Notes under the pieces: generated by a model
Database searches by the model: none
What the model was told of the DNA's origin: nothing
The model's input: only the letters and a program-made list of their open reading frames with translations
NCBI GenBank assembly: GCA_964036045.1
Contig: OZ038378.1
Coordinates: forward strand, 183,582,001-183,646,000
Source of the DNA: Eutreptiella sp. 'Long Island Sound 2002'
Taxonomy: Eukaryota > Protista > Euglenida
Reading direction: 5' to 3'
DNA length: 64,000 nucleotides
Made by a program: the position numbers and the translations under genes
Part shown: piece after piece, positions 1 through 64,000 of the stretch
Position numbering within the stretch: the stretch's first letter is position 1
Layout: each line of letters begins with the position of its first letter

Positions 1-3000
1 ACTTTTTTCCCACTTCTGGGCCACTTCTGATTTTTCCCCCTGCTCTGAAGCGGCGGGGATCCCCGATACGGCAGGAGTGAGGTAGCCACTTTGCCCACTT
101 GTGGGCCACTTCTGATTTTGCCCCCCGCTCTGAAGCGGCGGGGATCCCCGATACGGCAGGGGTGAGGTAGCCAATTTGCCCACTTGTGGGCCACTTCTGA
201 TTTTGCCCCCCGCTCTGCAGCGGCGGGGATCCCCGATACGGCAGGTGTGAGGTAGCCACTTTGCCCACTTGTGGGCCACTTCTGATTTTGCCCCCCGCTC
301 TGAAGCGGCGGGGATCCCCGATACGGCAGGGGTGAGGTAGCCACTTTGCCCACTTGTGGGCCACTTCTGATTTTGCCCCCCGCTCTGCAGCGGCGGGGAT
401 CCCCGATACGGCAGGGGTGAGGTAGCCACCTTGCCCACTTGTGGGCCACTTCTGATTTTGCCCCCCGCTCTGCAGCGGCGGGGATCCCCGATACGGCAGG
501 GGTGAGGTAGCCACTTTGCCCACTTGTGGGCCACTTCTGATGTTGCCCCCCGCTCTGCAGCGGCAGGTTTCCCCGATACGGCAGGGGTGAGGTAGCCACT
601 TTGCCCACTTGTGGGCCACTTCTGATTTTGCCCCCCGCTCTGCAGCGGCGGGGATCCCCGATATGGCAAGGGTGAGGTAGCCACTTTGCCCACTTGTGGG
701 CCACTCCTGATTTTGCCCCCCGCTCTACAGCGGCAAGGATCCCCGATACGGCAGGGGTGAGGTAGCCACTTTGTTCACTTGTGGGCCACTTCTGATTTTG
801 CCCCCCGCTCTGCAGCGGCGGGGATCCCCGATACGGCAGGGGTGAGGTAGCCACTTTTTCCCCACTTCTGGGCCACTTCTGATTTTGCCCCCCGCTCTGA
901 AGCGGCGGGGATCCCCGATACGGCAGGGGTGAGGTAGCCACTTTGCCCACTTGTGGGCCACTTCTGATTTTCCCCCGGCTCTGAAGCGGCGGGGATCCCC
1001 GATACGGCAGGGGTGAGGTAGCCACTTTGCCCACTTGTGGGCCACTTCTGATTTTTCCCCCGGCTCTGAAGCGGCGGGGATCCCCGATACGGCAGGGGTG
1101 AGGTAGCCACTTTGTTCACTTGTGGGCCACTTCTGATTTTGCCCCCCGCTCTGCAGCGGCGGGGATCCCCGATACGGCAGGGGTGAGGTAGCCACTTTTT
1201 CCCCACTTCTGGGCCACTTCTGATTTTGCCCCCCGCTCTGCAGCGGCGGGGATCCCCGATACGGCAGGGGTGAGGTAGCCACTTTGCCCACTTGTGGGCC
1301 ACTTCTGATTTTGCCCCCCGCTCTGAAGCGGCGGGGATCCCCGATACGGCAGGGGTGAGGTAGCCACTTTGCCCACTTGTGGGCCACTTCTGATTTTGGC
1401 CCCCGCTCTGCAGCGGCGGGGATCCCCGATACGGCAGGGGTGAGGTAGCCACCTTGCCCACTTGTGGGCCACTTCTGATTTTGCCCCCCGCTCTGCAGCG
1501 GCAGGTTTCCCCGATACGGCAGGGGTGAGGTAGCCACTTTGCCCACTTGTGGGCCACTTCTGATTTTGCCCCCCGCTCTGCAGCGGCGGGGATCCCCGAT
1601 ATGGCAAGGATGAGGTAGCCACTTTGCCCACTTGTGGGCCACTCCTGATTTTGCCCCCCGCTCTACAGCGGCAAGGATCCCCGATACGGCAGGGGTGAGG
1701 TAGCCACTTTGTTCACTTGTGGGCCACTTCTGATTTTGCCCCCCGCTCTGCAGCGGCGGGGATCCCCGATACGGCAGGGGTGAGGTAGCCACTTTTTCCC
1801 CACTTCTGGGCCACTTCTGATTTTGCCCCCCGCTCTGAAGCGGCGGGGATCCCCGATACGGCAGGGGTGAGGTAGCCACTTTGCCCACTTGTGGGCCACT
1901 TCTGATTTTCCCCCGGCTCTGAAGCGGCGGGGATCCCCGATACGGCAGGGGTGAGGTAGCCACTTTGCCCACTTGTGGGCCACTTCTGATTTTTCCCCCG
2001 GCTCTGAAGCGGCGGGGATCCCCGATACGGCAGGGGTGAGGTAGCCACTTTGCCCACTTGTGGGCCACTTCTGATTTTGCCCCCCGCTCTGCAGCGGCGG
2101 GGATCCCCGATACGGCATGGGTGAGGTAGCCACTTCCGATTTTGCCGCCCGCTCCGCAGCGGCAGGGATCCCCGATACGTTAGGGGTGAGGTAGCCACTT
2201 TGCCCACTTGTGGGCCATTTCTGATTTTGCCCCCCGCTCTACAGCGGCAAGGATCCCCAATATGGCAGGGGTGAGGTAGCCACTGTGCCCACTTGTGGGC
2301 CACTTCTGATTTTGCCCCCCGCTCTGAACCGGCGGGGATCCCAGATACGGCAGGGGTGAGGTAGCCACTTTGCCCACTTGTGGGCCACTTCTGATTTTGC
2401 CCCCCGCTCTGAAGCGGCGGGGATCCCCGATACGGCAGGGGTGAGGTAGCCACTTTGCCCACTTGTGGGCCACTTCTGATTGTGCCCCCCGCTCTGCAGC
2501 GGCGGGGATCCCCAATACGGCAGGGGTGAGGTAGCCACTTTGCCCACTTGTGGGCCACTTCTGATTTTGCCCCCCGCTCCGAAGCGGTGGGGATCCCCGA
2601 TACGGCAGGGGTGAGGTAGCCACTTTGCCCACTTGTGGGCCACTTCTGATTTTGCCCCCCGCTCTGAGGCGCGGGGGATCCCCGATACGGCAGGGGTGAG
2701 GTAGCCACTTTGCCCACTTGTGGGCCACTTCTGATTTTGCCCCCCGCTCTGCAGCGGCGGGGATCCCCGATACGGCAGGGGTGAGGTAGCCAGTTTGCCC
2801 ACTTGTGGGCCACTTCTGATTTTGCCCCCCGCTCTGCAGCGACAGGGATCCCCGTTACGGCAGGGGTGAGGTAGCCAATTTGCCCACTTGTGGGCCACTT
2901 CTGATTTTGCCCCCCGCTCTGCAGCGGCAGGGATCCCCGTTACGGCAGGGGTGAGGTAGCCAATTTGCCCACTTGTGGGCCACTTCTGATTTTGGGTTCC

Positions 3001-6000
3001 GCTCTGAAGCGGCGGGGATCCCCGATACGGCACGGGTGAGGTAGCCACTTTGCCCACTTGTGGGCCACTTCTGATTTTGCCCCCCGCTCCGAAGCGGTGG
3101 GGATCCCCGATACGGCAGGGGTGAGGTAGCCACTTTGCCCACTTGTGGGCCACTTCTGATTTTGCCCCCCGCTCTGAAGCGCGGGGGATCCCCGATACGG
3201 CAAGGGTGAGGTAGCCACTTTGCCCACTTGTGGGCCACTTCTGATTTTGCCCCCCGCTCTGCAGCGGCGGGGATCCCCGATACGGCAGGGGTGAGGTAGC
3301 CACTTTGCCCACTTGTGGGCCACTTCTGATTTTGCCCCCCGCTCTGCAGCGGCAGGGATCCCCGTTACGGCAGGGCTGAGGTAGCCAATTTGCCCACTTG
3401 TGGGCCACTTCTGATTTTGCCCCCCGCTCTGCAGCGGCAGGGATCCCCAACACGGCCGGGGTGAGGTAGCCACTTTGCCCACTTGTGGGCCACTTCTGAT
3501 TTTGCCCCCCGCTATGAAGGGGCGGGGATCCCCGATACGGCAGGGGTGATCTAGCCACTTTGCCCTCTTGTGGGCCACTTCTGATTTTGCCCCCCGCTCT
3601 GAAGCGGCAGGGATCCCCGATACGGCAGGGGTGAGGTAGCCAACTTGCCCACTTGTGGGCCACTTCTGATTGTGCCCCCCACTCTGCAGCGGCGGGGATG
3701 CCCGATACGGCAGGGGTGAGGTAGCCAATTTGCCCACTTGTGGGCCACTTCTGATTTTGCACCCCGCTCTGAAGCGGCGGGGATCCCCCATACGGCAGAG
3801 GTGAGGTAGCCAATTTGCCCACTTGTGGGCCACTTCTCATTTTGCCCCCCGCTCTGCAGCGGCAGGGATCCCCGTTACGGCAGGGCTGAGGTAGCCAATT
3901 TGCCCACTTGTGGGCCACTTCTGATTTTGCCCCCCGCTCTGCAGCGGCAGGGATCCCCAACACGGCCGGGGTGAGGTAGCCACTTTGCCCACTTGTGGGC
4001 CACTTCTGATTTTGCCCCCCGCTATGAAGGGGCGGGGATCCCCGATACGGCAGGGGTGATCTAGCCACTTTGCCCTCTTGTGGGCCACTTCTGATTTTGC
4101 CCCCCGCTCTGAAGCGGCAGGGATCCCCGATACGGCAGGGGTGAGGTAGCCAACTTGCCCACTTGTGGGCCACTTCTGATTGTGCCCCCCACTCTGCAGC
4201 GGCGGGGATGCCCGATACGGCAGGGGTGAGGTAGCCAATTTGCCCACTTGTGGGCCACTTCTGATTTTGCACCCCGCTCTGAAGCGGCGGGGATCCCCCA
4301 TACGGCAGAGGTGAGGTAGCCAACTTGCCCACTTGTGGGCCACTTCTCATTTTGCCCCCCGCTCTGCAGCGGCGGGGATCCCCAATACAGCAGGGGTGAG
4401 GTAGCCAATTTGCCCACTTGTGGGCCACTTGTGATTTTGCCCCCCGCTCTGAAGCAGCGGGGATCCCCGATACGGCAGGGGTGAGGTAGCCACTTTGCCC
4501 ACTTTTGGGCCACTTCTGATTGTGCCCCCCGCTCTGCAGCGGCGGGGATCCCCAATACGGCAGGGGTGAGGTAGCCACTTTGCCCACTTGTGGGCCACTT
4601 CTGATTTTGCCCCCCGCTCCGAAGCGGTGGGGATCCCCGATACGGCAGGGGTGAGGTAGCCACTTTGCCCACTTGTGGGCCACTTCTGATTTTGCCCCCC
4701 GCTCTGAAGCGCGGGGGATCCCCGATACGGCAGGGGTGAGGTAGCCACTTTGCCCACTTGTGGGCCACTTCTGATTTTGCCCCCCGCTCTGCAGCGGCGG
4801 GGATCCCCAATACGGCAGGGGTGAGGTAGCCACTTTGCCCACTTGTGGGCCACTTCTGATTTTGCCCCCCGCTCTGCAGCGACAGGGATCCCCGTTACGG
4901 CAGGGGTGAGGTAGCCAATTTGCCCACTTGTGGGCCACTTCTGATTTTGCCCCCCGCTCTGCAGCGGCAGGGATCCCCGTTACGGCAGGGGTGAGGTAGC
5001 CAATTTGCCCACTTGTGGGCCACTTCTGATTTTGCGTTCCGCTCTGAAGCGGCGGGGATCCCCGATACGGCACGGGTGAGGTAGCCACTTTGCCCACTTG
5101 TGGGCCACTTCTGATTTTGCCCCCCGCTCCGAAGCGGTGGGGATCCCCGATACGGCAGGGGTGAGGTAGCCACTTTGCCCACTTGTGGGCCACTTCTGAT
5201 TTTGCCCCCCGCTCTGAAGCGCGGGGGATCCCCGATACGGCAAGGGTGAGGTAGCCACTTTGCCCACTTGTGGGCCACTTCTGATTTTGCCCCCCGCTCT
5301 GCAGCGGCAGGGATCCCCGTTACGGCAGGGCTGAGGTAGCCAATTTGCCCACTTGTGGGCCACTTCTGATTTTGCCCCCCGCTCTGCAGCGGCAGGGATC
5401 CCCAACACGGCCGGGGTGAGGTAGCCACTTTGCCCACTTGTGGGCCACTTCTGATTTTGCCCCCCGCTATGAAGGGGCGGGGATCCGCGATACGGCAGGG
5501 GTGATCTAGCCACTTTGCCCTCTTGTGGGCCACTTCTGATTTTGCCCCCCGCTCTGAAGCGGCAGGGATCCCCGATACGGCAGGGGTGAGGTAGCCAACT
5601 TGCCCACTTGTGGGCCACTTCTGATTGTGCCCCCCACTCTGCAGCGGCGGGGATGCCCGATACGGCAGGGGTGAGGTAGCCAATTTGCCCACTTGTGGGC
5701 CACTTCTGATTTTGCACCCCGCTCTGAAGCGGTGGGGATCCCCGATACGGCAGGGGTGAGGTAGCCAATTTGCCCACTTGTGGGCCACTTCTGATTTTGC
5801 ACCCCGCTCTGAAGCGGCGGGGATCCCCCATACGGCAGAGGTGAGGTAGCCAATTTGCCCACTTGTGGGCCACTTCTCATTTTGCCCCCCGCTCTGCAGC
5901 GGCGGGGATCCCCAATACAGCAGGGGTGAGGTAGCCAATTTGCCCACTTGTGGGCCACTTGTGATTTTGCCCCCCGCTCTGAAGCAGCGGGGATCCCCGA

Positions 6001-9000
6001 TACGGCAGGGTTGAGGTAGCCACTTTGCCCACTTGTGGGCCACTTCTGATTGTGCCCCCCGCTCTGCAGCGGCGGGGATCCCCAATACGGCAGGGGTGAG
6101 GTAGCCACTTTGCCCACTTGTGGGCCACTTCTGATTTTGCCCCCCGCTCCGAAGCGGTGGGGATCCCCGATACGGCAGGGGTGAGGTAGCCACTTTGCCC
6201 ACTTGTGGGCCACTTCTGATTTTGCCCCCCGCTCTGAAGCGCGGGGGATCCCCGATACGGCAGGGGTGAGGTAGCCACTTTGCCCACTTGTGGGCCACTT
6301 CTGATTTTGCCCCCCGCTCTGCAGCGGCGGGGATCCCCGATACGGCAGGGGTGAGGTAGCCACTTTGCCCACTTGTGGGCCACTTCTGATTTTGCCCCCC
6401 GCTCTGCAGCGACAGGGATCCCCGTTACGGCAGGGGTGAGGTAGCCAATTTGCCCACTTGTGGGCCACTTCTGATTTTGCCCCCCGCTCTGCAGCGGCAG
6501 GGATCCCCGTTACGGCAGGGGTGAGGTAGCCAATTTGCCCACTTGTGGGCCACTTCTGATTTTGCACCCCGCTCTGAAGCGGCGGGGATCCCCCATACGG
6601 CAGAGGTGAGGTAGCCAATTTGCCCACTTGTGGGCCACTTCTCATTTTGCCCCCCGCTCTGCAGCGGCGGGGATCCCCAATACAGCAGGGGTGAGGTAGC
6701 CAATTTGCCCACTTGTGGGCCACTTGTGATTTTGCCCCCCGCTCTGAAGCAGCGGGGATCCCCGATACGGCAGGGGTGAGGTAGCCACTTTGCCCACTTG
6801 TGGGCCACTTCTGATTGTGCCCCCCGCTCTGCAGCGGCGGGGATCCCCAATACGGCAGGGGTGAGGTAGCCACTTTGCCCACTTGTGGGACACTTCTGAT
6901 TTTGCCCCCCGCTCCGAAGCGGTGGGGATCCCCGATACGGCAGGGGTGAGGTAGCCACTTTGCCCACTTGTGGGCCACTTCTGATTTTGCCCCCCGCTCT
7001 GAAGCGCGGGGGATCCCCGATACGGCAGGGGTGAGGTAGCCACTTTGCCCACTTGTGGGCCACTTCTGATTTTGCCCCCCGCTCTGCAGCGGCGGGGATC
7101 CCCGATACGGCAGGGGTGAGGTAGCCACTTTGCCCACTTGTGGGCCACTTCTGATTTTGCCCCCCGCTCTGCAGCGACAGGGATCCCCGTTACGGCAGGG
7201 GTGAGGTAGCCAATTTGCCCACTTGTGGGCCACTTCTGATTTTGCCCCCCGCTCTGCAGCGGCAGGGATCCCCGTTACGGCAGGGGTGAGGTAGCCAATT
7301 TGCCCACTTGTGGGCCACTTCTGATTTTGCGTTCCGCTCTGAAGCGGCGGGGATCCCCGATACGGCAGGGTTGAGGTAGCCACTTTGGCCACTTGTGGGC
7401 CCCTTCTGATTGTGCCCCCCGCTCTGCAGCGGCGGGGATCCCCAATACGGCAGGGGTGAGGTAGCCACTTTGCCCACTTGTGGGCCACTTCTGATTTTGC
7501 CCCCCGCTCCGAAGCGGTGGGGATCCCCGATACGGCAGGGGTGAGGTAGCCACTTTGCCCACTTGTGGGCCACTTCTGATTTTCCCCCCCGCTCTGAAGC
7601 GCGGGGGATCCCCGATACGGCAGGGGTGAGGTAGCCACTTTGCCCACTTGTGGGCCACTTCTGATTTTGCCCCCCGCTCTGAAGCGGTGGGGATCCTGGA
7701 TACGGCAGGGTGAGGTAGCCAATTTGCCCACTTGTGGGCCACTTCTGATTTTGCCCCCCGCTGTGCAGCGACGGGGATCCTCGATACGGCAGGGGTGAGG
7801 TAGCCACTTTGCCCACTTGTGGGCCACTTCTGATTTTGCCCCCCGCTCTGAAGCAGTGGGGATCCCCGATACGGCAGGTGTGAGGTAGCCACTTTGCCCA
7901 CTTGTGGGCCACTTCTGATTTTGCCCCCCGCTCTGAAGCGCGGGGGATCCCCGATACGGCAGGGGTGAGGTACCCCCTTCCCCACTTGTGGGCCACTTCT
8001 GATTTTGCCCCCCGCTCTGCAGCGGCGGGGATCCCCGATACGGCAGGGGTGAGGTAGCCACTTTGCCCACTTGTGGGCCACTTCTGATTTTGCCCCCCGC
8101 TCTGAAGCTGCGGGGATCCCCGATGCCACAGGGGTGAGGTAGCCACTCTGCCCACTTCTGGGCCACTTCTGATTTTGCCCCCCGCTCTGCAGCGGCGGGA
8201 ATCCCCGATACGGCAGGGGTGAGGTAGCCCATTTGCCCACTTGTGGGCCACTTCTGATTTTGCCCCCCGCTCTGCAGCGGCGGGGATCCCCAACACGTTA
8301 GGGGTGAGGTAGCCAATTTGCCCACTTGTGAGCCACTTCCGATTTCCCCCCCCGCTCTGAAGCGGCGGGGATCCCCGATACGGCAGGGGTGAGGTAGCCA
8401 ATTTGCCCACTTGTGGGCCACTTCTGATTTTGCCCCCCGCTCTGCAGCGGCGGGGATCCCCGATAAGGCAGGGGTGAGGTAGCCAATTTGCCCACTTGTG
8501 GGCCACTTCTGATTTTGCCCCCCGCTCTGAAGCGGCGGGGATCCCCGATACGGCAGGGGTGAGGTAGCCGATTTGCCCACCTTTGGGCCACTTCTGATTT
8601 TGCCCCCCGCTCTGAAGCGGCGGGAATCCCCGATACGGCAGGGGTGAGGTAGCCAATTTGCCCACTTGTGGGCCACTTCTGATTTTGCCCCCCGCTCTGC
8701 AGCGGCGGGGATCCCCGATACGGCAGGGGTGAGGTAGCCAATTTGGGCACTTGTGGGCCACTTCCGATTTTGCCCCCCGCTCTGAAGCGGCGGGGATCCC
8801 CGATACGGCAGGGGCGAGGTAGCCAATTTGCCCACTTGTGCGCCACTTCTGATTTTGCCCCCCGCTCTGCAGCGGTGGGGATCCCCGATACGGCAGGGGT
8901 GAGGTAGCCACTTTGCCCACTTGTGGGCCACTTCTGATTTTGCCCCCCGCTCTGCAGCGGTGGGGATCCCCGATACGGCAGGGGTGAGGTAGCCACTTTG

Positions 9001-9080
9001 CCCACTTGTGGGCCACTTCTGATTTTGCCCCCCGCTCTGCAGCGGTGGGGATCCGCGATACGGCAGGGGTGCGGTAGCCA
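1..9080. repeat. 85-bp GC-rich tandem satellite, ~107 monomers, continuing off the left edge
   Basis: Seen directly. Consensus monomer CCCACTTGTGGGCCACTTCTGATTTTGCCCCCCGCTCTGCAGCGGCGGGGATCCCCGATACGGCAGGGGTGAGGTAGCCACTTTG counts to 85 nt and repeats head-to-tail with point variants and occasional short-deletion monomers. Confidence 0.98.
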
Positions 9081-12000
9081 TCTGAGTAACGATCTAGAGC
9101 CCAGCAAAAAATAACAGCAACCTTCCAAGACCCATTAGGAATTAACAACAACTATCCACAGCCCGTCAGGAATGAACAGCATCCATCCACAGCTTGTCAG
9201 GAAATTACAGCAACCATGCAGAGCCCATCATGAATTAAGAGCAACCATCCAGAGCCCATCAAGAAGTATCAGCAACCATCCACAGCCCATCACGAATTTG
9301 CAGATACCATCCAGGGCCCTCAGGAATAAACAACAACCATCCAAAGCCCATCAAGAAACAACAGCATCCGTCCAGAGCCCATCAGGAATAAACAACAACT
9401 ATCCAGAGCCCATCAAGAATAAACAACAACCATCTAGAGCGCATCAGGAATAAACAGCAACGATCCGGAGCCCATCAGGAAATTACAGCAACCATCCAAA
9501 GCCCATCAAGAATGAACAACAACCATCCAGAGCTCATCAGCGAGTAACAGCGACCATGTACGCCCCATCAAGAATAAACAACAACCATTCAGACCCCATC
9601 AAGAATAAACAGCAACCATCCAAAGCCCATCAAGAATAAACAACAACAATCCAGAGCCCATCGGGAATAAGCAGCAACCATCCAGAGCCCATCACGAATA
9701 AACACCAACCATCCAGAGCCCATCAGGAATAAACAACAACCATCCAGAGCCCATCACGAGTTTACAGCAACCATCTAGAGCTCATCAGGAATAAACAACA
9801 ACCATTCAAAGCCCATCAGGAAATAACAGCATCCATCCAGAGCCCATCAGGAATAAACAGCAACCATCCAAAGCCCATCAGGAAGTCACAGCAACGATCC
9901 AGAGCCCATCAATAAGTAAGAGCAACCATCTGAAGCCCACGAGGAAGTAACTGTAACGATCCACAGCCGATCAGGAATAAATAGCAACCATCCAGAGCCC
10001 ATCAGGAATAAACAACAACCATTCTCAGCCCATCAGGAATAAACAACAACCATCCAGAGCACATTAGGAAATTACAGCAACCATCCAGAGCCCATTTGAA
10101 ATAAACAGCAACCATCCGGAGCACACCACGAATCAACAGCAACGATGCAGAGCCCATCAAGAAGTAACAGCAACGATCCAGAGCCCATCAGGAATGAACA
10201 ACAACCATCCAGAGCCCATCAGGAATGAGCATCAACCATCCAGAGCCCATCACGGATGAAGAACAACCATCCAGAGCACACCACAAATGAACAACAACCA
10301 TCCAGAGCCCATCAAGAATAAACAACAACCATACAGAGCCCATCAAGAATAAACAACAACCATCCAAAGCCCATGAGGAATAAACAACAACCATCCAGAG
10401 CCCATCACGAATAAACAGCAACCATCTAGAGCGCATCACGAATAAACAACAACCATCCAAAGCCCATCACGAATTTACAAATACCATCCAGAGCCCATGA
10501 GGAAATTACAGCAACGATCTAGAGCCCATCACGAGTAAACAACAACCATTCAGAGCCCATCAGGAAATAACAGCATCCATTCAGAGCCCATCAAGAATAC
10601 CCAACCACCATCCAAAGCCCACCAGGAATTAACAGCAACGATCCAGAGCCCATCCGGACGTAATAGCAACCATCTAGAGCCCATCAGGAAGTAATTGTAA
10701 CGATCCAGAGCGCGTCAGGAATAAACACCAACCATGTAGAGCCCATCAGGAATGAACAGCAACCATCCAGAGCCCATCAAGAATAAACAACATCCATCCA
10801 AAGCCCATCAGGAATAAACGACAACCATCCAGAGCCCATCAGGAATAAACAGCAACCATCGAGAGCCCATCATGAATTCACAGCAACCATCCAGAGCCCA
10901 TCAGGAATAAACAACAACCATCAAGAGCCCATCACGAATTTACAGCAACCATCCAGAGCTCATCAGGAATAAACAGCAACCATCCAAAGCCCATCAGGAA
11001 TAAACAACAGCCATCCACGGCCCATCAGGAATAAACAGCAACCATCGAGAGCCCGTGAGGAAATTGCAGCAACCATCCAGAGCCCATCACTGCATCAGGA
11101 ATAAACAACAACCATCCAGAGCCCATCAAGAATAACCGGCAACCATCCAGAGCCTATCTGGAAATAACAGCAACCATGCAGAGCCCATCACGGATTAACA
11201 GCAACGATCCAGAGCCCGTTAGTAAGTAATAGCAACCACCTGAAGCCCATCAGGAAGTAACTGTACCCATCCAAAGCCCATCAGGAATAAACAGCAACCA
11301 TCCAGAGCCCATCAGGAATAAACAGCAACCATCCACAGCCCATCACGAATAAACAACAACCATTCAGCGCCCATCAGGAATAAACAGCGAGCCCATCAGG
11401 AATAAGCAACAACCATCCGGAGCACATCAGGAAATTACAGCAACAACCATCCACAGCCCATCAAGAACAAACAGCAACCTTCCAAAGGCCATCCGGAAGT
11501 AATAGCAACCATCTAGAGCCCATCAAGAATAAACAACCACCATCCAGAGCCCATTAGGAATAAACAACAACCATCCAGAGGCCATCGGGAATAAACCGCA
11601 ACCATCCAGAACCAAATAGGGATAAACAACAACCATCCAAAGCCCATCACAAATTTACAGATACCATCCAGAGCCCATCAGGAATAAACAACAAACATCC
11701 AGAGCCCTTCAGGAATCAACATCAACCATCTAGAGCGCATCAAGAACTAACAGCAACCATCCAAAGCCCATCAGGAAGTTACGGAAACCATCCATAGCCC
11801 ACGAGGAATGAACAGCAACCATCCAGAGCCCATCAGGAAATTACAGCAACGAACTAGATCCCATCAAGAATAAACAACAACCAATTCAGAGCCCATCAGG
11901 AAATAACAACATCCATCCAGAGCCCATCAGGAATAAACAACAACCATCCAGAGCCCATCACAAATGAACAACAACCATCCAGAGCCCATCACGAATTTAC

Positions 12001-15000
12001 AGATACCATCCACAGCCCATCAGGAATAAATAACAACCATCCAGAGCCCATCAGGAATTTACAGATACCATTTAGAGCCCATCACGAATAAACAGCAACC
12101 ATGTAGAGCCCTTCAGGAATAAACAACAACCATCGAGAGCCAATCAGGAATAAACAGCAACCTTCCAGAGGCCATCCAGAAGTAATAGCAACCATCTAGA
12201 GCCCATCAAGAATAAACAACAACCATCCAGAGCCCATTAGGAATAAACAACAACCATCCAGAGGCCATCGGGAATAAACCGCAACCATCTAGAACCCATC
12301 AGGGATAAACAACAACCATCCAAAGCCCATCACGAATTTACAGATACCATCCAGAGCCCATCAGGAATAAACAACAAACATCCAGAGCCCTTCAGGAATC
12401 AACATCAACCGTCTAGAGCCCATCAGGAACTAACAGCAACCATCCAAAGCCCATCAGGAAGTTATGGTAACCATCCATAGCCCACGAGGAATAAACAGCA
12501 ACCATCCAGAGCCCATTAGGAATAAGCAGCAACCATCCAGAGCCCATTAGGAATAAGCAGCAACCATCCAGAGCGCATCAGGAACAAACAGCAAGGATCC
12601 AGAGCCCATCAGGAAATTACAGCAACCATTCAGAGCCCATCAGGAATAAACAACAACCATCCAGAGCCCATCAGGAATAAACAGCAACCATCCAGAGCCC
12701 ATCAGGAATAAGCAGCAACAATCCGGAGCCCATCAGGAAGTATCAGCCACCATCCGGAGCCCATCAAGAATTTACAAAAACCATCCAGAGCCCATCAGGA
12801 AATTGCAGCAACCACCCAGAGACCATCACTGCATCAGGAATAAACAACAACCACCCAGAGCCCATCAAGAATAAACAGCAACCATCCAGAGCCCATCAGG
12901 AAGTAACAACATCCATCCAGAGCCCATCAAGAATAAACAACAACCATCCAGAGCGCATCAGGAACAAACAGCAACGATCCAGAGCCCATGAGGAAATTAC
13001 AGCAACCATCCATAGCCCATCACGAATAAACAAGCACCATCCAGAGCCCATCAGGAATAAACAGCAACCATCCGGAGCCCATCAGGAAGTATCAGCCACC
13101 ATCCAAAGCCCATCACGAATTTACAAAAACCATCTAGAGCTCATCAGGAAATTGCAGCAACCATCCAGAGCCCATCACTGCATCAGGAATAAACAACAAC
13201 CATCCAGAGCCCATCAAGAATAAACAGCAACCATCAAGACCCCATCAGAAAATAACAACATCCATCCAGAGCCCATCAGGAATAAACAACAACCATCCAG
13301 AGCCCATCAGGAATTAACAGCGACGATCCAGAGCCCACCAGGAAGTATCGGCAACCATCCACAGCCCATCAAGAATTTACAGATACCATTCACAGCCCAT
13401 GAGGAATAAACAGCAACCATGTAGAGCCCATCAGGAATAAACAACAACCATCCAGAGCCCATCAGCAATAAACAACAATCATCCGGAGCCCATAAGGAAA
13501 TAACAGCAATCATCCAAAGCCCATCAGGAATTAGCAGCAACGATCCAGAGCCCATCACGAAAAAACAGCATCCATCCACAGCCCAGCACGAATTTGCAGA
13601 TACCATCCAGAGCCCAACAAGAATAAACAGCAACCATGTAGAGCCCATCAGGAATAAACAACAGCCATCCAGAGCCCATCAGGAATGAACAGCATCCATC
13701 TAGAGCCCATCAAGAATAAACAACATCCATCCTGAGCCCATCAGGAATAAAGAGCAACGATCTAGAGCCCATAAGGAATAAACAGCAACGATCCAGAGCC
13801 CATCCGGAAGTAACAGCAGCCATCCAGAGCCCATCAGGAAGTAGCAACAACCATCTAGAGCCCATCAGGAATTAACAGCAACCATCCAAAGCCCATCAGG
13901 AAGTTACGGAAACCATGCAGAGTGCACGAGGAATAAACAGCAACCATCCAGAGCCCATTAGGAATAAACAACAACCGTGCAGAGCCCATCTGAAATAAAC
14001 AGCAACCATCCAGAGCGCATCAGGAACAAACAGCAACGATCCAGAGCCCATCAGGAAATTACATCAACCATCCGGAGCCCATCATGAATGAACAACAACC
14101 ATCCAGAGCCCATCAGGAATAAACAGCAACCATACGGAGCCCATCAGGAAGAAACAGCAACCATCCAGAGCCCATTAGGAATAAACCACAACCATCCAGA
14201 GCCCATCAGGAATAAGCAGCAACCATCCAGGGCGCATCAAGAACAAACAGCAACGATCCAGAGCCCATCAGGAAATTACAGCAACCATCCAGAGCCCATC
14301 GGGAATAAACAACGACCATCCAGAGCCCATCAGGAATAAACAGCAACCATCCAGAGCCCATCAAGAATAAACAGCAACCATGCGGAGCCCATCAGGAAGT
14401 ATCAGCAACCATCCAGAGCCCATCACGAATTTACAAAAACCATCCAGAGCCCATCACGAAATTGCAGCAACCATCCAGAGCCCATCACTGCGTCAGGAAT
14501 AAACAACAACCATCTAGAGCCCACCAAGAATAAACAGCCACCATCCAGAGCCCATCGCGAATAAACAGCAACCATCCAGAGCCCATCAGGAGTAAACAAC
14601 AACCATCCAGAGCCCATCAGGAATAAACAGCAACAATCCGGAGCCCATCAGGAAGTATCAGCCACCATCCAAAGCCCATCAGGAATTTACAAAAAACATC
14701 CAGAGCCCATCAGGAAATTGCAGCAACCATCCAGAGCCCATCACTGCATCAGGAATAAACAACAACCATCCAGAGCCCATCAAGAATAAACAGCAACCAT
14801 CCAGACCCCATCAGAAAATAACAACATCCATCCAAAGCCCATCAGGCATAAACAACAACCATCCAGAGCCCATCAGGAATTAACAGCGGCGATCCAGAGC
14901 CCATCAAGAAATATCAGCAACCATCCAGAGCCCATCAAGAATTTACAGATACCATTCAGAGCCCATGAGGAATAAAAAGCAACCATGTAGAGCCCATCAG

Positions 15001-15835
15001 GAATAAACAACAACCATCCAGAGCCCATCAGGAATAAACTACAACCATCCAGAGCCCATCAGGAAATAATAGCAATCATCCAAAGCCCATCAGGATTAGC
15101 ATCAACGATCCAGAGCCCATCACGAAATAACAGCATCCATCCAAAGCCCATCACGAATTTACCGATACCATCCAGAGCCCAACAGAAATAAACAGCAACC
15201 ATGTAGAGCCCATCAGGAATAAACAACAACCATCCAGAGCCCATCAAGAATAAACAGCAACCATCCAGAGCCCTTCCGGAAATAACAGCATCCATCTAGA
15301 GCCCATCAAGAATAAACAACATCCATCTGGAGCCCATCAGGAATAAAGAGCAACGATGTAGAGCCCATCAGGAATAAACAGCAACCATCCAAAGCCCATC
15401 CGGAAGTAACAGCAACCATCCAGAGCCCATCAGGAACTAGCAGCAACCATCCAGAGCCCATCAGGAATTAACAGCAACCATCCAGAGCCCATCCGGAAGT
15501 AACATCAACCATCCAGAGCCCATCAGGAAGTAGCAGCAACCATCCAGAGCCCATCAGGAATTAACAGCAACCATCCAAAGCCGATCAGGAATTTACAGAA
15601 ACCATCCAGAGCCCATCACTAATAAACAGCAACCATCCAGAGCCCATCAGGAAATAACAGCAACCATCCAAAGCCCATCAGGAATGAACAACAACCATCG
15701 AGAGCCCATCAGGAATAAACAGCAACCATCCAGAGCCCATGAGGAATTAACAGCAACCATCCAGAGCCCATCAGGAATAAACAGCAACCATCCAGAGCCC
15801 ATCAGGAAGTAACAGCAACCATGCAGAGTGCACAA
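9081..15835. repeat. 31-bp tandem satellite, roughly 215-220 diverged monomers, A/C-rich on + strand
   Basis: Seen directly. Consensus ACCATCCAGAGCCCATCAGGAATAAACAGCA; AGCAACC recurs at 15721, 15752 and 15783, giving a 31-nt period. Confidence 0.97.
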
Positions 15836-16282
15836 AGAATTATCAATGTCTACAAAACCATGCAGGAAATACATGTCAACAACGATGCATAAAAACAATG
15901 CAAAATGACAGTCACACAAAGTGCAGCCATAAACAAAGTTTTGCAAGAAAGTACCCACAAAACAATAGAAAGCATGCAATAGTATGTACAAAGTGGACCC
16001 CACCTTTTCTATCAAATAACCCCAAAAGGCTTTTGCCATTGGTGTGTGTAAAATGAAACCAAAAAATGAGGAAAAAACAAACAAAAACAACAACAACCAA
16101 AAAAAGCATGGTTTTCCTTGATGTGCCCGTCAACCCGTCAACACCCTTTTTGATGGGCATTTGTGCGATCCCTGGTTGGGAGGCAGTGTGGTGCAGGTGC
16201 CAACCAGTGGGAGCGCCGTCAGAGACGGACACAAGCGGTGGACGGGGCTCGTCCCACCGTCTTACCTCAGGAGGAGGGTTGG

Positions 16283-16467
16283 CAGGGGAGTATAGGGGGG
16301 GGGGGGGGGTTCTGGTACCTACACGCTCGTGTACCAAAAATGGCCGAACCAGAATTCCCCAACGGTAACTTTCGTCTTTTTGCCACGATGGTCTTTTTTG
16401 GTCTCGGGGGGTGGGGATGTAACCCCCCTCGTCCGATGGTCTACGGCCATTTCTAATACTGCCCCGG
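16283..16467. mobile_element. Possible small MITE-like interspersed repeat with imperfect terminal inverted repeats
   Basis: Left end CAGGGGAGTATAG versus reverse complement of the right end CCGGGGCAGTATTAG; internal poly-G. No TSD confirmed. Confidence 0.3.
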
Positions 16468-16546
16468 GGACTGGCCTTCACACCCCCTTCCAGTGCAGAT
16501 TAGCTATCATCTCAAATATTAGCACACCGCCACCCTTGTCTTACAG

Positions 16547-17232
16547 ATGACTGTGTGCTGCACTTGCATGCTGATGACTATGTTGATGGCCAGCCGGAAT
16601 GGCGAAGCTGCAAGCAGGACTTGGTCGCCTCTGTGCCACCAGAAGTAGCGGATGCCTCTCGCAAGGGTGAGATGGTTGTGCCACCTGCTGCAGCTCCAAT
16701 CCAAGTGCCACTAACAACCGCCTCTCGTGAGATGCCACGTGTGACTTATGTTGTTTGGGCCCGGAAGGTTGGTCCTTACCCCCAGAGGAATCGGGGCTGG
16801 ATTCTTAGCCAGGACTCTGGATTTGTTTGGAGCCGTGCCATGACCCTCTCAGATAAGCGCTTTGGGTCTGTGTCATTGGTCAATCCCAATCATTTCAACT
16901 GCAACGTCAGTTCACCACCAACAGAGGAAGACGGCTGGTTCCACCTTGTCGTGATTTACAGACCATCACCCGAAAAAAGCGAGGTTTATTTCAATGGAAC
17001 CAGGGGCGTGACCACCACTTGCTGGGATGGCCCAAAAAAGAGAGATCCGCCACCTCTGGGGCAGCCACTGTGCATTGGAGGAAATAGAGAAGAACGTGAT
17101 CTGTACAATGCAGGTGTTGCCTTCAGGGAAGTGCGTGTGTATAATCGGGCACTTTCTGAAGCCGAGGTACAGCGACTCTATATGTACTCTGGGGCCAGTC
17201 GCAATGCAGCAGCAGCCCATCCGCGCACTTGA
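16547..17232 (+). CDS. Terminal exon encoding a LamG-like / concanavalin A-like jellyroll domain (Laminin_G_3 type); upstream exons not found
   Basis: Stop-free frame with family hallmarks VLHLHADD, TYVVWAR, GWFHLVVIY, EVYFNG, PLCIGG and EVRVYNRALSEAEVQRLY. Pyrimidine tract plus acceptor CCCTTGTCTTACAG ends at 16546 (phase 1); stop TGA at 17230-17232. Confidence 0.85.
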
Positions 17233-18443
17233 ACCGAAACCTAACCCTCATCAGAACCTGCCACCACCATCCAATTGACATGGTGGAAGCGGCCATGCTC
17301 AGTGGTACATCAGAATCTGTGCAATTGACGGTTATTGGTCATGAAAGCGAAATCCTTTCAACAATTGATAGGAAACACACAGTGCCTTTGGTTCAAATCA
17401 CGATGAAATCAAATTTCTTCAGGGGAATGGGATGGACGCACTCCAAATCTGCTGAATGGATTTGCTCAGCTGAGTGCAGTGTGATGTATCCTGGATTGAA
17501 ATTCAATGCACCGCTGGCTGTGCTCACGTGCCGTACACCTGGGGCTTCCAAGCACAATCAGGACATGACGGGCGATACTCAATCTTTAAAACCAGCCACT
17601 GCCCCCCCCCCCCCCCTTTGTGATCAGAGATTGCATGTTTCTGGAACAGTTTGAAATGTGGTGTGTTATGCACACCTCAAATCAACCCATCCAATCATCT
17701 GGACCAAATGTTGTGGCATTTCTCCAATTTTCCAAGCGTATGTTCTCTCCACAAGTAGGCCACAATTTAGTGCTCCCTAGCAGCCCCCTCAGCCCCTCCT
17801 CCACCGAAACGCCCAGCTCCCTTCAGTCTTTTTCAGGCATGTTCAAGCACCAGGCTGTCTGAGTCCTTCAAGGTTCAATGGCCTGCTGCTCGCATTTGTG
17901 AACACCGGCAGTCGACGGAACACCATCCTCTTGTCCCCTGACTCCCTGTTTCTGGTGACAGGAGGGGCGCCAGGTGCAGCCGGCAACCACCCGCTTGTAG
18001 TGCGGCGGATGGCGCGGACCTGGAGGTGGTCACACGGTACGCTGGGCCACACTGTGGCGTGTGCAGCTTGGCGATGCATCCGGGCGGGCAGCTCCTATGT
18101 TGGGGTTGGAGGATTGCTCCGTGATGTTTTTCAGCGTCCCCCCCCCCGCCCTGTGAGCCCCGCACCCCTGTCAGAACCGCGGGAATTTTAGTTTCCGCAA
18201 CTTTTGGAACTTTACTGCGGCTCTCGCAGGGGGGGGGCAGGGGAGGGCAGTCCTGAGCCGTGGGTCGATGCCCATTTGTCCGAGTGGCACATCTGCTGTT
18301 CTTCTGAGATTTGGTTTCAGCAAGGGCTGCGGTCCACCGATGTTGAAGCGACGACGGGTGGCAGGCAAGGCATGGGGATTGGTGGGTCCTCTTTGGGGAT
18401 TTGGTTGTGGTGATCGCCCGAAGTTCTGAGAGCGGTTCTCAAC

Positions 18444-18479
<36 letters not shown>

Positions 18480-21400
18480 ACAGAAACACTCACACAGAAA
18501 GGCGCCTAGTGCAGGCGGGACATGCTACTGTTTTTGTTCTGCTTTGCACCTGACGAGATCTAGTACATCCAGACCAGTCTTTTCTGTGCTCTGTTTGTCG
18601 CCGAAGTGTGTGTGTGTAACCCTTCCATTCCTCAACAGTGCTGGGACTGGGGCAGTACTGCGTCAGGTGCCACAGCACCACTAGGGAGGAGGGAAAATGC
18701 CAATGCACATTCAAGGACCGTTGTTTGCGGCCAACAATTGTTGAATTACTGCGTGTGTACATAGTTTCTGATGTCGTGTTTTTTTTTGTAACACGTTTTT
18801 TGACGTCCCAAAAAACGTCCCAAAAAATTAGCTTTCCCCCTCTCGGCCTGAGGTGCCTGAGCACTACGCCAAAGGGACGTCAGGTGCCAAGGCACCACGG
18901 TAAACGCTGTTCCTTATTTTATTTTATGCTGTTCCTGCGCTGTTCTGTGGCGGATTGCAGCGGCCCTAGTGGCCCAGGTTGCATACCCCTGCCTTGCCGG
19001 TGGGCCAGCATGGACGCGCCTCAGATGAGATAGACTGAATGCCTTCAGACAGCGTGTTGTTGTCGCCGCGAGGGGGCGGCCAGCAACCACCCGCTTGTAG
19101 TGCGGCGGATGGCGCGGACCTGGAGGTGGTCACGCGGTACACTGAGCCACACTGTGGCGTGTGCAGCTTGGCGATGCATCCGGGCGGGCAGCTCCTATGT
19201 TGGGGTTGGAGGATTGCTCCGTGATGTTTTTCAGCGCCCCCCCCCCCCCCCTGTGAGCCCCGCACCCCTGTCAGAACCGCTGGAATTTTAGTTTCCGCAA
19301 CTTTTGGAACTTTACTGCGGCTCTCGCAGGGGGGGGGCAGGGGAGGGCAGTCCTGAGCCGTGGGTCGATGCCCATTTGTCCGAGTGGCACATCTGCTGTT
19401 CTTCTGAGATTTGGTTTCAGCAAGGGCTGCGGTCCACCGATGTTGAAGCGACGACGGGTGGCAGGCAAGGCATGGGGATTGGTGGGTCCTCTTTGGGGAT
19501 TTGGTTGTGGTGATCGCCCGAAGTTCTGGGAGCGGTTCTCAACGTGTGTTTGTGTGTGTGTGTGTGTGTGTACACACAGAAACACTCACACAGAACACCT
19601 GGGGCTTCCAAGCACAATCAGGACATGACGGGCGATACTCAATCTTTAAAACCAGCCACTGCCCCCCCCCCCCCCTTTGTGATCAGAGATTGCATGTTTC
19701 TGGAACAGTTTGAAATGTGGTGTGTTATGCACACCTCAAATCAACCCATCCAATCATCTGGACCAAATGTTGTGGCATTTCTCCAATTTTCCAAGCGTAT
19801 GTTCTCTCCACAAGTAGGCCACAATTTAGTGCTCCCTAGCAGCCCCCTCAGCCCCTCCTCCACCGAAACGCCCAGCTCCCTTCAGTCTTTTTCAGGCATG
19901 TTCAAGCACCAGGCTGTCTGAGTCCTTCAAGGTTCAATGGCCTGCTGCTCGCATTTGTGAACACCGGCAGTCGACGGAACACCATCCTCTTGTCCCCTGA
20001 CTCCCTGTTTCTGGTGACAGGAGGGGCGCCAGGTGCAGCCGGCAACCACCCGCTTGTAGTGCCGCGGATGGCGCGGACCTGGAGGTGGTCACACGGTACG
20101 CTGGGCCACACTGTGGCGTGTGCAGCTTGGCGATGCATCCGGGCGGGCAGCTCCTATGTTGGGGTTGGAGGATTGCTCCGTGATGTTTTTCAGCGCCCCC
20201 CCCCCCCCCTGTGAGCCCCGCACCCCTGTCAGAACCGCGGGAATTTTAGTTTCCGCAACTTTTGGAACTTTACTGCGGCTCTCGCAGGGGGGGGGCAGGG
20301 GAGGGCAGTCCTGAGCCGTGGGTCGATGCCCATTTGTCCGAGTGGCACATCTGCTGTTCTTCTGAGATTTGGTTTCAGCAAGGGCTGCGGTCCACCGATG
20401 TTGAAGCGACGACGGGTGGCAGGCAAGGCATGGGGATTGGTGGGTCCTCTTTGGGGATTTGGTTGTGGTGATCGCCCGAAGTTCTGAGAGCGGTTCTCAA
20501 CGTGTGTTTGTGTTTGTGTGTGTGTGTGTGTACACACAGAAACACTCACACAGAACACCTGGGGCTTCCAAGCACAATCAGGACATGACGGGCGATACTC
20601 AATCTTTAAAACCAGCCACTGCCCCCCCCCCCCCCTTTGTGATCAGAGATTGCATGTTTCTGGAACAGTTTGAAATGTGGTGTGTTATGCACACCTCAAA
20701 TCAACCCATCCAATCATCTGGACCAAATGTTGTGGCATTTCTCCAATTTTCCAAGCGTATGTTCTCTCCACAAGTAGGCCACAATTTAGTGCTCCCTAGC
20801 AGCCCCCTCAGCCCCTCCTCCACCGAAACGCCCAGCTCCCTTCAGTCTTTTTCAGGCATGTTCAAGCACCAGGCTGTCTGAGTCCTTCAAGGTTCAATGG
20901 CCTGCTGCTCGCATTTGTGAACACCGGCAGTCGACGGAACACCATCCTCTTGTCCCCTGACTCCCTGTTTCTGGTGACAGGAGGGGCGCCAGGTGCGGCC
21001 GGCAACCACCCGCTTGTAGTGCCGCGGATGGCGCGGACCTGGAGGTGGTCACACGGTACGCTGGGCCACACTGTGGCGTGTGCAGCTTGGCGATGCATCC
21101 GGGCGGGCAGCTCCTATGTTGGGGTTGGAGGATTGCTCCGTGATGTTTTTCAGCGTCCCCCCCCCCCCCTGTGAGCCCCGCACCCCTGTCAGAACCGCGG
21201 GAATTTTAGTTTCCGCAACTTTTGGAACTTTACTGCGGCTCTCGCAGGGGGGGGGGCAGGGGAGGGCAGTCCTGAGCCGTGGGTCGATGCCCATTTGTCC
21301 GAGTGGCACATCTGCTGTTCTTCTGAGATTTGGTTTCAGCAAGGGCTGCGGTCCACCGATGTTGAAGCGACGACGGGTGGCAGGCAAGGCATGGGGATTG

Positions 21401-24400
21401 GTGGGTCCTCTTTGGGGATTTGGTTGTGGTGATCGCCCGAAGTTCTGAGAGCGGTTCTCAACGTGTGTTTGTGTGTGTGTGTGTGTGTGTGTACACACAG
21501 AAACACTCACACAGAACACCTGGGGCTTCCAAGCACAATCAGGACATGACGGGCGATACTCAATCTTTAAAACCAGCCACTGCCCCCCCCCCCCCCCCTT
21601 TGTGATCAGAGATTGCATGTTTCTGGAACAGTTTGAAATGTGGTGTGTTATGCACACCTCAAATCAACCCATCCAATCATCTGGACCAAATGTTGTGGCA
21701 TTTCTCCAATTTTCCAAGCGTATGTTCTCTCCACAAGTAGGCCACAATTTAGTGCTCCCTAGCAGCCCCCTCAGCCCCTCCTCCACCGAAACGCCCAGCT
21801 CCCTTCAGTCTTTTTCAGGCATGTTCAAGCACCAGGCTGTCTGAGTCCTTCAAGGTTCAATGGCCTGCTGCTCGCATTTGTGAACACCGGCAGTCGACGG
21901 AACACCATCCTCTTGTCCCCTGACTCCCTGTTTCTGGTGACAGGAGGGGCGCCAGGTGCAGCCGGCAACCACCCGCTTGTAGTGCCGCGGATGGCGCGGA
22001 CCTGGAGGTGGTCACACGGTACGCTGGGCCACACTGTGGCGTGTGCAGCTTGGCGATGCATCCGGGCGGGCAGCTCCTATGTTGGGGTTGGAGGATTGCT
22101 CCGTGATGTTTTTCAGCGCCCCCCCCCCCCCCCCTGTGAGCCCCGCACCCCTGTCAGAACCGCGGGAATTTTAGTTTCCGCAACTTTTGGAACTTTACTG
22201 CGGCTCTCGCAGGGGGGGGGGCAGGGGAGGGCAGTCCTGAGCCGTGGGTCGATGCCCATTTGTCCGAGTGGCACATCTGCTGTTCTTCTGAGATTTGGTT
22301 TCAGCAAGGGCTGCGGTCCACCGATGTTGAAGCGACGACGGGTGGCAGGCAAGGCATGGGGATTGGTGGGTCCTCTTTGGGGATTTGGTTGTGGTGATCG
22401 CCCGAAGTTCTGAGAGCGGTTCTCAACGTGTGTTTGTGTGTGTGTGTGTGTGTGTGTACACACAGAAACACTCACACAGAACACCTGGGGCTTCCAAGCA
22501 CAATCAGGACATGACGGGCGATACTCAATCTTTAAAACCAGCCACTGCCCCCCCCCCCCCCCCTTTGTGATCAGAGATTGCATGTTTCTGGAACAGTTTG
22601 AAATGTGGTGTGTTATGCACACCTCAAATCAACCCATCCAATCATCTGGACCAAATGTTGTGGCATTTCTCCAATTTTCCAAGCGTATGTTCTCTCCACA
22701 AGTAGGCCACAATTTAGTGCTCCCTAGCAGCCCCCTCAGCCCCTCCTCCACCGAAACGCCCAGCTCCCTTCAGTCTTTTTCAGGCATGTTCAAGCACCAG
22801 GCTGTCTGAGTCCTTCAAGGTTCAATGGCCTGCTGCTCGCATTTGTGAACACCGGCAGTCGACGGAACACCATCCTCTTGTCCCCTGACTCCCTGTTTCT
22901 GGTGACAGGAGGGGCGCCAGGTGCAGCCGGCAACCACCCGCTTGTAGTGCCGCGGATGGCGCGGACCTGGAGGTGGTCACACGGTACGCTGGGCCACACT
23001 GTGGCGTGTGCAGCTTGGCGATGCATCCGGGCGGGCAGCTCCTATGTTGGGGTTGGAGGATTGCTCCGTGATGTTTTTCAGCGCCCCCCCCCCCCCCCCT
23101 GTGAGCCCCGCACCCCTGTCAGAACCGCGGGAATTTTAGTTTCCGCAACTTTTGGAACTTTACTGCGGCTCTCGCAGGGGGGGGGGCAGGGGAGGGCAGT
23201 CCTGAGCCGTGGGTCGATGCCCATTTGTCCGAGTGGCACATCTGCTGTTCTTCTGAGATTTGGTTTCAGCAAGGGCTGCGGTCCACCGATGTTGAAGCGA
23301 CGACGGGTGGCAGGCAAGGCATGGGGATTGGTGGGTCCTCTTTGGGGATTTGGTTGTGGTGATCGCCCGAAGTTCTGAGAGCGGTTCTCAACGTGTGTTT
23401 GTGTGTGTGTGTGTGTGTGTGTACACACAGAAACACTCACACAGAACACCTGGGGCTTCCAAGCACAATCAGGACATGACGGGCGATACTCAATCTTTAA
23501 AACCAGCCACTGCCCCCCCCCCCCCCCTTTGTGATCAGAGATTGCATGTTTCTGGAACAGTTTGAAATGTGGTGTGTTATGCACACCTCAAATCAACCCA
23601 TCCAATCATCTGGACCAAATGTTGTGGCATTTCTCCAATTTTCCAAGCGTATGTTCTCTCCACAAGTAGGCCACAATTTAGTGCTCCCTAGCAGCCCCCT
23701 CAGCCCCTCCTCCACCGAAACGCCCAGCTCCCTTCAGTCTTTTTCAGGCATGTTCAAGCACCAGGCTGTCTGAGTCCTTCAAGGTTCAATGGCCTGCTGC
23801 TCGCATTTGTGAACACCGGCAGTCGACGGAACACCATCCTCTTGTCCCCTGACTCCCTGTTTCTGGTGACAGGAGGGGCGCCAGGTGCGGCCGGCAACCA
23901 CCCGCTTGTAGTGCCGCGGATGGCGCGGACCTGGAGGTGGTCACACGGTACGCTGGGCCACACTGTGGCGTGTGCAGCTTGGCGATGCATCCGGGCGGGC
24001 AGCTCCTATGTTGGGGTTGGAGGATTGCTCCGTGATGTTTTTCAGCGTCCCCCCCCCCCCCTGTGAGCCCCGCACCCCTGTCAGAACCGCGGGAATTTTA
24101 GTTTCCGCAACTTTTGGAACTTTACTGCGGCTCTCGCAGGGGGGGGGCAGGGGAGGGCAGTCCTGAGCCGTGGGTCGATGCCCATTTGTCCGAGTGGCAC
24201 ATCTGCTGTTCTTCTGAGATTTGGTTTCAGCAAGGGCTGCGGTCCACCGATGTTGAAGCGACGACGGGTGGCAGGCAAGGCATGGGGATTGGTGGGTCCT
24301 CTTTGGGGATTTGGTTGTGGTGATCGCCCGAAGTTCTGAGAGCGGTTCTCAACGTGTGTTTGTGTGTGTGTGTGTGTGTGTGTACACACAGAAACACTCA

Positions 24401-27400
24401 CACAGAACACCTGGGGCTTCCAAGCACAATCAGGACATGACGGGCGATACTCAATCTTTAAAACCAGCCACTGCCCCCCCCCCCCCCCCCCCTTTGTGAT
24501 CAGAGATTGCATGTTTCTGGAACAGTTTGAAATGTGGTGTGTTATGCACACCTCAAATCAACCCATCCAATCATCTGGACCAAATGTTGTGGCATTTCTC
24601 CAATTTTCCAAGCGTATGTTCTCTCCACAAGTAGGCCACAATTTAGTGCTCCCTAGCAGCCCCCTCAGCCCCTCCTCCACCGAAACGCCCAGCTCCCTTC
24701 AGTCTTTTTCAGGCATGTTCAAGCACCAGGCTGTCTGAGTCCTTCAAGGTTCAATGGCCTGCTGCTCGCATTTGTGAACACCGGCAGTCGACGGAACACC
24801 ATCCTCTTGTCCCCTGACTCCCTGTTTCTGGTGACAGGAGGGGCGCCAGGTGCGGCCGGCAACCACCCGCTTGTAGTGCCGCGGATGGCGCGGACCTGGA
24901 GGTGGTCACACGGTATGCTGGGCCACACTGTGGCGTGTGCAGCTTGGCGATGCATCCGGGCGGGCAGCTCCTATGTTGGGGTTGGAGGATTGCTCCGTGA
25001 TGTTTTTCAGCGTCCCCCCCCCCCCCCTGTGAGCCCCGCACCCCTGTCAGAACCGCGGGAATTTTAGTTTCCGCAACTTTTGGAACTTTACTGCGGCTCT
25101 CGCAGGGGGGGGGCAGGGGAGGGCAGTAGGGGAGGGCAGTCCTGAGCCGTGGGTCGATGCCCATTTGTCCGAGTGGCACATCTGCTGTTCTTCTGAGATT
25201 TGGTTTCAGCAAGGGCTGCGGTCCACCGATGTTGAAGCGACGACGGGTGGCAGGCAAGGCATGGGGATTGGTGGGTCCTCTTTGGGGATTTGGTTGTGGT
25301 GATCGCCCGAAGTTCTGAGAGCGGTTCTCAACGTGTGTTTGTGTGTGTGTGTGTGTGTGTGTACACACAGAAACACTCACACAGAACACCTGGGGCTTCC
25401 AAGCACAATCAGGACATGACGGGCGATACTCAATCTTTAAAACCAGCCACTGCCCCCCCCCCCCCCCTTTGTGATCAGAGATTGCATGTTTCTGGAACAG
25501 TTTGAAATGTGGTGTGTTATGCACACCTCAAATCAACCCATCCAATCATCTGGACCAAATGTTGTGGCATTTCTCCAATTTTCCAAGCGTATGTTCTCTC
25601 CACAAGTAGGCCACAATTTAGTGCTCCCTAGCAGCCCCCTCAGCCCCTCCTCCACCGAAACGCCCAGCTCCCTTCAGTCTTTTTCAGGCATGTTCAAGCA
25701 CCAGGCTGTCTGAGTCCTTCAAGGTTCAATGGCCTGCTGCTCGCATTTGTGAACACCGGCAGTCGACGGAACACCATCCTCTTGTCCCCTGACTCCCTGT
25801 TTCTGGTGACAGGAGGGGCGCCAGGTGCGGCCGGCAACCACCCGCTTGTAGTGCCGCGGATGGCGCGGACCTGGAGGTGGTCACACGGTACGCTGGGCCA
25901 CACTGTGGCGTGTGCAGCTTGGCGATGCATCCGGGCGGGCAGCTCCTATGTTGGGGTTGGAGGATTGCTCCGTGATGTTTTTCAGCGTCCCCCCCCCCCC
26001 TGTGAGCCCCGCACCCCTGTCAGAACCGCGGGAATTTTAGTTTCCGCAACTTTTGGAACTTTACTGCGGCTCTCGCAGGGGGGGGGCAGGGGAGGGCAGT
26101 CCTGAGCCGTGGGTCGATGCCCATTTGTCCGAGTGGCACATCTGCTGTTCTTCTGAGATTTGGTTTCAGCAAGGGCTGCGGTCCACCGATGTTGAAGCGA
26201 CGACGGGTGGCAGGCAAGGCATGGGGATTGGTGGGTCCTCTTTGGGGATTTGGTTGTGGTGATCGCCCGAAGTTCTGAGAGCGGTTCTCAACGTGTGTTT
26301 GTGTGTGTGTGTGTGTGTGTGTACACACAGAAACACTCACACAGAACACCTGGGGCTTCCAAGCACAATCAGGACATGACGGGCGATACTCAATCTTTAA
26401 AACCAGCCACTGCCCCCCCCCCCCCCCCCCCCTTTGTGATCAGAGATTGCATGTTTCTGGAACAGTTTGAAATGTGGTGTGTTATGCACACCTCAAATCA
26501 ACCCATCCAATCATCTGGACCAAATGTTGTGGCATTTCTCCAATTTTCCAAGCGTATGTTCTCTCCACAAGTAGGCCACAATTTAGTGCTCCCTAGCAGC
26601 CCCCTCAGCCCCTCCTCCACCGAAACGCCCAGCTCCCTTCAGTCTTTTTCAGGCATGTTCAAGCACCAGGCTGTCTGAGTCCTTCAAGGTTCAATGGCCT
26701 GCTGCTCGCATTTGTGAACACCGGCAGTCGACGGAACACCATCCTCTTGTCCCCTGACTCCCTGTTTCTGGTGACAGGAGGGGCGCCAGGTGCGGCCGGC
26801 AACCACCCGCTTGTAGTGCCGCGGATGGCGCGGACCTGGAGGTGGTCACACGGTATGCTGGGCCACACTGTGGCGTGTGCAGCTTGGCGATGCATCCGGG
26901 CGGGCAGCTCCTATGTTGGGGTTGGAGGATTGCTCCGTGATGTTTTTCAGCGTCCCCCCCCCCCCCCTGTGAGCCCCGCACCCCTGTCAGAACCGCGGGA
27001 ATTTTAGTTTCCGCAACTTTTGGAACTTTACTGCGGCTCTCGCAGGGGGGGGGCAGGGGAGGGCAGTAGGGGAGGGCAGTCCTGAGCCGTGGGTCGATGC
27101 CCATTTGTCCGAGTGGCACATCTGCTGTTCTTCTGAGATTTGGTTTCAGCAAGGGCTGCGGTCCACCGATGTTGAAGCGACGACGGGTGGCAGGCAAGGC
27201 ATGGGGATTGGTGGGTCCTCTTTGGGGATTTGGTTGTGGTGATCGCCCGAAGTTCTGAGAGCGGTTCTCAACGTGTGTTTGTGTGTGTGTGTGTGTGTGT
27301 GTACACACAGAAACACTCACACAGAACACCTGGGGCTTCCAAGCACAATCAGGACATGACGGGCGATACTCAATCTTTAAAACCAGCCACTGCCCCCCCC

Positions 27401-28232
27401 CCCCCCCTTTGTGATCAGAGATTGCATGTTTCTGGAACAGTTTGAAATGTGGTGTGTTATGCACACCTCAAATCAACCCATCCAATCATCTGGACCAAAT
27501 GTTGTGGCATTTCTCCAATTTTCCAAGCGTATGTTCTCTCCACAAGTAGGCCACAATTTAGTGCTCCCTAGCAGCCCCCTCAGCCCCTCCTCCACCGAAA
27601 CGCCCAGCTCCCTTCAGTCTTTTTCAGGCATGTTCAAGCACCAGGCTGTCTGAGTCCTTCAAGGTTCAATGGCCTGCTGCTCGCATTTGTGAACACCGGC
27701 AGTCGACGGAACACCATCCTCTTGTCCCCTGACTCCCTGTTTCTGGTGACAGGAGGGGCGCCAGGTGCGGCCGGCAACCACCCGCTTGTAGTGCCGCGGA
27801 TGGCGCGGACCTGGAGGTGGTCACACGGTACGCTGGGCCACACTGTGGCGTGTGCAGCTTGGCGATGCATCCGGGCGGGCAGCTCCTATGTTGGGGTTGG
27901 AGGATTGCTCCGTGATGTTTTTCAGCGTCCCCCCCCCCCCTGTGAGCCCCGCACCCCTGTCAGAACCGCGGGAATTTTAGTTTCCGCAACTTTTGGAACT
28001 TTACTGCGGCTCTCGCAGGGGGGGGGCAGGGGAGGGCAGTCCTGAGCCGTGGGTCGATGCCCATTTGTCCGAGTGGCACATCTGCTGTTCTTCTGAGATT
28101 TGGTTTCAGCAAGGGCTGCGGTCCACCGATGTTGAAGCGACGACGGGTGGCAGGCAAGGCATGGGGATTGGTGGGTCCTCTTTGGGGATTTGGTTGTGGT
28201 GATCGCCCGAAGTTCTGAGAGCGGTTCTCAAC

Positions 28233-28268
<36 letters not shown>

Positions 28269-29331
28269 ACACAGAAACACTCACACAGAAAGGCGCCTAG
28301 TGCAGGCGGGACATGCTACTGTTTTTGTTCTGCTTTGCACCTGACGAGATCTAGTACATCCAGACCAGTCTTTTCTGTGCTCTGTTTGTCGCCGAAGTGT
28401 GTGTGTGTAACCCTTCCATTCCTCAACAGTGCTGGGACTGGGGCAGTACTGCGTCAGGTGCCACAGCACCACTAGGGAGGAGGGAAAATGCCAATGCACA
28501 TTCAAGGACCGTTGTTTGCGGCCAACAATTGTTGAATTACTGCGTGTGTACATAGTTTCTAATGTCGTGTTTTTTTTTTGTAACACGTTTTTCGACGTCC
28601 CAAAATACGTCCCAAAAAAATTGCTTTCCCCCTCTCGGCCTGAGGTGCCTGAGCACTACGCCAAAGGGACGTCAGGTGCCAAGGCACCACGGTAAACGCT
28701 GTTCCTTATTTTATTTTATGCTGTTCCTGCGCTGTTCTGTGGCGGATTGCGGCGGCCCTAGTGGCCCAGGTTGCATACCCCTGCCTTGCCGGTGGGCCAG
28801 CATGGACGCGCCTCAGATGAGATAGACTGAATGCCTTCAGACAGCGTGTTGTTGTCGCCGCGAGGGGGCGGCCAGCAACCACCCGCTTGTAGTGCGGCGG
28901 ATGGCGCGGACCTGGAGGTGGTCACACGGTACACTGAGCCACACTTGGCGTGTGCAGCTTGGCGATGCATCCGGGCGGGCAGCTCCTATGTTGGGGTTGG
29001 AGGATTGCTCCGTGATGTTTTTCAGCGTCCCCCCCCCCCTGTGAGCCCCGCACCCTTGTCAGAACCGCGGGAATTTTAGTTTCCGCAACTTTTGGAACTT
29101 TACTGCGGCTCTCGCAGGGGGGGGGCAGGGGAGGGCAGTCCTGAGCCGTGGGTCGATGCCCATTTGTCCGAGTGGCACATCTGCTGTTCTTCTGAGATTT
29201 GGTTTCAGCAAGGGCTGCGGTCCACCGATGTTGAAGCGACGACGGGTGGCAGGCAAGGCATGGGGATTGGTGGGTCCTCTTTGGGGATTTGGTTGTGGTG
29301 ATCGCCCGAAGTTCTGAGAGCGGTTCTCAAC

Positions 29332-29367
<36 letters not shown>

Positions 29368-30026
29368 ACACAGAAACACTCACACAGAAAGGCGCCTAGT
29401 GCAGGCGGGACATGCTACTGTTTTTGTTCTGCTTTGCACCTGACGAGATCTAGTACATCCAGACCAGTCTTTTCTGTGCTCTGTTTGTCGCCGAAGTGTG
29501 TGTGTGTAACCCTTCCATTCCTCAACAGTGCTGGGACTGGGGCAGTACTGCGTCAGGTGCCACAGCACCACTAGGGAGGAGGGAAAATGCCAATGCACAT
29601 TCAAGGACCGTTGTTTGCGGCCAACAATTGTTGAATTACTGCATGTGTACATAGTTTCTAATGTCGTGTTTTTTTTTTGTAACACGTTTTTCGACGTCCC
29701 AAAATACGTCCCAAAAAATTTGCTTTCCCCCTCTCGGCCTGAGGTGCCTGAGCACTACGCCAAAGGGACGTCAGGTGCCAAGGCACCACGTTAAATGCCG
29801 TTCCTTATTTTATTTTATGTTGTTCCTATGTTGTTCTGTGGCGGATTGCGGCGGCCAAGCTAGTGCAGCCGCAGCATGCCGCAGCACCTGTTTTTTGGAG
29901 CTGCACATGGGGGTTTTGAAGCATGCCGCAGCATGCCGCAGCGAGCCAAAATTTTCACGTGGCGGACTTTTTTTTTCATACCACGTCGAAACTCTGAACC
30001 CTTTGTTGCACAGGTGTCTCGGAACT

Positions 30027-30095
30027 GGATGGTAGCTCAGTGGTAAATTAACGGGCTGCAGCTTGTAGGGTCCTGGGTTCCAATCCCGGCTAGGG
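30027..30095 (+). pseudogene. tRNA-like remnant (Cys-GCA-like) or SINE head inside the hAT element
   Basis: A-box-like TAGCTCAGTGGTA (30033-30045), CTGCAG anticodon-loop-like core, T-arm CTGGG-TTCCAAT-CCCGG with B-box GGTTCCAATCC. The D-stem 3' side and acceptor stem are degenerate. Confidence 0.5.
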
Positions 30096-30155
30096 TACTT
30101 TACTGCCTGCAGTTCCTCTCTATTCTGATCTTCGCTTTTTTGGTGTTGTTTTGAC

Positions 30156-30971
30156 ATGTCAAGTCCTGAAGGATACTGTCTGTCTGCTCCTACTGTGTTC
30201 GCACGGGAGACCTTCTGCCTGCCCCATGTCTCCCCAGTTTGTCTTTATTTGTGTTGTCATGAGTCAGTCATCTGCACCAACAACATGCAGTCAAGAGCCA
30301 ACCACACCACTTTCCCAATCAGATGGGATCAAGCGGAACAAGCGTGTTTTCAAAAGCAGACAGGTGGCCCAGCTGATCCTTTGGGTGCGCTTAATGACAT
30401 TAAGAGCGCACAGGCTGAGGTCACTCGTGGGAAGTTTCCCCCTGGCGTGCAGAAATTGCTCAGTGCATGTCCAGCTCCACAGGCTGCTGCTCAGAGCAAG
30501 GTTTTGCAACAGGCAGCCACAGTGATGTCCAGCAAGGTGGATAATCTGCATGCAAAGACTATCAAAGGGCAAGGCAAGACTCAGGCGGCAGTTAATTGTT
30601 TCAACCCAGAACTGCTGCAGACCAAAGAAATGATGTCTTATTCTGAGTTGTGTAAGCACATACCCAATGTGCCACAATCTGAGTGGGTCCGGTATATTGC
30701 TCTGCCAGCCCCGAGCCCTCTGCCGGATTCTACTGCAGCCAGAGTGGCATGGTGGCATGCCAAAAAAGACGATTTTCCTGTGTTGAGTAGCATTGCTGTT
30801 TTCTTTGTCCGACGACCACGCTCTGCTTGCCATGTCGAGCGAACGTTCAGTTTGATGGGCCACATCCAGACAAAGGACCGTTTGCATATGGGCAACGACA
30901 CTTTGCGCCATTTGGCTATGATGTATGTCAACAAACCCACTACAGACGATCCGGATGGTGAAAGTGATTAA
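30156..30971 (+). CDS. 271-aa ORF ending in an hAT transposase C-terminal dimerization domain (truncated transposase)
   Basis: WWHAKKDDFPVLSSIAVFFVRRPRSACHVERTFSLMGHIQTKDRLHM matches the hAT WW...FP.L..IA...P.S...ER.FS...R consensus; ATG to TAA without interruption, lying between the TIRs. Confidence 0.85.
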   Translation: MSSPEGYCLSAPTVFARETFCLPHVSPVCLYLCCHESVICTNNMQSRANHTTFPIRWDQAEQACFQKQTGGPADPLGALNDIKSAQAEVTRGKFPPGVQKLLSACPAPQAAAQSKVLQQAATVMSSKVDNLHAKTIKGQGKTQAAVNCFNPELLQTKEMMSYSELCKHIPNVPQSEWVRYIALPAPSPLPDSTAARVAWWHAKKDDFPVLSSIAVFFVRRPRSACHVERTFSLMGHIQTKDRLHMGNDTLRHLAMMYVNKPTTDDPDGESD

Positions 30972-31206
30972 TTTGGCCCAACAGTGTTGTGCATGTTGTC
31001 TCTTGCATGTGAGTTCAACTTGACACAGAAGCGTAGGTACCCACAAGTGCAGGCTGAAGCATGCCGCAGCATGCCGCAGCATGCCGCAGCACAAGAAATT
31101 TTTCCGAGGGACCGCACTAGCTTGGCGGCGGCCCTAGTGGCCCAGGTTGCATACCCCTGCCTTGCCGCTGGGCCAGCATGGACATGCCTCAGATGAGATA
31201 GACTGA

Positions 31207-31883
31207 GGGGGAGCCTTAAGCGCAGTGCAACTATTTGGGCGTCTGGCCGTACTAGAGACCCATACTTTGAGATACTAGGGGCCCCTAGGGGCATCATTGT
31301 GACCCCTAGAGGAGGTTATGCAAGGCGTAGCACGTTTGGGTCAAGGCATGGCAAGGCGTAGCATGGTTGTGTCAAGGCATGGCAAGGCGCAATGCTCGTG
31401 TGCACACATTGATCTATCGTGCTTGCACATATGCTACAGGACTACATACCCCCCTCCTCCTTTCTTAGACACACTTTCTTCATGAATTTGAGTCTTGGCG
31501 ATCGGGTGTTCTACACCCGCTCCAACGGCGTGCGAGTTCCTGCCACGGTGGTTGGGATGGTGGGAGATGGGCTCATCCACTTGGAGTACTACCAAGATGC
31601 ACTGCGGGTGGTGAATCGCCAATGCAAGATGGAGTCCATGTGTACTTAGTTGACAATGGAACAGAAAGACAGTTGTATGTTCTTGAGGGTGGCGACCAAT
31701 GCGCTGTTCATGGCTTTTCCAGTTGTGCATGATGTGTGTTATGTGAAGGGAAGGTAGTTTGCAACTTTCTTGAGCTAGGGCAGTTTGGGTCACCTAATTC
31801 TAGGGGCGTTTCCAAGGGGTTTGCTTGGGGGCTCTTCGGGGGGGACATAGTCTAAAAGTAGCGCGCAGTGCAAAGGTTCCCCC
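31207..31883. mobile_element. PIF/Harbinger-like non-autonomous DNA transposon, 677 bp
   Basis: TIRs GGGGGAGCCTT (31207-31217) / AAGGTTCCCCC (31873-31883), 10/11 match; 3-bp TSD TGA (31204-31206, 31884-31886). Empty sites GATAGAC-TGA-ATGCC at 19036-19038 and 28828-28830. G-rich TIR plus TNA TSD is characteristic of PIF/Harbinger. Confidence 0.8.
31482..31649 (+). CDS. Short ORF with a Tudor/SH3-fold-like pattern inside the Harbinger-like element, probably a decayed longer ORF
   Basis: MNLSLGDRVFYTRSNGVRVPATVVGMVGDGLIHLEYYQD fits the GDRV...A.VV......v.y pattern of Tudor/Agenet/SH3-like barrels. Pattern recognition only. Confidence 0.45.
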   Translation: MNLSLGDRVFYTRSNGVRVPATVVGMVGDGLIHLEYYQDALRVVNRQCKMESMCT

Positions 31884-32168
31884 TGAATGCCTTCAGATAG
31901 CGTGTTGTTGTCGCCGGGAGGGGCGTCAGGTGCGGCCGGCAACCACCCGCTTGTAGTGCGGCGGATGGCGGACCTGGAGGTGGTCACGCGGTGCGCTGGG
32001 CCACGCTGTGACTTGCCTTGTGCAGCTTGGCGATGCATCCGGGCGGGCAGCTCCTATGTTTGGGGGTGGAGGATTGCTCCGTTATGTTTTTCAGCCCCCC
32101 CCCCCCCCCGGGAGCCCCGCACCCCTGTCAGAACCGCGGGAATTTTAGTTTCCGCAACTTTTGGAATT

Positions 32169-32804
32169 TTACTGCGGCTCTCGCAAGGGGGGGGGGGAGG
32201 GCACAGTCCTGAGCCGTGGGTCGATGCCCATTTGTCCGAGTTGCAGATCTGCTGTTCTTCTGAGATTTGGTATCAGTAAGGGCTGCGGTCCACCGATGTT
32301 GAAGCGACGACGGGTGGCAAGTGGCGGAAAGAACTCTGTGCCCATCCCCATACTGCAGACGGAGCGTTCGGACCTCAAAACCTTCAAGGGATTCATACCC
32401 AGGTCTCTAATTAGGGCTTGTGCCCCTTCACCGAGTGGTGCATCAATGGCCTCCAGAAGCACAACATCCAGTGATCGCCAGGCTGGCAGAAAAGATACAA
32501 GCAGTCGAATCATTTTCATATCGTCGGGGAAGTTTCTTTTAATGGTCACACACATGAACTCCGGTTCATCTCCTCTGAATAACGTTTTTGCTTTTTGGGA
32601 CGACTTTGGTTCCTTCAGGCCATCAAATCTCATTGAAAATCCCACTTGCAGATTCAGTCCCTGACTGAGGTAACATTCATTTTGGACAATGTAGTTGTGT
32701 TCGTGCAGTCCCGCCGGTACTACTACTAGCTGGGCACTGTCCGTCGACGTCAGGATCTCCTTCTCTGGTGTCCCATACTTCTTGATAAAGTCTTTGGCAC
32801 TCAT
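32169..32804 (-). CDS. 211-aa hypothetical protein whose 3' end lies in repeat block A
   Basis: ATG at 32804, globular-looking composition (MSAKDFIKKYGTPEKEIL...VVLLEAIDAPLGEGAQALIRDLGM), no internal stop. No family recognised. Confidence 0.4.
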   Translation of the reverse strand: MSAKDFIKKYGTPEKEILTSTDSAQLVVVPAGLHEHNYIVQNECYLSQGLNLQVGFSMRFDGLKEPKSSQKAKTLFRGDEPEFMCVTIKRNFPDDMKMIRLLVSFLPAWRSLDVVLLEAIDAPLGEGAQALIRDLGMNPLKVLRSERSVCSMGMGTEFFPPLATRRRFNIGGPQPLLIPNLRRTADLQLGQMGIDPRLRTVPSPPPLREPQ

Positions 32805-33959
32805 TCAGCCTAACCTCCTTGGTGGCGTCTGGGCACGATCCGGGATCACAGAATTGCAGGCTCAAGGGAGCTCTAGAGGGTACAGGGAAGTGGCAGCTGG
32901 GCTGCTCTAGTAGTAGTGAAGTTGTCGATGCGGGTCTGCCCCACAAAACGTGGCGAGGAATAAAAAGTCTGGAGGTATTAGGTACGGGTACAGGGCCAGC
33001 TTCAGCGGGTGGGTAAAGGTCTATGAGAGGCATGGGGCCAAGTACTCAACAATGGTGTGGGGCGGTTGAAACTAGTAAATGATATCGGGATCCACCGTTT
33101 CATTCCCACGGTGACCTGCTGCGCGCAACAAAATGTGTTCCGGAAAGGCTTGGAGGCGCCAGACGACACGCAAAAGGCTTCAAGACCAACAGGGTCACCC
33201 GTTTGGAGATGTTGTCCTTACAACATTGGTCCCTCGGGCTTCATAATGTCATTTTGCCCCGCTTTCACTTCTATTTTTTGTTTTCAGCAAAATGGGCTGC
33301 AGTCATTTCCGTTGGGCCGTGAACCATGGTGCCATCCCCCGAAAAAAGCTTCTGGGCAAGCAAACATGCTCGGGAAAGGCTGAGAGGTGCCGCACGTCAT
33401 GGAAAAACTTTCAACACCAATGAAGTCACCAATTAGGAAATGTAGTCCTCACAACATTGGTCCCTCCGGCACCATAATGTCATTTTCGCACATGGGACCA
33501 CAAGGTGACAAGTACGTCAGCGGCTAGTGGCCCCGCTATGTAAACCGTAGATAGCGGGTTCGAGCCATGTTAGCGGCTCATGCGTGGCACCATGGAAGAC
33601 AAGGGTCGATGATGAGCCACGGGGACAGTAGGCTTGCATACGTCCACGGGGGGGGGCACCATAGGTCACATACACCCACAACAGAGAATGTTTCTGATGC
33701 CTCCACTCCAGACTTCAGACTGCCAGAGAAATACATGAAAACGGAGAGGGGAAAGCAGAGAGGGGAATAGTGGTGTTGAAAAACACCATTGTGGCACCAT
33801 GGCGCCGAGGGTCTCACCCCTGGAACGGGCGAATCTTCGCCCGGTCGACCTATCGGTAGGCCAACAGGCGGGGCGGCGCGGCTTCCGGAGGAACACCCAC
33901 CTCATCGCTGGGCATGCCGCCCAGCACTCGCTCCTCCATGATGGTGGCGAGGGTGGGGT

Positions 33960-34155
33960 GCCCCTCCCTCTCCTTCTCCTTCTCCTTTTGGTTCTTCTCC
34001 TTCCGCACCTTCTCCTCCCACGGCACAATCTTATCCTTCTCCTTCTTCTCCTTCTCCTTCTTCTCCTTCTCCTTCTTCTCCTTCTCCTTCTTCTCCTTCT
34101 CTTCCCTCTCCTTCTTTTTGTTCCCCACCTTCTCCTCCCACGGTACAATCTTTCT
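33960..34155. repeat. CTT/CTC low-complexity tract (KEKEK-coding on the - strand) flanked by a ~26-bp direct repeat
   Basis: Seen directly: ACCTTCTCCTCCCACGG(C/T)ACAATCTT at about 34007 and 34127 brackets CTTCTCCTT repeats. Confidence 0.8.
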
Positions 34156-36773
34156 TGGCAATCCGTCGATCTGCTTTAGCACACAGAAAGAGAGCCTTCC
34201 GGGAGGGGGCTGAAGGGAGGTGCTGACCAACCACCAACCACCAACCATTAGCATTTGTCCCCGTGGGCGGCATGTGGTGTTGCAAAACACCGTTTGTGGA
34301 AGTGTCTCTTCATTGGGTGCTTCGGCGCTTGTGAGGCAGCAAATCCGGGGTGGAGAGGATGCAGTGGGGGGCCTGGGGATCTGGGGTAGGAGGGAGTGCC
34401 TGGTGGTGGGAGGCCGGGGAAGTGGGGAGTGCTGGCTCTTGGGAGCCCTGGGGAGAAGGGTGTGGGGGGTGCTGGGAGCGTGGGGGAGGAGTGAGTGCCG
34501 GGTGCAAGCATGAGGGAGGAAGTGTGATCGTGGTGCATTGGGAGGCTTGGGATGGCGTCTCCGGGGGAAGGGACGTCCGCATTGGACCGAAATGTGGCAC
34601 GCTTCTGCTACCCTTGCAGAGCATCTGCGTCAGGGTGGCCACATTGGATTTTGCCGGCTGTTGTGGGCCAACTCTGGTGGTCCTACACCAATGCTTCAGG
34701 GGCACTGCTTCTTGTGGCGGAGGCAACAGCGGCATGCGGAGAAGCCAGTGCTGGCGGTGCCTTTGCAACTTGGGTTAGGGTGTGTTGATCTGCACCACGC
34801 GCAGGCAGTGGGCGGGGCGGTTCTAGCTTGGGGTGTGGTCTCCTCGTGGGGGCGATGGTGGGCACCCGTCACAGCGTGTCTAGCATACGTGCCGCCCGCT
34901 CCTCAGTGCGCCACACAAAAAGACTTCGTGCGATGCACATTCCGGACCTCCACGTCTGCAGAGCATTGCGTTGGGGGTTGAGCAACGCAAACCGGCAGCG
35001 CGCACAGTCCCTGTAGACCCCATTGATTAAAGCAGCGGCGTGGCAGCCCTTGTTTTCTCTGATGAACACAAGGGTCTTGGGCGTGAGCGGGTCTCGGAGG
35101 GTGGAATTTGCCCTTGGCACGCGCTTGAACGCAAAGGTTGTTCCGGCCAAAGGTTCGAGTGTTCCAACAAAAATGGCCGGAACAAAAAAACTTCGAAGTT
35201 CATTTACCCCCCAACCAAGCACACCCAGACATGCTATGAAACTATGTCGTTTGCTAGCCTAGGGGCACCCCGCTGGTACTTTAAGATTTGTCGTATTCTG
35301 TGTTGTCGTGCGAAAAATACTTGCATTCAAAAACAGTTTTTGCTGGAACACCACCGGAACACCGCCGGAACAAGTTACCGGAACACCACCGGAACACGCA
35401 AGGGACAGAAAGACGAAAGGGCGGATAAAGGGTACGTGGAACATACATTGTAGGTCAAGGTGCCGGCGAGGGCGCATGGGGTTGTTCTCCTTTCGGGTCG
35501 TTCGCCAGTAGTCTTTGTTCCTCATGGGGCCAAAGAGCATCATGGAACTTTTCCCACCGGCCCCACTACTCCCCCCTTCTCAATCTCTAACCACCACACC
35601 GTCACCCTGCACCCCTACCCTCAGAGTTTTGTCCCTGTTAGCCGTGGGTGCCCCCCCCCCCCCCCTCCCCTCACGTACGCACACAAAGACGATGATGAAG
35701 GCACCTCCACACACCCATCCCCTCCCACATACATCCCTCCTTCCTCCTTCCTCTACTAGAGCTTTTTGGTTGTGGGCAGTAAAGGAGATCCTAAAAATGT
35801 GTACCCCCGGTGACAGTAGACCCGGGTCTACTAATTTTGTGACCCGAGCCCAAGAGCCTCGGTCTTATTAAGTGGTCTTTAAGAAAGTGGGTCTTGTACT
35901 CTTTAGATCCAGAGCATATTGTGACCTGTTTTCTCAAGCACCGGAGACTGCCAGTTTCGGTGACACACCTTTTGTCAATTTTCATTTGTTGACCAAAAAA
36001 CATTTTTGGGAGGGCATTCCCTTATGCTCCGCAAAAATTTCCCCAATGGGTCTGATAAAGTGTATTTTTTGAAAGTAGGTCTTATAAATTTTTCCCGGGA
36101 ATGACCCGAAAAATGGGGTGGGTGTTACAGAAAGGCCTTCTGCAGGTGGGCCTACTGTCATGGGGAGGGGAGAGTAACTTGACCAAGTTGATACGGAGTT
36201 GAATTCAAAGTCAACAACATTGGTTGGCTCGACACAAGTTACTTTTCTTCGCTTTTCCTCCATTAACAATTTGCGTCCTGTTCAAGTTTGAGACTTTGTC
36301 ATTGAGGAACACATTCGGGTTGCATTTTATTTTGCTGCCGTGCCCTCCTCAACCCTTTGACACTTGTGACATGGACAATGGTTCGTTGCCGTAAATCATG
36401 TCGCCAAAAGAACTGTGAATGGTGAACAGGGCCATAAGTGTAGAACCCCATGTTATGCAAAGCAAACAACCAACAAGAAAAAGTAGACATCGTTCCAAGC
36501 GGTTGTTCATCCCCTTCCACATAACTTTGAGGTGCCTTCTTCTTTGGCGAATGCAGCTAGCGGTGCACCATATGCTATCCGATTCCGACGATCCACATGC
36601 TAGGGGTAGTTTTTCACACAATTCATGCTCCGATTCATTTGGGAGCTTGGTTCGGGGTGAATTAGATTGCCAATTAGATTCGGGTTGTTGTTTGCATAAT
36701 ATTGGAAACCTTTCTTCGTCATAGCGTGTGGAATCCATCCTTGCGGTCATTGGTTGTGCCGATTCCGAATACA

Positions 36774-37307
36774 ATGTCCCGGTCGTTGCGGGTGCCATTG
36801 AGAACGGCAACGATCCTTTTACGCGGCTTACGGCGCCCATTTACCACCGCCACTTCCTGTCATGCACAAGAAGTGCTCGCCGGTTTGCAAAGTGCATCAC
36901 AGAATGAATGGTTTGAGCAACGCCTCACAAAAGCGCAACGGTTGTGGTGGGCCCTAGAGGAGCAAAAGAATGGCTTAGGAAACAATGTGACGGAGGGGCT
37001 TGCCGAGCTTCGTGACCTTGTGGAAGAGCTCGTCGGGCTCCACAACGAAGGTGAGTACGAGGACGTCTTGACAACTTGTGTGAATGGATTGTTGTTGATC
37101 CGCGAAGAGTTGGATAATGCTGTCCAGGAGGCCAAACAACAGAATCGGATGCCTGCTAATTCCTTGGCGGTGTACTACGTGTCAGAAGTGCTCGTCTTGT
37201 TGGCATCGGATATGCAATATGCAGAATTGTTGAGTCCCAGTGACGCCGAAGAAATTATGGAGGCAATCGAACCGTTGATTGAGATAGGGGCTACGGGTTT
37301 GTTGTGA
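36774..37307 (+). CDS. 177-aa intronless, predicted alpha-helical protein with a mitochondrial-presequence-like N-terminus
   Basis: ATG at 36774. The N-terminus MSRSLRVPLRTATILLRGLRRPFTTATSCHA is Arg/Leu/Thr-rich with no acidic residues and is followed by an acidic amphipathic body. No family recognised. Confidence 0.5.
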   Translation: MSRSLRVPLRTATILLRGLRRPFTTATSCHAQEVLAGLQSASQNEWFEQRLTKAQRLWWALEEQKNGLGNNVTEGLAELRDLVEELVGLHNEGEYEDVLTTCVNGLLLIREELDNAVQEAKQQNRMPANSLAVYYVSEVLVLLASDMQYAELLSPSDAEEIMEAIEPLIEIGATGLL

Positions 37308-39043
37308 TTGAATCCCCTACTTGAACCACATCCATATAAACCCCGCCCGCCCCCACCCGCTTTTGTGACACCTGTGTAGGTCTCTGTTGGGGTGGAATGT
37401 AACCCAACATCTAGAGCCTCATGCAGTCTGAAAAAGCACACACGTGCCAATCCACCGTGGGTCTAACATCTGCTTGTGGCTGTTACGGGGGTGTTACATG
37501 TTGTTTGTTTAGGATAGACGGCAGCACAACGCAGGCAAATGGTCGGATTTAGAAATGTATGCGGGAGGGTTAATATTCATTTTTGCGAAGGCATGGGGAA
37601 ACGCAAGCAATCCCAACTATGTTGAGATGGTGTCCATGCACTCACTCCGGCACATGATTGATTACATCCGTTGTTCGGAAAGAAATATTCTCGCAGCACC
37701 ATCACCACACTGTGAATGCGCTTTGAATGTGGTGATGTTTGGGTTGGTGCACAAGATCCCCTAGGGACTTCGAGTCACTAGACGCATGGGATCACTTGGC
37801 AACGCTCATATTGCATAGTGCTGTGCTGAACTACAATGTACTCCTGCCGACTCTTACTAGAACAAACTGTGTTGACACGGAACTATAGGGATGTCATAAA
37901 CAAGGTGGTCTCATGGGAGCGCCGCGTTTCGGAGCAAGGGGTAGCTATTGCCCCTGTTACCCCACAATGCGGCGTTTCTACACAGTTCCGGGGTTCCTTC
38001 CCATCAGCTGGAGGCTCATGCGTAAGGCAACCAACCAGCTCAATTCCATCCCAGAGGCTGTGTACTACGCTGCGAACAAACTGCCCGTGTATCGAACTGC
38101 CCTCCGCACTTGGTCGCTCGTCGACTGGTGCCCGGTAGGGGAGCGGCTCCTTGCGGAGGAGTTCCTCTACCTCTCGCGGAAGGAAATATTGTTTCGGCAA
38201 CTTGTAGAGCTAGATGCGTGTGCCATCGAGGCAGGAGTCAGCATGGGATACCAGGCGCTGTTTACTCAAGGGGTGCTGAGTACTGAGCCGCAGGAAGAGA
38301 ATTTGATCCGCATGTTGGTGGGCCGAGTTACCGAGAAGCTGGCAGCTCAGGTGAAAATTCTTTCACGCCATCCGCCAGGGAGGAAGGAGGCAGGGAGGAT
38401 CCCAACGAAAATGCAGTGGCTCTCAAGTTTTCCGATCATTTGCCAGGGCATCCATTGGAGAGGGGGCTGCCGTCGTTGCACTCCCAGTTGGGAGCACGGC
38501 GCTGGACCAAGCCGTCGGTAGGGGCAGGGCTCGTTTGCCAGCACCTCCTAACAACAAACGCACAGGTTGTGTTCCAGTTGAATATTCATGCCTTCTCATA
38601 TCCTGGAGCCCTGCATCCGGAAGCACCCCCATAACCCCCGAAAGACTTTGATGGCCTCCGGTGCCAGCGTTGGCACTAAAGGGGAGATTGCACAGGACTT
38701 CAGCAGGTTGAATAATGTCTTGCACCTGGACCCCTGACCTGGGCTATGGTTTGGTCAACATTCTTCCGATGGATGTGTGGTTTACCCCTTGGTGGCGGGT
38801 GTCAAACGCGAAATAGCAGGGGCTGATCGCACATGAGGGGCACAAGGAAAATGGGGCTGGTCACTGTCCAAAGTGGTGGCAACACCTCCTAGTTTGCTAA
38901 GGGGGCAGCACAACAACAGTTTATAAAACTTGGTGTGTCAAATCATTGTTAGCACACCCAATGACTCGTGCAAAAGAGACTGGTGTAGAAGAAGGATGCA
39001 GAATACAAACCAATACTTGGGGCAAGGCAATGTTAGGCATGGC

Positions 39044-39247
39044 GGCCCGTTTGTACAAGCAAATGCAAGACCAGATGCTGGCTTGTATGTACTAGCCACA
39101 ATAAGTATGTCTTTGCTCAACAAGTGGAATTGTCCAATACCTGGGGCATGTTGGTGGCTTGCCAGGCAAATTGAGTGGTGTGCGGCCCTTTTTTGCCTCT
39201 TCAAACAGGCCGGCTTGCAGACCGGGATTTGCCTATACAAACGGGCC
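39044..39247. mobile_element. MITE-like 204-bp segment with 21-bp inverted ends (also present in array units 2 and 3)
   Basis: GGCCCGTTTGTACAAGCAAAT (39044-39064) versus ATTTGCCTATACAAACGGGCC (39227-39247), 19/21 complementary. TSD not established. Confidence 0.45.
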
Positions 39248-39465
39248 AGCCTTTGGCCAGCCAAATAGCCTAGCATATCGCAAGCAATCAAGCCTGGCGA
39301 CTTGGCCCCGAAGTCCTGCCCACCGTGTTACTTTGTGTGGTCAGTCAATCTGATTGGTGGGGACCATTCATGTAGTTGGAGAATCCACCATGTCAAAACA
39401 ACCTGACCAACAAGGTGACCCGCTTTTGTGTATTACTAGCATGCGAAAGGTGTATGTTGTAATTC

Positions 39466-39642
39466 GTGTAATTTTTTTTTTCGCTGTAAATGCGCGTAAC
39501 AAAAAAACCGTCAGGCCGTGTAATTTTTTTTTTGCTGTAAGTCGTGTAAGCCGGGTTACACGACTTACCGCAAAAAAAAAAATTACACGATGTGACGGTT
39601 TTTTTGTTACACGCATTTACAGCGGAAAAAAAAAATTACACG
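39466..39642. repeat. Imperfect ~175-bp palindrome (foldback) built from TTACACG/A-tract sub-repeats
   Basis: Arms meet at GTAAGTCGTGTAA-GCCGGG-TTACACGACTTAC (centre 39550-39555) and pair for roughly 85 bp. Repeated in each array unit; related one-orientation motifs at about 44675-44835. Confidence 0.8.
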
Positions 39643-42351
39643 ACTTACCGCAAAAAAAAAAAATTACACGATGTGACGATTTTTTCCTACACGCGTTTAC
39701 CACGAAAATTCAAAAATTACACAACCTTACCACAAAGGAAGAATTATCAATTTTACTAAAAAATGCCTGCCTATAGGCAATGTGCCCACCTCTGGGCCAC
39801 TTCTGATTCTGCCCCCCGCTCTGAAGCGGAGGGGACCCCCGAGGCGGCGGGGGTTATGTAGCCACCTTGCCCACTTGTGGGCCACTTCTGATTCTGCCCC
39901 CCGCTCTGAAGCGGAATAATGTCTTGCACCTGGACCCCTGACCTGGGCTATGGTTTGGTCAACATTCTTCCGATGGATGTGTGGTTTACCCCTTGGTGGC
40001 GGGTGTCAAACGCGAAATAGCAGGGGCTGATCGCACATGAGGGGCACAAGGAAAATGGGGCTGGTCACTGTCCAAAGTGGTGGCAACACCTCCTAGTTTG
40101 CTAAGGGGGCAGCACAACAACAGTTTATAAAACTTGGTGTGTCAAAACATTGTTAGCACACCCAATGACTCGTGCAAAAGAGACTGGTGTAGAAGAAGGA
40201 TGCAGAATACAAACCAATACTTGGGGCAAGGCAATGTTAGGCATGGCGGCCCGTTTGTACAAGCAAATGCAAGACCAGATGCTGGCTTGTATGTACTAGC
40301 CACAATAAGTATGTCTTTGCTCAACAAGTGGAATTGTCCAATACCTGGGGCATGTTGGTGGCTTGCCAGGCAAATTGAGTGGTGTGCGGCCCTTTTTTGC
40401 CTCTTCAAACAGGCCGGCTTGCAGACCGGGATTTGCCTATACAAACGGGCCAGCCTTTGGCCAGCCAAATAGCCTAGCATATCGCAAGCAATCAAGCCTG
40501 GCGACTTGGCCCCGAAGTCCTGCCCACCGTGTTACTTTGTGTGGTCAGTCAATCTGATTGGTGGGGACCATTCATGTAGTTGGAGAATCCACCATGTCAA
40601 AACAACCTGACCAACAAGGTGACCCGCTTTTGTGTATTACTAGCATGCGAAAGGTGTATGTTGTAATTCGTGTAATTTTTTTTTTTCGCTGTAAATGCGC
40701 GTAACAAAAAAACCGTCAGGCCGTGTAATTTTTTTTTTGCTGTAAGTCGTGTAAGCCGGGTTACACGACTTACCGCAAAAAAAAAAATTACACGATGTGA
40801 CGGTTTTTTTGTTACACGCATTTACAGCGAAAAAAAAAAATTACACGACTTACCGCAAAAAAAAAAAATTACACGATGTGACGGTTTTTTTGTTACACGC
40901 ATTTACAGCGGAAAAAAAAAATTACACGACTTACCGCAAAAAAAAAAAATTACACGATGTGACGATTTTTTCCTACACGCGTTTACCACGAAAATTCAAA
41001 AATTACACAACCTTACCACAAAGGAAGAATTATCAATTTTACTAAAAAATGCCTGCCTATAGGCAATGTGCCCACCTCTGGGCCACTTCTGATTCTGCCC
41101 CCCGCTCTGAAGCGGAGGGGACCCCCGAGGCGGCGGGGGTTATGTAGCCACCTTGCCCACTTGTGGGCCACTTCTGATTCTGCCCCCCGCTCTGAAGCGG
41201 AATAATGTCTTGCACCTGGACCCCTGACCTGGGCTATGGTTTGGTCAACATTCTTCCGATGGATGTGTGGTTTACCCCTTGGTGGCGGGTGTCAAACGCG
41301 AAATAGCAGGGGCTGATCGCACATGAGGGGCACAAGGAAAATGGGGCTGGTCACTGTCCAAAGTGGTGGCAACACCTCCTAGTTTGCTAAGGGGGCAGCA
41401 CAACAACAGTTTATAAAACTTGGTGTGTCAAAACATTGTTAGCACACCCAATGACTCGTGCAAAAGAGACTGGTGTAGAAGAAGGATGCAGAATACAAAC
41501 CAATACTTGGGGCAAGGCAATGTTAGGCATGGCGGCCCGTTTGTACAAGCAAATGCAAGACCAGATGCTGGCTTGTATGTACTAGCCACAATAAGTATGT
41601 CTTTGCTCAACAAGTGGAATTGTCCAATACCTGGGGCATGTTGGTGGCTTGCCAGGCAAATTGAGTGGTGTGCGGCCCTTTTTTGCCTCTTCAAACAGGC
41701 CGGCTTGCAGACCGGGATTTGCCTATACAAACGGGCCAGCCTTTGGCCAGCCAAATAGCCTAGCATATCGCAAGCAATCAAGCCTGGCGACTTGGCCCCG
41801 AAGTCCTGCCCACCGTGTTACTTTGTGTGGTCAGTCAATCTGATTGGTGGGGACCATTCATGTAGTTGGAGAATCCACCATGTCAAAACAACCTGACCAA
41901 CAAGGTGACCCGCTTTTGTGTATTACTAGCATGCGAAAGGTGTATGTTGTAATTCGTGTAATTTTTTTTTTCCGCTGTAAATGCGCGTAACAAAAAAACC
42001 GTCAGGCCGTGTAATTTTTTTTTTGCTGTAAGTCGTGTAAGCCGGGTTACACGACTTACCGCAAAAAAAAAAATTACACGATGTGACGGTTTTTTTGTTA
42101 CACGCATTTACAGCGAAAAAAAAAAATTACACGACTTACCGCAAAAAAAAAAAATTACACGATGTGACGGTTTTTTTGTTACACGCATTTACAGCGGAAA
42201 AAAAAAATTACACGACTTACCGCAAAAAAAAAAAATTACACGATGTGACGATTTTTTCCTACACGCGTTTACCACGAAAATTCAAAAATTACACAACCTT
42301 ACCACAAAGGAAGAATTATCAATTTTACTAAAAAATGCCTGCCTATAGGCA

Positions 42352-42686
42352 ATGTGCCCACCTCTGGGCCACTTCTGATTCTGCCCCCCGCTCTGAAGCG
42401 GAGGGGACCCCCGAGGCGGCGGGGGTTATGTAGCCACCTTGCCCACTTGTGGGCCACTTCTGATTCTGCCCCCCGCTCTGAAGCGGAGGGGACCCCCGAG
42501 GCGGCGGGGGTTATGCAGCCACTTTGCCCACTTGTGGGCCACTTCTGATTCTGCCCCCCGCTCTGAAGCGGAGGGGACCCCCAAGGCGGCAGGGGTTATG
42601 TAGCCACCTTGCCCACTTGTGGGCCACTTCTGATTCCGCCCCCCGCTCTGAAGCGGTGGGGACCCCCGAGGCGGCAAGGGTTATGT
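42352..42686. repeat. Short run (~4 monomers) of the diverged 85-bp satellite subfamily, overlapping the end of array unit 3
   Basis: Monomers GCCACTTCTGATTCTGCCCCCCGCTCTGAAGCGGAGGGGACCCCCGAGGCGGCGGGGGTTATGTAGCC, clearly homologous to the 1-9080 satellite and in the same orientation. Confidence 0.92.
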
Positions 42687-43188
42687 GGACTATGTGCTCA
42701 GCATCGTTAATGCGGATCGTGCTGTGGGGTTCGCTCAAGCGCCCGGTGATGATGTGGAGGGCGTGACCAAGCTTTCTGGCCCTCCTGAGTCCCCCCCCAG
42801 CACCCAAGTTGAAGGTGCACTTTCGGCTAAGGAGGACAGTGTTCAGGCCACCTTCACCCCACTCGAAGGCAAGGAGGCCTCCACCGAGCAGAGCGTGGAA
42901 AGCCCGGAGGCCAGGCCGCAACCTTCCGTGGACACTCCCACCGAGGAGGAGGACACCCGTCCCAAGGTCCTCATCCGTGGAGAGTGGCGCAAGGTGCCGG
43001 ATGGCTACCCAGCAGATGCATCTGGCCAGCTGGAGCGTGACCAGCTTTTCATTGATGACCTGTGCAAGCAGGTAGTGAAAGAGTTGCGCGCCGCTTGTCA
43101 CCTTAACCCCAATCCTGGTGCAAAGCCCAAGTCCGGTGACACAAAAACGGACTTGATCTACAAGCGTGCATTTTGCAACTACTTGTAG
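42685..43188 (+). CDS. 5'-truncated ORF fragment of unknown function (acidic disordered stretch plus small helical C-terminal domain)
   Basis: 167 stop-free codons with coding-like composition, starting exactly where the satellite run ends; no ATG or acceptor at the junction. Confidence 0.4.
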   Translation: MDYVLSIVNADRAVGFAQAPGDDVEGVTKLSGPPESPPSTQVEGALSAKEDSVQATFTPLEGKEASTEQSVESPEARPQPSVDTPTEEEDTRPKVLIRGEWRKVPDGYPADASGQLERDQLFIDDLCKQVVKELRAACHLNPNPGAKPKSGDTKTDLIYKRAFCNYL

Positions 43189-43304
43189 CGGGTGCATGTT
43201 TTGTGGGCTGTATTTTCCTCCGCCATTTGGTGTACCAATGGTGGAGCGTATAAGATTGCTATAATATTGGCCCCATACCAGTGCCTTGGTGGCCTATAAT
43301 GGTG

Positions 43305-44337
43305 CAGGGGGGGGGGGGGATTATGCGATTCGCATATTTTCGCATAATTTTGCATATTTTTTCGCATATTTTGGCTCCTTGCCTCTTTGTAAATTGCACT
43401 ATGTATGCTACTGCTTATCGTGGAGCCACTGTCTTTTTGGCTGTGTGTTTCTCTGAGGTTCAAGGCATCATCGCTCAATCCATCACCACTGCTGGTGTGA
43501 AGAGATGTGGTCACACGCATGTGTTGCATAGTGCATACAGATCCCAGTTTGCGTTATGCCGCTGGGATCAACCCTCGGATAGGACTCTCCTGTTCCCTTT
43601 AGACACCATGATTTCGCCAACTGAGTTCGAGAACCCCACTTCTGATGCCTCTTCTCGAGAGCGTACACAGAAGAAGCGGAAGCGGGGGTTGGGCAAAGGC
43701 GGGGCTGCAGCAAATCTCCCGGCTTGGTCCGTCCCTCTACACAGGCAGCACGCCGCCGCCGTTGGCGCTTGCACCACAAGGTGGAAGGGAAAACCAGGGT
43801 TTGGTTGAATGGTGGGAGAGCAGGCAACCTTCTGCATTCAAGGATGCAATTCAGTTTCTCATTCTGCTCCCCACTTCGAGTGGAGCGGTGGAGCGATTTT
43901 TTTCGATGGCAGGCACAGTCACAGATGCACAGCATGCCTTGAGTGACAATCTGCGCCGCATGCATTTCATGGCGAAGTTCAATGGTGATATTGAAGAGCG
44001 TTTGGTTTAGGAATTTTGGTGCCTGCCATTGACTGTGTGAGGAGTGCACATGGGACCACTTCCAAAACCCGTGGCCTTGACAGCATACATGGCACTGCGG
44101 CACATTCACATCCCTTCGGGGAGATGCCAGTGCATGCCATGACTAAAGCTGCAGTCTTTTTGCCTTTACAGATTTTCGAAAAAGGCTTGGAACCCCCATG
44201 GTGTGCCTTCGTTCAGCTATTGGCAAGAAAAAATGATCGCATATTTTGTTGCATATTTTTCGCATATTTTCGCATATTTTTCGCATAATTTCGCATATTT
44301 TGATTTTCCGTTTCATCGCATAATCCCCCCCCCCCTG
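43305..44337 (+). mobile_element. Non-autonomous hAT-like DNA transposon, 1033 bp, with poly-G/poly-C TIRs
   Basis: CAG(G)nATTATGCGAT (from 43305) / ATCGCATAAT(C)nTG (to 44337); subterminal TCGCATATTTT repeats at both ends; flanking direct repeat ATGGTG (43299-43304, 44338-44343); hAT dimerization-domain ORF inside. Confidence 0.85.
43645..44010 (+). CDS. hAT transposase C-terminal dimerization domain fragment
   Basis: VEWWESRQPSAFKDAIQFLILLPTSSGAVERFFSMAG matches the hAT WW...P.SS..vER.FS.AG motif. Confidence 0.8.
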   Translation: MPLLESVHRRSGSGGWAKAGLQQISRLGPSLYTGSTPPPLALAPQGGRENQGLVEWWESRQPSAFKDAIQFLILLPTSSGAVERFFSMAGTVTDAQHALSDNLRRMHFMAKFNGDIEERLV

Positions 44338-44967
44338 ATGGTGGCACTAGCGTTGGCCATGGCCCTGTCGGGACTCTTTTTCTTGAGCCTGATTTTGTTC
44401 CCAGTGCAGGCACACTGGATGTTGGCCATGGCCCTGTCAGGACTCTTCTCTTGGGCTTGATTTTGAGTCTAGTGCCAATGACTCCATGTGAAACTACGTT
44501 ATATTGGCCGAGTCCCAACTAATTGGTGGCCACGCAGAGTACTATGTGCTTTGTGGACTCGGCGTCCCATCGTTAAGGTTGCTATGGGGTGCCGTACGGA
44601 ACCGGCAGCTGTACATATTGCGCATGTATTGCAAAGGTTGCATTTCTTTCAATTTTTCAATTTCTTTTATAATTTACATGACTTACCGCAAAAAAAAAAA
44701 TTACACAACTTACCGCAAAAATAAAAAAGTTCAATTTTTTTCATAATTCACACGACTTACAGCAAAAAAAAAATTACACGCATTTACAGCAAAAAAAATT
44801 ACACAACTATACGGTTTTTTTGTACACGACTTACATTTTTCACATGCGAAAGACACCAGGAGTCGTGTCAATTGCTTGTGTGCCCAAGAGAATCAAGACA
44901 TGGCTACAATGATTTAACCGACAGCAACTCTCATGGGGTGATGAGCAAGAAGATGAGGTGGATGTGT

Positions 44968-45005
<38 letters not shown>

Positions 45006-45199
45006 TGTGTGTGATGTGAATGATGATGTAAATGCTTGAATTGATGCATTTTTTTTTGAGAATCTAGACAAAAACCAACATATTCTTTGTTGGAGCCAGT
45101 CTTTGGCTCTTTGCCACGTGCCCCGCATTGCGGGGATCCACTGTATCATATGCTGAGTTGCCCATGTTTCCAAGAACTGTCTTGAGTACTCTATGAACT

Positions 45200-45960
45200 T
45201 CTGGGGTCAGTCCCAAAAAAAGAATTCTTTGTTGGGGCCAGGCTTTTTCTTTTTGCATTGTTGCACTGTGTGACGCCTCGCGCACATATAGTATACTCCA
45301 ACTACAATGCGAGGCTGATCCAAGTGTACCTTGACATGAATTCCCCACTTCAAGAGCTTCAAGAAAATTGTAAGCTCTCTCTCTCTAAGCCGATTGTAGG
45401 GTATCTTCTTTTTGCGGTACCATAATTGCTGTGCATCAGTGTTATGTTTACATGTGGGTGGGTCCACGGCCGTTAATACCACCTGTGTGCCGGGGTGCAT
45501 TCTCTAGCACGGTGGTATTGTTTGTGCACCGCCGTAGCACCCTTGTTGCTCTTTGCTATTCTTTGTTCCTAACTCACCACATGCCCTACCATGTCTTCGT
45601 TCCGTTACAAATGGAGTATGGTCCTTCCTCCTTGCTTGGTTGTACACTCATTCATTTCTGGTTTTGTTGATTATGTTCCCATCCGGGGTACATATGTGGG
45701 ACCATTTTATGCTGCTTTTGTGATTGGTACCCCGAGATGGTATACGGCGAATGGACCATTGGTGTAGCGACTTGCCCCTCATAGAAGTCGGCGATGTTAG
45801 TGAGACGTCACAACCAGGTGCTTGCTGATGGAGAGGGATAACTTGGATGACCCCATGTTGCGGTAAGTCGAGAGCACCATTCGTCTATTATAACATTATA
45901 GGATATCTGCGTACACCACACCCCCAACCATTTCCCACCCGGAAGTCGCTTCCCATGTTG
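45200..45960 (-). pseudogene. Possible highly degraded LTR-retrotransposon integrase-like remnant
   Basis: Only weak motif echoes: KWGIHVKVHLDQP resembles the gypsy-type rwGiP..ihsDqG pattern; many stops and frameshifts. Confidence 0.2.
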
Positions 45961-48259
45961 ACTTCAACCTGCACCTGTAGTGGTACACGTTGACTTCAGC
46001 CCGCACTTGTAGTGGTACACTCTTTCACTCGTTAATGTGACTGCTTGAATCGATGCCATTTTTTAGAATTGGGACAAAAGCCACCATCTTCTTTCTTGGA
46101 GCCAGTCTTTTCTCTTTTTGCATTGTTGCATTTTGTGTGTGTGGGTGTGTTGGTGTGTGTGTGTGCATGTGTGCTTGCGCATGTGCGGGAGTGGCTGCCA
46201 AGTCAATGAATGAGTGAGTGCTAGTAACGAAGGCTCATGACCCTTGTTCACCGAGCACGCCACTGATTGCTTGTCGACTCAAGGGGGAGCAAACCAACCT
46301 CCGCATGTCGGAAAAATGCTTGAATACCTTTTCTTGAGCCCCCCATGTCCAGCAGCTGCAAAGGCTGAACACACCAATCATGGCAAGACAGGAGGAGTTG
46401 AGGAGTTGAGGATGGCATGGGACACAGAGACAGAGAGATTCGATAGCCCAACTAAGGCATAGCACCAAGGAAGCCTTAGGCTATGCCAAGGAATCCCCTC
46501 TACAATGCTAAAGGGACTTTGGTGCAGTGCACTGTGGCATGGTATGCCACAACAAGAAAGTTGGCCTTGTCCTGAACAAGTGGGGGCCAATGACCCGCGT
46601 TGACCAAATTTTGTTCATGCCCCAACAGGGTGTGAAGGCTCAATCGCTCAAATTGGATGGGACACATTTGCTTGTAGTGGGCTCGATGCAAATACAAACA
46701 CTGGGACTAGTGCCTGTGACAGACTTCGGGCTCGGCCAACAGTGACGGAAAGCGTGGATGCCCCAACATTGGCTGTGCACCCACGGTGCTTTGTACAGGC
46801 TTGTGTACCCCATCTAGCTGGCCAAAAATGGGGCTAACGGCTAGTAAACAGTGAGATGTTCATGGAACCAAAGGAGGGATGGAATTGCAATCAGAAGGCG
46901 GGATACCGAGATCGTTTGATAAGCAACAACCCACAATCATTTAGAATCCACACGGATGTGACTGCCTAAGCCAATCATATACACACATTTTGCTCTTCAA
47001 GAATCTCCAAATTCACAGTAAGGCACTAGGGTTGTACATTGAGTGTGACAAAGCAAAGTGGGCTACAGCAGAGATCAACAATTTTGACTGTGCTGGAAAA
47101 AGACGAGAGAACTGACCAACCCCATGGGGAGGGGAGGGATATGTATTTATTCAATGGTTGATCCTTCGTGAATAATGCCCCAGACAACACAATTATTGTG
47201 TACGATGCATGACATAGTTAGTGTGTACAATGCACATGATACGATTATTGTGTGCTATGTACCCATATTCTTAGAGGACTTAGAGGCTTAGAATATGTGT
47301 GTATTGGGGATACATGAGACCACACTCAAAGTGGAAAATATTACTAGGTTGACCAACAGTCTTGGCCTAGGGTGGGACTAGGCAGTTTGTCACACATTGC
47401 ACACCACCTGGCAAATTTCAAAAGTTGCTTGCCAGGTTAGTAGAAGCAGCATGCTTTCCTTTGCCATCCAGCTACATGTGCCCCCTCAAGGGCAACCCTA
47501 TTCCACTATACCCACAACTAGAGCCTTCGCCTTGGGCCAAGCGGGGACATTGGGACAACAATGCTCCCCAGGCAGCACCACCGTTGCCCACTTCCCTAGG
47601 GCATGATGGCTTGGCATGCTTGGGGGCTGCCAAGGAGGGATGGCACCATGCTAACGGGGAAAATGGCAAGGCTAGCTTTCTGCCAAAAAGATTGCCCGGC
47701 AATGGTTGCAATACAATGGCAATGTCCCCCACCCAAGCCAATGGCAACGTCATGCCACATAGGATGCACTCTTTGGCTATTTCCATGTGGATCACTTAAC
47801 TCCACTCTTAAAGATGCAGGCATGGTAGTGCTCCAATCCTTAATCTCTCTATCTTTGTTATGGGGGAGCGACCATTGCTATTGCTGGCGATTTAGAAAAG
47901 TGGTAAACGCATCAAATCTTCCCGTTTGGAACGAGTTGTGCCTCAACTGGTCATCTTGGTCATCCTAGTCATTCCATCAACTAAAGGAAATAATAGATCC
48001 TGTCATGCAGACCCCTTGGGGTGGCGGCAGTGGAGTGTCTTCTGCCAATGGTAGTTTTCAGCTGCACTTTTGGCCAAGGCCAACCCCACAATTTCCCTCA
48101 AGCCATACAAGAACCACTCTTGACAGGGGGGGGGAGTGCAAGGGGGCCAGGGGAGTCCTAGCATGTGCTCTGAGTGATGATTATGGCGCTTTCTAGAGAG
48201 CAGACCTTGTTGTGGCCAGCCTACCACTATCTAGCGGGCTTTCCAGGCACAGGGTTTTT

Positions 48260-48560
48260 GCTTATTTTCACGGAAGGCTCGTCTCAGCATTTCCCGACCA
48301 TTGGGTGGGTGGGAGGCTACGGAGTATACTCGGAGGCGGGGGTGGAGCTGTCTGATTTTTTGCCTCTGCATATGAAGCAAACAATCAATTCTGCTGAACT
48401 GTTAGCTGCGCTTACAGATGACAACTGACTGCAGACCACCCCAAGGTGGCTATCTGTGCTGATTCTGAGTATGTGCTCCTGGGGGCAGGGCGCAGCCAGA
48501 CGCTGGAAAATCAGCGGATGGAAGGGGTCTTCGACTGGCGAAACATGAGGTCTACTAGAT
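48260..48560 (+). pseudogene. Degraded RNase H domain of a retroelement (N-terminal part)
   Basis: IFTEGS...GWVGGYGVY...QTINSAELLA, then after a frameshift AICADSEYVLLG, matching the RNase HI motifs DGS, NNxAEL and TDSxY. Confidence 0.7.
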
Positions 48561-49449
48561 GTCAAGAGTACCAGTATTCCCAGTTCATCGGCCAATGGTG
48601 GAGTGGCCAAACTAAACAGAGAGTACAGCTTTCCCAAGTCGGGCTGTGGACTGGCCAAAACAGACCAACCTTGTCCACAATGAGTCACTGCCCCTAGATA
48701 GGGACTTCTGTATGAAGAGTACCATCCCCCCAACCCCGGCCCGCTAGGGTTCAATTTGGTCAGGTTCGAGATACTGGATGCCCCCGCCCAAGGCAATTCC
48801 AGCCAATGTTGTTCATTCAGTACAACAAAACAATCAAACTGCTATGCTACAATCCTCCAAGTACAGTTGTGGTTTTCAAGAACCACTGTCGTCCTGACCA
48901 AAAAACTGACTGGATCTCGAATGTGCCTGCACTACTCCTGAAAGCCCAAACTATCCTGGACTTGCCCCCCAAGCAGGAAAGACATAGAAAACCACACTAC
49001 TCGCTGGCAGAAGTTGAAGGACTCCGGTTTTGGCCACGAGAAAAAAGGCTCCTATTGACCATTTCCTTTGCTCCCGGCGTCACGGGGACCCTCTCTCACT
49101 GCAGGAGGTAGAGGGCTGCTGGACCGGGGGGGTGATCATCCATGTCGGACAAAAAAGGAGACGGAGTCCGCAAGAAAGTGAGAACAGAATGTGCTGGAGA
49201 AAAATGCCCATATGTGTCGGTCATGGCCCGAAGGCCTAGCGCACCCAAGCGCGCTCCTGGGGAAGAATGTGAAGGTGAGGCAGGCGCCAATGGAGGCGCC
49301 CCCTGAGGGGAAACACAGTCAAAATTGAGGGCCAATGGCCTGGCTGCGGACTCTTCCTGAGGGAGCAGTTTGGGCTTTTTGGCTGCTCGTGCCGGAGTAC
49401 ACAATGGGTGCATAGTGCGCCCATGCAGGGCACCCCGTTTTGGGAACAT

Positions 49450-49640
49450 AGGGTCGCAGACTCTTCCCTAATTGGCCAGTGTATTGGCCTGTTCATTACC
49501 CACAACATTGACATGAGAAGGTACTTTAACCCACAAAATTTCCTGAAAAGTGCCATCAAGAAAGCAGAGCATTTCTTCCCACAGCGAAACATTGGAAACC
49601 CCACTAGCGGATTTGGGGAAATGGCTCCTTTGGGCCAACC
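49450..49640 (-). pseudogene. Degraded RNase H domain (C-terminal part) of a second retroelement copy in the opposite orientation
   Basis: VSNVSLWEEML...ILWVKVPSHVNVVGNEQANTLA matches the N.dLW...w.kVp.H....GNe.AD.LA consensus. Confidence 0.72.
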
Positions 49641-49977
49641 CACCAGTGTCGAATTGGGGGGAAATGCCACTCTTTGGGGACAATGGTAATTTGCATGTAG
49701 TTGGTGCTGTTTTCGGCCACTCTGCCACCTGGCAGGCTTTACTGGTGCTCTCTTTCTAGTAGGCCCTTTTTGCTGTAGTGTACTGGGAGATTGTGGAGAA
49801 TGCCCCTCTGGACAGCAAAGGCCCTGTTTATGGCCAGTCTGCCACCCGTGGACCAGCTGAACAGGTCCTACTGTGTACGAATGATCATTTTCCCCAAACA
49901 CTCACTCACACAGCCCCTTTTCGTCACGTCCAATCAAAAGTCCAAGCTCTGCTGCACCCTGTTCCTTCAATGCACAG

Positions 49978-50368
49978 GACAGCAGCGCGCCTTGGGATGA
50001 AGCCGCGGCACTCGAAGTTGCTGAGTGTGTGCTGAAGATTGCAATGTATTTCCCCCTTGCCCAAGTGTTTCCACCAGCCAATGTCCGGCGCTTGGCCACG
50101 GAAATCCCGTACCCCGAGCAATTTAGCAGCCCCCTCAAGGCCCTATTCGCCGTGCAATTCCATGAAACGGAGACCGAGGCACGGCTCTGCGCCGCCATGA
50201 CTGGCAACGCCAACGACGACCCCACGGCGTGGCTGAAGCGCTTTGCCCACCTGTACTCCACTACTCCGGAGGACGCCCTGCCGTGGTGGCGGCTGCCCCC
50301 GATGCCGTTGGCTGGCCGTGCTTTTGGCTATGACGCAATGGCCAGATTGTTTGCTCGTGACTTGACAG
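49978..50368 (+). CDS. Methyltransferase gene, exon n-2 (region upstream of the catalytic domain)
   Basis: Acceptor CCTTCAATGCACAG|49978 (phase 0); donor ACAG|GTGTCC at 50369 (phase 1). The translation AMYFPL...QFHETETE...LYSTTPEDALPWW resembles the aMY.PL...Q..Ep..E...Yeenp.P.W segment of bacterial TPR-methyltransferases. Confidence 0.8.
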
Positions 50369-51700
50369 GTGTCCCCTAGCCCCAGAGTGAAACATCGGCA
50401 ACAACAAAAGAATGGCACTATAATCTGGGCCCAAGGCATGGCGCGCAGCTCACATGCTGTGTTGCTTAGCTTCAGCCATCCACCGTGGATGGTTCACAGC
50501 ACCGGGAATATTAATGCTCCATTTTCTGGGCCCTTATGGCTCTTGTTCAGGGAATGTCGGGCCATGAACCCTCAGTGTTGCAAATGAAGTGCAAAACAAA
50601 ATCTCTTTGGGCCTTCGTGGAAATTTGTGACCTGCACAATTACACATGGTCATTTTTCAACGTCTCTCAACAAGTTTCCATGATCCTACCAAACGTCATC
50701 CTTAACCATTTGTCCAGAGCTTGCACAACAGGAACAGGGGAGCCAATTCCGAAGGAGAATGGAATGAAATTGGCTAGAGAGGCCGGCACAGATGATGTCC
50801 AAGAATTGCGGTAAGGGCTGGGGGTTTGTTGAGATTAAGAGGGCACACCGTGCGCTGTGCACGCAAATTCAGCTGCGGACCCCTTTTCATGCTTTGGCTG
50901 ACGCTGGTTGACATTGCGGACGAAGGAATAAATTCCAAGGCCAACCACATTGACGTAGCCTCGTTCTTTGCATCCAAGATTTTCATTTTTCAGCTTTGGC
51001 CACTGCATGTGGCGTTTTGAGTGGTTGATTTGGGGGTGGTTCTTGTGTAATATCCCAGATAACGGGGGCTTTGCGAGATCACAACCTTCTCACTGCGACG
51101 CACTCCAGCTCACTTCACTACAACGCACCACACCGGTTTCAGTTCAAAACACGAGGCCCTCGCACTGCTGTACACCCATGAAAGAGTTATTGAAGAGGGT
51201 GCATACTGCAATGAGAGGTAGATTGCAGGCAGTGGTGCAGGTGTCAAGATTCAGTGTTCTGGAGGATTCGGAGGTAGATTGCAGGCAGTGGTGCAGGTGT
51301 CAAGATTCAGTGTTCTGGAGGATTCGTTCAGAGTTAAGGCTGCTGAGGACAAGTGAGAGTCTGGTGACAATCATCGCCGGACTGTTGACAATCATGAAAA
51401 AAAAAAACCCTCAACAACGACCCTTACCCAACGTCACCCACCTTCGCGAAGCCTGGGACATCCTAAATGGCCCTCATCAGAGGGTATTTCCGCGCAGTAT
51501 GTGCACAGATATGGCACAGTGCGCATTCCAGACGTGCACTGCAGTGAGAGGAATGTGATGTGCGCAGGCCTGCTCTTACTCCATCGCACTCCTCTCGCTG
51601 GCATATCCGCCTCACTGCATCACCTCTTATTGCATGCAGTCGTTTGCTTCACTCACTCTGGCTGTCGTGGTCCTTGTCAGCTGATAGCCCCTCTTTTCAG

Positions 51701-52272
51701 GTTTGGCAGAATCCCATGTCTCCGCCGAAAAAACACTGATGTTGGGCAGTGGGTCGGGCTTCCCGGTGGCACATGCGCGGATGCTACGGCAGGGGACAGG
51801 GGCGCAAGTGACTGTGGTCGACGCCAGTGATACCAATCTGGCGTACGCACAACGCCAGGCCCGCGCCGTGGGCATTGCGGACGACCGCCTGCGCTTCATC
51901 TGGGCGGATCCCGATGCACTACTTCGCGATTTGCCAGACACTGACCCGAATGTCGGCCGATTCGACGCCGTGGAATGCAGCGGGTTGCTACGGCACACTG
52001 CAGCGCCGGACGCACTTTTGCAGGGGGTCAGCCGCCTGCTGCGCCCGGGAGGGGTCGCGGTTCTCCAGTTGCCCTCCCTCGCGGCCGAAGCAGAGCTGGG
52101 GAGTGTCCGGCAGTTCGTGCAGGATCTTTCTGCGGGGCTCCCCAAGCCATTTATTGGGGCGGATGGGGAGTTTTTGCGCATGCCCTCCGTTCCGGAGGTT
52201 CGCATCGCGCGCCGTGCGCTGCTGGCCGCGTCAAGCGCCACCCCTGCGCGCCAGGCAGCGCTGCAGCGAAAG
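51701..52272 (+). CDS. Methyltransferase gene, exon n-1: class I SAM-dependent methyltransferase core
   Basis: Acceptor CTCTTTTCAG|51701 (phase 1, matching the previous donor); donor AAG|GTATGT at 52273 (phase 0). Motif I LMLGSGSG, VTVVDAS..NLAYAQ, and FDAVECSGLLRH...LLRPGG. Confidence 0.9.
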
Positions 52273-52470
52273 GTATGTGTGGCGAAGCATCCGCCTAGCT
52301 TGCGATTCTGTGTTGATTCTGTGGATTGTGTCTAGATGTTGAACATTCACGCACTTTTGCTTGTGACTTGTTTATTTCTATGTTTCTATGTTATTTTGCG
52401 CGCGTTGATGCCCGTGAAGGAGAAGTTGGGCCAAGGGGACAAGCAAGGCCACATGTGCCCTCGCTCAAGC

Positions 52471-52518
<48 letters not shown>

Positions 52519-53635
52519 CGACCCTTCCCTGCCCCCTGTTGCCACCAGAGTGTCTCAATGGGACCCCACCTTTGGAGGCTACACACAGGCACATACACAC
52601 ACATACGTGACCGCAGCCGATCGCCATTGGGGCTGTCAGCTCACTTGATAGGTGTGATATACGTGCAATAGCTGGCCCACGCCTGCCCCTGCATTGTAGA
52701 GGCCCTCATCCTCACCAATGTTTAGCAGCAAGGCAAGGTCTACCGAGGCAGCAAAAAGCCTTGATGTTTCCTCCCTTGCGGGGCTGGAGCCATGGCTTGC
52801 AATGGGCTGCCCGTACAACATGGTCCAAATGGCCTTACTACCCGCATGGTCACGGGGCATGAACCCCCGCCCCTTCTCAGGCTGGTAAGGTTGCCAGGTC
52901 TGGCCCAATGTAGTTTCCATGTGATGTGGATACGACCATTGTGAAGCGTATGCAAGCCAATACCCTTCCTAAGTGGACTGTGCAAGGCTTCAAGCCTGTG
53001 TGTAGGAGGCATGAACTCCCTGTCCACGGCAACAAGTCTGACGTGTTGGAGAGGGTGAGGCCCCTTGTCGAACAATTGTCTTATAGTAGCAAACCTTGTG
53101 GTTCGCAGTGTCAAAGAGGCTGGTTTTGCCGTCTTTGGTTTCCATGGGGATGGAAGGTTGCAAGTGTGAGTAGTAGGACAGACACTCCACTCTCAACCAC
53201 AAAATCGCGTCTCCCACCTCCCCCCGCAGACTCCCCCCTTGCCACATGCACACTTCCCCTCAACCACACACAGCCCGGAGGCATGCATCCACAAAAGACA
53301 ACCAAAGTTTTAAAGCCAAAGGTACCAACTTGCAGACCTGCTCTGCTTTTATGGTTCAGCCCCCCTCTCCCCCATCACACACACAGGCCGAAGTGTGAGT
53401 GCAATGGGAGCAAGGGGCCGAAGGCAGATCAAGGAAGAATGGTGTCTGGGGTTAGGTTTCGCACCTCTGCCTGTCCTGGCACAGGGAGAAGTGCACGCTT
53501 GTAAATGCTTGTGTTTGTCACCTGTGCGTCGGTTCTAATCTTCTTGTGTTGCGGCATTTAAATACTGGGAAAACAATCGATGGTGTTGCATTTCCCCAGT
53601 AGTTTCCCAGCCCCTGCTCCAAATGCATCTCTCAG

Positions 53636-53905
53636 GCTTTCTTCTCCTACACGGGCTTTGTTGACACGTTTGTGAGGGCCCCAGAGACCAGCATGTCACT
53701 TACGCAGTGGCAGGACTTGCTGCAGGCTGCTGGGCTGCAGGTGGTTGGGGTAGAGATACCTCTTGATGGCGTGGCCCTCCGTGACCAGTTCATGCAGACC
53801 GGGGCAGACCCCACGGACCTCAAAGCGTGGGATGCTTTCCAGCAGCAACACCTGAGCGCTTTCGCGCAGTATGACGTGTGCAATGTCTGGTGCCGGAAGG
53901 AATGA
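53636..53905 (+). CDS. Methyltransferase gene, terminal exon
   Basis: Acceptor CATCTCTCAG|53636 (phase 0); AFFSYTGFVDTFVRAPE...GLQVVGVE...DLKAWDAFQQQHLSAF...VWCRKE* resembles the C-terminus of the same family; stop TGA at 53903-53905. The three exons total 1233 nt in frame. Confidence 0.82.
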   Translation, partial: AFFSYTGFVDTFVRAPETSMSLTQWQDLLQAAGLQVVGVEIPLDGVALRDQFMQTGADPTDLKAWDAFQQQHLSAFAQYDVCNVWCRKE

Positions 53906-56900
53906 CAAGATTGGCAACCACTGCGTTGGGGACCGGCTTCAGTCAGGCACACTGCACGAGGGTAGCCAGTAAGTCCAAAGTGAGCACGCGGACGGCCATT
54001 GAGAGACTGTTCGGATGTTTGGTTGTGTGCTGCTTCCGGGTCACTAGCCCGATGGTTTGTGTCACACATGTCATGCCTTGTGTGTGAAGTGTATCCACAG
54101 TGTTATGTAGCATTGGTTTGCTTTGTGGTTCGCTTTTTTCTTCTTTTCTTCGTCCTGTCTTATTGCTGTGTGCTTATTGGTGTGCGGAAGGCTGTCTTTG
54201 TACTTTTTGCTGGACATCAATATGGTCCCTTTGCTGGCTTTCATGGCAATGGCTCTTCTGTTGGTGCGCAAGGTGCATGGCATTCAAGTCCATTTTCACA
54301 CACCTGTATATTGATGGGCAAGCTCATCATAATTTCATGCATTTGCCTTTTCACACGTTTCGCAAGTGGAAAATGTCTCGATGTATCCCTTGCATGCGCA
54401 TGTGTCAGCAATGTGTAAAGGGATGTGGGGCACAATGCCGCAATTTTGCGAATTTGGGCATTTCAGCCTCCTGGGTTTTCAGATGCACGCTGGAAACGTG
54501 CACCTAAGGCATGTGCACGGTGTGGACTGGTTCCCTCTCCTGGTGAACATCCACGGGGGCACTGTCTCTGTTGCTCTTTGAAACCCACATGACATATACA
54601 CATGTTGGGATTGCTGGATGTTTGACCTGGAGATAATCGACGCACTCCGAACTTCATATGTATCGATGTATCCGTACACTCCTATCTAACAGTCCACTTT
54701 CCAAATAATTTTCAGTTATATACGGCCATATATGACATGGGTGGCCAAAATCGACGGGGCAACGCAATCCCCTCCGTGGGAGGGGATTCTTTATCTTGGC
54801 CCACAAGTACAATATGGAATGCTGACTCAATTTCAATTTTGCTCATCAATCAAACCCACTTTCGGCGTAATGGTCCAGCCAGCCCTCTTACAAATGGCTG
54901 GGGTACAAAGGGCATTGCTGTCGGCATGGACACAATCATGCACGTTTAGACTAACCCAATCAAGTGGTATTACAACACATCATGCAATCAAGGCTGACAG
55001 TATCATTTCCGTTTGTGCAGTGCCCGATTTTCTGTTTGCTCTGTGATGTTTGCTGCTGTGCCCAGTTGTGTGGATTTGCGACTGCGGGATGCTTGTCGTC
55101 TGCATTTGTGTGCGGTCCTGTCCGTAATCATTTGCTTGGATAGCGGAAGCAGCAGCACGTGTCATGGCGACGCTGCATCAGGAGCAGGCATGAAGGAGGT
55201 GGCGGTATTGGTGGAAATCGTCCAGTGCTTTTTCAATATGTTTGCATTTATCTGATCAGGCTACGGCAACACGACGTGGTGACCGATCCATGACACTGTA
55301 AACCGCGGTTCCATCGTCGGACGTCTGGGGTGGGGGTAGGCGGGTGCGTATTTAGTGACAACCTGTTGAAAGGCCGATTTCAGCAACAACAAAATAGGAG
55401 AGGAATTTGCAGACGATCGCCATTTTTTCGCCATTTCTTCTTCATATCTACTCCCCCTTGATTTCTTGTTGCGACTTTGCAATTATATGGTGCTTACCAT
55501 TTTGCGCCGAACAGTCAGTTGCAAGCTTTATCACCCTCTTTTACTCAGGCCAACAACACCCTCTTAACAATTCCAATATTCAGCAAGGCATTCCACAATG
55601 GGTACACCAATACCAGTAGAGGGAACACTACAGAGGTGTTGAACAAGATGAGGAACATCACAGAAGATGACAAGTTTCTGTCACAGATAAGGTTTCCTTT
55701 GATGCATCCATGGCAAAAGGCCTCAAGTATTTCATCCATGTGATCACATTGAATTTGTAGGGGGGGTGAGGAACTGCATGGGGGCAACACATGTTTTACC
55801 TGCTTGGGGGGGGGGGGGATGCTGCTCAAAGAGCAATTGCTTGCAAACCTGGGTCTGATAAGTTATGATTTTGAGCGATTGTATGTATGGCTCACCACGT
55901 TCCTCCTTGAGGCAACATTTTTGGAATGTGGTACAGTTTGGAACATTTGTTTTCATATGATGGAGCTTTGGGCACTGCTTGAAGAAACAAGCTTTGTGTC
56001 AGCTCCAAACATGGTAGATTTTCGAGAATGCGCAGTGATTGGGATTGATGCTATCAGCACATCTACAGTATGAATCCTAAAGATTTGCTAAAATATTTGA
56101 TTCCCGGCACAAGGTGTTGTTGTCCGCCAAAAAAAAGAACGTAGAAAAAAACTAGTTTTTGGCGTCATGCCCTAAGCAAAAATGGGTTCCGCAAAAAAGA
56201 TCGCAAAAATAAATTGTTTTTTGCCCCTGCCCCTCTTTTTCTCTTTTTGCAAGAGGACGGAGGAGTTAGAACCCCTTGGGCTCTGGGCCACCTCGGGGTT
56301 CTAACCAAGGGTCTTGTCCCCACGGCGGGTTCGCTCACACCTTGCATAATCACACCTTGTTGCCTGCATTATAAGCGGGCAAACTCACCAACAACTGCCA
56401 CTCGGCGAGTTCTCTAGCTGACTGTCAGTTTCCCATGGTATTAACACTAGGGCAAACACTAGGGGTGTTGAAAGTAACAGAGGCTCTGGGGGAAAGTTTT
56501 CCCCTGCCTGTGTGGCCTTGCTTTGCTTTCCTCTGCTTATAGGGCCCATGTACAGCCTTCGCGCTTATTTTTCTGTCATTCCCCATGAGGCAGTTGTGGA
56601 TTGGATGCAGTTGCAATGTCAATGCTGCGTGAGCTATTCCCGAAAGTGTTTGGGGCTATTTTGGAATCACATATCTTATCTTTGGGCAGCAGCGCAAAAT
56701 CGTGCAGCTAGTATTGGCTCTTGCAGTAGCAACAAAATGAATCAACGCCAATCCCCAAAAGGCAGAAAAAAAAACGCAAAAAGAAAGATAATTTTTGGTG
56801 TAACGCCCTGCACAAAAATGGGTTCCGCAAAAAAAATCGCAAAAATAAAATATTTCTTGTCCATTTGGATGTCATCGCAAAAATTTTGCTTATTATTCAT

Positions 56901-58444
56901 TCAAAAACACCCAACACAAAAATTAGGATTCCACGAATCTTCAGGATTCGTACGGTAACCACTGTACAACACAACCATGGTTGGAGCATTGCTCAATGGT
57001 ATGTCACACTATCACAACTCACCCATTTTGGGAGCACTGCGTAGTGGGATGCAATGCTATGAGCACAACACGCCTACGGTGGAAGCACTGTCCAACGCGA
57101 TGGACACCTATCTTGGGCCACACGCTCTTGGAGCTGTTGCATGGTGTAGTCATAGCAACTGAATGTTCTTTTGAGAGATTTGGTGCACTCCAAATTTTCG
57201 AGTGCATGCTGGAAGGATCTTCTCCCCATTGTGCTGCAGGTTCATCTATCCCCACCTTTGTAGGCAATCACGCGTGCAAATCACACCACACCAGATAGAC
57301 ACCCCGTTTCCCACTGCACCAAGGCACCTATTGGTGCCTTGGTCTTGGTTCTTGCTTCTCTTGGAGCCCATTTGGGGCAGTGCTCCCCTTTGTGCTCCAT
57401 CGATGTATACTCTGGCCACAATATTTCCCTTCTATCGGGGCGGAGGGTTAGACTTGGACTAGCCAAGCCCCCCTAGCTTAGCTGCCATTGAGGCGCTCAA
57501 GTGATGTGGTGAAAATCAAGTATGAGAGCTGAACAGTGCTGCAATTGTCCCATGGAAAGCACCATCCCGGACATTGCACATAGTAAGTCCGTGCTACACC
57601 TCACAAACACGAACATCAGACGGAAACTGGGAACCATGCTTCTCCAACAGCTTATACCCGCAAATGGTTGGGTATTTCAAATTATAGGAAAACCAGTTCA
57701 TTGCTGGACCCAATTAGCGAAGGTGTATCAGTATCGTTCATAAGGACACTACAAAACTTTGTACAACACTTATTGTCGCTAGAGGCAGCAGGTAATCCCT
57801 GACACACAATCAATTGACATATTTGGAGATGTTGGTTGTGCTTTTGCAGGCCTGAGCTCTTCTTTTCCCTCTTTTGTGGATTCTGTCAAAATGGCCATGA
57901 GCGGTTTGGACGCGTTGGCACTTAAAATGGTGGTGGTCCAGCCTACTGAAGAGGAAGAGACCACAGGCAGTGATGACGACAGTACACCTATGAGCGAACC
58001 AAAACCAACAAAACAGAGGAAGCACTCAGCTGAGATTGTAGAGGAACCTCCCACCGCACCGACCAACATAGAAAGACACCCACCAAGAAACCAAAAGGTG
58101 AAGCCCTCTGTAGGGCTTCACCTGTAGGGTGCGGCTGCCTCCGATCTTTCAAAGGGTGGTTCCAAAAAGTAATGATGTATATATTGGCATATATGTACGC
58201 TATGTTTCTTGTCTTTGTCATGTGTCCTCTCGCCTATCATGTTTTTGTGTCTGACCAAACAGTTAGTGCACGCCGTCCTGTGTCCGTAGATATCGGATTG
58301 TGTATCCAGTTACTCAGCCGTAATCTTGCAGCACACAGCACTAACTTACATTTGTCTAAACACACCTATTACCACCGTGCTTTTGTCATTGATGTTGTTG
58401 GAGATTGGGACGTAGATATACACCCTTCAAAGTGAAGGGGGGTG

Positions 58445-58631
58445 GACAGCAAAAACAGTCAAACGACCCCCGCAACAACCAGCACAACCCCAATACGCCA
58501 ACTACTGGGCGCCGCTAATGCGCAAATGGCACATCCTGCCACATCCAGCACAGCCCCAGCACACCAACCACTGGGCTCCACGAACGCGGAAACGACACCA
58601 GCAGGAGCACCGGCCGCAGCGGCCGACAGCA
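58445..58631. repeat. Short C/A-rich interspersed-repeat-like segment with an internal ~62-bp diverged duplication
   Basis: CCAGCACAACCCCAATACGCCAACTACTGGGC versus CCAGCACAGCCCCAGCACACCAACCACTGGGC; bounded by the direct repeat GACAGCA (58445, 58625). Confidence 0.45.
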
Positions 58632-58941
58632 CTGTGTGCCTACTCCCCTTTTGGCTGGGCAATGGTAGCTTCTGTGGCTTAAGGTGCGTCCTCATACATG
58701 ATGCAGAATGTGTGGGCAATTTGGATATTATTGTTCCAAAGAAGAAAACTGTAATCATGCGAACATACCAGGGATTCTTACATAAACGAGACCCCTTTCA
58801 TGTTAAACTGATATATCATCCCTTTTTGGCCTCTTTTCTCAATGGTCTCAATGGTCTCAATGGTCACAGCTGCAGGGCGTGTAAACCCCACTCACTGTAC
58901 TTCATATCAGGTGTTGTGATGTCTTGAGGTGACTCTATGCA

Positions 58942-59078
58942 ATGGACTCCAGCATCTTTGAGGCCCTGGAATACCGTGGGACCAAGGCCCGCACAATGCG
59001 CAGACCTGCGGACGTTGCAGCTCAGGCTCCCCTGAAAAAGCGGAAGACGGCGACTGAGACCACTGATGCTCATGGCAG
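58942..59078 (+). CDS. Tandem-HNH protein gene, exon 1 (NLS-like PLKKRK)
   Basis: ATG at 58942; donor GGCAG|GTACCT at 59079 (phase 2), joining exon 2 in frame. This may not be the true first exon. Confidence 0.65.
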
Positions 59079-59682
59079 GTACCTGGCCTTTGTAGTGGTT
59101 CGGGCCCACCACAAACAGCATCTCCAGTGGTCTGACTGGAAGGTACCCATACCACGGCGGTAGTATTGCGGGGGGTGGTCCGACGGAGGGGCGGGGGGGG
59201 CGAGGGTGGCTGGAATTGCGCCTTCCATGATTCGGGCCATCTGTCTTCAGTTGTTGTGCAAGAGTATTGGGCGTGGGGGTTGGGTTTCTGCAACTGCTGT
59301 CTGCTGGGGCCCACGTGTTCTGCTGGTGGTCCCTCGCGGGTCCAGCCTCATCGAAGTGGTTCCGGAACACCGAGGTTTTCTGGACCTCTGAATACACGTG
59401 CCTAAGGGGGACAAGGGGGAGAGCGTTTTTTGCGGCAACTTTTGCCCTACTCTTTGGCAACGGACCACACAAAAAAACGTCCAGGGGCCTAGGGATCCTC
59501 CTGAGCCCCCCAAACAATCCCCTCCGGCAGGCCGGGGCGGCAGGAGGCCGCAGATTCTTTGGGCCGTTCCCGGCCCTGCAGCCTTCTGCTGCTGCTGCTG
59601 TTGTTTGCTTCCTGATGTATGGGGGGAGGGGTGGAGGAATCTCTCTTTTTCCCTAGGGCCTCCCCAATACTCCCCTGTGCAG

Positions 59683-60229
59683 TGTCCACGTGGAAATCCT
59701 GTGCAAGGACTGCCGGAGGGGTGACTCCTCCTTCCGCCAGCAAAGCATCGCCGCCTTCTTGGGCAAACACAGTCCGGCCGGGGCCCCCGGTACAGCCTCA
59801 TCAACCCCCAGCTCTGGCCCCACCGGCCACGGCGCAGCGACTGCTCCGGACGACCCCCGTGTGCCCGTACCCCCGCAAGCCGCGCCACATGCGGAGGAAG
59901 GCGGCGGGGCCTCGGGCCTGGGCTCCACTGCAACCTCCAGCGGAGTAGATGAGGAGCGCGTGGAGCTGGAGCTGGAGGCTGCAGTGGCCCGGTCGGAGCA
60001 GGACTGGGCCGACGACCGGCCCTTGCCCGATGCAGATGCGGAGACCGCAGGGGCCGATCCGAGCGACGCCCCGTCGCATGCACCTTCCGAGCCGCTGCTA
60101 CTGTGCAGCCGCTGCCGGCGGCCGATGCGCGAAAAGGGGTCAGGCGCCGGGGCGGTCCGGTCGAAAGGGTGCCCGTTCCTCACGAGGCTGCAGAGCTACA
60201 AGCGTGTGGCACAAGAGAAGAGGGTTCAG
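59683..60229 (+). CDS. Tandem-HNH protein gene, exon 2 (CxxC motifs, PIP-box-like QQSIAAFL, UIM-like LEAAVARSEQD, start of domain 1)
   Basis: Acceptor TCCCCTGTGCAG|59683 (phase 2); donor CAG|GTATGC at 60230 (phase 0); open GC-rich frame ending SYKRVAQEKRVQ. Confidence 0.82.
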
Positions 60230-61028
60230 GTATGCCAGCGTAAGCCCCTCGGGTGGTGTAGGGAGGGGTCTCGTGGCTGAGTGTGGGACGGCAGTACCTG
60301 TGTTTACATTTGCATTCGTTGGACAACAAAAGCATCATTTTGGAACTTCTTGTCGGACGGGCTGCGTCCAGTCCACGCAGGACGAAATTGCTACCCGATG
60401 GACCTGCCAGGCATTGTGCCAATGTTGCTTGAGGACGCAAGGCTTCTGCATAATGGGCGACGTCTGCCAGCGACGAACACAGTAATTGCTGCCGGTTTTT
60501 TCTTCTCTTGGTGCAATTGAGCGGCATGAAGATCGCGAACGTGAGCATCCCCCCCCCCCCCCCCGCGGCGCACATGTGACCAGAAGCACCAGATGACCAA
60601 GGGGGCCCAGGTGCTCACGGCCAAGCAGCAACATCTGCAACAAGCGTGCGAGGGGGCACATGCTGCATTCCGAACTAAGCATATCGTGGAATGCAAACAA
60701 TACGTGTTGTTGAGTCGACGACAGACATTGCAAATGCATGCAACGAAATTCCAAATGCGCCACCATTAATTGAGGAAGTGTCGAGTCGTTACCGCAACGA
60801 CTCGCGGAGCGTGGTGCTTCTCTGGCGGGAGACGATCACCAGTGGTACGCGTGGACTGTCTTCAAATGATGGGGCATCTGTACACGGATTTTGGTGTACC
60901 TATTGAATTGGTCTATTCTGTTGAGATGCGCACGTGGTCTTCTGGTGTTGCCGGTCCTTGACTCTTTTAGGGGGGGGCGGGTCATCTCTCACTGATCTGT
61001 CCTGTCCGGCCATACTCTTGGCTTGCAG

Positions 61029-61193
61029 TTTGCCTTATCGGACTCTGAGGCCATCGCATTGATGCGCCGCCATTGCCTCTTTTGTGGAAGGGAGCCAGAT
61101 CCAGAACACGGCCATGGCATAACACGGCTCGGGCGCAGGAAGCCACACGACCCAAGGGGCATGGGAACGTTCAGTGTGGACAACACTGCAGCG
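61029..61193 (+). CDS. Tandem-HNH protein gene, exon 3 (domain 1 core)
   Basis: Acceptor CTTGGCTTGCAG|61029; donor GCG|GTATGG at 61194 (both phase 0). Translation FALSDSEAIALMRRHCLFCG...GITR...DNTAA. Confidence 0.85.
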
Positions 61194-61684
61194 GTATGGC
61201 CCGAACATTGCGTGCGGGGTTGAGGGTTTGGGTCGGCATCGCAACGGAGACACATTCGGATCGGGCCAAGGAGTGGGCTTTGGTACAGGACCCCCCCGCG
61301 CGCGCCAGACGTGTGGGAGTCGGGGTTGGAAGGGTTCTAGAAATCAATCCGCAGTTTGGAATAGAGCATCGGATGCAGGGGATGGCATCAAAATGAAAAC
61401 GTGTGATTGGGTATCGCGACCATTGCAAACTCCGGCCAACGGCAGCGGAATTGTGCTGAAAGCTCTCTGGAATCCGTACCCAAATCCGTCTCTACCATTT
61501 CATCTGTGCACAGTGTTGCATGCGCGCTGCTCCCGTGCGCCCCGCCCCCGGATCCCCGGAGTTCCAGATTGGCCTATGATCGCCAATGTTTGAGGGCGAA
61601 TCCCTACTTCCAGGCCTCTATCCTGCAGGAATTGTTGGTTGTCCAGGGATGCTTTGTCCAACAGGCTGCTCTGTGCTACCTCAG

Positions 61685-61768
61685 GCCTGCAGTCGCTGCA
61701 ATCTGATGAAAGGGTACCACGGCATGGATGCGTTTGTGGAGATTTGCATGCATATTGCCAACCACAAG
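61685..61768 (+). CDS. Tandem-HNH protein gene, exon 4 (end of domain 1)
   Basis: Acceptor GCTACCTCAG|61685; donor AAG|GTCTGC at 61769 (both phase 0). ACSRCNLMKGYHGMDAFVEICMHIANHK supplies the CxxCNxMK motif. Confidence 0.85.
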
Positions 61769-62415
61769 GTCTGCCTTCCTTCACACTCAACCCCCTGACC
61801 AGCAACCTAAAGTGAAGCTGCATTCAGACGTAAGGACGGAGACGTTCGGAGCCACCCAAGTGAGGCGCTTACTACCTGATGACAGCGACCTTGGAAAGAT
61901 TTTCATTCTCAATTCCTCTTGTGGGGCTGTTAAGTGCTGCTTTCTTCGTACAGCTGTACAATGTGAAGTAGACAGCTGCTCCTGGGCTGATAGACGGACT
62001 TCTTTGAAATTTCTTCCATGCATGTCACCCGTCGTTGGCCATGTTTGGACCTTGCCGCACAAATTGCAGCCCAAAGGTGGTTTTCCTTTGGCTCTTCGTG
62101 CTGAACGTCTCAATATCAGCGATCGATGTCATTGAACATCTCAATCTCAGCAGAGGGTGCATGTTTTTGCCCAAGCCACTTCTTTGGGCTGGAGGGCTGC
62201 CGGTACGCCAACCTCCACAAGGGCCTGCACTGTCGAAGTTGGGAGGCGGGAGTTGGGATGGCTCCCGAACAGGGAACCAGCGATCAAGGCGCCCTATCCC
62301 CCACGTTTCTGTTTCCTCGCCGTTGTACACACTGCAAAGCCAGGCCGTAGTCCATCATTTTTCATAGGGTCGCTCTGTGTGGTACTCCTGCATCCGCCCT
62401 TTGCATGATTTGCAG

Positions 62416-62543
62416 GGCTTGGGAACGTTCGGCTCCTTCCCCGACCGCTTTGTGAACAACACAAGTAAGCGATGTCGCAGTGCGTACCTCACGGACAGCA
62501 AGACGCATGCGTTGAGCAATGCCCAATTTGATGAAATTGTCCG
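62416..62543 (+). CDS. Tandem-HNH protein gene, exon 5 (linker and start of domain 2)
   Basis: Acceptor GATTTGCAG|62416 (phase 0); donor CG|GTATCC at 62544 (phase 2). Translation GLGTFGSFPDRF...HALSNAQFDEIV. Confidence 0.75.
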
Positions 62544-63181
62544 GTATCCCGGGAAGGCACAGGGTGGCATCTGTTGGAGTGTGCGTATGATGTACCTGCA
62601 CCTGTTGGCGTGACTCTCACTGTGCCTCTGCTTCTGTATGCTCCTCGCAGTGCACGTGCTTCTACCCGCACATGTGCCTGTGCCTGTGCATGCACATGTG
62701 CCTGTGCCTGTGCATGTACCCGTCCCACGGTTGTGCATCTGCATCTGCCTGTGCATGTGCCATTTTCCCTCCGTTGTCCGCCGCACCCGTCACCGCAGTT
62801 TCCCACATTTCCTGTTGCACTTTGCCTGATTTTGCCTCACACCCCCGGTTTCCATCTCTCGCCATCCCTTCCTCCTTCGCTCCACGTCTCCGCCCTGAGC
62901 AGTTGCTGAAGCGCAGGATGTGCCTATGGTAGACGCTTCATGAACCAGAGCTCCGGAACATTGCAGGCAGACACATTAAGAAAATAAAGCTAAAAAGTTT
63001 CGTGGGGGGCCGTGATGATTTTCCTGCTGTAGTCAATACACAACGTCAAGGTCCCGCAGGGGTGCCCGACTGGAGCCCCCGGACGTGTCGTGATGATCTT
63101 CGAAGTGGGTCATTTCATGTCGGGGGCGTTTTGCCGGCCTGGGGTACGCCCAGCATTGAAGTCCTTTCTGTTTGTGTGCAG

Positions 63182-63359
63182 GAAGTCCTGTTACTACTGT
63201 GGGAAGCAGAGCAACCCGCCGCATCACTACAATGGCCTCGATCGGCTTGACAGCACCATTCGAGTGTACACGACGGCCACGTGCGTCTCGTGCTGTGGCA
63301 CGTGCAACATGTGTAAGTACCGGTTCACTGAGGAGCAGTTCTTAGAACAGTGTATCAAG
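63182..63359 (+). CDS. Tandem-HNH protein gene, exon 6 (domain 2, HNH/His-Me finger)
   Basis: Acceptor TTTGTGTGCAG|63182 (phase 2). CYYCG...NGLDRLDS...VY...CVSCCGTCNMCK...FLEQCIK is the repeat signature of giant-virus-type HNH endonucleases. Probable donor AAG|GTTTGT at 63360; otherwise the frame stops at 63383. Confidence 0.88.
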
Positions 63360-63957
63360 GTTTGTCTGCGTGACTATAGATAGTGGCAAGGGTGCCACTG
63401 AGTTAGAACTGCAGCTTAGGATGTGTTAAATGGCTTTCATGGCAGAGGCTGGGCCGAAGGCTTAGTCTTCACCATGAGGCTGAGTTCTGGAAGTCGAATG
63501 TGGGCCCAGATTCGGTGAACAATTCCTTCGGGCTACAGATTCCCATTTGTTTGTCGAATTCGCACGAAGCCAAATCTTTTGTAATTCGGCTCAACCCTGA
63601 GGCCCGATTCAACATCCCTGGAGACACCGCGAACTTGGCACAGATGCAGTGTTTGGTACTGTCGAACGCAGCCAAGTGATGAAGACATGCAGTTTTATCC
63701 AAAGGTCATTTGGGACTCATCTTTTGCACCTTCTACCAAGCTTCCTCGGTGGGCCTCACCCAGTCTGTGACTTCCCCCTGTGGTTCGGGGTTGATTGGCT
63801 TTGGTGTTGTTGCAATGGGGCACGCTTTGTTTGACGTTGTGTGTGCCATGTTCTGCCAGTGGAACCATTATCGAGTCAGGTCCACAGCATCATCCGACAT
63901 GTGCACGTGAATGCACAACCCACACATGCTGAGGCACCGGTCCTCACTGTCCACCAG

Positions 63958-64000
63958 GTGGCCTCGTACCAGACGGCAAATAATTCCTTGCGCCAACCCG
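63958..64000 (+). CDS. Tandem-HNH protein gene, probable exon 7 (runs off the window)
   Basis: Acceptor CTCACTGTCCACCAG|63958 (phase 0); VASYQTANNSLRQP continues CIK| as the expected terminal helix. Confidence 0.5.
   Translation, partial: MASYQTANNSLRQP

Follow-up and report, generated by a model that had tools for sequence, protein, structure and literature searches.

The gene and its transcripts

The last 5 kb of the window, that is, of the entire 64,000-nt stretch of Eutreptiella DNA that was analysed, contains a forward-strand gene (all coordinates below refer to this strand) in which six exons, joined through phase-matched GT-AG introns of 491-799 nt (introns 1 to 5), yield 413 stop-free codons; open reading frames and junctions in the window reproduce the structure proposed in an earlier, sequence-only reading. 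Exon 1 (58942..59078) encodes amino acids 1-46, including a KKRK basic cluster (59035-59046, aa 32-35) that resembles a nuclear localisation signal and is embedded in a K-x-R-Q-A-x-E...D-G segment of the protein family described below. Exon 2 (59683..60229) carries a CxxC knuckle, a PIP-box-like motif, a low-complexity spacer, a second CxxC knuckle and the first helix of domain 1; the CxxC and the degenerate active site of this domain are encoded in exon 3 (61029..61193) and its CxxCN..K helix in exon 4 (61685..61768). Exon 5 (62416..62543) encodes a highly conserved linker followed by the start of domain 2, and exon 6 (63182..63359) encodes domain 2 with an intact PacI-type site. Exon 7, from 63958 onwards, contributes another 14 codons up to the end of the window (64000), the stop codon lying beyond it.

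Three of the introns are excised in RNA. In contigs from two metatranscriptome studies, introns 3, 5 and 6 correspond to exact skips of 491, 638 and 598 nt, with zero mismatching letters; both studies document the splicing of intron 5, and one that of introns 3 and 6. The depths of these contigs are low (2.7-5.1), and contig depth is not taken as copy number. Because an RNA joint from 63357 to 63956 skips the 598 nt of intron 6, exon 7, previously considered only likely, is in use. Introns 1, 2 and 4, outside RNA coverage, are defined by phase and by collinearity with homologues across the junctions. Two X2 contigs fall within intron 4 and derive either from unspliced RNA or from DNA present in the library; runs X6 and X7 gave no contig on the gene, a negative result that does not prove absence. 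At the 5' end, the RNA contig that covers exon 1 has a loose, T-rich end of 8 letters at 58910, next to an AG (58909-58910) within a candidate acceptor site (58909..58911); these 8 letters together with the genomic G are identical to the final 9 letters of the Euglena spliced-leader end as printed (PMC4778363). The 5' UTR (58911-58941) contains two upstream ATGs: one opens a uORF of 2 codons, and the other, at 58937, is out of frame. DNA contigs of 1,965 and 3,912 nt span the gene with no differences. Thus, this is a spliced, transcribed and intact gene of the euglenid type, and the earlier view that the host has kept it intact holds.

Tandem domains and N-terminal motifs

A Pfam scan of the six exon-bearing frames gave no significant match. 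The product contains a genuine internal repeat: the local alignment score of the two modules is 98, compared with a mean of 26 and a maximum of 47 for shuffled sequences, and none of 1000 shuffles reaches it. The repeat had been described as two copies of one module, but the copies are not equivalent. Only module 1 has a clear 'YKR.A..K' start, and it reads GITR, with Phe at the position of the active-site Tyr of module 2, which holds the active-site D-R; the degeneracy of module 1 extends across the family. Judged from sequence, both modules are His-Me fingers of the PacI type (D-R...Y...CxxCN). In domain 2, D374-R375 (63240-63245) and Y383 (63267-63269) align with the D-R and the Tyr of PacI, followed by C392-x2-C395-N396, and H369, also encoded in exon 6, is invariant. 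PacI-type fingers are recognised by a D-R that ends strand 1, a loop Tyr and no catalytic His, all of which hold for domain 2, whereas domain 1 departs from this pattern at T260 (61122-61124), where Thr replaces Asp, and at F276, which replaces Tyr.

The same asymmetry is found throughout the family. The D, R and Y of domain 2 are present in 47 of 47 members and the N in 46, and G317, F323, R332, Y335 and K340 in the linker and the start of domain 2 are invariant (47/47); in domain 1, the Asp is replaced by Thr, Ser or Asn in all 47. In viral-type proteins, the Asp is found in 19 of 20 first domains and in 20 of 20 second domains. Mean identity within the family is 60% for domain 2 and 46% for domain 1, the respective values for the viral set being 36% and 37%. 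Residual activity of domain 1 is possible because its Arg, Asn and Lys are retained in 47/47 members and its Tyr in 22/47.

Searches of PDB point to PacI as the best match by single-domain profile (E 7e-9, with D-R, Y and CxxCN aligned), by Foldseek (E 1.3e-3) and by VIA (Z 6.9, rmsd 3.4, 95 aligned); with domain 2 alone, VIA ranks Gme HNH first (Z 6.4) and PacI second (Z 5.3), and searches with exon 6 alone or with the whole-protein profile returned nothing meaningful. PacI residues were assigned from the profile alignment and from PMC5714182, PMC3384342 and PMC11529989; the Asp-Tyr spacing in domain 2 is one residue longer than in PacI. In the model of a homologue, P0022 (mean pLDDT 81.7), the zinc site CxxC...CxxCN, with conserved Cys and Asn, lies in a beta-beta-alpha fold preceded by a helical segment (helices 108-123 and 131-139), and residues 98-198 align with PacI residues 16-126 (VIA). 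Exon 6 also matches PHROG 1035 (E 2e-7).

The N-terminal region has features that the sequence-only reading had missed, as it had the degeneracy of module 1. CxxC knuckles 1 (59702..59713, aa 53-56) and 2 (60104-60115, aa 187-190) probably form a single zinc site split by a spacer that varies from 26 to 134 aa across the family; 37 of 47 non-redundant members have both, and the remaining 10 lack a second N-terminal CxxC, several of these sequences being N-terminally incomplete. Between the knuckles lies a PIP-box-like motif, QQSIAAFL (59738..59761, aa 65-72), which fits the relaxed rather than the strict form of the consensus (taken from PMC5481773) because its last position is Leu. The relaxed motif occurs in 27 of 37 members (0.03 expected), is missing in the other 10, and occurs in 0/20 viral-type proteins; the strict form, Q-x-x-[VILM]-x-x-[FY]-[FY], is present in 21 of 47 family N-termini and, in a later set, in 16 of 29 members (0.02 expected) compared with 1 of 72 non-family tandem proteins. 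In the cryptophyte-like group, the motif often ends in F-C. NZF-like and UBM-like motifs were found in 7 and 4, respectively, of 94 family sequences, with Pfam RanBP2-type fingers above the cut-off in P0028 and P0093 and UBM matches below it; the window protein itself has neither motif.

An old protist family and its viral relatives

The original proposal had this host capturing the gene; instead, sequence comparison places the gene as one member of an old family on a long stem that spans at least seven eukaryotic lineages. Among 58 matches in a profile search, 56 were judged, by reading the sequences, to be family members. Named members of the family come from prasinophytes, chlorarachniophytes, Paulinella, a dinoflagellate, a haptophyte, ochrophytes and a cryptophyte, with Pyramimonas, Cymbomonas, Lotharella, Paulinella (2 species), Gymnodinium, Emiliania, Triparma, Tetraparma, Aureoumbra and Guillardia as named hosts. 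In a tree of 47 family and 20 viral-type rows, the family is monophyletic (support 100/99) on a stem of 1.82 changes per site, and the same support was obtained in a 62-row tree. No described eukaryotic family of this build was found in the literature, in agreement with the initial impression. Endosymbiotic transfer from a Pyramimonas-like plastid donor was considered as a possible source: one intron position appears to be common to the two, but no tree places them together with support (43/88 in the single-domain tree, no resolution in the 47+20-row and 62-row trees).

The dN/dS comparison proposed at the outset gave ratios of 0.06-0.39 for eight orthologue pairs, and a ninth pair had a dN of 0; thus, the orthologues evolve under purifying selection. 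Their neighbors are ordinary cellular genes (ARM repeat, AAA ATPase, tRNA synthetase, PITH, trehalose synthase, TIM), with no capsid or other viral hallmark gene among 26 ORFs scanned at 5 loci. Pfam detected no helicase in 66 family or related proteins, and a search through 7,994 candidates (892-2,545 aa) revealed no fused versions of greater length, which is weak evidence. The closest sister group consists of 5 proteins (97/87 with the family) that lack the PIP motif, and searches for this group in viral contigs found none. In GTDB genomes, the family patterns gave 12 matches, one of which is a distant single-domain relative; the patterns are family-specific, so this result applies to close members only, which were not seen.

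The assignment of the modules to the tandem His-Me type of giant viruses is borne out by the PacI profile match and by structure searches. All named proteins among the best 36 BFVD matches (5 are unnamed) are from nucleocytoviruses, the best ones being tandem giant-virus proteins aligned over 208-221 columns with rmsd 2.5-3.3; ESM Atlas structure matches are nucleocytovirus clusters (TM 0.34-0.52), and the feature matches there, all below 0.9, serve only as leads. The viral relatives adjoin the major capsid gene at 13 of 18 loci, and one giant-virus bin with a tandem relative also encodes PCNA. A tblastn search of phages gave 39 records; the 25 listed are all below 35% and mostly single-domain.

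A viral source, also part of the first interpretation, fares less clearly. In the best single-domain tree, family domain 1 falls within viral domain 1 (92/89) and family domain 2 among viral second domains (91/78 with one viral row); diversity is far deeper on the viral side (62-row tree), and the viral proteins retain the two-active-site state that PacI and the single domains of phages also have. AU tests gave p 0.135 for independent duplication in eukaryotes, 0.272 for viral domain 1 as a clade and 0.081 for all viral domains as a clade. The virus-to-host direction is favored by the maximum-likelihood trees, none of the tests being significant (p 0.08-0.27).

Proposed function, alternatives and known systems

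With moderate confidence, we interpret the gene as an expressed host member of a widespread protist family, with a core likely derived from a giant virus, and its product as a predicted PCNA-docked nickase with a single active site that acts in replication or repair. The KKRK cluster would direct nuclear import and the PIP-like motif would bind PCNA; in some lineages, the NZF- or UBM-like module may read ubiquitin. The two domains could be packed against each other like those of the viral tandem proteins, a single chain clasping duplex DNA in the manner of a pseudo-dimer, with domain 2 cutting one strand by PacI chemistry, in which Tyr, possibly the nucleophile, replaces the usual His. Since domain 2 alone would cut and domain 1 only bind, a double-strand cutter would have become a nickase, and by analogy with ZRANB3, the substrate may be a stalled fork or a repair intermediate. 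A fuller scenario, which we regard as tentative, is a single ancient capture of a selfish giant-virus capsid-gene nuclease, rebuilt as an unrecognised nuclear DNA-repair factor by silencing of one site and addition of PCNA- and ubiquitin-reading motifs; the resulting tyrosine-based nickase would have converged on ZRANB3 and been kept in euglenids, green algae, rhizarians, dinoflagellates, haptophytes, ochrophytes and cryptophytes.

Other origins have to be weighed against this account. The window is repeat-rich, with a hAT dimerisation fragment ~28 kb upstream of the gene and short repeats of very high copy number at 56.1-56.9 kb and 58.44-58.63 kb, but the notion that the gene is a selfish element or a recent endogenous giant virus remnant is very improbable and already largely refuted: the gene is interrupted by six introns and its 5' end is leader-like, the two DNA contigs cross it without differences, and the window contains no second copy, no viral hallmark gene among 23 ORFs scanned and, between 54 and 64 kb, no inverted repeats of any length. 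Core identity is 43-59% to orthologues from distant eukaryotes versus 20-32% to viral-type proteins. A protein with the same function could also have a non-viral origin: giant viruses may have obtained their tandem nucleases from, or in parallel with, an ancient gene of eukaryotes or of some other mobile element. The non-significant AU tests, the sister group with no known viral context and a spread over many eukaryotic supergroups compatible with great age would fit this history, which the nesting of both family domains among their viral counterparts, the far deeper viral diversity and the two-active-site state retained by the viral proteins nevertheless make unlikely.

With respect to function, the named hosts are algae and related protists, all from groups that giant viruses are known to infect, and the protein might be a domesticated antiviral nuclease, a homing-type enzyme of giant-virus capsid genes kept to cut incoming giant-virus DNA and docked through the PIP-like motif on viral or host PCNA at viral replication sites. 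Besides host range, the capsid-adjacent location of the viral relatives, the PCNA gene in the giant-virus bin and the speculation in PMC5714182 that viral PacI homologues are restriction-like agree with such a role; yet slow, purifying evolution, the lack of observed expansions or fusions (a weak point) and the loss of one active site are a better fit to housekeeping than to an arms race, and the ubiquitin-reader motifs present in part of the family indicate a link to host replication stress, so we assign the antiviral role a low probability. We consider it similarly doubtful that the His-Me scaffold persists as a silent, or nearly silent, PCNA-linked DNA-binding adaptor, comparable to the Smad MH1 domain, an inactivated His-Me finger (PMC5714182). 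The family-wide loss of Asp from domain 1 and the insertion before Tyr in domain 2 would suit an adaptor, but a pure binder needs none of the PacI-type catalytic positions of domain 2, all of which are (nearly) invariant across kingdoms.

Should the account of a PCNA-docked nickase of giant-virus descent be correct, the family would add a case of giant-virus domestication that spans several supergroups; to our knowledge, few cases are well documented in which giant-virus genes became lasting core eukaryotic functions. The route would consist of loss of an active site, gain of a clamp-binding motif and gain of ubiquitin-reader motifs in separate lineages, leading to a likely genome-maintenance nuclease with PacI-type tyrosine chemistry in major phytoplankton groups. 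A compact enzyme with one chain and one active site would be easily tested and potentially useful as a nickase.

Among known systems, one of the closest is the restriction endonuclease PacI, which shares the D-R where a catalytic His would otherwise stand, the loop Tyr, the CxxC...CxxCN zinc site and the fold. PacI is a homodimer of a 142-aa single-domain protein, whereas the family protein carries both domains in one chain, the first of them degenerate, and has one more residue before the Tyr, the split CxxC pair and the PIP-like motif. His-Me finger group 20 of Jablonska et al. 2017 (PMC5714182) comprises, in the table, 78 giant-virus, 4 bacterial and 6 eukaryotic sequences; the accompanying text on this group names only PacI and giant-virus members, leaving the six eukaryotic sequences unnamed. 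The 'divergent HNH endonucleases' of Nucleocytoviricota (Klosneuvirus, Tupanvirus, chlorovirus N584R, Medusavirus, Pandoravirus), often encoded beside the capsid gene, share the two-domain core, the linker and, in the models, the predicted packing at 20-32% identity; they differ in their N-termini, lack the PIP motif (0/20), mostly keep the Asp in both domains and are encoded by intronless genes, unlike the window gene with its six introns. The nuclease of KolobokP transposons is likewise a mobile-element His-Me enzyme in eukaryotic nuclear DNA, but it is I-PpoI-like, with a catalytic His, and resides in transposons with terminal repeats (PMC9587614), in contrast to the PacI-like, intron-rich window gene, for which no transposase partner was seen. 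ZRANB3 combines a PIP box, an NZF finger and an HNH endonuclease and is recruited by PCNA to stalled forks (PMC5481773). The family resembles it in joining a PCNA motif to a His-Me nuclease, with an NZF finger in some members, and differs in that no SNF2 ATPase or APIM was seen and that the nuclease is tandem and of the PacI type, with Tyr rather than His; the resemblance is one of convergence, an analogy rather than homology.

Gene structure, transcript and surroundings

The gene at window positions 58942..64000 on the forward strand was initially read as six phase-matched exons with a likely seventh, encoding two copies of one module. The exon chain read from the sequence (58942-59078, 59683-60229, 61029-61193, 61685-61768, 62416-62543 and 63182-63359, all +) joins into 413 stop-free codons through GT-AG introns with pyrimidine-rich acceptors; exon 7 starts at 63958 (+), as defined by an RNA joint across intron 6, and adds 14 codons up to the window end. 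The RNA evidence consists of short contigs from two metatranscriptome runs of different studies, which show zero mismatching letters and skip exactly introns 3 (491 nt), 5 (638 nt; seen in both runs) and 6 (598 nt). Both the six-exon chain and the seventh exon are thus borne out; of the junctions that were to be checked by RNA-seq, those of introns 3, 5 and 6 are directly confirmed, whereas introns 1, 2 and 4, outside the RNA cover, are supported by phase and collinearity with homologues. The two module copies hold up as well: the internal repeat of the two halves scores 98, a value reached by 0 of 1000 shuffles (mean 26, maximum 47).

In one RNA contig (depth 2.5), 8 non-genomic T-rich letters precede position 58910 ahead of exon 1; joined to the genomic G, they match the final 9 letters of the conserved Euglena spliced-leader end given in PMC4778363. 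The spliced-leader-like joint in this contig puts the transcript 5' end 31 nt upstream of the ATG and points to a host that is probably a euglenid. The 5' UTR (58911-58941) contains two upstream ATGs, one of which opens an out-of-frame uORF overlapping exon 1, and which may dampen translation.

Contigs of 1,965 and 3,912 nt, from DNA runs that may derive from the source sample, span the gene with zero differences, and the flanking repeats are represented by thousands of fragments in the same runs. Very high-copy short repeats, SINE- or MITE-like, lie just upstream of the gene (58442-58629, 56100-56240 and 56750-56900); the repeat at 58.4-58.6 kb reaches a summed depth of up to ~1e6 in the DNA runs and is present in RNA contigs too. 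The window also contains satellite arrays with unit lengths of 85 and 31 nt (5-9080, 9088-15828) and a tandem repeat of a ~960-nt unit marked by GT runs (~21,400-29,400). A scan of 23 ORFs in the 16-57 kb interval detected no viral hallmark gene; the only matches were a concanavalin-A-like (lectin-like) domain (16504-17229), a hAT transposase dimerisation fragment (30129-30968) and a SAM methyltransferase exon (51688-52332).

A eukaryotic family of predicted tandem nucleases

With exon 6 alone as the query, 15 of 16 candidates were found, at 61-81% identity. A profile search yielded 58 proteins from 7,986 candidates, 56 of them assigned to the family by reading the sequences and 2 viral-type; when all 1.84 billion representatives were scanned with HMMER, 190 proteins reached E <= 1e-30, with family members on top of the list and tandem viral-type proteins after them. 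Named sources include the green algae and chlorarachniophyte Pyramimonas parkeae, Cymbomonas tetramitiformis and Lotharella oceanica, as well as Paulinella chromatophora, P. micropora, Gymnodinium smaydae, Emiliania huxleyi, Triparma, Tetraparma, Aureoumbra lagunensis and Guillardia theta. One protein of the cryptophyte-like P0051 cluster (P0198) is annotated as coming from a Promethearchaeia (Asgard) MAG, a label that likely reflects bin contamination.

In the tree of 67 two-domain cores (reduced from 79 by dropping those >90% identical), 47 family rows lie on one side with a support of 100/99, and the stem leading to them measures 1.82 changes per site. Within the family, subgroups track host lineages where names are known, and the window protein is an ordinary end branch (0.47), with 43-59% identity to family members versus 20-32% to the 20 viral-type rows. 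The sequence-only reading had proposed capture by the host; the gene is indeed an intact, spliced host gene, but it belongs to a wide eukaryotic family and is not a capture private to this host. Genomic orthologues adjoin ordinary cellular genes (26 ORFs scanned at 5 loci), and some have introns at positions other than those of the window gene. The dN/dS check was run on 9 pairs of orthologous loci, which are not independent of one another and do not include the window gene: over the core, 8 pairs gave values of 0.06-0.39, and the remaining pair had a dN of 0.

Intron 4 (61769-62415), in phase 0, seems to coincide in position with an intron of the Pyramimonas parkeae cluster, as deduced from two ORF fragments (P0013 and P0020) rather than from DNA. 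The euglenid plastid came from Pyramimonadales; the trees do not join the window gene and Pyramimonas with support. In a cryptophyte-like orthologue (loci L164:1-300 and L165:4830-5150), the exon that starts domain 2 occurs three times in tandem, once with a stop codon.

Nuclease domains and N-terminal motifs

In a search of PDB sequences with a single-domain profile, PacI ranked first (E 7e-9), and the alignment pairs its D-R, Tyr and CxxCN with D374-R375, Y383 and C392-C395-N396 of domain 2, with one extra residue preceding the Tyr in the family. According to PMC5714182, PacI belongs to group 20 of the His-Me fingers, mostly giant-virus proteins, in which a Tyr, possibly the nucleophile, replaces the catalytic His, and the table for this group counts 6 eukaryotic sequences without names. 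Structure comparisons used an AlphaFold model of the homologue P0022 (mean pLDDT 81.7, pTM 0.77), for which PacI was the best match (Foldseek E 1.3e-3; VIA Z 6.9, a middling value, with rmsd 3.4 over 95 residues); for domain 2 alone, Gme HNH (VIA Z 6.4) ranked ahead of PacI, the second match (Z 5.3). In a comparison with predicted viral structures, all named entries among the first 36 are nucleocytovirus proteins, and the top ones span both domains (208-221 columns, rmsd 2.5-3.3), in agreement with the earlier assignment of the tandem modules to the giant-virus type. A major capsid gene adjoins the viral-type tandem nuclease in 13 of the 18 loci scanned (L001, L003, L004, L038-L041, L043, L044, L046, L049, L081 and L126), a count based on 42 of the 64 neighbouring ORFs. 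VLTF3 is often close to these capsid-adjacent PacI-type genes.

The two domains of the family differ in their active sites. All 47 members retain D, R, Y and an upstream His in domain 2, and 46 retain the Asn, the exception being an ORF read through an intron. In domain 1, the Asp is replaced by Thr, Ser or Asn in 47 of 47 members and the Tyr by Phe in 25, whereas viral-type domain 1 retains the Asp in 19 of 20 proteins. Conservation within the family is 60% for domain 2 versus 46% for domain 1; the viral set shows no such asymmetry (36% and 37%).

The N-terminus of the family consists of a basic cluster, a CxxC, a PIP-like (putatively PCNA-binding) motif and, after a variable low-complexity spacer, another CxxC. 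The PIP-like motif, Q-x-x-hydrophobic-x-x-aromatic-aromatic (or L/M), mostly follows the first CxxC by 12-13 residues; among the 37 members with both CxxC, its relaxed form is found in 27 (0.03 expected from shuffles) and Q-x-x-hydrophobic in 36, compared with 0 of 20 viral-type proteins for the relaxed form. The strict consensus, taken from PMC5481773, is matched by 16 of 29 proteins first met after the motif had been noticed (0.02 expected; the set includes one mis-picked row and two duplicates of earlier sequences) and by 1 of 72 non-family tandem proteins. The window copy, QQSIAAFL, has Leu in the last place. Of 94 family sequences, 7 contain NZF-like fingers and 4 contain UBM-like motifs, at differing positions, and neither is present in the window protein; Pfam scores the NZF-like finger above the cut-off in two proteins, whereas its UBM hits stay below it.

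The supposition that no eukaryotic family with this architecture had been described agrees with searches of the open literature, which turned up neither a description of the family nor a paper on six member accession numbers; likewise, the accessible portions of PMC5714182, PMC3384342, PMC11529989, PMC4778363, PMC5481773, PMC12724721 and PMC9587614 do not describe it. Members could already stand in large tables of virus-eukaryote gene-transfer surveys. The nuclease type is already known; what appears to be new is its eukaryotic form, which is domesticated, half-inactivated and equipped with a PIP-like motif.

Origin and proposed function

Single-domain trees place family domain 1 within the viral domain 1 sequences (92/89) and family domain 2 within those of viral domain 2, and therefore the tandem probably came to the family ready-made. 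A sister group of five proteins (P0099, P0102, P0103, P0111 and P0112; clade 100/96, 97/87 with the family) ties the family to viral-type proteins in the tree. All five lack the PIP motif; P0099 has both active sites intact, and the other four lost the domain 1 Asp, not all in the same way. These proteins, which were not found in two viral-contig scans, are candidates for the donor lineage.

Capture of a viral gene, as originally suggested, is favoured by the nesting in the best single-domain trees, but the direction is not firm: the AU test does not reject both family domains as one clade (p 0.135), viral domain 1 as a clade (p 0.272) or all viral domains as a clade (p 0.081). On balance, we regard a viral or viral-like mobile origin of the family as rather probable, and a non-viral origin as unlikely. 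That the window gene is a selfish or recent viral insert is highly improbable.

With respect to function, the most likely reading is a nuclear, PCNA-docked one-strand cutter for replication or repair, the steps past the sequence features being those that we infer. The protein most likely enters the nucleus and would dock on PCNA via the PIP-like motif, assisted in some lineages by ubiquitin readers; the two fingers would grip DNA as a one-chain pseudo-dimer, with domain 2 cutting one strand and domain 1 merely binding. A selfish double-strand cutter would in this way have become a controlled nickase acting on replication or repair intermediates. An antiviral enzyme that cuts giant-virus DNA seems unlikely; a non-cutting adaptor, suggested by the altered domain 1, is similarly unlikely given the catalytic residues kept in domain 2. 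The replication or repair nickase has a known analogue in ZRANB3, which, according to PMC5481773, combines PIP, NZF and HNH but differs in having an SNF2 motor and a His-type nuclease.

Follow-up and report, generated by a model that had tools for sequence, protein, structure and literature searches.

Near the end of the window (the whole 64,000-nucleotide stretch of contig OZ038378.1 of the euglenid Eutreptiella sp. 'Long Island Sound 2002' that was analysed) lie three short peptides that resemble an NLS, a PIP box and a UIM, upstream of HNH domains. Do they belong to one protein, and could that protein be a nuclease recruited to replication forks by the logic of animal ZRANB3, as an earlier note had proposed? 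The peptides are exact translations at 59029-59049, 59738-59761 and 59948-60004. The frame of the first, PLKKRKT, differs from that of the other two, and they are joined only via an intron at 59079-59682; in the spliced gene they fall in two exons. The gene model places all three motifs and the HNH domains in one protein, as had been supposed.

58942-63383, + strand: whole gene; six exons, 1263 nt coding, 420-aa product; start ATG at 58942, stop TAG at 63381-63383
58942-59078, + strand: exon 1, residues 1-45 plus 2 nt; donor TGGCAG/gtacct, whose phase fits the acceptor at 59683
59683-60229, + strand: exon 2, residues 46-228; acceptor ctgtgcag/T, donor GTTCAG/gtatgc; zinc knuckle 1, PIP-like motif, acidic linker, zinc knuckle 2 and helix RLQSYKRVAQEKRVQ
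61029-61193, + strand: exon 3, residues 229-283; first half of HNH1 (CLFCG, GITRLG, MGTF, VDN)
61685-61768, + strand: exon 4, residues 284-311; HNH1 helix ACSRCNLMKG, then the next helix
62416-62543, + strand: exon 5, residues 312-353 plus 2 nt; conserved inter-domain linker GLGTFGSFPDRFVNNTSKRCRSAYLTDSKTHALSNAQFDEIV
63182-63383, + strand: exon 6, residues 354-420 and stop; entire HNH2 domain

The five introns (604, 799, 491, 647 and 638 nt) are all GT-AG and keep the frame. Removal of the first (59079-59682, 604 nt, CAG/gt ... cag/T) by splicing 59078/59683 restores the family pattern 'basic patch..DG.V.VE(I/V)LC..CRR'; an alternative, 59142/59657, is in frame but adds residues absent from every homologue, and 59078/59683 was adopted. 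Two further candidates were rejected: the stretch 60380-60484, considered as an exon of a third HNH-like module, is missing in all homologues, with exon 2 joining 61029 directly, and within 62130-62560, considered as a decayed HNH copy, the segment 62416-62543 proved to be the conserved inter-domain linker, which agrees with the family consensus GLG.FG.FP.RF.NN.SKRSRS.Y...SKTH.LTN..F..IV. Homologues match the spliced product over almost its full length: P0179 at 44% over 366 aa (E 7e-102) and P0171 from Pyramimonas obovata at 43% (E 2e-93).

With exon 6 as the query, 4035 relatives scored E<=1e-3 and 307 scored E<=1e-10; the majority of the 4035 carry the domain twice. The family includes sequences from Guillardia, Pyramimonas, Tetraparma, Emiliania, Lotharella, and dinoflagellates, thus ranging over green, cryptophyte, haptophyte, stramenopile, chlorarachniophyte, and dinoflagellate algae, and its members are also present in transcriptomes. 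By its sequence, the gene belongs to a widespread, unnamed, and uncharacterised algal/protist family, for which there is no Pfam model and no name in the sources searched; the literature searches made returned no description of a PIP-bearing PacI-like family. The window holds one copy of the gene, with no paralogues. A word search with exon 2 matched solely the window's own ORF, an Rfam scan of the window gave no match, Pfam searches on single exons gave nothing useful, and Pfam scans of the long relatives found no fused repair domains.

What kind of nuclease the gene encodes can be read from the two HNH domains, the second of which carries the residues of interest.

63189-63317, + strand: HNH2 core CYYCG..HHYNGLDRLD..RVY..CVSCCGTCNMCK
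63240-63242, + strand: Asp374, putative catalytic residue of HNH2
63267-63269, + strand: Tyr383, putative catalytic residue of HNH2
63306-63308, + strand: Asn396, putative catalytic residue of HNH2

The top Foldseek match is PacI (3ldy_A, E 2.2e-3, probability 1.0), followed by Gme HNH, McrA, Cas9 HNH, and Cap5; PacI is also the best match in the profile search, with weak E-values for both fold and profile. The Pfam model PF01844 reaches its cut-off in the member P0048 (21.9 vs 21.4 bits), and exon 6 matches PHROG 1035 'endonuclease VII' (E 1e-6), while a PDB search with the HNH2 exon alone yielded chance matches only. In PacI, the metal is held by an Asp and an Asn, and a Tyr serves as the general base (PMC4081073, PMC5714182). 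HNH2 has a D-R dipeptide in place of the canonical D-H (GLDRLD), together with an omega-loop Tyr (RVY), and the general-base His is absent. Across the family, the Asp and Arg of HNH2 occur in 29/29 sequences and the Tyr and the Asn each in 28/29, and the window protein keeps all of Asp, Tyr, and Asn. HNH1 has T, S, or N in place of the PacI Asp (Asp 0/29) and keeps the Asn; its Tyr position is Y in 19 members and F in 10, with Phe in the window protein, whose HNH1 has neither the metal-ligand Asp nor the omega-loop Tyr; these two it has in HNH2 only. The HNH1 helix C..CN..K and the CxxC...CxxC pairs are invariant. The top 150 representatives include 22 arm-bearing members with T, S, or N in HNH1 and 65 armless ones with Asp in both copies. 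The putative PacI-like catalytic residues are retained in HNH2 and lost in HNH1.

With PacI, the window protein shares the CxxC zinc site at the N-terminus, the CxxCG motif, G-[LIV]-D-R-x-D where the D-H dipeptide would stand, the omega-loop Tyr, and C..CN..K. PacI is a 142-residue homodimer, whereas the window protein has two domains in one chain, the first without Asp and Tyr, adds an arm of ~185 residues, and belongs to a family with eukaryotic nuclear hosts. We read this nuclear, intron-containing gene as coding for a predicted nuclease with two PacI-type HNH (His-Me finger) domains in one chain and a putative N-terminal recruitment arm.

The note's description of a virus-type nuclease was borne out: the protein is PacI-like and has chlorovirus homologues (PMC5714182). 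The His-Me finger 'group 20' (PacI) of Jablonska et al. 2017 is predominantly viral and rich in giant-virus members, and eukaryotes account for just 6 of the sequences that this 2017 census assigned to it (PMC5714182). A viral search with a single exon found no relatives; with the family alignment it found 25 loci, and the core is 30-35% identical to chlorovirus-sized and other giant-virus contigs. These tandem HNH proteins (e.g., a 310-aa ORF on a 330,611-bp contig, L005 2722-3654) have the same order of zinc ribbon, HNH1, linker, and HNH2; both of their copies keep Asp, Arg, Gly-Tyr, and Asn, unlike the window protein, and they are without terminal motif, RQAxE patch, knuckle 1, PIP-like motif, and acidic linker, the PIP-like motif being absent from the chlorovirus-sized contig ORF itself. 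No viral match starts before query residue 126, and neither viral nor PacI forms have the arm.

The gene might be a domesticated or still selfish giant-virus/PacI-type endonuclease (homing-type, restriction-like, or antiviral), with an arm for nuclear import and regulation and not for stalled-fork repair. The identity of the core to giant-virus sequences, the mostly viral make-up of the PacI group (PMC5714182), and an arm with no Pfam family would all suit this origin, but the gene is present in one copy in the window and has five spliceosomal introns, its architecture is orthologous in at least six algal lineages and seen in transcriptomes, and the metal-binding Asp of HNH1 is lost clade-wide, a loss more in keeping with a specialised cellular enzyme than with a mobile double-strand cutter. 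We regard such a selfish or domesticated endonuclease as quite improbable. The reading that we prefer takes the region as the recruitment arm of a PCNA-tethered tandem PacI-type HNH nuclease, and as a whole its chances are about evenly balanced. Its parts, from the N-terminus, are as follows.

58942-58980, + strand: terminal motif MDSSIFEALEYRG, fitting the family pattern hydrophobic-[DE]-x-F-x-F-x-G
59029-59049, + strand: basic patch PLKKRKT, residues 30-36, exon 1; runs into a beta-hairpin
59702-59713, + strand: zinc knuckle 1, CKDC (C53, C56), within VHVEILCKDCRR
59738-59761, + strand: PIP-box-like motif QQSIAAFL, residues 65-72, exon 2; directly after knuckle 1
59762-60094, + strand: variable acidic Ala/Pro/Gly/Ser-rich linker, residues 73-183, predicted disordered
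59948-60004, + strand: UIM-like stretch DEERVELELEAAVARSEQD, residues 135-153, an isolated predicted helix
60104-60115, + strand: zinc knuckle 2, CSRC (C187, C190), the counterpart of the first CxxC of PacI

The terminal motif lines up residue for residue with FLDAFAFQG, LDLDAFAFAG, LLEGFRFAN, and others, and is found at the N-terminus in ~17 members and at the extreme C-terminus in 3. Within the basic patch, KKRK at residues 32-35 fits the classical monopartite NLS K-[KR]-x-[KR]; the pattern K[KR]x[KR] arises in 4.7% of composition-preserving shuffles of the 183-residue arm, the patch columns are K/R-rich in 16-18 of the 23 aligned rows, and the stretch has a pLDDT of ~77 in the P0171 model. 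The NLS-like patch is a real feature, with the conserved form [KR][KR]x[YLH]RQAxE, and this conserved family feature fits a classical NLS and may serve nuclear import. The earlier note had placed all motifs in a disordered Ala/Pro/Ser-rich arm. This is true of the UIM-like stretch only; the others flank a beta-hairpin and a zinc knuckle, lying between the basic patch and the PIP-like motif, that are modelled with confidence (pLDDT 77-92, P0171 model).

Knuckle 1 shows no variation at its two cysteines or at the next Arg in either of two alignments (25/25 and 30/30 rows), and it has a pLDDT of 90-92 in the homologue model. The cysteines of knuckle 2 are likewise invariant in both alignments, and the profile places CSRC on the CPRC of PacI. 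Together, knuckles 1 and 2 form a predicted split four-Cys zinc site that is conserved across the family.

The motif QQSIAAFL fails the canonical PIP box Q-x-x-[ILM]-x-x-[FY]-[FY], with Leu at position 8. It is nevertheless a real feature, as the note had held: its Gln is invariant (25/25 and 30/30 aligned rows), on par with the zinc cysteines, position 4 is L, I, V, or M in all members, position 3 is S or T in 24/30, and both aromatics (positions 7-8) are present in 17/30, so that about half of the members have a canonical box. The family spacing is Q-x-[ST]-[LIVM]-x-x-F-F, and the consensus RQxSLxxFFGK resembles the PIP boxes at the N-termini of DNA ligase I, MSH6, and UNG2. Column entropy is 0, 1.46, 1.03, 1.67, and 1.81 at positions 1, 3, 4, 7, and 8, against 2.5-2.9 at positions 2, 5, and 6 and >2.6 downstream of the motif; in orthologues, then, the motif is conserved relative to its flanks. 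When the 183-residue arm is shuffled with its composition kept, 0.07% of the shuffles contain the relaxed PIP pattern, and translating the window in six frames gives 5 occurrences in 128,000 residues. The motif is predicted to form a short helix (pLDDT ~60-70), and a 22-column PIP-region profile drew no match in the PDB.

About one third of members have degenerate aromatics (QLSLTELA, QMTLGDSA, QQTLQFSS) and retain Q, S/T, and L, which hints at a constraint other than the PCNA pocket. The motif also lies 8 residues past a zinc knuckle and in some members just 9 before the next, so near that access of PCNA could be hindered. Conservation at i, i+3, i+6, and i+7 would also fit an amphipathic helix packed on the domain. 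Q-x-S-L-x-x-F-F may instead help to build the split zinc ribbon that knuckles 1 and 2 make up, as an amphipathic helix packed on the domain with only the look of a PIP box; the variable linker would then be an inserted loop, and the protein, whether nuclease or DNA binder, would reach its target independently of PCNA. None of the four cysteines varies, and of the PacI N-terminal zinc site the second CxxC pair is degenerate in the family, so that knuckle 1 probably completes that site; an aromatic pair follows the first CxxC by 6-9 residues in the zinc ribbons of viral proteins and PacI, some linkers comprise just 9-10 residues, and the persistence of Q, S/T, and L where the aromatics vanish points the same way. 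Set against this are the drop in predicted confidence from ~90 in the knuckle to 58-71 in the motif, the invariant Gln, which is typical for contact with the PCNA Q-pocket and less so for a helix cap, the folding of viral and PacI forms without the arm, and the UBM and NZF modules that co-occur with the motif and indicate fork-associated recruitment. On balance, we find a purely structural role unlikely and regard the motif as a candidate PCNA-binding site.

Beyond it, the linker varies from 9 to 176 aa among homologues, with no conserved columns and a pLDDT of ~50. The UIM-like stretch fits the pattern of an acidic run followed by hydrophobic-x-x-Ala-x-x-x-Ser-x-x-acidic, on a predicted helix. 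The note's UIM call found no support: a counterpart was sought in ~30 homologues, including the closest, P0179 and P0177, and found in none, and the stretch has no Pfam match at E<=1 (UIM is PF02809) and no PDB match for the segment. Shuffling the 111-residue linker yields the UIM core in 10.8% of cases, and the six-frame translation contains it 9 times in 128,000 residues. These results favour a compositional accident, a Glu/Ala/Leu-rich helix in an acidic low-complexity linker without ubiquitin binding, which we judge the somewhat more probable account, even though just 0.23% of shuffles produce the stricter acidic form, the helix is the sole confidently helical island of the linker (AlphaFold helix 90-110 of exon 2, pLDDT 87/74 inside a linker at ~50), and relatives bear other ubiquitin readers in the same arm. 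Comparison across orthologues, by which the note had proposed to judge the motifs, supports the PIP-like motif and the basic patch and not the UIM-like stretch.

Those other readers are of two kinds. A UBM is present in the arms of four members (P0048, P0049, P0100, and P0127), with profile matches to REV1 (E 2e-5) and HUWE1 (E 2e-4), and an N-terminal NZF in the arms of three (P0129, P0079, and P0199), with profile matches to Npl4 (E 4e-7) and to the HOIP and TAB2 NZFs; Pfam RanBP scores 27.1 bits on the NZF vs a cut-off of 27. Ubiquitin readers occur in only 7 of ~30 members, and the window protein has neither NZF nor UBM. Because ubiquitin-binding modules recur in the family arm, PCNA-plus-ubiquitin recruitment like that of ZRANB3 is a reasonable inference at the family level. 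The four UBM-bearing members, with a UBM beside a PCNA-box-like motif, are also reminiscent of REV1 and DNA polymerase iota, UBM readers of ubiquitinated PCNA; the catalytic modules of these are polymerases and not nucleases, and the window protein is without a UBM.

How far does the likeness to ZRANB3 go? In this animal SNF2 translocase-endonuclease, PCNA recruits the enzyme and stimulates cleavage (PMC5481773). ZRANB3 combines a PIP box, an NZF, and a C-terminal His-Me/HNH nuclease, and three members of the family also have an N-terminal NZF. The recruitment-plus-nuclease part of the proposed ZRANB3 logic is thus paralleled, but the SNF2 motor, the APIM, and the canonical HNH histidine are not: Pfam gave no helicase match for an SNF2 ATPase in the window pieces or the homologues, the arm and the two HNH domains account for all exons of the 420-aa protein, and a pattern scan of the spliced protein for APIM ([KR][FYW][LIVA][LIVA][KR]) found none. 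The ZRANB3 substrate-recognition domain is also absent from the window protein. ZRANB3 has one canonical His-type HNH, whereas the window protein is a PacI-type tandem, with reversed module order and no detectable sequence homology. The likeness to the ZRANB3 nuclease arm is one of analogy, not of membership or kinship.

The best reading of the window protein is a nuclease with one active site that is tethered to PCNA; we infer both clamp binding and cleavage. The basic patch would carry the protein into the nucleus or contact DNA, and the PIP-like motif would dock it onto PCNA. A lineage-variable ubiquitin reader (UBM or NZF elsewhere, here possibly the helix at 59948-60004) would favour ubiquitinated PCNA or another ubiquitinated fork factor. 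HNH2 would then cut one strand by the PacI mechanism, with Asp374 and Asn396 holding the metal and Tyr383 as the base. More broadly, and tentatively, a giant-virus/PacI-type restriction-like nuclease may have been remade in most algal lineages into a single-chain enzyme with one active site, brought to (ubiquitinated) PCNA by an invariant PIP-type motif and interchangeable readers (UBM, NZF, perhaps a UIM here), with the terminal motif recruiting a further partner; the recruitment logic of the ZRANB3 nuclease arm would then have been invented a second time, independently.

If the motif binds PCNA, the family would represent a second, independently assembled clamp-tethered HNH nuclease, one that runs on the unusual tyrosine-based PacI chemistry, and among those possessing it would be ecologically dominant lineages of phytoplankton without an obvious ZRANB3-type enzyme. 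It would also be a clear case of modular ubiquitin-reader swapping (UBM, NZF, possibly UIM) on one scaffold, and would offer a testable entry to how algae handle stalled or damaged forks or replicating foreign DNA.

The NLS-like basic patch PLKKRKT (59029-59049), the PIP-like motif QQSIAAFL (59738-59761), and a UIM-like stretch (59948-60004), which the earlier note had placed upstream of the HNH domains of a single protein, were confirmed by translation at these positions. The first lies in frame 1, the second and third in frame 2, so that no single open frame holds all three; the frame-2 ORF was clipped to 196 aa (P0001, the window's own ORF call) by prokaryote-style gene calling. The window looks eukaryotic, with long satellite arrays, a hAT dimerisation domain, and short exons flanked by GT-AG; its relatives are from algae and giant viruses, and no part of it shows a resemblance to human DNA. 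Pfam scans of single exons of the gene gave no match, the only single-exon HNH-like domain (63171-63371) matches the PHROG 'endonuclease VII' (E 1e-6), and a word search with exon 2 returned no relatives among proteins of 105-334 aa. Relatives were collected by exhaustive search with the HNH exon as query, which yielded 4035 proteins at E<=1e-3, of which 307 reached E<=1e-10; the majority matched in two stretches. The full-length matches have the complete architecture of the window gene in common.

Shared architecture, in order
1: basic patch, then RQAxE
2: ..DG.V.VE(I/V)LC..CRR
3: Q.SL..FF motif, five to seven residues after element 2
4: acidic linker, variable
5: LLC.RCR.PM...CPF..LK.YK
6: HNH1
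7: conserved linker GLG.FG.FP.RF.NN.SKRSRS.Y..SKTH.LTN
8: HNH2

Named members come from Pyramimonas obovata, P. parkeae, Guillardia theta, Emiliania huxleyi, Tetraparma gracilis, Lotharella oceanica, Prorocentrum, another dinoflagellate, and many marine metatranscriptome contigs, and all are annotated at source as 'hypothetical'. The family-wide motif order fixes a six-exon model of the window gene.

Exons of the window gene
58942-59078 (+): exon 1
59683-60229 (+): exon 2
61029-61193 (+): exon 3
61685-61768 (+): exon 4
62416-62543 (+): exon 5
63182-63383 (+): exon 6

All introns are GT-AG and keep the frame, and the predicted 420-aa product aligns nearly end to end with its homologues (40-57% identity, E down to 7e-102). 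One protein therefore holds the three motifs together with the HNH domains, as had been proposed. Two other candidates were rejected: 60380-60484 as an exon, since it is absent from every homologue and exon 2 joins directly to 61029, and 62130-62560 as a decayed HNH copy, since this range includes exon 5. Intron 5 contains an imperfect TGTGCC/TGTGCA microsatellite (62656-62761).

Elsewhere in the window, an 85-bp satellite occupies the first 9 kb (5-9080, about 107 copies, 92-94% matches, G+C 0.63), and an island of four copies of a related unit lies at 42355-42686. A 31-bp satellite (AACCATCCAGAGCCCATCAGGAATAAACAGC) at 9088-15828 has about 216 copies and extreme strand asymmetry (AT skew +0.53, GC skew -0.3). 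A tandem repeat with a long period, about 965-980 bp (about 18400-29400), is marked by (GT)15 tracts at even intervals and by identical ORFs that recur on both strands. Three unit copies spaced about 1.2-1.3 kb (1205 and 1286 bp) at 39556-42308 contain an 81-bp A-rich tandem (TTACACGACTTAC..A12), and related units of 25-28 bp occur at 44.6-44.8 kb. The ORF at 30156-30971 (+) has a hAT C-terminal dimerisation domain (PF05699, E 2.9e-5, above cut-off) and is probably a hAT transposase remnant. Exon-sized ORFs of neighbouring genes encode a Laminin_G_3/concanavalin-like domain (16555-17232 (+), E 1.5e-10) and a class I SAM methyltransferase domain (51703-52335 (+), E 4e-12).

A structure search with the Pyramimonas orthologue as modelled by AlphaFold (pLDDT 79.7, pTM 0.73) ranked PacI first (3ldy, E 2.2e-3, probability 1.0), ahead of other HNH nucleases, and the family profile aligns with PacI from the CxxC pair after the acidic linker through HNH1. 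PacI and the family share G-V-D-R-x-D, ..G-Y.., and C..CN..K; PacI's second CxxC pair is degenerate in the family. PacI is placed in His-Me 'group 20', a mostly giant-viral set that lacks the catalytic His and uses a Tyr (PMC5714182); PacI's metal ligands are one Asp and one Asn (PMC4081073). HNH2 retains the corresponding Asp and Arg (each in 29/29) and Tyr and Asn (each in 28/29), and five residues before the Asp it has a His that never varies. At the Asp position of HNH1 no member of 29 has Asp (T 24, S 3, N 2), and its Tyr position is Y in 19 and F in 10, the window having Phe.

The same core occurs at 30-35% identity, with both HNH copies intact, on chlorovirus-sized and other giant-virus contigs, which bears out the description of the nuclease as virus-type. 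The N-terminal arm is missing from these relatives, whose matches start at query residue 126 at the earliest. Among the best 150 representatives, Asp occupies both copies in 65 proteins that have no arm, and HNH1 has T/S/N in its place in 22 that do have one; on these sequences, the absence of the HNH1 Asp from arm-bearing proteins is a clade feature and not a set of independent events. That the window gene encodes a selfish or antiviral endonuclease we consider improbable. Armless tandem genes lie on chlorovirus-sized contigs at the viral loci L005 (2722-3654 of 330,611 bp), L004, L006, L008, and L024; one 368,683-bp contig carries two copies, and the L005 gene adjoins an ORF resembling a ribonucleotide reductase small subunit.

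In alignments of 25 and 30 rows, the only arm positions without any variation are the four cysteines, one Arg, and the PIP-like motif's Gln. Within this motif, column entropy is 0 at Gln, 1.46 at S/T (+2), and 1.03 at L/I/V/M (+3); the two aromatics have 1.67 and 1.81, the in-between positions 2.5-2.9, and those downstream >2.6. Conservation here recurs with a PIP box's periodicity. Both aromatics are present in 17 of 30 distinct members (e.g., QQSLSGFF, QSSLAGFF, QPSLFGFF, QTSLESFF), others have degenerate forms (e.g., QLSLTELA, QMTLGDSA, QQTLQFSS), and QQSIAAFL of the window belongs with the F-L type, as does the motif of the homologue P0033. The basic patch is kept as a K/R cluster preceding RQAxE and continues into a confidently predicted beta-hairpin. 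Conservation thus upholds the PIP-like and NLS-like calls. The main rival, which we regard as rather unlikely, is that the PIP-like motif plays a structural part, as a helix within a split zinc ribbon: the four cysteines never vary, PacI's second pair is degenerate, Q/S/L persist in members without the aromatics, and some linkers are very short; yet model confidence falls across the motif, its Gln is invariant, and PacI and the viral forms have no arm.

The UIM-like stretch fared differently in the comparison of orthologues. Its linker ranges from 9 to 176 residues with zero conserved columns, and no aligned homologue, the closest included, has a counterpart. Neither Pfam scan nor PDB search supports it, and shuffling the linker produces the UIM core pattern in 10.8% of cases (a stricter form in 0.23%); the UIM call is not sustained. 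The stretch is the linker's only confident AlphaFold helix (pLDDT 87/74 vs about 50), a prediction that fits a UIM and equally any Glu/Ala/Leu-rich stretch.

Other members carry recognisable ubiquitin readers upstream of the basic patch. Four (P0048, P0049, P0100, P0127) have 'VDPSVLAELPxxIR', with Pfam UBM matches in three (E 0.001-0.01), and their profile matches the UBMs of REV1 (E 2.1e-5), HUWE1 (2.1e-4), and Pol iota (0.5). Three (P0129, P0079, P0199) have a RanBP2/NZF finger at the N-terminus, which in two of them carries the C-T-F signature; that of P0129 scores 27.1 bits (Pfam cut-off 27), and the three-member profile matches Nup153 (3e-8), the Npl4 NZF (4e-7), and the NZFs of HOIP, TAB2/3, HOIL-1L, and TRABID. 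Different lineages have therefore fitted the same arm with different ubiquitin-binding modules, which is the strongest indirect support for the proposed recruitment, and the window's UIM-like helix may be a third solution.

A fourth conserved short motif, hydrophobic-[DE]-x-F-x-F-x-G, adjoins a terminus: it is N-terminal in about 17 members and at the extreme C-terminus, preceded by NPF, in three. The window's MDSSIFEALEYRG (58942-58980) aligns with it, as do sequences of P0012, P0013, P0034, P0171 (P. obovata), P0177, P0178, P0043, P0175, and P0176. It matches none of the PIP, APIM, RIR, or MIP patterns.

With moderate confidence, we read the window protein from its sequence as a putative PacI-type nuclease tethered to PCNA, with one active site and with ubiquitin readers that vary between lineages. 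The suggested convergence on ZRANB3 (PMC5481773) would hold for the recruitment-plus-nuclease part, to which this unrelated protein is analogous; it does not extend to the SNF2 motor or the APIM, both of which are missing, to the HNH chemistry, which differs, or to the module order, which is reversed. A literature search found no publication describing this PIP-bearing PacI-like family. It is an uncharacterised family, in which an already known recruitment logic would appear in a new variant.
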